This document shows positions 1-60,000 of a DNA stretch of 60,000 nucleotides, piece by piece. A model generated the notes under the pieces. That model saw only the letters and a list, made by a program, of their open reading frames with translations. It ran no database searches and was not told where the DNA came from. Source of the DNA: Mobula hypostoma (Eukaryota); NCBI RefSeq assembly GCF_963921235.1, contig NC_086097.1, forward strand, positions 149,546,001-149,606,000. Reading direction: 5' to 3'. A program made the position numbers and the translations under genes. The stretch's first letter is position 1. The number at the start of each line of letters is the position of its first letter.

Positions 1-733
1 CTCGCCCGCACATCTGTCATTTCTCAAATTGTCTTCCCTCTGCCTTAACAATGATAGAGTTCTTCTTGTCCTTGCCCATCACTCAATGAGCCTCCACATC
101 CAACATATTCTCCGCAATTTCTGCCATCTCCAATGGAATCCTACCACCATCTTTACCTTCCCCCCCCCCTTCACTTTCCCCAGGGATTGCTCCCTCTGTG
201 ATTCCCTTTTCTATTCATTCCTCCACACTAATCTCCCTCCCAGCACTCATCCCTGCAAGCAGCCAAAGTGCTACACCTGCCCATTCACCTCCTCCCTCAC
301 ATCCATTTAGGGCCCCTGGTGAAGCAACACTTCACCTGTGAATCTGCTGGGGTCATCTATTGTGTCTGATGCTCCTGATATGGCTTCCTCTACATTAGTA
401 AGACCCATCATAAATTGGGGACCACTTTGTTGAACACCTCCACTCCAATCGCCAAATGTGGAACTCCCTGGATGCCAAACATTTTAATTCTGATTCCCAT
501 TCCTGGTCCTGTTCTGACTTGTCAGTCCATGATGACCTTTTGTACCATAATGATGCCATGCTCAAGGTGAAGGAGCAAAACCTTGTATTCCATTTGGGTA
601 CACTCCAACATGCTGAAATGAAGCTCGTTTTTTTTTCTTGGTTTTTAAAAAGAAAGTTTCCCTTCCTGCTGACTTCCTCCAACATTTTGTGTGTGTTGCT
701 TTGGGTTTTCAGCATCTGCAGAATTTCTTGTGT
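1..733 (+). mobile_element. Penelope-like retroelement 3' relic (decayed GIY-YIG endonuclease plus terminal repeat)
   Basis: From about 319 the sequence reads VKQHFTCESAGVIYCV*CS*YGFLYISKT (GIY-YIG motif with stops), followed by KEQNLVFHLGTLQ. It ends in the 'cattttgtgtgtgttgc...cagcatctgcaga' terminal motif repeated elsewhere in the window. Confidence 0.7.
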
Positions 734-1636
734 ACAATTACTTTGTTCAGAAACCATCCAAGTATAATTTCAGATCCTCTTCTATCAATGTCCAGCCCTT
801 TAGGAAAATGCATGTATAATTCCTACTGTGAATCAATTTTCCGTCATATTTTGCACATGATAATGTCTCCTAAAATCATGGTATGTATTTCTAGCTTGCT
901 GACAAAAATTGGGTCAAAAGGTTCTGACCGATGATCAGTGGGTTGAGCAGCACCTGTGGAGGAAAGGAGTTGTTGAGGTTTTCTGGTCGAAAGCTTGCAC
1001 CTGGGCCAATTAGAAGATTCAACATTCATGACTGTTTATCGTCATTTTCCGGTACTCAAATGTGAAGGAAAATGAAATGATTGTTACTCTGAATCCTCTG
1101 ATGCAGTATTTAAAAAAAAAAAATACTGAGCATAAAGAACGCAATAAAAATCACAATAAGCATAAATACATCAGATTCTGTTATATTCATTGACTGATTT
1201 ACATATATAAAAATTATGCTAGGTACTGGAGTATCTGTACATAAGGTGACTGACAGGATATGATAAAGTAGAAGTGGTGGGGTGGGTTAATGGGTAAAGG
1301 CATTGATCAGTCTGATGGCATGGGGAAGTAAGTGTTTTTGAGTCTGGTGGTCCTGGCATGGATGCTGTGCAATCTCTTCCCTAATGGGAGTAGGACAATA
1401 ACTGATGGTCTCTTAGGGAGATAGAAATTCAATTTAATTGTGCAAAGAATTAGATATCAGATATCACAAAGTGTATCAATATTACCAAAGAGTATGGGAC
1501 AATAATGATAAAAGACTTGATATGCAGCATGCTTTCCTTCACAACATATCAATTGTATTTACAGCTTTGACTTTTTCTATTGGGCAGGTTTTTCTTAGGC
1601 ATTTGAACTAAAATTATTGCTTCAATTGATTTTCAG

Positions 1637-1729
1637 ATTCTGACATGAACAAGAGGCTAAATTCCACCAACTCCAAAACTAAATGTTCTGGTCAAACTCC
1701 ACAAGACCAGCAGATTCCCAAACTACCAG
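1637..1729 (+). CDS. TG: Thyroglobulin exon (human exon 29 equivalent)
   Basis: tttcag|...|gtattt, 93 bp, phase 1-1. Encodes DSDMNKRLNSTNSKTKCSGQTPQDQQIPKLP, similar to human DSDMGSRPESMGCRK..., and is in frame with the next exon. Confidence 0.8.
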
Positions 1730-2009
1730 GTATTTACAACTCATTATGCAGATTGTGGATGGCATAACTGAAGTTTTTAATACTGAGATTAATCATTTCT
1801 TATCAGGTAATGGTAGATAAATGAAATGGAATATCAATTCAACAATTAGGTCTGATAAACTGAAATTATGATTTCTGTTCCTAATATGATTGTGCAACAT
1901 TCATCAAATTGACATAAATTGTCCAATCCTAGATGACCCGAGAGGCTTGCAAACACTAAATAGCATGTCAGGGTATTTCAGAGGATAGTTAAGAGTAGTC
2001 CTCCCCCAT

Positions 2010-3090
2010 GATTCTGTATTGGCTTGCCCACAGAAAGTAATGGTGGAAGGGTGTTTTTCTGGCTGGCTGGGGGGGGGGGCGCGGTGGGGTGGGATCTGTG
2101 GCCAGTGGTATTCCTCAGGGATCAGTGTTATGGCCTCTGTTCTTTGTGATATTTACACATGACTTGGATAAAAATGGACAAGTTATTCAGTTTGCAATGA
2201 CACAATAATTGATGGAGTGTGAAGAGTGGAGGGCTGAAAAAGAATAGCAGGAAATAGATCTATTACAGATATGGATATTGGAATGGCAGATTGAGTTTAA
2301 TCTGAGCAAATGTAAGGTGTTGTACTTTTGGAGATCAAATGTAAGGGAAATGTATCAAGTTTTTGGTGGGACCCTTAACAACATTGATTTACGCAATGAT
2401 CTTGGGATCCAAGTCCATATGCAAGGAGATGGGTTAGTACAGATTCACACGGCATACTTGCCTTCATTGGTCAGGGCATTGAAAGAATGAGCTGTGCTAG
2501 AAAAAACTAGTTAAGCCACATGTGGAGTACTGTGTGCAGATTTGGTCATCGACCTTACAGGAGGAATGTGGAGGCTTTGGGGAAAAAATGCAGAAGAGGT
2601 TCAGACCATAACAATAGGAGCAGAATTAGCAAAACCTTTTATAAGCACACTGCCCTGCTTATGCAGTATGAGCTCAAGGAGGGGTTTGCCAAATTTGTGT
2701 TACTTTCTCTAGAGGCTGAGGGGAAACCTGTTACTAGTTTATAAATTATGGGAGGCATAGATAAGGTAGATAGTCAGAATCATTTTGCAGAGTGAAAATG
2801 CTAAGGAGATTTAAAGTCAGAGGGAGAAAGTTTAAAGGAACTGTCTGGAGCAGTATTTTTACACAGAGAATGGTAAGTGTCTGGAACAGGCTGCCAGAAG
2901 TAGTGGTGGAGGCAGATATGATGATGGTGTTTAAGAAGCTGTTTGATTGACACATGAATATGCAGAGAACGGAGGGATTTAGATTCTATACATGCAGAAG
3001 AAATTTAGTTCAACTTGGCATCATGTTTGCCACAGATTTTCTGGGCTAAAATCTTGTTCCTACCCTGTACCGTTTTACATTCTGTGTTCA
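2010..3090 (+). mobile_element. CR1 LINE 3' fragment (decayed RT)
   Basis: ORF pieces such as WQIEFNLSKCKVLYF and the HVEYCVQ-like motif of the CR1 ORF2 C-terminus; frameshifted. Confidence 0.75.
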
Positions 3091-3659
3091 AAATTACAGA
3101 AACAGGCCCTTCAGCCAATTATGTCTAAGACCATCAGCGAGTACCCATCTGTGCTAATCCGATTTACTAGCACTTGGTTCACAGCCTTCTATGTGTTGGC
3201 AATTCATATACTAGCACAGATACTTTTAAAAAATGTTATTCAAGTGCTTTCCTCCATCACCCTGTGTGTTCCAGATTGCAACCACCCTCTAGATGACTCT
3301 TTTCCCCTCAGATTCCGCTGATCCTCTTATTTTTCACTTTAAGCCTGTGTCCTCTTGATTTTAGAAGTTTTCATTATGGGGAGGGGGGGAAATGGTTCAC
3401 TATTACACTGTCCATGTCTCTCACATGTTGTACACCTTTGTCAATTCCCTATTCAGCTTTCTCTGTGCCAAGGAAAACCAACACAGTCTACACAGCCACT
3501 ACTCGTAACTGTTTCCCAAGCAACACTCTGATAAATTTTCTCTGCCCCTCCCCAGAATAGTCACTTTCTTCCAGTGGTGGGGTGATCAAAACTGCACCTC
3601 TTACTCCAGCTATGGTCGAATCAGAGTTTTATGAAGTTTTGGAAATGCTTCTTTTCACG

Positions 3660-4590
3660 TTATATGTCAATGATTAGGATGACAAAATTGATGGCTTTGT
3701 GGCCAAGTTTGTGGATGATGCATAGATAGGTGGAGCGGAAGGTCATGATGAGGAAGCAGGGAGTCTGCAGAAGGACTTCAATGGATTAGGAGAATAGGCA
3801 AAGCGGCAGATGAAATGCTGTGCAGAAAAGTGTACGGTCGTGCACTTTGGAAGAAGAACAAAGGTGTAGATTGTTTTTTAAACAGGGAACAAATTCAGAA
3901 ATCTGAGGTGTAAAGGAGTCCCTGTACAGGATTCCTCAAAAACTAACATGATGTTTATGTCAGTGATAAGGAAGGCAAATGCAATGTGAGCATTATTTTG
4001 AGAGGACTGGAATGTAAAAGTAAGGATGTAATGCTAAGACTTCATAGGGCATTGGTCAGACTGCTCTTGGATTATTCTGAACAATTTTGGACCACTTGTC
4101 TAAGAAAAGATGTGCTGGTATTGAAGAGGGTCCAGTGGAAGTTCACAGGAATGATCCTGGGAATGAAGAGCTTTAATGTATAAGAAGTTTGGATGGTTCT
4201 GGGCCTGTACTCACTGGAGTTTAGAAGAATACTCAGGATCTCATTGAAACATATTGAAAGGCCCAGACAGTAGATGTGGAGAGGATTTTCCTGTATTGGG
4301 AGAGCTTAGGACCAAAGGGCACGGCCTCAGAATAGAAGGAAGACCCTTTAGAAGAAGGCTGAGGAGGAATTTCTTGAGCTCGAAGTTGGTGAATCTGTGA
4401 AATTCATTGCCATGGATGGCTGTGGAGGCCGAGTCATTGGGTATAATTAAAATGGAGATTGGTAGCTTGATTAGTAAGGAAGAAGACAGGAGAGTGGGAT
4501 TGAGGGATAATAAATCAGCCACAATGGAATGGCAGAGCAGACTCGATGGGCCAAATGGCCTAATTACGCTCCTATGTCTTAGTCTTATGG
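3660..4590 (+). mobile_element. CR1 LINE 3' fragment
   Basis: FVAKFVDD motif; ORF 3986-4183 RGLECKSKDVMLRLHRALVR; CR1-type 3' UTR ending in 'tcctatgtctt'. Confidence 0.8.
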
Positions 4591-7407
4591 CATTGAATTC
4601 CTTTTACCATTGCCTCATCCAACCTATCAGTGAATTAATATTGTTCTGTAACCTAGTGTTATCCTCACTATCAACAACATGGTCATTTTTTTGTCTTCTG
4701 CATTTACTAATCATACCTCCCGTGTTCATATCTAAATCATTCATGTATAAGACAAATGATAAGAGCCATGGCTTGGCACCTGTATCTTGGTACACAACTG
4801 GTCCCAGGCTTCCAGTCACGAAAACAGCACTGTACTTCCATCTCCTCTTACCAAGTCAAATATTCATTGGATTCACTTTGCCAACTTAACTTGGGTCCTT
4901 TGGACTGTGATCTTGTCCAAGGAAAATAAGGTTCCAGGGATACTTAATTTTTTACAGTTTTTTTGCATAATTCTCTGATTCATAAATTGTGCAAGTGATT
5001 TTTCTTTTAACGAGCACATCCCAACAATGGTGGACAAAACATCATTAATTTGAATTTGCTTTGACGAGGCCTTTACTTTTTCTCCTTAGTCTCCTGGTGA
5101 GGGAGCACTTGGGCTGTACTAGGTTCCTCTTTACATCTTAAATATTTGGTATAGAGAAGGTGTTTTGTATAAAGCAATTGGTTATCTGACCATCCAAGCA
5201 ATCATTGTCCTCCCATTACATTCTGGCCTGGAAATTGCTCTTTATAGGTGCACTTAGATGCATATACACTCACTGGCCACTTTATTAGGTACAGGTGGTA
5301 TCTAATAAAGTGGCCACTGGTATATATTCATGGTCTACTGAAGCTGCAGCCCATTCACTTCAAGGTTTGACATGTTATGCATTCAGGGATGCTCTTCTGC
5401 ACACCACTGTTGTGGTTATCTGAGTTACTGTCACTTTCCTGTCAGCTTCAAACAGTCTGGCCATTCTCCCCTGCCCTCTTCATTAATGAGACAGTTTTAT
5501 CCTCAGTACTGCCACTCTCTGGATTTTTTTTTGCTTTTGGCTCCATTCTCTGAAAAATGTGGAGATGGTTGTGTATGAAAATCCCAGGAGTTCACCTGCT
5601 TCTGAGATATTCAAACCTACCTGTCAGACACCATAAGACATAGCCCATTGAGTCTGCTCTGCTGATCCTATTCTTTCCCTCATCAACCCCATTCCCCAGT
5701 CTTCTCCCTGTAACCTTTGATGTCGTGTGAATTCAAGAACCTATCAATCTCTGCCTTACATACATCCAATGACCTGGCCTCCACAGCTCCTGTGGTAATA
5801 AATTCCACGAATTCACCATCCTCTGGCTGAAGAAATTTCTCTGCATCTCTGTTTTAAACAGACATCCCTCTATCCTGACACTGTGCACACTTGTCCTAGA
5901 CTCTCCCACCATGGGAAACATTCTTTCCACACATACTCTGTCTAGGCCTTTCAACAATTGAAAGGTTTCAGTGAGATCCCCCTCATCCTTCTAGATTCTA
6001 GTGAGTACAGACCCAGAGCTATGAAACATTCCTCGTATGTTAACTCTTTCATTCCTGGAATGATCCTTGTGAACCTCCTCTGAACCCTCTCTAATGCCAG
6101 CACATCTTTTCTTAGATGAGGAGCCCAGAACTGTTCACAGAACTCAAGGTGAGGCCTCACCAGTGCCTTACAAAGCCTCAACATCACATCTCTGCTCTTG
6201 TATTCCAGACCTCTTGAAATGGATGTTAACATTGCATTTGCCATCCTCACCACAGACTCTATTAGCAAGCTAACCTTTAGGGTGTTCTGCACAAGGACTC
6301 CCACGTCCCTTTGCAGCTCAGATTTTTGGATTTTTCTCCCCATTTAGAAAATTGTCTACACCTTTATTTCTTCTACCAAAGTATATGACCATGCATTTTA
6401 CAACATTGTATTTGATTTGCCACTTTCTTGCCCATTCTCCTAACCTGTTTAAGTCCTTTGCAGCCTAACTGTTTCTGCAACACTACCTGCCTCTCCACCA
6501 ATCTTCACATCCTCTGCAAAATTAGCAACAAAGCCATCTATTCCATTATCTAAGTCATTGATATACAACATAAAAAGAAGCAGTCCTAACACCTGCAGAA
6601 CACCACTAGCCACTGACAGCCAACCAGAACAGGATCCTTTTATTCCACTCACTGAGTCTTACCAATCAACCAATGCTCTCATTATATCAGTAACATTACT
6701 GTAATACCATGGGACCTTAACTTGGTAAGCAGCCTCACGTGTGGCACCTTGTCAAAGGCCTTCTGAAAGTCCAAATATACAACATCCACAGCATTCCCTT
6801 TATCTATCCTTCTTTTAATCTCAAAGAATTCCAACAGGCTCATCAGGCAAGCTTTTCCCATAAGGAAACCATGCTGACTTTGTCCTATCTTGTCCTGTGT
6901 CACCAAGTATCCATAACCTCATCCTTAACAATTGACTCCAATATTTTCCCAAACACTGAGTCAAGGCTGAGTGGTCTATAATTTCCTTCCTGCTGCCTTC
7001 CTCCTTTCTTAGAGTGGAGTGACATTTACTAGTTTTCCTGTCCTCTGGCACCATGACAGAGTCAAATGATTTATTGAAGATCATTACTAAAGCCTCCACA
7101 ATCTCTACCGCTACCTCTTTCAAAACCATAGGGTGCAGTTCATCCAGGTGACTTATGTACCCTTAAGTCTTTTAGCTTTTTGAGCATAATAGTAGCCTCA
7201 TAATAGTAGCCACACTCACTTCTCTTCTCTTGCACCCTTCAACATCTGGCACACTGCTAGTATCTTCCACAGTGAAGACTGATGCAAAATGCTCTTTTAG
7301 TTCACCTGCAATCTCCTTGATCCCATTATTATTTCTCCAGCCTCATTATATCCACTCTCATCTCTATTATTTTTTATGTACTTGAAAAAGCTTTTACTAT
7401 ACACTTT

Positions 7408-7895
7408 GAGCAACACTCATAAAAATGCTGGTGAACACAGCAGGCCAGGCAGCATCTATAGGAAGAGGTATAATCGACGTTTCGGGCCGAGACCCTTCAT
7501 CAGGACTAACTGAAAGAAGAGATAGTAAGAGATTTGAGAGAGGGAGGGGGAGATCTGAAATGATAGGAGAAGACAGGAAGGGGAGGGATGGAGCTAAGAG
7601 CTGGAAAGTTGATTAGCAAAAGGGATATGAGGGGATCATGGGATGGGAGGCGTAGTGAGAAAGAAGTGGGGGGGAGCCCAAAGAATGGGCAAGGAGTATA
7701 GTGAGAGGGACAGAGGGAGAAAAAGGAGAGAGAGAGAGAGAAAAAAAAGGGGGAAATAAATAAATAAATAAATAACCGATGGGGTACGAAGGGGAGGTAG
7801 GGCATTAATGAAAGTTAGAGAAGTCAATGTTCGTTCACCAGCATTTTTGTGTGTTGCTTGAAATTCCAGCATCTGCAGATTTCCTCGTGTTTGCC
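7408..7895 (-). mobile_element. Penelope-like terminal-repeat insertion with inverted ends, inside the CR1
   Basis: Starts caacactcataaaaatgctggtgaac, and near its end has the inverse gttcaccagcatttttgtgtgttg. Flanked by a 12-bp TSD with one mismatch (actatacacttt 7396-7407 / actacacacttt 7896-7907). Confidence 0.7.
7472..7507 (-). ncRNA. Minimal type-I hammerhead ribozyme motif (Penelope-associated)
   Basis: Reverse complement AGTC-CTGATGA-A-GGGT(CTCG)GCCC-GAAA-CG-TC-GATT: intact CUGANGA/GAAA core, stem II, palindromic ACGU stem III, GUC cleavage triplet, and stem I AGUC/GAUU. Confidence 0.7.
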
Positions 7896-9548
7896 ACTAC
7901 ACACTTTTATATTGCTTGCTAACTTGATTTCATATTTCATCTTTTCCCTCCTAATGATTCTTCAAGTTGCTCTCTGCGGGTTTTTAAAAGCTTCCCAATC
8001 CTCTGTCTTACCATTAATTTTTGTCTTGTTGTATGCCCTCTTTTGCTTTTACATTAGCTTTGATTTCCATTGTCAGTCACAGTTGTACTATTTTGCCATT
8101 TGAGTATTTCTTTGTTTTTGGAATACATCTATCCTGCACCTTCCTCATTTTTCCCAGAATCTCAGACCATTGCTGCTTTGCTGTCATCCCTGCCAGCAGC
8201 TCCTTCCAATTTACTTTAGCCAACTTCTCTCTCATAATACTGTGCTTTCCTTTACTTCACTGAAATACTGCTACATCAGACTTGACTTTCTCTCTATCAA
8301 ATTTCAAGTTGAACTCAATCATATTGTTATCACTGCCTCCTGAGAGTTCTTTTATCTTAAGCTCCCTAATCTCTTCCAGTTCATTACATAAAGCCTAGTC
8401 TATTATAGCTGGTCCCCTAGTAGGCTCAATGACAAACTGCTCTAAAACGCCATCTCATAGACATTCAATAAACTCTCTCTCTTGAGATCCATTACCAACC
8501 TGTTTTTTCCCAATTGACCTGCATGTTGAAATCTCCCATGACTATCATAACTTTTCCCTTTTGATATGCCATTTCTATTTCCTGTTGAAATCTGTGGTCC
8601 ACATTCCAGCTTGTGCTGGGAGGCCTGTATATATCTTCCATTTTAGCCTTGCAGTTGTTTAACTCAACCAACAAGGATTCAACACCTTCTGATTCAATGT
8701 CACATCTTTCTACTGATTTGATGCCATTTTTAACCAGCAGAGCCACACCATCCCCTCTGCCTACCTTCCTATCCCACTGATACAATGTGTAACCTTGGAT
8801 ATTCAGTTCCCAACTACAACCATCATTTAGCCACGATTCAATGGCTGTGACATCAACAATCATTCCCCAGTCAGTCACTTAGATCAGATTTCTTCCCCAA
8901 TCTAATGTTTGGTCTGAACAACAACCAACCTCTTGACCCTGTCTGCATGCTTTTGTATATTGAATTGCTGTCACATGATTGGCTGATTAGATATTAGCAT
9001 TAACAAGCAGGTGTACTGGTGTATTTTAAAAAAAATTGGCCACTGAGTATAATGGGATATCATAATGATACATGGATTCATAGAATTTGATCCAACATCC
9101 CAATTTTAAGTGTTGTCATATCCACATTTGTCTCTTCTGTGACATGCACCAGCCAATGGATTTTTTTTTGCTTATTAACATTATTTATATCCCTTACAAA
9201 TGTGTGAACTTTGAATCTTGTGACTGCAAATGTTTGATATTAAAGGTTTAGGAAAGGAATTAATCTTTTTCTTTTGAATCAATTAATATCTCCACTGGAA
9301 TAGTAAATAAATAAACCCCAGCATTTATGAGATTGTGAGGAAGCATAGAAATGGGCTCCAGAGAGATTTTAGAGACCCCGAAAATATAGTTGTCCTTAGA
9401 TCTAGTTCTGGCTTTGAATTTGTTTTATTTACAGTAATGAATCTGTTTATGATTATGAAAAAGATGGGTCATTCCTAATTTATGAGTGCTTTTGTTAATC
9501 GGTTTATGGGCCAGTGCAGATTTCAAACTTGTGTTCTGTGTTGATTAG

Positions 9549-9686
9549 AAACCACCAAAGAATTTTTCTCACGGGTGGACTCAAAGCTTGTCCAAGTAGA
9601 TCAGAAGAAGTCTGTGCCAAACCAACATTTCCAGCTTTTCAAGCATCAGTTTCCAACTGCACAGGCTGAGCTGTGGTGCCTAGAGC
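9549..9686 (+). CDS. TG: Thyroglobulin exon (exon 30 equivalent)
   Basis: attag|...|gtaagt, 138 bp, phase 1-1. Encodes ETTKEFFSRVDSKLVQVDQKKSVPNQHFQLFKHQFPTAQAELWCLE, similar to human ...WLFKHLFSAQQANLWCLS. Confidence 0.93.
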
Positions 9687-10301
9687 GTAAGTAACCCTGT
9701 TTAATTAATTCCATTGTCTCTGTGTCTTTATTCAAAGCTGAAACATTGTTGTAAAACTGGCAATGATAAAGGAAGAACTTTAAAAATACTTCCATTTATA
9801 TAACATTTTTTCCCATAATTTTCTGTTATCCTGAAGCATTTTTTATAGCAGTGAAGTTTCTTTGAAGTACAATCACTATTTTCACTTGATCAATAAACAA
9901 CCAGTTTGAATACAGGCAAGATCACATGAATAATGCTGAAACAACGTCCAGATAATTAGGGGCAACATACAAAGTGCTCAAGGAACTCAACAGGTCAGCC
10001 AGCATCGATGTAGAGAAATAAAACAGTATCTCTTGTGTACACTAATAATTAGATTTGTTTCCTTGATATTGGTTTGGGAATAACTATTGTCCAGAACACA
10101 AGGAAAACTACTCAGTTCTAGGACTCAAAGGTCAATGTGCTCCACAATTGAAAGTGACACTAGATGGAGTAATGTAACATGACTCAAGGTTGCTCTTCCT
10201 TGAGCTAGGTTGTGAGGTGCTCTTTTGAGTGTCTAAGGTGGTGGAATTCGGTAAACGAGTTAGTTTATTTATGACAGAGCTGCCGCCTTTTTGTTTTCCA
10301 G

Positions 10302-10481
10302 GCTGCACAGAAGAGAACTTCTGCAAAGTGATTTCCTTTCAGGACAGTGGTGCCTTGCATTATGAGTGTACACTTTACCCAGATACACAGCTTTGCCAAC
10401 CCAGTTCTGATCCTGAATCATCTGCAGTGAACTGTAGCCTTGCCCTGCCTGAGGAACCACAAGCATTATATAGAAAGAAAG
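10302..10481 (+). CDS. TG: Thyroglobulin exon (exon 31 equivalent, type-3 repeat)
   Basis: ttccag|...|gtgagt, 180 bp. Encodes RCTEENFCKVISFQDSGALHYECTLYPDTQLCQPSSDPESSAVNCSLALPEEPQALYRKK. Confidence 0.95.
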
Positions 10482-12088
10482 GTGAGTAGTTCAGTTCTAG
10501 GCAAAGATGACAGCACTTTTACAGAGAAAGTCCTAGAAATGATCATTAAAAGGGTAGTCCAGACATAGACATGTGACAGCTTATGTTGTTAGAGTAAGGG
10601 AAAATATCTACAAAACTGTGTTGTCTACTTAAGACAAAGGGCAGAAACTATTGTCAGCATCCATGACTAGATAGTTAAAGAAAAATGAAATGAAGAGATA
10701 CTCAAGCTGATAGGATTTAGAAAACTGGTTGCCTGAAGATAAATATCAACACAGTCTCATTGACCCAAAAGACCTGTTTACAGGTTGAAATTGTATGGAA
10801 TCAGTTTATAATTCTATGTTATTGTTTGTAATTATATGTAATTCTGTTTAATTTCTGCTTAATTCCATTTATGCTAACTTGGCTGCGCTCATCTCAGCTG
10901 GCTGGTGCAGTGCAATTGTTAATCTGTCCTTGGGCTAAGAAGATGTGGGACAGCCAATTAAATTAGTGAAAGTTCTCTCACTTAGCTATTTTCCAGTGAC
11001 TCTTGCTGGATGATACTGTGTCTGAATATGACATGACAGAGTAAAAGCTACGCTGTGCTTCCATAACCCGGACTGCAATTAGAAAAGATATAGCAGGTAT
11101 ATTGTGATATAGCCACGTACTTCCATCTCTCCTCTTCCCTGAAATTTCGACTTCACCAGTCTCTGAGTTGGGGCTTGTCGAGTCAGGGTCAAGATGCTGT
11201 TTCAGATTAAAATACTTCCAGTAATTCCCAGCTGCACTGCGGTAAAAATCACAAACAGTACTGCAGGAATACTCTATCACTCATGTCACTGGAAAGATTC
11301 GCCGACAATCACTGGTAGCTGAGTACACTTCAGCCCAGAGACATTGATCATTTGCCCAAAAGGAAATGTATTGAACAAGAGCTTAGGTGTATGTTTATTT
11401 TTATTTGAGAAATGCCCTTCCTTTGGACTTTCACAATGCTTTGTCAATTTTGACTATTGCTGCTGAATAATTCTCATTTCAAATTCTCTTTCCTCAGTAT
11501 AAACAGCTGTACACAGATACTTTGCATGTGATAGATGTGATCCATTTCTTCTATGGGAAAACGTGCTAAATTCTTATAACTTATTGTCAGAAGAGTTTCT
11601 GTCGCCTTTTCCACTTATGTTTCTCACTACGTGGGGAAAAGAAATACCTGCTAATTTGTATTTTGATTAATTTTGTTCTAATGGCCTTTTGCGTCCCATT
11701 CTCTATTGAGAATAATGTCATCAACAGCTCTGTTGAAGCTGTCTTTTTATTTCAGAGGAAAGAATACTATTTTTTTTAAAAGCTATTAATTAAAAACAGT
11801 TTAAAGGACTAAACCATCAAAAAGATATAAAAGTCAAGTTGATTTTCCTTTTGGAATGAAGTAATAGCTCATTGGTGCTTTACAAAATGTTAATAGTCAA
11901 ATCAAATAAAGAACATATAAATTAATTAGTCATGTTCTTGCTGAAGAAGGTTGAAAAAGGTTCATTGTTTTCTGGGTCTAATTAAATAATATGATGTAAA
12001 CATACTGTACAGCTATGAAGCAGTAGAACTGATGGATATGAACTGCACCCGGAGTAGAGGAGTGTACAGGATAAGGAGGTGTTCGGAG

Positions 12089-12102
12089 GTTGCTATGGAA
12101 AC
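12089..12102. promoter_or_regulatory. RFX X-box-like motif GTTGCTATGGAAAC
   Basis: Near-perfect match to the RFX consensus GTTGCCATGG(C/A)AAC, in intron sequence with no recognisable repeat; function not shown. Confidence 0.3.
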
Positions 12103-14281
12103 AATAGTTCATTCATTGAGCGGCAGTGTCATGAAGTAGTCTGCTGGGAGTGTTGGATACATTATACTTATCATTAGAGATGTGGTGTGATGTAACTATA
12201 AACATGACATTATACTTTTTGTGGTCAGGACTTTCCAATTTTGGGGACATTTCTCATGTTGTTTCCCCCCTCAGTGTAAATTGATTACCATAATAGCAAT
12301 ATATTATTATTACATTGTATGGTATGGAAGGCAGACCTGATATACTTTAGTCTAGCAGTTCCTCTGCTATAAAGGTACACAGAAAGAAAGGGCATTTATA
12401 TATTATTCTAAGCAGCACCAAATTCTGTGCTCTGAAAATTAGGCATGGGTAAGAAACAATATGGGACAAAGGTGGTAAAAAGTGTTTGATTTTCTAATGG
12501 ATTAAGAGAACTGTTCAGCATCTGTAACGCACAGACCTTTGCTGCTTTCCATTTACTCTTGTGATATTATGAACAATCAGCTGATTCCTAGCCGCACAAA
12601 ATGCTGGAAGAATCTTCCAGAGATGCAGCCTGACCTGTTGAGTTCCTCCAGCATTTTGTGTGTGTTGCTCTGGATTTCCAGCATCTGCAGGATCTCTTGT
12701 GTTTGATTCCTGACCAACCTACTTCCCACCACAACTGTGGATTGCAGACCACATCCTAGGATCAGAAAGGCAGAGTGTTGGCATTGAAGATGTTAAGCTG
12801 GGCAGATTATGAAGACTGAGTTTTAGACTAGCTAACACAAAACCGATGAATATTTGAAACTGAAGCAGATCGAGAAGATGTTTTAGAAAGCGCAGTCATC
12901 TCAATGCAGATGGAGGCAAAAAAAAAACAGCTCGAGAGAAAGGAGGGTCAACAGGAACAGAGGAACAGAGCATTTCCAAGAACCAAGAAATGATGCAAGG
13001 TTTCAGAGACTTGCATATTACTGTCCGCCTGTTACCATTGTTAGTATTCTAGGAGCTACAGATTATGCACTTTCAGAATTTCATCTGTTAGAATGAGTGT
13101 GATTCAGTAACACACCTACAGACTTTGTGTCAGTGAGCCAGGCCTACAATTTATGCCAAATACTTTTCTCCTGTGAATATGCTGCTCCTTTAGATCACAG
13201 TGGACAAAACTTAAAACTAATTTATCATTTTTCTTGGCTGAACTTCATAAATTAAATTCATAAATTTAATGGCCCTTGAGGTAAATATCATATGGAGCAT
13301 AGTTTTACACCCACTCCAGCTTCTGAGCCCTCCAATCTGAAAAAGGGCTGTAAAATGTTTGAAGATTCTTATTACTATCCCAGTGTTCTCCCCTTCTTTT
13401 CACTCACCTTTTGTCTAATTGCTGTGTTACTGGACAAGGTTAAAAATTTATATTTCCGTCATTATAATCTCTCTCATGCTGTGTTGTTGCAAATTAAACA
13501 AGCTGATCAATGATGAAAGGAATCCCTGCCCTTTGGATTCAACTCAGACTTTCATTTTTGTACATTGCCCATGGAGACAGGGAGGCATTACATTTCTATT
13601 TTAACAGCTGGAATCAGTTTCCTTGGAATAATCATTAGTTAGATGCTAGCAACAGGTACTCTCAGCTTAAACCCTGTGAGCTGCACAAATGAAAAATAAC
13701 GATTTCAGCTAATGTATCTTATCTGTGTTTACTACTGACTGTGAGCTGAATATTGATAAATTTCATTAAAGTTCAAAGTGAATTTGCATATGCCACCATA
13801 TACAACCCTGAGATTAATTTTTTTGCGGGCAATCACTGTGCATACAAGAAACACAACAGAATCAATGAAAGACTACACCCAATGGGTTGGACATACAACT
13901 ATTGTGCAAATAAAAAACTAACTGTGCAACTACAAAAAGAAAGAGCAAAAAAAAATAAATAAATAAACAATAAATATCAAGAACATGAGATGCAGAGTTC
14001 TTGAAAGTGAGTCCAGTTCAGTGACGAGTTGAGTGAAGTATCCCCTCTAGTTCAAGAGCCTGATGGATGAGGGGTAATAACTGTTCCTGAACCTGGTGGT
14101 GCAGGTCCTGAGCCTCCTTCCTGTGCACTAGCAAAAGGAGAGCTTGGCCTCACTTCCCGAGAAGAGGGGTTAGCTATTTTATGTAGATTTCATCCAGTTT
14201 GTTTTTGGATTGTCATCCACTTTTTGCTTATAATTGCATCTGACACTGAGAGGACCAACAGTATATCTCCTCAATCTACGA

Positions 14282-14809
14282 TAGGGATTCTTAATATTTT
14301 ACTATGCCAGGGATGCCTTTGGCAGTCCGATGAAACCTATGGACTCCTCAGAATAATGTAGTTACATATATAAAATCAATTACATAGGATTACAAAAACA
14401 ATTATATTGAAATGGTTATTAAAATATTAAAAATATTTGTGATGTAGTAATATATGTACCTCTTTAATGCATTAGACTACAGTACATTTAAAATACAGGT
14501 AAGTTACAATTAAATTTTATTTTTTTTAAGATGCTTGGCTTGAATAAGAACATTAAACTGTGGAGTGGTCTTTGACAAAGCAACCATAATTTTGAAGTAG
14601 TGATGAACGTGCTGTGAACAATTGTAATATTAAAGTCCCAGATATTGTTAGTACTATTGTGGTTTGTTGCCTACATTCATAACTGAAGGAAATGCTAAAT
14701 TTCAGTTAGAGGTTAGTGAAAATAGAGGTAAAAGCTTTTCCCATCCAAGTTCATGGATGTCCTGGAATCTATCCAAGAATCTCTGAGGAGTCTGTAGACC
14801 CAACCACTG
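14282..14809 (+). mobile_element. hAT non-autonomous element, Charlie4a-like
   Basis: Degenerate TIRs (tagggattcttaa ... aaccactg) and degenerate 8-bp TSD atctacga/ttctataa (NTCTAGAN type). The internal sequence gtggtttgttgcctacattcataactgaaggaaatgctaaatttcagttagaggttagtgaaaat matches my recollection of Charlie4a. Confidence 0.65.
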
Positions 14810-16249
14810 TTCTATAAGGTTTAAGGATTCATAAAGAAATAGAAAACCATTGAGAACGAAGTTGTTTTAGGTTATAACTATGTTAAGTCAGACGTTAAAG
14901 GAATACTTTGTATCTGAAACTTCAGGGAGTTGATAAGTGTGTTACAGCCAGTGAATCTCTGAGTTGCAATCAATGCTGCAAAAGAGAAATACAATAATCA
15001 CTTATGCCGAGCAAGATTGAAATGATGACACCGGTATCTATTATAGTGATATTGGTTCAGAAATACCTATAGGCTAAGACACCTCCTTCAGAACAGTGGT
15101 GACTGAGAGAGCGGATAGTTCCTCTGCTATCATCATTTCTCAAAGAAACTGAAATGCTGATTCAGTAGGTGTTTGACTGTCCCTTAGTACTGTGTTACTT
15201 GTCAACTCTGACTTTTGAAGGGAGGGGACAAAATGAAATAAGCTGAATGAGATTTAAAAAGTGGATTTAAAAAAAGAATAAAAAAGGATAGAAAGGAAAA
15301 AAAATTCAATAAATAGTTTACAAGTTAGCAATGCAAACATTTCCCATGATAATTTATTGCCTGTACAATTGCGACTTCTGGATCAAACTGTTAACTGACA
15401 TTGAATTAACAATCGTCACTGCACTGCTGATATTAATATTGCCAACCATAGTACATTTGGGAATTTGTATAAACTTTCCTTATTGCGGATGGGAATGAAC
15501 AGCTGATGTTTCAGTCTGAGACTTTTCATTTGGACTGGGATGAAGGGCTTCAGCCAAAATGTTGACTGTTGCTTCCTCTCCATAGGTGATGACTGACTGG
15601 TAGAGTTCATTATGTGTTGCTCAAGATTTACAGCATCTCTTGTGTTTAAAACTTCCCTTGCCACATTTTTAAGCAGATACTTCAGTAAATCTTGTGGGCT
15701 GAAGTGATGACTAAAAAAACCCTTTGCATTCTGCCAATTTTGAGTCGGTTGCTCATTGTCGATGACTTGGGTAAAATTCTGGATTCTAAGGTTGCAAACC
15801 ACAGGCTCTAACCACTACTTCTCCCCCGAACACGGGAGTTTGTTATCATTAAATCAGAGTCATGTTACTCAAGAAAGGTCTGATACCAATCTGCAGTTTA
15901 GTTGCCGTCATCTGAGGTTTTATGATGCACAACATTTTACGGACAGTTGATTCCTTCAGCTGTGAGGTTCAGATTAAAGAGTTGGGTCCCACAAGAGGGG
16001 ATGGAAAAAATGCTGGAAAGTCTGTCCGAGAGATTGCCTGAGGTCAATCCTACTTTGCCAAGTTTTCCTTTATCAGGGTCTTTGAATTCTTCACACCACA
16101 CTGTAGTAAAGTTGCTTAATTTATAGTAACAACTTATGGACTATAGAATTATAAATAATTCAGAAACTTTTAAAAGAATTGCACTTAGTATACGTTTGTT
16201 TAATTTGTTATATGAGGCAGGAAACTGATCCGAGCCAATATAATTGAAA

Positions 16250-16956
16250 CTGGCTCACATTGAATCACTGTGAACTGTGTACCCTGGAGAGCATTCTAAC
16301 TGGTTGCAACACCGTCTGGTATGGTGGCAGGGGGATGGAGGGGGGGATCTGTACAGGATTGAAAATACCTGCAGAAAGTTGTAAACGCATTCAGCTCCAT
16401 CATGGGCACCAGCATCCAGGACAATTTCAAGGAGCGATGTCTCAAAAAGGTGGCATCCACCATTAAGGATCCTTGTTGCCCAGGATATGCCCTCTGCCCT
16501 CTTCTCATAGCTACCATTGGGGAAAAGGTACAGGAGCCTGAAGGCACACACTCAGTGACATTTTTTCTCTTTTTGCCCTACTTATTTAATTTAACTTTCT
16601 ATATAAAGTTATATTCACATTGTATCTACACTGTGAATTATATAGGCAACTGTTAGTCTCATGAGACCATGGATTTGTGCCTTGGAAGGTTTCCAGGGCG
16701 CAGGCCTGGGCAAGGTTGTATGGAAGACCAGCAGTTGCCCATGCTGCAAGTCTCCCCTCTCCACACCACTGATGTTGTCCAAGGGAAGGGCATTAGGACC
16801 CATACAGCTTGGCACCGGTGTCATCGCAGAGCAGTGTGTGGTTAAGTGCCTTGCTCAAGGACACACACGCTGCCTCAGCCAAGGCTGGAACTAGTGACCT
16901 TCAAATCACTAGATGAATGCCTTAACCACTTGGCCACTTACTGTGAATTACAGTGA

Positions 16957-16987
<31 letters not shown>

Positions 16988-17085
16988 CTGTAATTTACAA
17001 TTTTTATTTTTATGTATGGTAATGCACTGCTGCCACATAATAACAAATTTCATGACATATGCAAATTATATTCAATCTGATTCTG
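16250..17085 (+). mobile_element. Rex1/L2-like LINE 3' relic, interrupted by a SINE
   Basis: ORF pieces TLESILTGCNTVWYG and ERCLKKVASTIKDPCCPG, typical of this class of RT C-terminus. Confidence 0.55.
16641..16939 (-). mobile_element. tRNA-derived SINE
   Basis: Minus-strand head gtggccaagtggttaaggc (A box) with a B-box-like gttccagcc. 11-bp TSD actgtgaatta at 16630-16640 and 16940-16950. Confidence 0.8.
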
Positions 17086-18053
17086 ATTGTGTCATTTTAC
17101 ATCAAAGCTAATTTCATTTCTGTTTGCTTCTGCTCCCTCTCCAGAGTCCTTGCATCATTGCCAAGCAATGCACCCTGGAATTACCCCACTTACCCCCAAG
17201 CCACTGCTTTATACAGTTCTACCATGATTTCATCATGCAATATCTCTATTTAAAAAGTACAACATAAGAATTTTTCAACACTTTTCTCAACTGTCAACAG
17301 ACTATGCACATATAGCTGCAGATCATCCTGCTTTTGCCCGAAGACTCCAGCCTCCAGCCAATTGATCTCAAAGTTTGTTTCCTTTTCTCTTTCTTCCTAA
17401 AAATGCAACACTTCACATTTCTCGCATTAACTTTCATCAACACCCATCTGCCCCTTCCACCAGCCTTTCTCTGAATTCTGGAAGCCTCTTACTAGTCTCA
17501 TTGAAATCACAGTGCCACTAAGCTTTAATTACCTGACAAAATTGGAAAATGTACCTTACAAAACACCAATGCCCAGGAATGGAAAACCCAGTCCATCACA
17601 TGCAAAAGCCTCCCCACCTTTGAGAACATCAACATGGAGTGCTGCATCCTGGAAAGCTCCTTCAATCATCATGGACCCCCACCAATCAGCCCGTGGTCTA
17701 ATCTCACTAATACCATCGAGCTAGGCGTGCAGAAGCCTTTGGTTGCACACCACCAGGTTCAGGAGCAGTTATTATCCTGCAACTATCAGGCTCCTGAACC
17801 AATGTGGATAACTATACTCATCACGATACTGAACTGATTCCACAACCTACAGACTCACTTTCAAGAACTCTATAACTCATAACTGTTAGACTTCTAGTAG
17901 ACAGTAAAATTTCAGACAGTAGAGAAGTAATGGTGCAGGATATTTACTTCATTAATGGAGACTGGTTTAATAATCTAGAAAACTTGAGTGCAGATCCATT
18001 TGTAATCTAAATTTATGCTTTACTGTCCTGGAGAATCTTGAGATAGAATAAAT

Positions 18054-18330
18054 TGGGGCAGCTGGGTAGCGTAGTGGTTAGCGCAGTGCTATTACAGATT
18101 GGGGCATTCCGGAGTTCTGGGTTCAATTCGGGAACCATCTGTAAAGAGTTTGTACATTCTCCCCAAGACAGTGTGGATTTCCTCCAGGTGCTCCAGTTTT
18201 TTCCCACATTCCACAGATAAATTGGTTTGTAGGTCAATTTTCCTGTGATTAGGCTAATGTTAGAAAGGTGGGTTGCTGGGTGGTATGGCTTGTTGGGCCA
18301 GAGGACCTGTACCATGCAATATAAGTAAAT
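18054..18330 (+). mobile_element. HE1/V-SINE-type tRNA-derived SINE
   Basis: A box gtagcgtagtggttag, B box ggttcaattc, and V-domain core gtggatttcctccaggtgctccagttttttcccacattcca. Confidence 0.75.
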
Positions 18331-18624
18331 GAAACTATACTTTATAATTTCTGTAAGGAAGGAAATTTTCCTTTATCGCCTAGTATTACTGCATATAACT
18401 CCAGTTCTGCAATTTCAGTCAACTCTTAAATTTCCCTCATGTAATGACCCTTAAGGAATGGGGCATATTGCTTTTCCTGACCCTCTGGTATGAACTAATT
18501 AGACGGTGATGTCACATAGTATTCCAGCTTCCCAGTAGTGAAACTTTCATGGGCATTCAGGTTATGGCAACAGCTCAGAAGTTCAGTGTATCCATAATGT
18601 GTGAGCTGGATGTAAAGCAAAGCC

Positions 18625-18797
18625 TCTCCTGTCTTCTCCAATCATTTCGGGTCTCCCTCTCCCCCCTTCCACTTTCAAATCTCTTACTATCTCTTTTTTC
18701 CGTTAGTCCTGACGAAGGGTCTCGATCCGAAATGTCGACTGTACTTATAGATGCTGCCTGGCCTGCTGTGTTCCACCAGCATTTTGTGTGTGTTGTG
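18625..18797 (+). mobile_element. Penelope-like terminal-repeat fragment (same family as 7408-7895)
   Basis: Reverse complement of the 7410-7580 segment, ending in ccagcattttgtgtgtgttg. Confidence 0.7.
18705..18740 (+). ncRNA. Minimal type-I hammerhead ribozyme motif (sense to TG)
   Basis: AGTC-CTGACGA-A-GGGT(CTCG)ATCC-GAAA-TG-TC-GACT: core intact, stem I AGUC/GACU, stem II with a G-U pair. The stem III palindrome is mutated (ATGT). Confidence 0.6.
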
Positions 18798-19663
18798 TAA
18801 AGTAAACCTTTCCTTTTTGGGATTGTTATCTGCTGTGCCTCAGTGCATTCTGAAAATCTTGCACCTACAAAGAAACTATACAGTACCTTCTCATGGAATG
18901 TAGAGATTGGCAATGGCAATTTGTCCATACGCATGCATCCATAAAAGATAATGTACCCTTGTCTCAGAAAGGAGATTTTATAGTGCAGATTTAACAAAAT
19001 TTGTGTTTTTTCCCCCCAAGTACAGTCAGAAATGTAGGCCTGTGCCTAATAAGGCTACATGAATAGCAACGAGAAAACAACACATCTGAGTGGGGTGTCT
19101 TTTAAATTCGGACATAAGCAACCACAGAGAGGGTTCTAAGCTTTTCTTTGACGTAGTGGCTGAGAGGGCAAACAGATGTTTTGCTTCACATCATATCCAA
19201 AAGAATGTGCCTCCAACTGTGAAGCGCTTCTGTATCTCCAGTCTGGATAATATATCACAATCTAAAATGGTGTCTGAAGTAGAATTTGACGTGACGTTAA
19301 GGCCACTGCTGAAAGAGTTTTAGCTAAGTAATCAATTATCCCTGAAGCAGATGCAAAAAAAAATTCATATCTTATAACGTGAACAAAAGCTACTTTTCTT
19401 TGATTACCTTAAAAGATTTTACTGTACTTGATCTTCTGTCTTGGCCTGTATTTTCTGCACTATTACCTAGACACTTACTGGAATGAAATAATTAGCACTT
19501 TGAGAAGACACAGTGATATGGCTTAACAACTTGCAGTGGTCATAATTTTCATAATGTGAGATGGCAAAAAGGTCCCTAAACTATTCAGGGAAGTGCCTTA
19601 CTTCACGCCATGCTACAGATTATCAATCAGCAGTGGATTTGAATAACACTTTCTATCCTACAG

Positions 19664-19772
19664 ATGTGCTAAAAGGCCCAGTGAAAAACTTCTACACCCG
19701 CTTGCCATTTCAACAACTGCAGGGGTTCTCAGTAAGAAAATGGTTGAATATGAGACAAGGAGTCCAAGCTGG
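19664..19772 (+). CDS. TG: Thyroglobulin exon (exon 32 equivalent)
   Basis: ctacag|...|gtaagt, 109 bp, phase 1-2. Encodes DVLKGPVKNFYTRLPFQQLQGFSVRKWLNMRQGVQAG, similar to human VKNFYTRLPFQKLMGISIR. Confidence 0.95.
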
Positions 19773-21442
19773 GTAAGTATTCACCTTCTGAGTCACTTTC
19801 GTACTGAAGAGCTCGCTCTCTCTGGGTTCACACTTTGCTTATTTCCTTGCGATTTCTCCACCATTTCTGATTAACTTCGTTTATACAGCTTCATGACATT
19901 ACCTGACAAAAGCTTACCAGTCCCAGTCATGAATGCTCCAATTGTTTTGGTAGCAAAAGTATTCTGAGAAGCAAACTTCCAAATTCTAAGACCCTTTGTG
20001 TACAAAACTTGCTCCTGATTTCACCGCAGAAAGCAAGCTCTAATTTTAAAGTTTTATAAAGTTTTTTCTAAAGAAAGTAACTTTCTAATATTATATTTCT
20101 CAGTCAGGTTATTTTTATGCACAAGCCATTTTCACAATCTGTCATGTGAAATTTTTTAAGCACTAGTATCAATTTGCTAAATCTGTGTAACATTACCATA
20201 AAAGGCAAACAAACCCAGCTGTAGTCCAATTTTAAGAGCTTAGTACAGTACTGTAGTTGGGTTCAGTCTCAATTAAAGCCACGCCTCTTGAGATAAGCGT
20301 TAGTATTTGGTTTGCTTTTGTTCAAGGAATTATAGAATCATAGAGCATAGAAAGAGGCCCTTTTGCTCCACCTTGTCCCTGTCAATTGTGATGTCTCTGT
20401 TCCTGACATGTACTCTATATGTCCTACCAGATTTTGACCACCCAAAGTGAATTACCTCACCCTTGTCTGGAATAGAATTCCATCTGTTACCACTCTGCTC
20501 AGCTTTTCAACTGATCTACCCATTGTGCCATTAGACACCCTTCTTCAATACCTACAACTCCACCAATTTTTTTCATCAGCTAAATTAGTCATCATTTCTT
20601 TTATATTTTCATTTAAGTCATATATAGAACCAATCCCTGCAGTACACCAGTGCAGGAAACACTTCCTTCCATTATCCTCCATCTCCTATCACCTCACTGT
20701 TCACTTGGTCAATGTTAAGGCTCTGGCAACAGTCCAGGAACTTTGCAAGATCTTTGATCAATCCGTACATCATAAAATAATATAGGTAGTGGGTCAATAG
20801 TGTTCCTCTTTGTTATATATTTATACTAGTGTTGTGTATAGATGTTCCTTTAAGATTGTTGGATCATAGTGATTTTACAGAACTGCATACATTGCTAATT
20901 ATTCTTACATTGTATGCATCGGGAATTTTTTTGATCCCCCCCCCATGATTCAGTGAGTGAAACAGAGACAGTGATCTTCAGTTGTCAAGAGCAGCTTAGA
21001 AGAATCCACAATACATATCAATGCCCCTTTCATTGATAGGGCTCTTCAAGCTTTGTCTTGAGCCTCCAAGCACAGCTGTGGAATATTGACCAAAGTTCAG
21101 ACTTCGAGTCATTTTCCCTACTGTTTATTAATTTTCTGCAAGAGAAAAGTGAATAAACCATAATTTAGGAAACAGTGACCTATCAGATGCAGTCAACAAC
21201 TGAAGAAGAAATAAGATAAAACTTGTTCATCTCCTGCACGTCTGTATTTCTTTTCAAACAATAGTCATGGAGCTGTAATGAAATCTAAGAGCTCCCTGTG
21301 GGGTTCTCCATGCTGCGTGTTTCTCCCCCAGCTTCTGGGTGTAAACAATTGACTTGGATCTTGAACCTCTGAGCAAGAGGTTCAATGAATATTGCTCTAA
21401 AGAATATTGTTTAATAATTTTTTTTGTTTCTTTTAACTTAAG

Positions 21443-21522
21443 GTTTTTTGAATGTGAACGGTTATGTGATGAAGATTTTTGCTGCAAGGGCTTTGGATTT
21501 CTGAAAGGACAGCAGACACCAG
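21443..21522 (+). CDS. TG: Thyroglobulin exon (exon 33 equivalent)
   Basis: cttaag|...|gtatta, 80 bp, phase 2-1. Encodes FFECERLCDEDFCCKGFGFLKGQQTP, similar to human FFECERRCDADPCCTGFGFL. Confidence 0.95.
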
Positions 21523-21779
21523 GTATTAGTTAATGGTGAATAAATGAGAACAGTGTGGCATATTTTATAGAGAGAAGGGAAGAAGCCAATGAATAAATGT
21601 TAAAGGGGCAGAAGAGGTTGTGTAAATAAAGTGAATAGCTAATATCTAAATTCCTAGCCCCTCTCCCGCTCCACCTGATCATAAACACTTGTGGTTATTC
21701 AAAATGTAGCAAAAGATACCAGATCCTGAAAACTATTGTGGCGTAAAGAGCAGAGGAAGCCAAAGCCAAAAGTATGCCC

Positions 21780-22135
21780 GCTCATATTGGCCAATGCTAC
21801 ACTGGGAATAAGGTGCTGGCTGTCCATTCTATCTGTGACTTACCTATATCAGCCTTTCCCTGCCTCAATGGGATGAACTTAACCAGAACCCTATGCAAGT
21901 ACTTCCTAAACAGCCTCCACATTTCTGTTGTACATTTCCCTGAGAACATTTGTTTCCAATTTGCACTTCCAAATTTGTCTAATAGCATCATAATCAACCT
22001 TCCTCCAATTAACTTCTTTCCATACTAACTGTCTGATCCTTGTGCAAGGCTTTGTCAGGGAGTTATGATCACTGTCTCTGAAATGCTCTTCCACTGAGAG
22101 ATCTGTCACTGGACCAAATTCATTGACTTGTACTA
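21780..22135 (-). mobile_element. CR1 LINE internal fragment
   Basis: ORFs LSVEEHFRDSDHNSL and MWRLFRKYLHRVL, homologous to the CR1 at about 40800-41100. Confidence 0.75.
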
Positions 22136-22147
22136 GAAATTGATAGG

Positions 22148-22211
22148 CAACAAGTCCTGAGATTTTCCAGATTATTCACCAAGAAAATCTGGAAAATCTC
22201 AGGACTTGTTG
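22148..22211. repeat. Perfect 26-bp inverted repeat (64-nt hairpin)
   Basis: caacaagtcctgagattttccagatt (22148-22173), 12-nt spacer, aatctggaaaatctcaggacttgttg (22186-22211). Confidence 0.95.
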
Positions 22212-22782
22212 ATTGACTGACTTTAGCAGTGTGTGCTAAATGCTTACTCAATGTTCTTGAGTATTGCTAGCAGTATGTGTGTGTGTGTGTGTGTGCATGT
22301 ACTTGCATAATTATGGTGAAATTTGTAGATGGAAGGCTTTGTGTGTCTGTGTTACTGTGTGAATGATTACCTTCATGGTAATAGCACTGTGGTGTTTGCT
22401 CGCCTATAACTACTGATGAGACTTGAAGCTAGCAGAAAGGACAAAACTGGAAAATCAATACTCCTTTATTCAGTAAAACCACACAACTACCAAATCTCAA
22501 ACTCTAAACTCAACCGTACTTCCCATAGCAGGACTATTTAAATGGTTTAACCAAAGAACATTTAAAAACTTGATGGAAAAATTATCAATTAGTGAAATTC
22601 AGCCTGGGATTGGTTGTCAGCTGACTAATAGGCATTACTTGTTTTGGCTCTCTGTAACAAGTACTCAATAACTGGATAATAATGAATGGAAGTAATGAAT
22701 GTGATTATTACCTCTATAATTGGCAAAGAGGAGTGAGGACTTCTTTATCGGTATTTATTTTCTCATTAAATACTTGTGATAG

Positions 22783-22923
22783 ATTCGGAGATTACTTGCC
22801 TTACACTGAATAGTTTTGGAGTGCAATCCTGCAGCGAGGAAGTACAAAGCTGGCATATCCTGGAATGTGAATCAGCTGACGTGAACCCTCTAATCTATCC
22901 ATTTGGATGGTATCAAAAGCCTG
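22783..22923 (+). CDS. TG: Thyroglobulin exon (exon 34 equivalent)
   Basis: tgatag|...|gtaagt, 141 bp. Encodes DSEITCLTLNSFGVQSCSEEVQSWHILECESADVNPLIYPFGWYQKP, similar to human EVTCLTLNSLGIQMCSEE...YPFGWYQKP. Confidence 0.96.
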
Positions 22924-24662
22924 GTAAGTATTCTATTTCCACTCGCTTCACCTTTAAAAAAGGATTTACATTCATCTTACTACAATTACATGTCTCACAG
23001 ATGGGAGACCAACATATTATTTGGCAATCCTCACTGCATTTTAATTTCTGATCTGTTTGTGTAACTTGAATGTACCTGGAGCTGACATTGGGTTCCCAAA
23101 TGTTCGCAAGTGTTCCATCCTCTTGTCCTAACATCCTCCTTGATGACTGTGGTACTCAATCCAAACATGCCACCATAAAGAATTAAAATTAAGCCACCAT
23201 ATTGCAGAATGGTTTCAGCATGGAAGGAAAGCCATTCACCCCCTCAAGTCTGGCCTAAAAATCACATCACTCCAAAAAAAAAATTAAAAATATGTAAAGT
23301 AACCAAATCGCAGAATGATTACAGTGCGGAAGGAAGTTATGTGACCCCTCTCCCGTTGCTCTGCAATCCTTTCAGATACTTATCCAGCTCCCTTTTAAAT
23401 GCTGCAATCAAATTTGTTTCCTTGACAATGCCTGGCAGTGAATTCCAGAACTAGTCACTGGTTGCAATAAAAAAAAGTCCTTGTATTTTGTCAATTTGCC
23501 AATCATTTTCACCCTATATTTCCTGGTTTTTGACGCCCAACTCCCTGTCAATGGGAAAATTTCCTCTTCAGTTCTCTGTGTTATCTATCATTTTAAACAC
23601 CTCTATTAGAAGATACTCAACCTATCCTTATAAATAAAGTCCCTAAATGCTGCAAACACTTCAGCTAATCCCCTTTGCAACTTTTCTGAAGTATTCACAT
23701 CTTTCCTAGTAGATGTAAACACTTTGGAGAGGTTGCAGAGGGACACCAAGGGTAGGACTAAAATATTCTAATTCTGTACAAAAAGTGTTTAATGATTTTA
23801 TCATAGCTTCCTTGCTCAGTGCTTCTTATGAAAACCAGGATTCCATGATTCTTTTTAATCCTTGTTTAACCTGGCCTGCAGCCTTCAATGAAAAATACAT
23901 ATAATGTATAACCTCAGACCATTCAGTTCCTTTAGCCATTCAGAATTGTGCCCTCCAATTTTTGCCTCTCCTCGTGCTTCTTCCCAAACTGTAAGTCTTC
24001 AGATTTCTAAGCACTATATTCATATGTTGTGTATTTTCCCATTCTAGCCACATGGCTATTTCTATTCTCTTCACAGTTCACAGTACCTCAAAGTTTTGTA
24101 TCATCTGCACATAGGTCATTGTTCCCAGAATATTCAATGTTAACTCATTAATACATATTAAGAGAAACATTTGTTCTAGTATTGAACCCAGGGAAACTCC
24201 TTTGTACCCACCACCTGTCCAAAAGACAATCTTTCACTTTTACTTTGTACCTCCTATTACATAGCCAGTTTTATCCATTTATTCCATATCCTTCAATGTT
24301 GATAACAAGTCTAAAATATGGCACCTTACTAATCACCATTTGAAAATCCATCTGTACCAAATCAACCACAATTCCCTTTCAATGTTGCTATATTAATAAG
24401 AGTGCTTTTCTTCTTTCGGCATAAACAATTTAGTTTCAAGGAGTGACATTTAAAATGAGATCATAAAACAAATCTGTATGGTAACTTGTTATCATCACAT
24501 ACACAGACACTTTCTGCAATCTAATTAGCATGTGCATGAGCACAAGTTAGTGGAAATAACTGCACCTTTTTTCCCTTTTAGGTACAAAATTTAAATGTTC
24601 AGCCTATCAACCACTATTAGGTACACCATTTACAAAAACAAACCTTTCTGGAAGCCTATATA

Positions 24663-25455
24663 CAGCGGATTCCGGTTAATTAGGACACATTGGGACTAGA
24701 ACATTTTAGCCCAACTAAGCTGCTGCCCCAATTAGTCAAAATTTCGTGGAAAAAGATATAAAGGTATAAAAAATGCAAACTACCATTTAAACTGAGTAAC
24801 AAATTATGTACTTGAATGAAATACAGTACAAATTAGAATACTACCAATACTACTGGGTATTAGTTCCTAATAGATCCCGAAGGAGGAATTCATCCAGTGT
24901 CTGCTGCTGTGTTCTTTTGAGTAACTGTAAATGAACAAAATCACTGCCTTCATGCAATGTTTTCAGCAATTGCATCCTCCAAATCTTCATTTGCATTGTA
25001 ACATTCAAGATGATTGTCAATACCCTCAAATTCTTCATTGCTCCTATCTTGCTGAACTGATGAAATCATTTCATTTTCACTCCCGGCCATTTCTGGCATC
25101 TCCAAGCCTGAATACTTGAAACCCCAGTGAGCAAAAGTGTTCAGAATTGTCTTAATGCTTATTTCTTGCTAACTATCAATGAAAAAGGTATCTGATTTTT
25201 AAACAAAAATGCTCGCTATTGACGTTATTTTAAAAACTGTTCACTCTAAGCATGATGTAGTGTCCAACATCCGCACAAGTGCAATCTTATTTAGAAACTG
25301 TTTGGCAAGTTTCCAGTCCCAATTAAACTGCATACTGTCCCAAATAAACGAAGTGAATCCTGACTATTTTTCTGATTAGTTTTTGCTCTTTAAGAGTTGT
25401 CCCAAATAAGCTGCTGCCCTGATAAACCGATGGCCCAATTCACCGGAACCCACTG
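24663..25455 (-). mobile_element. pogo/Tigger-like DNA transposon, internally deleted
   Basis: TA|cagcggattccggttaatt ... aattcaccggaacccactg|TA TIRs. Minus-strand transposase C-terminal remnants DS*QEISIKTILNTFAHWGFK and QQTLDEFL. Confidence 0.75.
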
Positions 25456-26613
25456 TATTTTCATTTTGTCCTTTACTGAAGACAGATTGAATTTAAGGAA
25501 GTAGAAATTACAGTGCAAATCTCAACACAGATTAATTTTCTATGAATGGTTCAAAAATATATGAAAACTCCAACATGTTGACATTATTCCTAATTCTAAA
25601 CTTAATTTTATACTTTATTTGAACCAAAGTAAATTTAAGAAATTCTAATCTGTGTTTTGTAATTTGGGGATGTTGTATTCATTACAAAGTTTAATAGCTG
25701 CCAAACAACAAAGAAAGCTTGTCTGATTTTTACTCTAATTTTGGTGATATATTTTACATCCCTAATTGCACTCTGCTGGTGGCAAACACAGGAATTCCAT
25801 CCTTTGGTATCATTTAATGTTCATCTTGACTGATCTGACAGGAGCATCTGGTAGCATTTTGCATTAACTCTGAAACAGAGATACTCTGATGCATTTATTG
25901 GCTACTCCATCTGTTCTTAACAGCTCTTACATCACCACTTTGAAATGGGCAAAGTTTACTATTTATAGATCTGGAAAACTTCAATATCTCCAATTGTGCT
26001 TCCATTGATACAATAACCGAGATCCAAAATTTGGTCAAAGGAATGAACCACTTTTAATAGAACTCTGAATCAAGCCATGGTATTAGAATGCATTTTTGAC
26101 TCAGCTGCTAACTGCTAAATGTGCTACAAGTTCGGCAATATGTCCTCCACTTGGAAAATTATTTTTTTTTTCTGATTTATGGTGAAAAAGAACTGCTGAA
26201 GGAATCTTGCACAATGGAACCATTCCACATAGATCAGGAAAGATGGAGATTGAACTGTATATCGAACTTCAGCTAAGTGAGAATTTGAGTGATGGGTAAA
26301 GAGATATAAGAGTAAAATCAGCCAGAGTTCCAATTATTTGTCTATTGCTCTGTAGAAAATACATCCAAGAGGAATTTAGTTGAGAATCCAAAATAGTAGT
26401 AATTAAGCTTCCACAACTATAGAAGTGTTATCTGTTAGCACTCACTGTTGAATCCATGCAAGCCGAATAATTGCATGGGTGAGGTATTGCATATAGCATC
26501 TGCAAAACAGCTGGTGACTTCATGGTGGGGGGGGGGAATAAAATCAGAGTTGTAAAGATCAGTCTCTTGGGTTATGAACAATGCACTAATTTGCCTCTTT
26601 TTTTTATTTGCAG

Positions 26614-26679
26614 TAAGTCAATGGAATCCTGTGCTCAACATGTGTCCAGAAGTTAGCCTTCCACCACTTCCTCAAAAAG
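26614..26679 (+). CDS. TG: Thyroglobulin exon (exon 35 equivalent)
   Basis: ttgcag|...|gtacac, 66 bp, phase 1-1. Encodes VSQWNPVLNMCPEVSLPPLPQK, similar to human ...FCPLVVLPSLTEK. Confidence 0.88.
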
Positions 26680-28279
26680 GTACACTCAAAAAATGTTTAT
26701 ACTTGCCAACTTTCCTTGCTCAATTATACAATTGGCATAAAGATTTGAAGGATAAAGAAGATTAAAGTTGGAGAGAAAGAAATGTTATACATGATGCACA
26801 ATCTGGTCTAATCCCTTTATTTAGACAACGTGGTTCATGGTGTAACTGCACAATTTCTTTTTCTGGGTGATGCTCTGCTCACTGTGGGATGACAATGTAT
26901 ACTGAACTTCCGGTCCCTGTTAGCTAATCCCATTACAAGCTCCCATAATTTAAGGGTGAACAATAAGTATTTATATGGGAGCCTGCACTCCAAATTAGGC
27001 AGACAGAAACATTACAATAAATATGATTTAACACTTCAGGTGGGAGACCTTAATCAAGGTGTTCATTTTCCATTTATGGTTGATGCCGATGACCAACCAC
27101 ACTGGTTAAGCAACTTCTCAGCACCCAGATGTAAGTTTCACTTTGAATTGCAGAACATTCCAACTTTAAAGGATGCTGTTGTTTGTCATTATCATTAAGC
27201 CAAAATTCTGGAATTCTATTCCCAGCAACATTGTGAGAGAATTTTTACAATAAATTTCACAAGCTTTCTAAACACGAGCGCAATGAATGCAGCAAAGAAG
27301 TTATGCTATAATTGTTTGAATTATACTTAGCAAGCTGAAACATTTGTTTTATGAAAGGAAGAGCATGAAGGAAATGAATCATTTTCTGAAAGAAAGTCAG
27401 AAGCCTCCCAGTTATACTCTATAGCCTTTGCCAGCCTTCATTTTGGTTAAGGCTCCCCCTTTCTTAGGGAAACCACATAAAACAATAGTTCCTACCCACT
27501 GTAACAATGTGATATACCACAGACAATGCGTACATTATTTACCTTGACAAAAGAAAACCACCACTTCCTGGTAAAGGTTCCACCATAATTCAAAGAGGTA
27601 CATAACAAAACCACAAGAATGAAGTCTAGCAATTGTTGCTCTAATTTGATTGGTCACCATTAATTTCTTTTGTCCATTTGGGTTGTAAAATAGTTCTCTA
27701 ATCTTAAATACTGTATATGAGCTAAGATCCCAAAGTCAATTGGCTAAATGTAATTTTTCTGGTCTGATATTTACAATATTGAATAATGGATAAAGGAGAA
27801 GAACTTAATTTCAATTCCTCAGAACTTCCAAAGCAGTTTAGAACTAATAAAATATCTTCTAAGGTGCATTTATTGGAATGTCTCCAATTTGCAGATGGCA
27901 AGGGGATAATTATGTGCTTCAGTGATGTGAACTAAGGGATGATTATTCTCCAGCAGCACAGCAGAATCATTTCAGTTTTCAGAGACTACCATTTTGGTTA
28001 TTTAAGACCACGTGAGATGGTGGTAAAAAACCTTAATTTAACTTCCAAAAGGAAAAGTGAGAACTTTGGCAGAGCAGCAATGCATATTGCCTTGGTATTT
28101 ATTATGTGTCTGTCTCTGAAATTAATAATTGCTTGGACTCTTAACTTTTGGTTCAGAAGTAAAAGTGTTACAAGTGAGCCCCAGCTATCTCCTAATACAA
28201 GCCATGTAATCTGAAACTGGTGGCTCACTCCCACTGCAGTCTCCAGCAAAATGGTACTGATGACCATCTGGTAGTGTCT

Positions 28280-28915
28280 AATTGATAGTGATGAAAATTG
28301 GAAAAGGTGAAACAATAGGTTAGCTTCCTCTATGGGTTACTACCGTTCATTTCTTTGGGCAGTGAATACAAGATCAGGGAGGTTTTACTCTGACTTTATG
28401 AAACGTTAGTCAGACTTCAGCTGGAGTACTGTGTACAGTTCCGATCACCACAGTATAGGAAGTGTTATATCACTGGAGAAGGTACAGAGGAGATTTACCA
28501 GGATCTTACCTGGGATTGAGCATTTCAGTTATGTGGAAAGCATAGAGGGGCTAGGTCATTTTCCCTGGAGTGAAGGTTAATTGAGTAATATAAAATTATG
28601 AAGAGTACAGATGGGATAGACTGTGGAAACTTCTTTGTACCAGAGGTAGATAGAAGTAGAGGAAGGGGTGAGGGATTTAGAGGGGATCAAGGGGGGACCT
28701 GTTCCACCCAGAAGTGTTAAGTGCCCTGATACACTGACTGAAAGAATGATGGAAGCAGAATCGATGACAGCATCTATGAAGTGTTTAGATGAGCACTTGA
28801 ATCACTTAGGCTTAGAAGATTACAGGCCAAGTTCTGGGTGAGGGATTAATACAAATAAATGCCCACTGGTCAGCAAAGGTGTGGGAAGAATGGCTTGTTT
28901 CCATCTTCTATGACT
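28280..28915 (+). mobile_element. Old CR1 LINE 3' fragment
   Basis: ctggagtactgtgtacagtt (LEYCVQF) and gtacagaggagatttaccaggat (VQRRFTR) motifs. Confidence 0.7.
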
Positions 28916-29419
28916 CTCTCATAATCTCTCAAATCATCAGTCTGTAGCATTACAACTATGTAATAAAGCTCTTAGTGGAAAATCAATGTCACTGGCGGAT
29001 GACTACAGCCATATCTTACTGTTGTCAATTGTATGCCATTATTTTAGGAAATGTTAACGATTTCCGATGGTTTCAGCTTCCTGGCATGGGATGCACTGTA
29101 GGTTTTACCATCTTATCCTGAACTATTGCTGAAGCCCCACAGAGGAACTATTGAAGCATACAATCCTAGCCTTTCCTGCATCAACAAATTTGGCCTTCAG
29201 GTTGCCAGAGGTAACAATTGCCATCAGACAGCTTTCTGGTCTGTGTGGTTTACCAGCTGAGATTAGAAAGACTTGTATTTCAATAGCAATCTTCCCATCC
29301 CTTTCTGGAGGTCACAAGGTGCAGTCAGTGAAGCTACCTTGAAGTCTAATTGCAATGAAGGAAATAAGCCAATGTAAGTGTATCGAGCTCCCATAAGCAG
29401 CAATGCAATAATGACTAAG

Positions 29420-29660
29420 TAATGTAATGTTGATCGAGGGATCAATATGGGTGAGGGGATGGACTGCAATTTGACTCCTCTGAAATGTTTTCAAATGATT
29501 TTTATATCTGCCTGAGAGACCAGATGGAGCTTGAGTTTAACATTTTAACCAAAAGTCGGAGCTTCTAGCAACACAGCATTCTCGCTAGAGTTCCAGTCTA
29601 GGTCTTTATGCTCAGTTTTCCAGAGCATAACACGTACCCACAGCCATCAGACACAGAAAC
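29420..29660 (-). mobile_element. Degenerate Deu-domain SINE (SacSINE/AmnSINE-like)
   Basis: Resembles the recalled Deu core (cctgagag..cagatggag..gtttaacat..). Similar relics lie near 15040-15220 and 9780-10110. Confidence 0.4.
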
Positions 29661-29939
29661 AATTTTGATTACTACTGACATAATTAGAAATGTTAATTTC
29701 ATTGTGTACAGTATATGCAAGTTATGGGTATTTTAGCCTGGAAGATATATTTCTTTTAAAAACTTCTCTTTTTATTCATCTCCCTTTCTTCTTTTCCCCT
29801 GCTCTCTATCTTTCATTTCACCTTTTTGTCACAACATTCTTGGAATTGGAATATGGGTACCCTGTCTTATCCAGAAAATTGCTAAGGGTCGACGGTGATG
29901 TGCCAAATTTCTTTAGCCTCCTGAGGAAGTACAGTAGAG

Positions 29940-31129
29940 CAGTGGTCCCCAACCACCGGGCTGCGGACCGGTACCGGGCCGCAAGGAAACGATATGATTT
30001 GGCGATACGAGTCAGCTGCCCCTTTCCTCATTCCCTGTCACGCACTGTTGAGCTTGAACGTACGCGAGGTTATTACACATGAGCCACCCATGTCAGCGCG
30101 GGAAGGAGATCAACTCCTCGAGCTTGCAAATGACGGTGGGCTGAAAAGTATGTTTGACATAACATCTCTGCCGGCATTCTGGATCAAAGGCAAGGCTAAA
30201 TATCCTGAGATAGCCACGAAAGCACTGAAAATGTTGGTTCCATTTCCAACATATCTCCGCAATGAATGCAACGAAAACTAAATTGTGGAATAGACTGGAC
30301 ATAAGGAACCCCCTTCGAGTATCGCTGTCTCCCATCACCCCTCGATGGCACCGTCTTGTAGCAGGAAAACAAGTATTCAGCCCAGGGCTCCCACTAATTC
30401 AGCGATATTGGTGTGTTGCAATGATTTTGTATGTTCATACGAGGAAAATATGCGGTGTGTGTTTAATATCCAAACATTACTTAAAATGTTATGATGCTAT
30501 TGACTTTTATAACCATATAACAATTACAGCACGGAAACAGGCCATCTCTGCCCTTCTAGTCCATGCTGAACGCTACTCTCACCTCGTTCCACCAACCTGC
30601 ACTCAGCCCATAACCCTCCTTTCCTTTCCTGTCCATATAGCTGTCCACTTTAACTTTAAGTGATAATATGGAACCTGCCTCTACCACTTCTACTGAAGTT
30701 CGTTCAACACTTCAAGCTCCCCTGTCCTCCCCTGATAATTGGCTTATTGGTATATCCATGCAAGGAAAATATGCGCTGTGTGTTTAATATAAAATTCGTT
30801 AGATAATCCCTTTTAGAAACGAAATTGAGTGTATTAGCCACTTATCACCTATGTTCCAGTCATGATTAACACTTCCCCCAAACAGAATTGTCAAAAACAA
30901 TTTTTTAAAAATCGGCACGTACACACACGTGCAAATTACGCACGCGCACTGGTGCTAGCGCAAGGCTTCATGGTCATTGTAGACTTTCTCGGGGTAAACA
31001 CAATGTATTTGACTGCTACTCTTGTATGTTGGTAACCCTAACCCATCCCCCCCGCCCCGGTCGGCTGGTCCGCAAGAATATTGTCAATATGAAACCGGTC
31101 CGCAGTGCAAAAAAGGTTGGGGACCCCTG
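29940..31129 (+). mobile_element. hAT Charlie3/MER1-like element, internally deleted
   Basis: TIRs cagtggtccccaacc / ggttggggacccctg and perfect 8-bp TSD cagtagag (29932-29939, 31130-31137). Transposase C-terminus LLELANDGGLKSMF...FWIKGKAKYPEIATKALK...TKTKLWNRLD...LRVSLSPITPRWHRLVAGKQ. Confidence 0.92.
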
Positions 31130-31317
31130 CAGTAGAGGTACTGCATTTCAGAACTTAAGAGTTAATGAGGACAAGGGAACACACACTCAATACTACTCTC
31201 ACTTGGATCACTTAAGGCATTATGAGTTAAGTGACTATATGTTTCCACTTCATGATGTTGATGTTTGCTGTTGTTATCATTATTGCTATTATTATTATGA
31301 CTATATTTTGTTTGCAG

Positions 31318-31461
31318 TTTCACTGAATCATTGGCAAATGCTGAAGGTGCCTCCAGTCCTTGACTCGGCAATGACCTCCTTTGATATTTTACACATCAGC
31401 AGCTATACCCCTGTAGTGACTGAAAACTTCATGAACAATGCCAGAGACTGGTGCCTGTCAG
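31318..31461 (+). CDS. TG: Thyroglobulin exon (exon 36 equivalent)
   Basis: ttgcag|...|gtaaac, 144 bp. Encodes VSLNHWQMLKVPPVLDSAMTSFDILHISSYTPVVTENFMNNARDWCLS, similar to human VSLDSWQ...FDVAHVS...RDLCLS. Confidence 0.93.
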
Positions 31462-33410
31462 GTAAACACACCATGCTACTGAAATACAGAGCATTCAAAA
31501 CATTTACAGTACAATATATTACTGAATTCCCTAAACTGATTTAGTGAGTCGAACTTTGTAACCCTAAATGCATGTAGACTGCCAGCAAGGCTGTCTTAAA
31601 CGTGTCCACAGATTTCTATCAAATGTTAGCTCACTTATGGAAGAACTCTTAGCAGGTAACAGTCCCCAACAATGCAGACGCAAGAAACTGTGTGAGGCCA
31701 CACTGTAAGACAGATGAGAAGGGTGCAGAAGGGTACCAGCGTGTTGCCTGATTTAGACAAATTAGAGTTATAGGAAGAAATTGGAATGACTAGGCTTATT
31801 TCCTGAGGAAAAAGACTGAGGAGTGACCTGAAGAATTGGAAGTGGAATTGGTTTATTATTGAAACATGTTCCGAGGTACAGTGAAAAGCTTGTCTTGTCT
31901 ACTGTTCATATAGATCAATGTCCAGGCTGAGAGGGATGACGTCAGCTGCTTTAGTGAGGCAGTGAGAAGTTCAGACAGAATCCCTGGAAGGGACATTGTT
32001 TTCTGTGATGTTCTGAGCTGTGGCCACAACTGTCTCCAGAAATATACAAGGGTAGGAGAAGCACAGATCGAACAGATATCTCAAGGTTGAAATATCAAAA
32101 ATAAGAGGGCATAGGCTAAAGATGAGAAGGTGAAGTTTTGCCAGGGATCTGAAGGATTAGTTGTTTTGCACAGATAGTGATTGAACTTTGCAAAATGCTT
32201 CCAGAGGAGATGTTTGAGTCATATAAAATATTATGCTCAAGAGCTATTCAAACAGATTCTTAAATAGGCATGGCATGGAAGCATAGAGAGGCAAAACGAT
32301 AGGCCAAATATTGCATTTCTGTGCTTTATGAATCTATTACCCTAAACTGCCTTTGACAGCAAGCCATGATTAGCGCCCAGGGTAGCAGAAAGGAGGCTTG
32401 GAAAGATTGAAGTCAATGGGCATCATGGAAACATATTCCAATTGTTGGAAATGTATCTCAAATCAAGGAAGATGGTTGTACAGTAGATATTGAGGAATAA
32501 TTATCTTAACCCTAGAATATCACTGCTACTGTCCCTCATAGCAGTGTCCTAGGCTGAACCATCATTGACCTTCCCAAATTGTATCTGAGCTCATGCTATA
32601 CAATTTCATGTGGATCTCCTCAGCCAATAAAGCAGTCTGGGCCCTATTATATTGAGTCTTAGGCAACGTATAGACTCAGACAACATCTACAAGCACACAA
32701 ATGTGGAGTTAGGTGGAATGTCCTCACATGTCTGGATGGGTTCCATATATCTCCAATAACTCTCTGGTGGATTGATACTTTCTAGGGCAAAGCAGCTCAG
32801 CTGAGTAGTGTCCACTCTATCATTTCATTCTATTAAATTCCAGAATGCATATTCTCACTCTACGTACTTTCAAAGAATAATTCTTTCACGAGGGATCAAT
32901 TAGTGATTTATGTTGCACACCTCTAAGGTAGTTATCTCCTTCCTTAGATATGAAGATGAAAATTTCTCCAACTACACTGACTCTCATTTGACCAAAGTCT
33001 TACGTAACTGCAGCAGGATATCATAACAATGACTACTACCCCATTTGTCTCCAAAATTACTTGACCTTGTACCACAAAGGGAGCAGTTCGGTACTATTGC
33101 TATGGGCATGCTATCGCAGCCTTCAGTATTGAGTAAGCTCAAAGCCTCGGGTGTTACTGAATCAATGTTGCATTATTTACTCTATGTATTGCCAGAGATT
33201 GCTGCTTTATGCTGAGGGAGCATCAGGCCTTGACTGCAGAGTCAGAACAATTAGGCATTAAGATGTTTAGTTTCATGGTTCAAGCTAACTGAGGGAAATG
33301 CGGTTTGAAACAGGTAGGTGGATTGGATTTTGATTCAAAGGAAAGAAGAGAAGCAATGGGACAGAAATGAGCCCAAAGAACTATAAGCAAGGAATATTCA
33401 CTCCCATTAC

Positions 33411-34470
33411 ATTAAGTGCCCATGGTATTACAGGAAAGTTACTGGCATAGTTGGAGCTTTGGTTTATTGGTAGGAATAGTGAGTGGGAATAAGAGGATCC
33501 TTTTCTCGTTGTCTGCCAGTGACTAGTGGTGTTCCACAGGGGTCGGTGTTGGGACTGCTTTTTTTCATGCTGTATATAAATGATTTAGATGATGGAATAG
33601 ATGGCTTTGTTGCCAAGTTTGCTGATGATACAAAGATCTGTGGAGGGGCAGGTTGTGTTGAAGAAACAGGTAGGATGCAGAAGGACTTAGACAGATTAGG
33701 AGAATGGGTAAGAGAATGGCAAGTGAAATACAATTTTGGAAAATGTATGGTCATACACTTTGGTAGAAGAAATAAGTGTGTAGACTATTTTCTAAACAGG
33801 GAGAAAATCAAAAAATCTGAGATGCAAAGGAACTTGGGAGTCCTTGTGCAGAACACCAGAAAAGTTAACTTGCAGGTAGAGTTGGTAATGAGGAAGGCAA
33901 ATGCAATGTTAGCAATAATTTCAAGAGGTCTTGAGGACAAGAACAGGGATGTGATGCTGAGGCTTTATAGGCACTGGTGAGGCCTCGCGTTGAGTATTGT
34001 GAATAGTTCTGGGCTCCTCATCTAAGGTAAGATGTGCTGGCATTGGAGAGGGGTCAGAGGTGGTTCACAAGGATGATTTTGGGAATGAAAGGGTTATCAT
34101 ATGAGGAACGTTTGATGGCTCTGGGTCTGTACTCACTGGAATTTAGAAGGATGGGGGGTGGGTGTTTCACTGAAACCTTTTAAATGTTGAAAGGCCTAGA
34201 CAGAGTAGATGCCTCAGGATGGTGGGGCATCCATTTAAAGAGAAATTTCTTTAGCCAGAGGGTGGTGAATTTGTGGAATTTGTTACCACAGGTAGCTGTG
34301 GAGGGCAGATTGTTAGGTGTACATAGCAGAGATTGATAGATTCTTGATTGGACATGACATCAAAGGTTCTGGGGAGAAGGCCGGGGAGTGGGGCTGAGGA
34401 GGGGGAAACATGGATCAGCCATGATTGAATGGCGAAGCAGATGGCCTAATTCTGCTCCTGTGTTTATGGT
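33411..34470 (+). mobile_element. CR1 LINE 3' fragment
   Basis: ORF 33483-33980 with SGVPQGSVLG and KFADDTK RT motifs. Confidence 0.9.
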
Positions 34471-34765
34471 GTTCCTGAAATGGTGTGACTTGACCTTGGA
34501 AATAGTTAAATTATTCTGATGTTATTCTGGTCCAGAGAGAATGATATTTTTTTGCCTACCATTGTTATCTACTAATTATTTAGGCTACTTTGATTCTTAT
34601 ATTACTAACCAAAATGAGTAATTTCAGTTTTCATGCAAGTGCAGATGATTTGCCACTCTTGTTGATTTGCTCAGTGATGCTCTAGCAGGTGTAGAAGCCC
34701 CAATTACTATTTCCATGAAGGGGGCATATTAATTGGGCACCTGTTTATGCTTCTTTCTCATACAG

Positions 34766-34930
34766 CTTGTGCCTCCAATCGCACTTGTGCCTCAGTTTCT
34801 CTTCATCGTCAGTCATCAGGGATCAGATGTATCTTTTATCCTGACACACACAGCTGTCAACTCAGATTACAAGGCCATCACTGTCGAACACTGCTTAAGG
34901 AGGCTGCAGATGTGGTCTATCACAGGAAAT
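34766..34930 (+). CDS. TG: Thyroglobulin exon (exon 37 equivalent, last type-3 repeat)
   Basis: atacag|...|gtgagt, 165 bp, phase 1-1. Encodes ACASNRTCASVSLHRQSSGIRCIFYPDTHSCQLRLQGHHCRTLLKEAADVVYHRK. Confidence 0.96.
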
Positions 34931-35439
34931 GTGAGTATGAGCAAAGTTCTTGAGGTTTGGTGCTGTGTAATTATTTTATATATTTCCCCAACCCAAGATG
35001 CATATATCTTCCTTCCAGGCATGTGCATACTCATACTGTGTACAATGTCATTGATGTAAACAACTAACTGGAACATGCAAATTGATCACTTATCAAAAAT
35101 AAGCTCAGACTGCATGTTTTGACACCCAGGCAGTCTTTAATAGCAAGTGATTAGTTCTTGGTTAAAAATAGTTGTGTTTTTTTTCATAGTATACTGATGC
35201 TGAAGATAACTGTTGCGCTCTTATCATGATTGTTTTCTGCAAATAACTAATGCAACCTTAGGTTAAGGTTTGGCAGTCTCTCCTGATCTGAATGGCACGC
35301 TAGCAATGTGCAGAGTAATTACAGTGGTGAGGAATCAGCGTTGGTAACAAAACGTGAGAAGGGGAGCTGCCAATCAGAAATGAGAACTGCTTGTCTGACT
35401 ACACTTTCTCCCACTATATTGTAAGGATTCTTCCATTTC

Positions 35440-36330
35440 TCCAGTTCTATCCAGATCTTGTTCTGATTTCACTGGTGCTTATGAAATGTCTCCTTTTTCC
35501 CTTAACTCTGGCTTCCTTCTACCAAAGCTTATGGATCTCTCAGCCAGATCTGGCCCATTTCTTGAACTTCTGCTCTCAGTTGCTCTCCATTGCTCTCCTT
35601 CCTCTCCCTGCAAGGATTGGGTTCCCCTTGTCCTCAACATCGACCCTAACAGCATTCACATTCAAGATATAATCTTCTGGAATTTCTGCCGCTTTTGATC
35701 ACATGCAATCACCAGCCTCGACTTCCCTCTCTGTTGAGGGTTGGGCAAGGAGAGTTGCACTCCTCTGCAACTCCCTTGTTCACTCTTTCATGTCCACTGG
35801 TACACACTCCCCTTGCACCATTACATGTACCTGCAGGTAATATATCACTTGCCCTTTTACCATTTCCCTTCCTATGATCCAAGCAGTCTTTCCAAGTAAG
35901 ATGACAACTTACCTGAATTTCTTCCAATGTGGTGTACTGGATTCAGGTTTCACTGCGTGATCTCTTCTACATGGGAGAAAGTAAGCACAGGTTGGGTGAC
36001 TTCTTTACAGAAGACTCCCAAATAGACCATAAGGTTAATCCTGAGCTTCCAGCTGTTTGTACCTTTATATCTCCATTCCTCTCCCACTCTGATGTCCCGA
36101 TCTTTGGCCTTCTGCAGTAAGTGCAATATAAATTCAAGGACTAGAAGTGTATCTTCTTTAAAGAGACATTCTGGGCCTCAGGCCACAATGTTGAATTCCA
36201 CAATTTCAGAATTTGCTTTTATAACTGCCCAGGAACTGGGCAGTTCTGATGTAAGGTTGTCAACTGTAATGTTTTCTGTCCACAGTAATTACTGTCCAGC
36301 TGGGCATTTTCAACATTTTCTTTCGTTTCA
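35440..36330 (+). mobile_element. Penelope-like relic
   Basis: VYWIQVSLRDLFYMGESKHRLGD (GIY-YIG remnant), homologous to 1-733. Confidence 0.6.
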
Positions 36331-36855
36331 AATTTCCAGCAGCGTCTGTGTTCGGAATCCCACAGTTCCAGCAGTTTGTTTATTTTGTCTCCTGATGTCC
36401 TCATTCATTTCACTTCTGCTCCTCCATACAGAGCACTATGATTAACGTTCATCACCCTCCCTTAGATGGGACCAACAGTACTTGTGCCCCCAAGATTCCC
36501 TTTCACTTCACCTTAGCACAGACATACCCTTTCTTTTCTCTTGCCCTTAAAATTTGTTTTCTCAAATTTCCAATTCTGAGGAAAGGTCATTGGCCGAAGC
36601 CAAAGACTTACTTTCCCTCTTCGCGGCAGATGCTGCCTGATTTGCTGAATATCTCAGGAATTTTCAGTTCCTATTTCAGCTTTGAATCAGCTGTAGTAGT
36701 TTGCTTTTAGACAACTTGTCTGGTTATTTTAGTGAAAGGCAACCCCACTAAAAACCATAGAACGCTGAGCTGTGATAAAATATAAGCACAATAGGTGGCC
36801 ACATGTTCAGTGCCACTTTTTGAGCAAGTTAAATATTGTTTGGTTTTTTTCCCAG

Positions 36856-36972
36856 CTTTAGGAGGGTCATGTGCAGGTCGCTGTGGGAACTATCAACCTG
36901 ACGAGGCCTGTCAGTGTAACTTAAAGTGTGAGGATTATGCAGATTGCTGTCCTGACATTCATGCCTGTACTG
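36856..36972 (+). CDS. TG: Extra exon encoding a somatomedin-B (SMB) domain, predicted to splice into thyroglobulin
   Basis: ttttttttcccag-type acceptor and |gtgagt donor, 117 bp, phase 1-1, matching both neighbours. Encodes SLGGSCAGRCGNYQPDEACQCNLKCEDYADCCPDIHACT with the 8-Cys SMB pattern SCxGRC-x8-CxC-x3-C-x5-CCxD-x3-C. Confidence 0.85.
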
Positions 36973-37188
36973 GTGAGTGAATAAACAAATTCCATGAGAA
37001 TTCCGGCAAGCTATTGCTAACCATTAATGAGAACCCATACAGGAATTACCTGTATGGTAATACAGGTATGGTATGAGCATTCCTCTCTCAAATATTCTGT
37101 GAAAGTTATGCTCTTACTGCTAGTCAGTTCTATTTCCTATCACACATTTTCACCTGTACTGACAGATGATTATTTCTTGTCAATTCAG

Positions 37189-37408
37189 ATCCTTTGTTAT
37201 TAGAAACCCAGCCGCAGCTGACCTCTATATTAATTCCTGGTCATGGAATTCTGTTTGGGGAATCTCAAGATACCCGTGTTGGTGTGGAATGGAAGGCTGT
37301 AAATCGTTTCCTGGGAGTTCCATATGCAGCTCCGCCCACTGGCGAAGGCCGATTTAAGGCCCCAGCATCCTTTAACTGGACAGGACAATGGAATGCAACT
37401 TTCTACAG
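37189..37408 (+). CDS. TG: Thyroglobulin exon (exon 38 equivalent, start of ChEL domain)
   Basis: attcag|...|gtgagc, 220 bp, phase 1-2. Encodes ...GHGILFGESQDTRVGVEWKAVNRFLGVPYAAPPTGEGRFKAPASFNWTGQWNATFY. Confidence 0.97.
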
Positions 37409-37789
37409 GTGAGCAAAGCCTTACCTGTTGGTTATTTCATTTGTGGATTGAACATTACTTTATCAACAATACAGCTGGCAGCAATATATTGCTTGAACTT
37501 TGTCTAGTTCTGACGATTAATCTTCTAAAGGGTAATATTGCCCTTGAGAGGCAGTTAGCTGAATATGAGGAATAGATACAAAATGCTGAGCTTCTCTGGA
37601 AAATTATAAATTTGAAATGTTGAAGTTTGGGAAAAAAATGAGCCAGACAACTCGTTGAACAGTTAAATATTAAATGAAGGAAAGAGAAAAGGTCAATTTG
37701 TTATATGCAAAGAGTAATGTGATAAATTACCAGAGAAGTCTATCAAAATGTATCAATACTGGGTTCAGACATTTGTCTGCAAAAAAAAA

Positions 37790-38894
37790 AAAAAACAATT
37801 TTCTGGAGTAACTCAATCATTCAGGCAGATCTATGGAGGGAAATAGACATTCAATGTTTCAGGTCAAGACCTTTCAACATAAAAAGGTGAAGGGAAGAGG
37901 TGGAGAAGAACTACAAAGCAATAGGTGGTCCTGTGAGGAATGGTGGTAGGTAGATGGAGAAGAAAGAGTGGAAATAGTGACAAAAACTGTAAAGTTATAT
38001 GTGGAAATGACAAAGGGCTGAAAATAACAGTATCTGATAGGAGAGCAAGATGGAACATGGAACGAAGGGGAAGACAGACAGGTACATTGAAGGAGGAGAA
38101 CCGGCGGGATTAGTGTTTTGATGTTTGGCAGTGCAGTGAGTGCAGGATGGGAAAGAGACATACTGGTGGGACCAGAGTGGGTGTCAGGATATTGATTTGA
38201 TCATGACAACTGAAAAGAGGGTTAGAGAAGGTTTACTGAAAGCTGAATTTCTTGTTCCTGCCGTCGCACCGTAGATTACCTAGGCAGAATATGAACTGTC
38301 ATTCCTCCCACTTTACCCTGGCAGTGGAGGAACTTGAGAATAGACAGGCTGGTGTGGGAACAGGGAGAAGAATTAAATTGCTAGCAACATGGAACTCCAT
38401 ATGGCCATGCAGTTGAAGCGCAGATGTTCAGCAAAGTAGTCAGCCAGTTTGTGCTGGGTCTCATCAAAATAGAGGAGGCCATGTCAGGAGTACTGGATGG
38501 AATAACCAAGCCAATTGATTTGCATGCCATTCCTTGCTTTACTTGGAAAGGCTGTTTAGGGCTCTGGATACTAGTGAGGGAGGAGATATAGGGACAGTTT
38601 TACACTCCTACAGTTATAGGGTAAGATGTCTAGGGATGGGGAGCGATGGCTGGGATGGGATGAGGGCTGACAAAGTAGAAGGGGCTGGGAAGGGAAGATT
38701 TAGCTGGTGGAGGGATCACATTGGAACTGATGGAATGCGTAGTCTGGTGGCGTGATAGGCAAGGACCAGGGCATTTCTATCCCTATTCTGTCTTGGGAGA
38801 TGGAGTAAGAGCAGAAGTGCAGGGGAGTAGAGAAGATACAGTTGAGGACTCTATCAGTAACAACAGGCGAGAGGGAGGGCCTGCTTTTTGAAAA
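37790..38894 (-). mobile_element. Penelope-like relic (resumes at about 43070-43480 beyond the inserted CR1)
   Basis: Reverse-complement similarity to 1-733 and 35440-36330; terminal-repeat motifs at both outer ends. Confidence 0.55.
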
Positions 38895-41800
38895 TTCTTC
38901 AGCAGTTTGAACGCAGCACAACTGCGCAAGCGGTGTGGAGGTTGGCCAGTGAGAACAACGGCAAGAGTTTAAAAGGAAGACAGATTTACAGAGTGGGTGC
39001 TGGAGGAGCGGGCATTGGAGTAGTGGGAGACAGAGTAGGAAGACTTTGGCTCAACGGGGCTTCGGCGATAAATATTGTGGCCTAGTAGGTTATATGTTTA
39101 AAATAAAGACAGAGTATGTGTGTGAGGCTGGTTTTCTGTGCTCGGTGTCAGATGTGGGAAGTACTGGAGTCTCCCAGCCTCCTGGATGACCACATCTGCA
39201 CCTGGTGTGTCGAGCTGCAGCTCCTTAGAGACCACATTAGGGAACTGGAACTGGTGCTGCAGCTCGATGACCTTCGTCTGGTCAGGGAGAGTGAGGAGGT
39301 GATAGAGAGGAGCTATAAGCAGATAGTCACCCCGGGACCACAGGAGACAGAAAAATGGGTAATAGTCAGGAGAGGAATGGGCAAGAAGCAGGTACTAGAG
39401 AGTACCTGGGTGCTGTCCCCCTTAACAATAAGTATTCCTGCTTGAGTACTGTTGGGGGGGGGATGGCCTACCTGGGGGAAGTAACAGTGGTCATGCCTCT
39501 GGCACAGAGTCTGGCCCTGTGGCTCAGATGGGTAGGGAAAGGAAGAGGATGAGGATGGCAGCCGTGATAGGGGACTCTATAGTTAGGGGGTCAGAAAGGC
39601 AATTCTGTGGATGCAGGAAAGAAACACAGAATCGTTTGCCTCCCTGGTGCCAGGGTCCGGGATGTTTCTGATCGCGTCCACAATATCTTGAAGTGGGAAG
39701 GAGAACAGCCAGAGGTCGTGGTACATATTGGTACTAATTACACAGGTAGGAAAAGGGAGGAGATCCTGAAAAAAGACTACATGGAGTTAGGAAAGAAGTT
39801 GAGAAGCAGGACCTTAAAGGGAATAATCTTGGGACTACTGACTATGCCATGTGACATTGAGTATAGGAATAGAATGAGGTGGAAGATAGATGCGTGACTG
39901 AGGGATTGGAGCGGGAGGCAGGGATTCAGATTTCTGGATCATTGGGACCTCTTCTGGGGCAGGTGTGACCTGTACAAAAAGGATGGGTTGCACTTGAATC
40001 TGAGGGGGGACCAATATCCTGGCAGGAAGGTTTGCTAAGCCTATTGGGGAGAGCTTGAACTAGAATTGCTGGGCGGGGGGGGGGGGGTGTGGGAACCGAA
40101 CTAAAGTGACGGAGGAAAGGGAGGTTAGCTCACAAATAGAGAGTTTGGAGACAGTGCGAAAGGGAGGATAGGCAGGTGATAGAGAAGGGATGCACTCAGT
40201 CTGATGATTTGAGATGTGTCTATTTTAATGCAAGGAGCATTATGAATAAAGTGGATGAGTTTAGAGCATGGATCAGCAGTTGGAGCTATGATGTTGTGGC
40301 CATTACCGAGACTTGGACGGTGCAGGGGCAGGAATGGCTACTTCAAGTGCCAGGCATTAGATGTTTCAGAAAAGACAGGGAGGGAGGCAAAAGAGGAGGG
40401 GGCGTGGCACTGTTGTTCAGAGAAAGTGTCATGGCTGTAGAAAAGCAGGAAGAAGTCATGGAGGGGTTGTCTACGGAGTCTCTGCAGGTGGAAGTCAGGA
40501 ATAGGAAGGGGTCAATAACTCTACTGGGTGTTTTTTATAGACCACCCAATAGTAATAGGGACATCAAGGAGCAGATAGGGAGACAGATTCTGGAAAGGAG
40601 TAATAATAACAGGGTTGTTGTGGTGGGAGATTTTAATTACCCAAATATTGATTGGCATCTACCTAGAGTGAGGGGTTTAGATGGGGTGGAGTTTGTTAGG
40701 TGTCTTCAGGAAGGTTTATTGACACAATATGTAGATAAGCCTACAAGAGGAGAGACTACCTGATCTGGTATTGGGAAATGAACCTGGGTCAGGTGTCCGG
40801 TCTCTCAGTGGGAGAGCATTTTGGAGATGGTGATCACAATTCTATCTCCTTTACCATAGCATTGGAGAGAGATAGGAACAGACAAGTTAGGGAAACGTTT
40901 AATTTTAGTAAAGGGAACTATGAGGCTATCAGGCAGGAACTTGGAAGCATAAATTGGAAGCTGATGTTCCTAGGGAAACAGCGAAGAAATGTGGCAAATG
41001 TTCAGGGGATATTTGCATGGGGTTCTGAGAAGGTACGTTTCAATGAGACAGGGAAAGGACGGTAGGGTACAAGATCCATGGTGCACAAAGACTGTTGTAA
41101 ATCTAGTCAAGAAGAAAAGAGCTTACATAGGTAATGATAGGAATCTAGAAGATTATAAGGCAAGCAGGAAGGAGCTTGAGAATGAAATTAGGAGAACCAG
41201 AAGGGGCCATGAGAAGGCCTTGGTGAACAGGATTAAGGAAAACCCCAAGACATTCTACAAATGTGTGAAAAGCAAGAGGATAAGATTTGAGAGAATAGGA
41301 CCAATCGAGTGTGACAGTGGAAAAGTGTGTATGGAACAGGAGGAAATAGTGGAGGTACTTAATGAATACTTGGCTTCAGTATTCACTATGGGAAAAGGAT
41401 CTTGGTGATTGTAGGGATGACTTGCAGTGGACTGAAAAGCTTGAGAATGTAGATATTAAGAAAGAGGATGTATTGGAGCTTATGGAAAGCATCAAGTTGG
41501 ATAAGTCACTGGGACCAGACAGGGTGTACCCGAGGCTACTGTGGGAAGCGAGGGAGGAGATTGTGGAGCCTCTGGCAATGATCTTTGCATCATCAATGAG
41601 GACAGGAGAGGTTCCAGAAGATTGGAGATGTTGCTCCCTTATTCAAGAAAGGAAGAAGAGATAACCCAGGAAATTATAGTCCAGTGAGTCTTACTTCAGT
41701 GGTTGGTAAGTTGATGGAGAAGATCCTGAGAGGCAGGATTTATGAACATTTGGAGAGGCATAATATGATTAGGAATAGTCAGCATGGCTTTGTCAAAGGC

Positions 41801-43070
41801 AGGTTGTGCCTTACGAGCCTGATTGAATTTTTTGAGAATGTGAGAATTTTGAGAATAGCACATTGATGAAGGTAGAGCCGTAGATGTAGTGCATATGGAT
41901 TTTAGCAAGGCATTTGATAAGGTACCCCATGCAAGGCTTCTTGAGAAAGTAAGGAGGCATGGGATCCAAGGGGGCATTGCTTTATATATCCAGAACTGGC
42001 TTGCCCACAAAAGGCAGAGTGTTTGTAGATGGGTCATATTCTGCATAGAGGACGGTGACCAGTGGTGTGCCTCAGGGATCTGTTCTGGGACCCCTACTCT
42101 TGTGATTTTTATAAATGACCTGGATGAGAAATTGGAGGGATGGGTTAATAAATTTGCTGATGACACAAAGCTTGGGTGTGGTTTGGTAGTGTGGAGGGCT
42201 GTCAGAGGTTACAACGGGACATTGATAAGATGCAAAACTGGGCTGAGAAATGGCAGATGGAGTTCAACCCAGGTAAGTGTGAGGTGGTTCATTTTGGTAG
42301 GTCAAATATGATGGCAGAAAATAGTATTAATGGCAAGATTCTTGGCAGTTTGGAAGATCAGAGGGATCTTGGGGTCAGAGTCCATAGGACACTCAAAGCT
42401 GCTGTGTAGGTTTACTCTGTGGTTAAGAAGGCATACAGTGCATTAGCCTTAATCAATCGTGGGATTGACTTTAAGAGCCGAGAGGTAAAGTTGCAGCTAT
42501 ATACAACCCAGGTCAGACCTCACTTGGAGTACTGTGCTCCATTCTGGTCCCCTCATTATAGGAAGGATGTGGAAACTAGTGAAGGGGTACAGAGGAGATT
42601 TACAAGGATGTTGCCCGGATTGGGGAGCATGCCTTATGAGAATAGGTTGAGTGAACTTGACCTTTTCTCCTTGGAGCAATGGAGGATTAGAGGTGACTTG
42701 ATAGAGGTGTGCAAGATAATGAGAGGCATTGATCAAGTGGATAGTCAGAGGCTTTTCCCCAGGGCTGAATTGGCTAGCACAAGAGGGCTTGGAATTTAAG
42801 GTGCTTGGAAGCAGGTACAGAGGAGATGTCAGGGGTAAGTTTTTTTTTTATGCACAGAGTGGTAAGTGTGTGGAATGGGCTGCCAGTGGCGGTGGTGAAG
42901 GAGAAAACGATCGATTCTTTTTGAAGACTCCTGGATGGCTACATGGGACTTAGAAAAATAGAGGGCTATGGGTGAAGCCTAGGTAGTTCTAAGGTAGGGA
43001 CATGTTCGGCACAGCTTTGTGGGCCGAAGGGCCTGTATTGTGCTGTATGTTTTCTATGTTTCTATGTTTC
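38895..43070 (+). mobile_element. Near full-length CR1 LINE (ORF1 zinc finger/SGNH esterase plus ORF2 APE-RT), decayed
   Basis: ORF1: CARCQMWE..HICTWC, VIGDSIVRG, LPGARVRDV..VVVHIGTN. ORF2: FNARSIMNK..ITETW..VGDFN, DFSKAFDKVPH, KFADDTK. 3' tail (ttctatgt)n. Multiple frameshifts. Confidence 0.93.
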
Positions 43071-43685
43071 ATCTCAAGAACAAATGCAGTGGGAATGGAG
43101 GAACTGATAAAATAGGATGTTATCCTTAAATGTGATTGAGTAAGAGGAGGTGAAATCTAGGTAGTGTGGGAGTCAATGGGTTTTGTAGTAGATGTTGGTG
43201 AATAGTATGGCTCTTGACATGGAGCCAGAAAGATCAAGAAAGTGGAAAAAGATATTTGAACTAGCCTTATTTTTTGCCAGTTTGTGCATATGACCCTTTT
43301 CCTTCAACTTTCATATGCTGGCTATTTCCTCTCTATCTTTCAGTCCAGATGAAGTGTCTCAACCGAAAATGTTGACTGTCCATTTCCCTCCACAGATGCT
43401 TCCTGACCCATTTAGTTCTTCTATCTCTTGTGTTATTTTGTTTTTGCTTCAGATTCCAGCACCTGTAGTTTCATGTGTCTCCGTTAGACATTTGTCTGGC
43501 TACTTACTAGACAATAGGTATATTCAACACAATGTGAAAAAAAATAAGCCAAGGCAAATGGAAAATCAGGCAATTGTACAACAGGAAGCCAATTAAACAT
43601 TTATTATTTTTACACTGATCTAAAGTTAAAATTAGCTCCAAAACATTTCTAATAAGAGACTATATTCATTCCTCTTTTGTTTCAG

Positions 43686-43779
43686 GCCCAGTTGCCTGCA
43701 GCCAGGGAATGCAAAAGCAGTTTACTCCACTGTGGATGAAGACTGCCTCTATCTGAACATTTTTGTACCAAAAAGCACT
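43686..43779 (+). CDS. TG: Thyroglobulin exon (exon 39 equivalent)
   Basis: tttcag|...|gtaagt, 94 bp, phase 2-0. Encodes RPSCLQPGNAKAVYSTVDEDCLYLNIFVPKST (EDCLYLN carboxylesterase-family signature). Confidence 0.97.
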
Positions 43780-45321
43780 GTAAGTATTGATAATCTGGCT
43801 ATACAAAGGGGTTGCTGTGTCATTTCATGGTAGGTTTGTGCACAAAATTATAAATTTCAGTTGTTTCAGCAAGTGTAAGACCATGCACTAAAACAAATTC
43901 TTCTTTCCTGGGTAGGTAGATACTAGTTGGTAAAGAGTTTTAGCTTGCTCGATAGTTAGTATAGATGTTGAAAAACAGACCATTTATTTTTATTCTCAGA
44001 AGCAGAGAAACACATTTTTTTTCCGTGAACTGTGGTCATAGCTGACAAAGCCAAAATTTACTACCCTTTCCCATTTGTCCTCAAAAGATGGTGGAGGATT
44101 ACCTTCTTGAACTATTGGTTCTTTGGAATTGGTAATATACCAAATGACTTGCCAGGCTGCTGGAGATGAAGTTAAAATCAGTTAGTTAGGAGTCATTTGA
44201 ATGAGGATAGAACAATGCTGGCTTGAACTGATATTTTTCAGCAGTGTCAGCAGAGAATGGTGAGGAGCAGAAAACAGACAATTCCACAAAAGGAAAAGGA
44301 AAATTAAGCTATAAAGCAATTACTCAATTTTTCAATTCCTCAAAGCATTCCTGAAAAAAAAACTTTGAAATTTTCTAATTTTCTGGCAAAATGCATCATG
44401 TATCTACTCCGGTCTTTGCATGAAGACTGAAGTGATAGTGAAGTTCTGTGTGAAGAAATTCTTTGTGAATTGAAGATGTTCACCAGGGAATAGATGGCAT
44501 TATAGCAAAAAAAAAATTGTAAATTGAATGTTGATAAACTAAAGAATTCTGTAAGCCATTGTTTACCCATCAGCATACACTGGAAGCTGCAAGAACATAA
44601 ATTATGACATAGTGGATGTAAATCAGGGAGACCTTTTCGTCTTTTACGTTCAACAGATGATATAATCTCTAGTGGTCAGAAATGGAATTCAACTGATTTT
44701 TTCACTTTCCAATATAAAGTCACAACCTAGGTTTACAGGTATATCAAATCTCTTTATCAATCTATGCCCATCTTTCCTAAAACTCCATGGTTTTCCGCTT
44801 CCTGCCATAGTTAGGAAATGGCCTTAAGCAAAATGGCTATTTTTCTTGTAAGTTTTTAACCAGAGTTGTCAAATATCAGTTCTATTCCATCCTCTTCCTA
44901 TTTCTCTGTTGAACATTTGAGTCTTTTTGGAACTAATCTGGCCTTTCAAAAGATCAATGCAATGGTTAAAACAGTTTATCAAAAATGACTGAAAGTAGCG
45001 ACCCAGCCATAGAGATGAATTGATTCGGAGGCCACTGTAAGGGACTTAAGAACAACACTGTTTCCTTTGGCTGTACTTATGGAAATTCATGTATGGTTGG
45101 ATGACAATTAAACCTAAACTTGAACTTGCAGTAGAGGTTTTGGGTCAAAAGCTCTTATGGAAGCTGCATCACGGAAGACCCTAAACACCCACCAGGACAC
45201 CCAGCAAGTTGAATTTTCATTTGTCTTCGTATATAACCCCAGTGTCCTTGATAATATAGGTGAAGAGCAGGTCAGCCCCATTAGTTGAATCAATATGAAC
45301 ATCTCATAGACTCAGCAGTTT

Positions 45322-48040
45322 CATAAGAACTTAAGAAATAGGAGCAGGAGTAGGCCATCCGGCCCATCAAGCCTGCCCCACCGTTCAATAAGATCATGGC
45401 TGATCTGTCTGTAAACTCAGCTTCATCTAGCTGACTTTTCCCCATAACCCTTAATTTCCTTGCTATATAAAAATCTATCTAACTGTATCTTAAATATATT
45501 TAGTGAAGCAGCCTCAACTGCTTCCCTGGGCAGAGAATTCCACAGATTCACCACTCTCTGGGGGAAAAACCAGTTTCTCCTCATCTCCGTCCTAAATCTT
45601 CTCCCCTGAATCTTGAGGCATTGTCCCCTAGTTGTAGTCTCACCTACCAATGGAAACAGCTTTTCTAATTCTATTTTATCTATCCCTTTCAAAATTTTGT
45701 ATGTTTCTATAAGATCCCCTCTCATTCTTCTGAATTCCAGAGAGTAGTGTCCCAGGCGACTCAATCGTTCCTCATAGGTTAACCCCTTCATCCCTGGAAT
45801 CAACCTGGTGAACCTCCTCTGCACTGCCTCCAAAGCCAGTATATCCTTCTTCAAGTATGGAGGCCAGAACTACACACAGTACTCCAGGTGTGGCCTCACC
45901 AGTACCCTGTATAGTTGCAGCATGACCTCCCTGCTCTTGAATTTAATCCCTGCAGCAACGAAGGCCAATGTTCCGTTTGCCTTAATAACCTGTTGTAGCT
46001 GCAAGCCAACATTTTGCGATTCATGAACAAGTGCTCCCAAGTCCCTCTGCACAACAGCATGCTGCAATTTTTCACCATTTAAATAATAATCTGCTTTTTT
46101 ATTATTCCTTCCAAAGTGGATGATCTTGCATTTACCAACGTTGTATTCTATCTGCCAGACCTTGGCCCACTCACTTAACCTATCCACAAACGTATATCCG
46201 TCTGCAGACTCTTCACATCCTCTGCACAATTTGCTTTTCCACTCAGTTTAGTGTCATCAGCAAATTTTGCTACGCTACACTCAGTCCCCTCTTCCAAATC
46301 ATCAATGTACATGGTAAACAGCTGTGGGCCCACAACCGACCCCTGCGGCACCCCACTCACCACAGATTGCCAACCGGAGAAACACCCATTTATACTAACT
46401 CTCTGCATTCTGTTGTAAGTTTCCAATCCACTATCTATGCCAATACACTTCCTCCAACTCCATGCATCCGTATCTTATTTATAAGTCTATTGTGTGGCAC
46501 CTTATCGAATGCCCTCTGGAAATCCAAGTATATGATATCCACCTGTTCCCTTCTATCCACAGCACTCATTATGTCCTCAAAGAACTCCAGTAAGTTTGTG
46601 AAATAGGACCTGCCCTTTCCGAATCCATGCTGTGTCTGTCTAATGGAACCACTCCTTTCTAAATGTTTTGCTATTTCTTCCTTAATGACAGCTTCAAGCA
46701 TTTTCCCGACTACAGATGTTAAACTAACCGGTCTATTGTTGCCCATCTTTCGCCTACATCCGTTTTTTAAAAAAATGGCATGACTTTTGCTGTCTTCCAA
46801 TCCACCGGGACCTGCCCAGAGTCTAGTGAGTTTTGGTAAATGATTACCAATGCGTCTACTGTAACCTCCGCCAATTCCCTCAGTACCCTGGGATGCATCC
46901 CATCAGGACCATGGGACTTATCTACCTTCAGGTCCTGTAGTTTGCTCATCACTATCTCTTTAGTGACAGTGATTTTATCTCTGTCCTCACCTCCCATTTT
47001 GTCTATAACATCATTCTTTGGCATATTAGACGTGTCCTCCACCGTGAAGACCGACACAAAATAGTCATTCAATGCCTCAGCCATTTCCTTATCACCCAAT
47101 ATCAACTTCCCCTTATTGTCTTCCAAGGGCCCTATGTTGACTTTAGCCACCCTCTTCCGCTTTATATATTTATAAAAGCTTTTGCTATCTGTTTTTATAT
47201 TTTGTGCTAATTTACTTTCATACTCTATCTTCCCTTTCCTTACTTCTTGTTTAGTTGTTCTTTGTTGCTTTTTAAAGTTTTCCCGATCCTCCAGTCTCCC
47301 ACTACTCTTTGTGACTTTGTACACATGAACTTTTAATCTGATACTATCTTTTATTTCCTTAGCTATCCAAGGTTGGTTCTCCCCACACTTACTGTCCTTA
47401 CTTTTGACTGGAATATACTTTTGTTGAGCACTGTGAAAAATCTCTTTGAAAGTATTCCACTGTTCCTCAACTGTCCTACCAAATAGCCTGTCCTCCCAAT
47501 CCACATTAGCCAACTCCACCCTCATCCCATTGTAGTCTCCCTTGTTCAAGAATAATCACTAGTTTTAGATTTAACTGTTTCATCCACCATCTGTATGCAA
47601 AATTCAATCATAGTTTGATCACTCTTTCCATGAGGATCCCTGACTACAAGATCGTTAATCTTGCCTGTCTCATTGTACAGGACTAGATCTAAGATAACAT
47701 TTTCCCTTGTAGGTTCACTAACATGCTGCTCAAGAAAACCATCACAGATGCATTCTATGAAGTCCTCCTCAAGACTTCCTTGACCAACCTGATTCACCCA
47801 CTCTATGTGGAAATTAAAATCCCCCATGACAACTGCTGTTCTGTTCTTGCAAGCCTCTGTTATTTCTTGGTTAATCGCCTCTGCCACTGCAATATTTTTT
47901 ATTATGTGGCCTATAGACAACTTGCACCAGTGATTTTTTTTCCCCTCTACTATTCCTAATCTCTACCCAAATGACTCAACATTCTGCTCTGTAAATCTTA
48001 TATCATCTCTCACAATCGCCCTGATCTCATCCTTAATCAA
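45322..48040 (-). mobile_element. CR1 LINE ORF2 relic, 5'-truncated
   Basis: Minus-strand ORFs 47546-47920, 46767-47549, 46435-46800 (YLDFQRAFDKVPH), 46175-46426 (GVPQGSV, KFADDTK) and 45423-45854. Confidence 0.92.
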
Positions 48041-48345
48041 GTTTCATCTGGTTAACTCCTGTGTTTTCTTCGGGCCTCTCTCTTCTCCTGTGGCAACATG
48101 CACCCCTGTATAGATACAACGTGTCCACAGGAGAGGAATGCGTTTTGTATGGGATAAATCTCTTGTGATAATTTGTCAGCTGTTTGTTGACCAAAGGATC
48201 TTTAAACTTCCAGCCCTCATGTTCACACCCAATTATTTGAGTAGGTGGCTAAATCACTCTGATCCTCAGGAAAGGTTGTCCGCATGTTGCTGAAGACCCA
48301 GCAACACTTGTCAACGTCATAACCCTGATATTGTTTGTGTGACAG

Positions 48346-48505
48346 GTGGGGAACATCCCGGTCTTGATCTTCTTCCACAACAGTGCAGCAGATTACGAAG
48401 ATGGGAGACAAAGCAACATCGATGGATCCTACCTTGCATCGGCTGGAAACATTGTCATTGTGACAGCAAACTACAGGGTTGGAGTCTTTGGATTCTTAAG
48501 TGATG
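48346..48505 (+). CDS. TG: Thyroglobulin exon (exon 40 equivalent)
   Basis: gacag|...|gtaagc, 160 bp, phase 0-1. Encodes VGNIPVLIFFHNSAADYEDGRQSNIDGSYLASAGNIVIVTANYRVGVFGFLSD (TG-type FFHN in place of HGGG). Confidence 0.97.
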
Positions 48506-49431
48506 GTAAGCCATTCTGGCCTAGCTGTTTTACACCCCTGAGTGGAGAAGTAAAGTGGTACTTTTTTTTTGCTGAAAACATTGCTGTGTGGGTTTATAGG
48601 TGCAGACCCCCATGTACCTTAACAGTATGCATTGGGAGTCCAGATGGAAGGACATGACAGTGCAATTTTCAAAATAGAGTTATATGAAATACATGGCTAG
48701 AAGTCTTTTCTAATTGAAAATTGAACTCTCTTAACACTCTAATTCTTTATATGTCACAATGGTACTGCACCAATGACAAACATTTCAATACAGAAGGGTT
48801 CATTCTGCCAAAGCTATCTCAGGGTCAGATCTGCACATTCTGACTAACAGTTTTAGCTCAAAGTGCTAAGCTTTAAATTGAGGAGAAGATAGTATCTGCA
48901 AGGTTCTCAGAGCTAATTGCTTTGCAGCCGCAATTACTCTGTGTGAGTGTGGGAGTTCATCTATATTATCAAGGACATTGGGGTTATATACAAAGCCCAA
49001 TGAGAATCCAACTTGCTGGGTGTTCTGGTGGGTGTTTAGGGGTCTTCCCTACTGTAACACCCATACAAGCTTTTGAGCCAAACTCATCTGACCCTCTTCC
49101 ACATATTTAAGTATGGGTTTGAGCTTCAGGTGAGGGCAATGGCCATAACAGCATAGAGATGGATCTTGGGGCATTCTCATCTGACAAACTGCTACATAGG
49201 TGCACTCTCCTCACCTGATGTGCACGTGCGCGTACATGTATACACACACACACGCGCAGACACACACACACACCTGCACACAGATAAAAGCAAATTTACG
49301 GAGTGAGGTACAGTGCAACAGTGCCACTAGTATCAGTAAACAGTTTCCCCTCTTCTTTGCTGCAGCTTTAGAAGAGAAATGTTGAGAGAGAACTGGGGAA
49401 GTAAAAATTAAAATGATTTTCATGAATGCAG

Positions 49432-49628
49432 GTAGTGATGCAATCGCTGGTAATTGGGGCCTTTTGGATCAGATGGCTGCATTGCAGTGGCTGCGGTGGA
49501 ACATTGGTTACTTTGGTGGATCTCCATCAAGTGTCACGATTGCTGGGGACCGGAGTAATGCTGATATCACCAGCATGAACCTTATTGCAGTGACTGGCAG
49601 CAAACTTTTCCAACGAGCTTTGCTTCTG
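49432..49628 (+). CDS. TG: Thyroglobulin exon (exon 41 equivalent)
   Basis: atgcag|...|gtaaga, 197 bp, phase 1-0. Encodes GSDAIAGNWGLLDQMAALQWLRWNIGYFGGSPSSVTIAGDRSNADITSMNLIAVTGSKLFQRALLL; the catalytic GESAG is replaced by GDRSN. Confidence 0.96.
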
Positions 49629-49860
49629 GTAAGAGATCATTTTATCGGGGTCTTGAGAAAGGTTGGAATAATCTTCTGCTTAAATGGAATTCTTGATTTT
49701 TGTAACAAAATAGTTACTTCCATGAGATTTTTTTGTTTAAGATGGTTTGTCACACAAAGCCTCTTCTGCAGAATCAAAGGTGGAAATCATCAAGGCTGCA
49801 AAATTGCTGGAACTGCTCTTGTTTTTCCTTTGTTGGATGTGTTGTCAAAGGGGATCTCAG

Positions 49861-49920
49861 AAAATGATATATGTATATGAAACTATAAATAAAATGATAT
49901 ATGTATATGAAACTATAAAT
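49861..49920. repeat. Perfect 30-bp tandem duplication
   Basis: aaaatgatatatgtatatgaaactataaat occurs twice in tandem. Confidence 0.95.
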
Positions 49921-50090
49921 TAAGCATCAAAGTGAAAATACTAGAGAATTATCCCCTGAAATGCATTTAAAGATGGGTATTTAATACAGTTGCTGGCAAA
50001 AGCATCACTCTAAAAGAATCATGGATTTGAATCTAGAGAAATACTGACTTCCAGGCAATATTGTGATATTTTTCCAAGAGAAGGTGGTTA

Positions 50091-50450
50091 AATAGAAACA
50101 TAGAAAACCTACAGCACAATACAGGCCCTGTAGCCCACAATGCTGTGCCAAACATTTCCCGGCCTTAAAACTACCTAGGCTTACCCATAGCCCTCTATTT
50201 TTCTAAGCTCCATGTATCCATCCAGGAGTCTTTTAAAAGACCCTATCGTTTCCTCCTCCACCATCGCCGCCAGCAGCCCATTCCACGCACACACCACACT
50301 GTGTTTTTTAAAAAAAACTTACCCCTGACATCTCCTCTGTACCTACTTCCAAGCACCTTAAAACTATGCTCTCTCGTGCTAGCCATTTCAGCCCTGGGAA
50401 AAAGCCTCTGACTATTCACACAATCAATGCCTCTCATTATCTTGTACACC
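50091..50450 (-). mobile_element. CR1 3' end (same family as 38895-43070)
   Basis: Reverse complement of about 42710-43065 with high identity. Confidence 0.9.
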
Positions 50451-51961
50451 CTGATTGTATTCAAATATGAAACAATGATTTCTTTAAGATGTTCTTACCA
50501 CTATAACAACAACGAGTGATCTTTTGTAAGTAGTCAGGACTATTGAAGTATGATTTTTATGTATAGTGTGTTATGCATTCAACCTCCAGTCAATTAGCAC
50601 ATCTCTGAATCCAGAACCAATTCACAAGGGTTAGAATTTTAATTATTTTACAATATTACAAGGTAGAAATTGAGCAATATAAACAACAATTCAATATACT
50701 TTTTTGTCATGTGTTTGTGAGTACTTGTATATTTAAATTAAGAATATTGATCTTTTTGTTACCTTGTCAATCATCTGCTGATAAGCACGTCATCCCCTTT
50801 TCTAGAAACAATTTCAGGCCATGGAACTTCCTTTCGGAAGCAGAGTACAACCCATTAATTCTATTATATAAACACACATTGATACTACAGTTCATCTGAG
50901 GACAATGCACGCAGTATGTGCACATTGTGTATCAGTATACTTGTTGCTGTATCTTAATCTATTTGTGTGTGCAGACATTTATTAGTATTGATGTGGGTCC
51001 TTGTGCTTGTGTGCTCATGACTCATGGGTGGGGAAGTAAGAGCCTGACTGGATGAAGCAGGCTGCCACAAGAACGACAACCAATCACTTTTAAATATCTA
51101 AACTGAAACAAGTTTGGATGGTATGGTCAGACTCCAATGTGTAAGTAATGCTTCCATTGCCCCTTACTTTTTTATTGACCACATTTTAAAAAGTATTAAT
51201 TTTTTGGACTCGGGGGTTTCCCATGTATACGGTTATGTCCTTGTCTGTTTTCGTAGTTGCCTTAATGGATAAAGGTCTGAAGAATTAATGAGAAAATTTG
51301 CATCGTTTGTACGACAAGGTCCCTTATGTCCAACTTGGCCTTTTGACAGTGCTAGGAATGTGTGTCATCAAGCTAATTGACAGTGGAGCATTTGACAGTA
51401 GAGCATTCTTTCTAATATCTAAATAATTTAAGTTTTAAACCCATAGAATGTTAGAAGAATATAAAGATTTCGCTAGAGTTTGTATGTGACCACAGCTGAT
51501 TTTTCTAGTCTAAAATTTGGATAAGCCCCTTCAGAAGAGGACAGGAAACATCACATATTGCACAACTCCACAAGAGAGCTGTCAAATTCAGCATTTAGAG
51601 GTGAGGCACAAGATTCCGCACTGCCTCAAAACTTTGACAGAATTATTCCCATTGAACAGGATGCCCTTCCTCAAATAGGATTTTGACATGGAAAACGTAT
51701 TATGTTACGCAACTTAAATAATCATATTTACAAAGCAGGTATCTCAGGATACGTGAGGAGAGGTCTTTGTGTGAACACTTGTGCACCAACAGAGTTACCT
51801 GAAGATGCAAATAAGCTGTTGTAAAAATTAGTGAAAAGATATAGAGAGCAGTCACATCTCCTGGTGCACAACACTGTGATGATGAATGGCGAAAGTCTCT
51901 GGCACAACACTTAATGGCTCACTTAAGGATGAGTAATTCACAAGCAGGTAAGGAGCACACA

Positions 51962-52190
51962 TTATTCAAAGTCATCCTCATACACATCTCCCATTGGTGA
52001 AGTAAGCAGGCAGCTGTGTCGGTTCTGAGCATTGGATTTGATAGATTGGTGCCATCTCTTGCTGCTGCCACCGTCAATTGAGTTGTTATCAAACTGTGAT
52101 AAGCTCATGTATGATGCAATACTGTGTCGCAGCCCATAACTGAGGAACGTTTCATTTTTGGCTGATAAGTTGTCACTCAGCAGGTCAGCT
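51962..52190 (-). CDS. SLA: Src-like adaptor, last coding exon
   Basis: ctgatag| acceptor. Encodes ADLLSDNLSAKNETFLSYGLRHSIASYMSLSQF...YEDDFE*, similar to human SYGLRESIASYLSL...YFED. Confidence 0.93.
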
Positions 52191-53835
52191 CTATCAGAGA
52201 ACCATAAGAAAAAAAAGAATTATTGCCCCTTCAGACACTAATTTTTTCAAATTATTATGTATCCTGTAATTGATTTCCAGCCATCAGTTATCCAATACTA
52301 TTTTGCACACATTTAGTGGTAAAATTTCTCAAGAAAGTTATTGTTAACAATGAGATATTGCTGACAGTTGTTAGCAATGGGTTAGAAAATGTCTGAGATA
52401 ACTAAAAAGATTGTCTAAAAGGTTGCTATTTTCTTCAGAAGATTTTCAGATCACTTGTAAAAGAGAGAGAATGTGAGGTGAGGAGGCTTGAATGTATTCC
52501 AGATTACTGGCATATGACTATTAACCAGTGTATTTCTTTAGCCACGGGGAGGTGAATCTGTGGAATTCATTGCCACAGATGACTTTGGAGACCATTTTGT
52601 ATAGTAAAGTGGAGCTTGATAGGTATTTGATTAGTAAGGGTGTCAAAGATTATTGGGAGAAGACAGGAGAATGATAGTAAATCAGATGTAACTGAATGGT
52701 GGAGCAGACTTGATGGGCAGCATGGCTTAATTCTGCTTTTGTGTCTGTCTATGTTAAGTGTCCCATTAATGGATAGAGAATGCAATGGAAACTACCCCAC
52801 AATGACTACATGATGTGCCAGTGATGGAAAGGAAGGCATCATGAAATACACAATAGCTTAAATGGCTTTTCCCCCCCCTGTTTGCCATTAACTAATAGAG
52901 CTAAGTAGTTACTGAAATGTGTAACTAGACGACCTGCATAGGACAAACTATTGAAGAATGAATGCATTGAAGAAAAAAATAAGACCATCAAATTAGTTTC
53001 AGAGAAAGGCACATCAGACCATCTTCATTATAGTTGTAGGAATTATGGTGAAGTAATGCAGTTTAGATACTTATGTACAAATGTTGTTAAAAAAGGTTGA
53101 TACAAAGCAGTAATTAAATTTACTGTTGAAATGAAAGCTTTATTTTAAGGATGTAACTGAATATGAAAGAATTTATAAATAGTTCTATACAGCTTTGGTA
53201 AGGCCTCTTCTCATCTGTCTTACACACTGCACTTATACTTTTAAACTTGTGTATAGAATATGTATATTGTGTGTCATTTATCATTTGCCATACTTGTTTA
53301 TAATTTATATTGGTGATTAAGATCATGAGAGAGATTAGAATTTGGAAGCAATTGTATACTAGGTCACATATCATATCAAGAATGGGTGAATGACCCCTGC
53401 CATAGAGCAAGATCTTAAATTTTCAAAGATATAGAGGTCAATAGTGTTGGAAGTTTTATAGGTAGAACATTATTGTTTGAAATGGAAACTGGGATATCTA
53501 AGTTACAATGCCAGTTTGGTTTAACTTGTGGGAAACTCCTATCAAATGAGTTAATGTGTTGAATTCTCCAGAGTTAATTTGTTTTATGGATCAGGCAATC
53601 TCTATGGAGAGAAGTTGACAAATCTTTTTGGGCTGTGACCCTTCATCTGGTGTTAGATCCGAAATGGCAACTGTCCATGTAGATGCTGTCTAAGTTCCTC
53701 CAACTTCTATGTGCTGTTCCAGATACCAACATCTAGAGTGTTTTGTGTCCTGTCACTAAGTTGTTTAGTCTTTGAAAATCAGCAGTTCCTGAGAATCTGT
53801 GGAAGAGGAGCTAATGAATGCTTTATTTCAGTTAC

Positions 53836-53959
53836 CTGTTGACATTTCTCCAGCTGAAGTTGCAGTTACGTAGGACAACTGGCTCTTCAGGAGGGCTTTC
53901 AGGGTTGAGCTGTGCGAGACACGGGTGGGTCAGCAAACAGCACAAACCATCTGCTACCT
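53836..53959 (-). CDS. SLA: Src-like adaptor exon (end of SH2)
   Basis: tttcag|...|gtaact, 124 bp. Encodes EVADGLCCLLTHPCLAQLNPESPPEEPVVLRNCNFSWRNVNR. Confidence 0.95.
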
Positions 53960-54047
53960 CTGAAATGAGAGACAGATGATTCATCAGTTCTATGTTGCCT
54001 GCAATTCCAACTGATCATTTTAAAGCACTGGAAATTGTGATACGCAC

Positions 54048-54197
54048 CGGAATAATGATTTACCAGATCTTCTAGACACTGAAAGGTGAGGCGTTCCTGG
54101 ATATAATACCACCTATTTGGCAAACGGAAGATCCGGTAATGCTTCACATATTTTTGATGTACAGTACTGTAGTGCCTGACAGAGAGGCAATATGTAC
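54048..54197 (-). CDS. SLA: Src-like adaptor exon (SH2)
   Basis: ttgcag|...|gtgcgt, 150 bp. Encodes [50 protein letters not shown], similar to human [33 protein letters not shown]. Confidence 0.97.
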
Positions 54198-54404
54198 CTG
54201 CAAGAACCAGCATGCAGTTACAAAAAAAAACTCACTTAAACCATGATAAATATAATGTGTTGATGTGCAACAGATGAAAAATATTCCACTAGAAAATACC
54301 ATCAGGAAACAGGGTCTGTTTTGCATCCAGTGGCTGTGTTTGAACCAGTGGGAGAGGAGGTAAAATTGGTGCTACTAGGTAGTTTTAAGTTTGTTGAGAT
54401 GTTT

Positions 54405-55162
54405 ACAACGTGAGCTTTATCATCTGCAGCTCAACATCAGTAAGACAAAGGCGATGGTGATAGACTTTAGGAAGACTAAAACTGCATTGCTTCCTGTTAC
54501 TATTGATGATGAAGATGTGGATGTGGTGAGGAGCTACAAGTACCTGGAGGTGCACTTGGATGACAGACTTTAGTGGAGCACCAACACAGAAGCTGTGTAC
54601 AAGAAGGGTTAGAGTCATCTCTACTTCCTGAGGAGACTGAGGTCCATTGGAGTATGCAGGCCTCCCCTTCACATGTTCCACCAGTCTGCTATCACCAACA
54701 CAATCTTCTATATGGTGGTGTGTTGGGAAAATGGCATCAACATGTGCGATGCCAACAGGCTCAGTAAACTGATTAGAAAGACTGGCTCTGTTATAGGAGT
54801 CAAACTGGACACACTGGAGGCTGTGGTAGAACAAAGGACCCTACAGAAAATCCTGGCAATTTTGGACAATGTTTCTCACCCTCTGCATGCCACCTTGGCT
54901 GAACAGAGGAGCACTTTTAGTAATAGATTAAGACAATTGTGCTGGTCCAAAAAGCGTTATAGGAAGTCATTCTTGCCCTTGGCCATTAGGCTCTATAATG
55001 AGTCAAGCAATAGCCAGGGAAGTGATGACACCTTCCTGTTGTGGTAACATATTTTCATTCTTTCTACTTCTCTCCTAATATTTATATCTGTGCACTTGTA
55101 ATGCTTCTGTGATACTGCAATTGCCTTTGAGATCAATAAAGAATCTATCTATCTATCTATCT
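54405..55162 (+). mobile_element. Rex1/Babar- or L2-like LINE 3' fragment
   Basis: HLQLNISKTKAMVIDFRK...YKYLEVHLDDRL and ILDNVSHPLH...RYRKSFLPLAIRLYN; ends in aataaa plus (atct)n. Confidence 0.8.
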
Positions 55163-56054
55163 GTCTCTATCTCTTTGCTCTTATACATTCTGTTCTGAAA
55201 GTTGCATCAAACACTAACTTGTACAGAGCAGCCTTTGATAATTTGTTGATTCAGACCCTGAATTTCAATACGGTGTTTTTCAAGCTATTATATGTGTGTC
55301 AGTAGAAATTGACAGAACATCTGCAGAAATAAACTGATGAGACAGTCTTGTGCTTCTGGATAATTTTGGGTCTGGGTGTGAGCAGAATTTTATAACAGCT
55401 GTCTTCACACATAAACCTAAAAGTATGTTAGAAATATTCTGTCAATAATCCTACTTAATAAAAATGGATTAGTATTCTCTTGGACAAATACAAAAAGATA
55501 AAAGGGTATCATTAATCATGATTGATCATACCCACATGTGTGAAATATGGCACAAACGTAATACAATAATGAGCATACATTTGGTAAAAATGTGGCATTT
55601 CCATCATAATCTATAGTTGAAGCAGAAGACAAACAAAAATTATCGAAATGAAAATAGAGTGAGTGAACAAGTGGAGTTTATCACCATATGCACAAGGGCA
55701 TGGAAAACTTGTTTATAGCAGCATCACAGACATGTAGCATCATATAAGCACCACTCGCAAGAAAAACATTAGTTAAATATAAATGATACAGGAAAGAACA
55801 TATTTAGAACAAATAAAAAGTAAAGTCCATTGTAACGCAAAGTGGACATAGTGTTGCTATGCTGAAGTGTGCAGGTTCTTTCAAAAACCGATTGGTTGAA
55901 ATAAAGCAACAGAAGAGTACAATCAGATTAGGTGAGTTATGCCTTGGAAATCACCAGTAGAAACCCATATGAGTTAATAGGTTCATCTCTGGCTAAATTG
56001 TTGCTGATTTTGTATGTGTTTTATTTTTGCGTATCATTGTACAGAAACACTTAC

Positions 56055-56158
56055 CTTTTCGGCTTTCGCTTTGCCTTATCAAGAAGGAACCCACTCTGTT
56101 GCCTGGCATCTGCAGTAACTCTTCTGCCTTTCCTCTTCCGATTCCTTCAAAGAGCCAG
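56055..56158 (-). CDS. SLA: Src-like adaptor exon (start of SH2)
   Basis: acacag|...|gtaagt, 104 bp. Encodes WLFEGIGRGKAEELLQMPGNRVGSFLIRQSESRK, similar to human WLFEGLGRDKAEELLQLP...GSFMIRES. Confidence 0.97.
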
Positions 56159-57898
56159 CTGTGTACAGAGCACGGTATCAGAGATCATTTACGAGATAAT
56201 TGGGGCCAGGAAGTGTTTCATGCTCAATTGAGTTCATTTATTATTTCAAAAAAAATTATCTTAAAATACCACTATTTCATCACTTGAAGGAGCATTTTAA
56301 GTTATGATTTGAAAGTCTTTCTATTACTGGAAGTACATGATCAAACTATCTTGGAAGAGCAGTTACCATTGGTTTGAAAGGAACCTATACATATTTGTTG
56401 TAAGGAAGTGGTGTTAGGACACTTGTAAAATATTAATGATATTAGACAGAAGCAACATGGACTTGTATATCGAAATCTATGTTCAGCAAGTCTAACAGAT
56501 ATTGCTGACAGTGTATCTCAGAGGGTAAATAATGAACAGATTTTCAAAATTTATTTGTTCAAAGGACCTCTTGAAACTCTGTTACATAAAGTAAGGCTTT
56601 CAATGGGAAGCATTAGTACAGATAACAAGTTGGTTCCAGGAGAGATTAGAGCAAGTCAGAATAAATATTACTTTTTTCAAGTTGGCAAATTGTTATCACT
56701 ATGGTACTGTAGAAATTAATTGTTTGCTCCCATCTGTTTACATTCTGTATTATGACTTGCATGAAATAACTAACTGTATCATGTACATTTGCTGTTAGAA
56801 CATGGGGATGGGCATAAGGGAAAAATGCAAAGCTTATGCAAAGGAATGCAGACATGTTAAGCAAGTGGGCAAGAAGACAGCAGATGCAGTGTGATAGAGG
56901 ATATGTGTGGTTATTCATTTTGATGGTAAGAGAAAAACAAGTTGTTTTTTAAATGGTAAGCACCTATTGGAAAAAGGTTCCGAAAAGGATCATGGTGTTC
57001 TAGTTCATGAGATACAGAAAGTTGGCACGCAAGTATGCAAAGCTCTTTAGTAAGGGATTTAGAGTACAGACGTAAGAAAGTCTTGCTGCAACGTAAAAAG
57101 AAATTACCAGGAGCCCCATTGTTAAAACCATATTAGCATTTACTGTTTCACAACTGACACTAAATTACTCCATGCATAAAATATGTGTGTTTAATACATG
57201 GCTAGATGCCAAGATAGCGACATTGTTTTGCACATGTCGATACAGACCTGCTTCAGCAAGACTTGAGAGACATTCTGAACTAGACCTATAACTATTTCTG
57301 AGGCACAGGAGTTCAACATAAGAAGCCACTTTTTTAGGTGGGTTCACTTTAATTTTGCTCATCCCTCACTGCAGGTCTAGGCTAGATTTCAACCTTCCTC
57401 AACTCAACATCTCTTGAGATTAGGCTTTGATTCAAGGCTGAAGATTTAGGTCTTCTAGCATCTGAGGAGCCGGTACATGTGATGGGATACGGGCTCCTCC
57501 AAAACCAATGGTCCAACTACTACCCGCCATAACGAATGTAGAGCTGTATGCCTTCTCCATACTTCCTAAATGAATTCATCCTAAAATTCTGTGTTCCTCC
57601 TAGCCTGGATTCTTTTGTAATCCCAATGTTGAACAATCCATGACTGGCAGCTTTGCCCACTGTTCCCTTGTCTTCAGGTTCTGGAATTCCCTTCCCAAAT
57701 CCATCATTCTACCACAACTTCTTCATTGGGTCTGCTTCTATGAGCGAATGTTTATCAACTGGCTAAATTTATGTGGCTCTGCTTCAAACTTTATTTAGTG
57801 ACACCCTTTTTCTACAATGAAGTCTTCATATAAATTAATTAAGGAAGAAACTCCAAGAAAGAAAAACTCAAAAATTGAATGGCATTTAACAAACTTAC

Positions 57899-57985
57899 CC
57901 GTGGTAAACTTGAGCTACACAGGTACGAGGGATGTAGTTCTCATGTCCAGCAACAATGGACCTTGCTCTCCACCAGTCACCTTCT
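57899..57985 (-). CDS. SLA: Src-like adaptor exon (second half of SH3)
   Basis: ttccag|...|gtaagt, 87 bp. Encodes EGDWWRARSIVAGHENYIPRTCVAQVYHG, similar to human EGGWWKAISLSTGRESYIPGICVARVYHG. Upstream exons appear to lie beyond the window. Confidence 0.96.
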
Positions 57986-58720
57986 CTGGAAAAGGTAAAA
58001 TGTTGAAATGAGAAGGCATCCACTTTATTAAGGGAAGTTAATATCTCCGTAACAATCTAGTGCCCTGCCTCAGCCAGATGTTGCTGAAACCCACATCTAT
58101 GCCTTTGTTGTTTTCAAACATAATTCCATTTCTGGCTTCCCAGTTTATACCCTCTGAAAACCTGAGGCCTTACAAAACTGTACAACCCTTGCCTTGCACA
58201 AGACTCTATTTACCTATCACACCCATACTGCTGACATGAATTATGCAATACGTCCAATTTCACCATAGTCTTGCCTATATATGTACCATCTTTGAGCTCT
58301 ATAACCCTAACCTGCTCATGAACAATTCTAACCACTTAAGCATCCGTTAGCTCGATTTTGGAGCATGTCATCACGTTTTTCATGTATTTATTGATTCAGT
58401 TTCAATACAAAATAAAACGATGGAAAATTGAGGTCTACTTTGAACTGGATGATTTTCCTTCCAGGTTCTCTGGTGCCAGAGATATTGACATCTGGAGAAG
58501 CCACATAAATGTTATGTGTGTGAGAGCAGATCTAAAGTGCTTTCTCAGTGATATATGATTTAACTCCTGACTTTCCAAAGACTTTCTACTATCTACAAGG
58601 TACAACTTAAAAATATGATGGAGTTTTCATGATTTGCTAGGATGAATATTACTTTAAAGCAGCCATAATCATGAAAGTTTTCTTCCTCCTTATCACTGCA
58701 TTCTGGCTTTAGTGTTCATC

Positions 58721-59722
58721 ATCTGCACAATGCACTGTGGAAGCATGCAAACATGTTTGACCCTCCTCATGCCTATGTGACCTTAAAGCACATCTGGCCT
58801 TAAAGTGCACTCCCTTGAACAAGTTCCAGTTCATCCTTGGCAATCTGCTTCAGGTGTTCCCTTTAAGTAATGTGCTCAGCTCTCCCGTGATCATAATTCC
58901 CCTACCTGCTTCCCATCATTATAGCATGCTGCCCTCCACCATGACCTTGTGACTACTCCTACTATTCTCACCATGTTCTAAGCAATGCCTCCATCCCAGT
59001 GCCTTGCCCACTGACAGAAATCTCCTCACTTCAACCACCCCACTGACCAATTGCTTCCACCTTGCTCTCAACACTGTTCCCCACCACCTCACCTCATGGA
59101 TCACCAATCATCCATCCCAAACAGCTACACCAGTTCATTTCTTCTAATTAATGACTACCCCAAACACCAACTCCTTGATCCTTCTCAATAACAATCCTTT
59201 GAAATCAGCTCTTCTCGTATTCAAGCCCTTTCCTGATACTGGAATTGATCTCTCCAACTACTGATTGGGACCGTCTATGCATAATGGGTCCTCTGCTGTT
59301 GTTCCACATCTTCTCCTTGCCCCAACTCTAATTAATGTGCTCACACCAGGTCTGGACTTTTTCAGTTGGTGCAGATTGTCACAGCTCGAGATGATCACAG
59401 CTCACCATAATTATTTTGGCCAACCTATTTTGTGGACCGTTTAGATAGATAGACATACTTTATTGATCCCGAGGGAAATTGGGTTTTGTTACAGTTGCAC
59501 CAACCAAGAATAGAGTATAATGCTAATTATAAAGCAGGTGGGGGAATTATGATCACGGGAGAGCTGAGCACATTACTTAAAGGGAACACCTGAAGCAGAT
59601 TGCCAAGGATGAACTGGAACTTGTTCAAGGAAGTTCACTTTAAGGCCACGTGTGTTTTAAGGTCACATATGCATGAGGAGGGTCAATCATGTTTGCATGC
59701 TTCTACAGTGCATTGTGTAGAT
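58721..59722. repeat. 191-bp inverted repeat (arms 58721-58911 and 59532-59722)
   Basis: Manual alignment: ungapped, about 10 mismatches in 191 bp, with a 620-bp spacer. Confidence 0.93.
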
Positions 59723-60000
59723 TAACGCTTAATGGTGTGATTTCTTTTTGATTCAATCAACTGTTTTGTAGTTCACTAAGGTTAACTTTGAGCTCCCAGT
59801 CACCTGTCATTTAAGCTCTTTATCTCACTCATATTCTGATCTCGCTGTCTTCCGCTTCCTATGTTACTCTAATGAGGCCCAAAATAGACCTGGGGAACAG
59901 CAGCACATCTTGTATTTGGGTATGTTGCAGCCCAGAAAAGCACCCCACTCAGTTTTGTTACTCTGTTATAGAAAAGGTGTCATTAAATGGGAAAGAGTGT

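Follow-up and report, generated by a model that had tools for sequence, protein, structure and literature searches.

The thyroglobulin (TG) gene of the ray Mobula hypostoma carries a real, spliced and in-frame exon encoding a somatomedin-B (SMB) module, an addition that lies between the final type-3 repeat and the ChEL domain, as the initial annotation of the window (the whole stretch of 60,000 nucleotides that was analysed) had proposed. In our best reading the ray uses this coding exon constitutively, in a TG gene that is ordinary in all other respects. The explanation that best accounts for the data overall, in which we place strong confidence, is a constitutive SMB exon in spacer 3 that is ancestral and has been lost multiple times. 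Such an ancestral SMB-bearing TG architecture with parallel losses is apparently undescribed so far.

Results

TG exons in the window were located by tblastn with Mobula birostris TG as the query (identity per exon 85-100%), and exon numbers 37 and 38 follow the exon map in a preprint (bioRxiv 10.1101/2025.06.18.660348).

1630..49628, + strand: part of the TG gene, 14 exon matches from the type-3 repeats into ChEL (tblastn, ends approximate)
34766..34930, + strand: TG exon-37 equivalent, 165 bp, 3' part of repeat 3a3, phase 1 at its end
34931..36855, + strand: intron 5' of the SMB exon, 1925 bp, GT..AG, joint in 4/4 runs
36856..36972, + strand: SMB exon of TG, 117 bp, phase 1-1, eight Cys with spacing 3-8-1-3-5-0-5
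36973..37188, + strand: intron 3' of the SMB exon, 216 bp, GT..AG, joint in 4/4 runs
37189..37408, + strand: TG exon-38 equivalent, 220 bp, remaining spacer 3 and start of ChEL (COesterase 42.5 bits)

The gene is orthologous to TG and shows type-3 repeats followed by ChEL; type-1 repeats are found in full-length TG proteins of relatives. Its closest proteins are Mobula TGs (94-96% identity across matched exons), and the nearest solved relatives of exon 37189-37408 are bovine and human thyroglobulin. The SMB exon is bounded by AG (5') and GT (3'), and exons 34766-34930, 36856-36972 and 37189-37408 form an open frame with or without it. Coordinates, length, splice-site ends, phase and the eight cysteines all agree with the first description of the exon.

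Reverse-transcriptase-like LINE fragments with open frames lie in TG introns on the + strand, at about 33520-33884 and 40809-42296. Downstream of the last matched TG exon, an SH2-domain exon (53899-54231, Pfam 34.8 bits) and a probable C-terminal exon (51962-52219) are found antisense, on the minus strand. These antisense exons look like SLA (Src-like adaptor), a gene that sits inside a large intron of human TG; if they are SLA, the nesting of SLA in TG would be common to human and rays.

Splicing was read from assembled contigs of four of the seven listed runs, which come from two studies and two organism labels and are presumed, though not recorded, to be RNA. Joints 34930>36856 and 36972>37189, both GT..AG, were present in contigs of 4/4 runs; all three exons were on a single contig in three runs, and in the fourth two overlapping contigs held one joint each. 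The skip joint 34930>37189 was absent from the joints listed for the contigs of these four runs, assemblies that lack rare variants and in which a minor skipped form could be missed. These contigs, from runs without a tissue label, are evidence that the exon is included and not evidence against skipping. That the SMB exon belongs to another or a nested gene was ruled out, as single contigs place it between both TG exons and a search of the ray's own genome with it returned seven candidates, of which one reached E<=0.001. Run X5 (the second organism label) shows C>A at window position 36902, an Asp-to-Glu change in SMB, and Mobula birostris TG has the same state.

The exon scored 30.6 bits against Pfam Somatomedin_B (PF01033; E 4.3e-7, cut-off 23.1), so the HMMER check suggested earlier bears out the domain assignment. 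The copies of sea lamprey (25.9 bits), lungfish (24.0) and P0238, a 666-residue TG fragment (24.3), likewise lie above the cut-off. Whole TG proteins of four sharks and rays reach 20.7-22.0 bits, under the cut-off, which explains why the SMB label is missing on shark and ray TG. No SMB entry was present in the precomputed annotations of the retrieved TG proteins, and a Pfam scan of human, sturgeon and Lampetra TG found no SMB. All 28 TG copies follow the pattern C-x3-C...C-x-C-x3-C-x5-CC...C with eight Cys, and the spacing 3-8-1-3-5-0-5 was seen in 28/28 of them versus 0/236 other SMBs, the latter chosen for likeness to the TG copies. The best matches of the module in a PDB sequence search were ENDOU, vitronectin and ENPP2; an ESM Atlas search gave no usable match.

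Modelled alone, on an alignment that consisted of SMB domains and is therefore biased towards the SMB fold, the module reached a pLDDT of 88 and superimposed on vitronectin SMB (1OC0_B) with an rmsd of 1.2 A over 36 residues (Z 5.4). In a structure search with this model, each of the five matches at Z>=2 was an SMB domain, and Foldseek gave a TM of 0.78, though no E below 0.001. The SMB fold of the TG module is at this stage a prediction only. In a 998-residue model the flanks were confident (TM-score 0.70-0.71 to solved TG) and the SMB had a pLDDT under 50, for which reason no docking site of the module on ChEL or 3a3 is predicted.

Homologue searches, cluster look-ups and a profile search yielded 382 proteins, both flanks being covered in 242, in a set without hagfish, gar, bowfin, Polypterus or salamander TG. 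Scored on gene models rather than genomes, the module was present in 28/242 and absent from 214, with unlabelled representatives placed by best match alone. The carriers comprise 24 shark, skate and ray proteins (22 species), lungfish, P0238 and two sea-lamprey versions. The module lies at the same TG site in every shark and ray species (22/22) and in each of the 24 models of theirs that cover this site; two shark and ray fragments without it do not extend that far. African lungfish TG (XP_043922872.1) carries it at the same site, and the sea-lamprey RefSeq protein (XP_032817730.1/.2) carries it as well. The module was not found in any tetrapod or ray-finned gene model examined; named proteins without it come from caecilian, frogs, reptiles, birds and mammals, and from reedfish, sturgeons, paddlefish and teleosts. 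A chimaera TG fragment is also without it, and so are six models from lampreys: one of Petromyzon (Ensembl), four of Lampetra, among them 3/3 in RefSeq, and one of Lethenteron. With the module, the linker between repeat and ChEL measures 47 residues (46 in skates). The SMB-free linker has 8 residues in caecilian and most mammals, exactly 39 fewer, 9 in reptiles and bird, and mostly 3 in frogs and ray-fins. TG of the little skate, Leucoraja erinacea, is annotated in two pieces of 1289 and 362 residues (P0001 and P0003), probably a split model.

Lamprey TG models conflict over the SMB exon (P0207 and P0212 versus P0119, P0120, P0121 and P0208-P0210), both across genera and across Petromyzon annotations, and a reconstruction from the Ensembl model consequently misses the exon. 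The sea-lamprey SMB amounts to exactly 39 residues extra over the Lampetra models, and it aligns without gaps to the window exon (21/38 identical). In a quick-search tree built for 32 TGs after excision of the SMB, from which the caecilian and tuatara rows were dropped because the anchor motif was missing, lungfish and P0238 fell among bony vertebrates (SH-aLRT 88) and outside sharks and rays (96). P0238 was placed outside tetrapods, ray-fins and lungfish, a position that makes it probably coelacanth TG. A mislabelled or contaminating shark gene as the source of the lungfish model was rejected, since the tree puts lungfish with bony vertebrates.

Between Mobula and lungfish, identity is 71% in the SMB versus 44-59% in the other tested segments (63% versus 40-58% with Cys excluded). 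The corresponding values for Mobula and lamprey are 56% versus 20-44%, and with Cys excluded 44%, a tie with ChEL at 43%. When SMBs were ranked against the lamprey copy, the first non-TG SMB appeared at rank 16 of 277, inside the TG score range, and likeness alone is accordingly no proof of a single origin. The other SMB matches in the Mobula genome mostly have phase-1 splice candidates, and the spacing 3-8-1-3-5-0-5 occurs in 0/15 of them. One SMB-like match (G000:C91:39349901-39350011, L010) has a stop right after its last Cys and phase-2 splice candidates, unlike the rest. No donor gene for the module was found, the nearest non-TG SMBs being scattered and mostly nameless proteins.

Discussion

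The case for a single origin of the module is built on site, length and Cys spacing combined, and on these grounds we regard one ancient gain, followed by retention and repeated frame-neutral loss, as highly probable. A single gain of the SMB by TG, in the form of a phase 1-1 exon, would predate the split between lampreys and jawed vertebrates, and the module would have been retained in sharks, rays, lungfish, sea lamprey and probably coelacanth. Frame-neutral deletion of the exon would then have occurred at least twice, in ray-finned fishes and in tetrapods, with perhaps two further losses, in Lampetra/Lethenteron and in chimaera. The accepted vertebrate phylogeny was used for this reconstruction, and under it one gain with two firm and two possible losses is the simplest history. 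Repeated loss is easily envisaged because deletion of a symmetric exon keeps the frame. The layout of human TG looks like a trimmed form of the ancestral protein.

Several other accounts of the module have to be weighed against this one. A gain by exon shuffling within rays or cartilaginous fishes, one of two origins considered in the initial annotation, is suggested by the presence of the module in 22/22 shark and ray species and its absence in every tetrapod and ray-fin model that was examined, and the phase-1 candidates on most of the genome's remaining SMB matches would make the module ready for shuffling. However, lungfish, P0238 (another TG of a bony vertebrate) and sea lamprey have the same module, with identical site, length and private Cys spacing, and the rows of these TGs are not nested within sharks and rays. 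A lineage-specific gain would require at least three independent insertions of one variant into one intron, and we find it scarcely credible. The other origin considered, an ancestral module lost in bony vertebrates, was right as to ancestry and too broad as to loss, since lobe-finned fishes retain the exon and ray-fins and tetrapods would have lost it separately. We give practically no credence to the reading of the insert as a degenerate sixth type-3 (3b-like) repeat derived by internal duplication, the view taken of the lamprey insert in the preprint cited above. The eight cysteines and the place beside the type-3 array speak for it (bioRxiv 10.1101/2025.06.18.660348), but five inserts scored only -4.3 to 2.3 bits on four type-3 segment profiles, against 40.8-46.9 bits for the same inserts on a profile of non-TG SMBs, and this contradicts a type-3b identity. 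The predicted fold, moreover, is that of an SMB, unlike the helix and three-stranded sheet described for type-3 repeats (PMC8748809, accessible text). Weak Pfam matches to PAN and MANEC in lamprey TG (P0212, P0209) and precomputed PAN labels on teleost TG (P0065, P0073) suggest that the type-3 repeats themselves may be PAN/apple-like.

It could also be argued that the exon is an ancient alternative cassette, with SMB-containing and SMB-free TG made together, and that skipping or annotation gaps, not deletion, account for what look like losses in Lampetra, Lethenteron, chimaera and perhaps elsewhere. The idea of two isoforms had been raised from the symmetry of the 117-bp exon. Skipping would indeed stay in frame, Petromyzon models exist both with and without the module, and the SMB-free protein is functional in tetrapods and ray-fins. 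Against it, only inclusion joints were seen in the 4/4 ray runs and none of the 24 site-spanning shark and ray models omits the module; the 3/3 RefSeq Lampetra models without it are compatible with loss and skipping alike. What holds of the isoform proposal is that skipping is possible in frame and that lamprey models differ, and for rays the runs gave no sign of it. We therefore treat an ancient cassette as possible but doubtful.

With regard to function, the exon adds a small SMB cysteine knot, predicted to fold by itself, to spacer 3, the linker that joins repeat 3a3 to ChEL. Human TG functions without SMB, and the module is thus dispensable for hormone synthesis as such. Human Tyr2194 lies six residues beyond the SMB insertion point, and it carries MIT/DIT in native human TG (PMC8748809, accessible text), from which it follows that the linker is accessible. 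Vitronectin Asp22, between Phe13 and Tyr28, holds an arginine of uPAR or PAI-1 (PMC8417595, accessible text), and the SMBs of ENPP1 and ENPP3 assist trafficking and, in part, dimerisation (PMC8808174, accessible text). By analogy with such domains, we lean slightly towards the SMB of TG being a non-covalent, surface-exposed binding module in TG-TG packing or receptor-mediated traffic. This role is favoured because the module has no spare thiol, because it combines Asn22 with retained aromatics, and because of what ENPP1 and ENPP3 SMBs do; binding would use the two conserved aromatics and not the Arg-Asp22 pocket of vitronectin.

The alternatives to a non-covalent binding role appear less probable, to differing degrees. 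A role next to ChEL in helping TG to fold or be secreted is unlikely. That the module supplies extra iodinated tyrosines seems more doubtful still (in the lamprey SMB, Phe occupies one of these two Tyr positions), and a near-neutral relic is improbable. We have very little confidence in covalent cross-linking of TG in colloid or in vitronectin-like binding of PAI-1 or uPAR. These ideas draw on the richness of the module in Cys, on the partial contribution of ENPP3 SMBs to homodimers (PMC8808174, accessible text), and on the pocket aromatics, position Phe13 being Tyr in 28/28 copies and position Tyr28 being Tyr or Phe in 28/28. The eight cysteines, however, form an even and invariant set that leaves no free thiol, which makes covalent cross-linking unlikely and leaves the covalent form of the colloid cross-linking suggested initially unsupported. 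As for PAI-1 and uPAR, the module has no RGD motif, and the Asp22 position is Asn in 28/28 TG copies, so that the vitronectin-type arrangement of Asp22 between Phe13 and Tyr28 is absent even though the aromatics are retained; Asn at this position is also frequent in other SMBs (125/245).

Compared with known systems, the ray gene follows the type-3 to ChEL order of vertebrate TG (human 6SCJ/7B75, bovine 7N4Y/7QTQ) and its flanking exons match, and it differs in 39 more residues and eight more Cys, i.e. the SMB in spacer 3. The module shares the eight-Cys pattern and the predicted fold of the vitronectin, ENPP1-3 and ENDOU SMBs (PF01033), but it is one internal copy, not N-terminal or tandem. 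Relative to vitronectin it is one residue shorter in the second and in the last Cys interval and has Asn in place of Asp22.

Previous reports state that TG architecture is conserved across vertebrates (PMC8748809, abstract) and that lamprey TG has the same domain composition (PMC13078365, accessible text). The preprint bioRxiv 10.1101/2025.06.18.660348, which covers 38 species, none of them a lungfish, shark or ray, and draws the conclusion that every domain is strictly conserved, describes in its main text a 39-residue, eight-Cys lamprey insert in spacer 3, likens it to type-3b modules and treats it as a feature of a second transcript. These are the same residues at the same site as in XP_032817730.1, identified here as an SMB and traced across vertebrates. 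Somatomedin or SMB is mentioned neither in that main text nor in the accessible text of PMC13078365 and PMC12992692; the accessible text of PMC10578121 and PMC12936070 holds nothing on the module, and a term search of PMC2120994 for it gave no match. Within the open literature (subscription journals being outside its scope) our search found no paper naming SMB in TG, and nothing on the TG structure of shark or lungfish. The novelty that had been claimed for the module should thus be qualified: RefSeq models already hold the residues unlabelled and the preprint noticed the lamprey insert as type-3b-like, while the SMB identity is apparently undescribed.

A broader scenario can be offered tentatively. 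The SMB may have been a sixth module type in the first vertebrate TG, placed where region III meets ChEL, that bound a specific partner (receptor, matrix or TG itself) in ancestral colloid storage or uptake and was dropped separately by ray-fins and tetrapods; in lampreys, splicing might turn it on or off, possibly between the endostyle of larvae and the follicles of adults, and the exon may mark the intron where ChEL joined the repeats.

In conclusion, the presented data change nothing directly for human thyroid medicine, but they correct reconstructions of TG origin and provide a clean example of repeated symmetric-exon loss. The ancestral TG would have had one domain more, which several deep lineages keep under strong constraint and which disappeared in parallel from the two groups to which nearly all model species belong.
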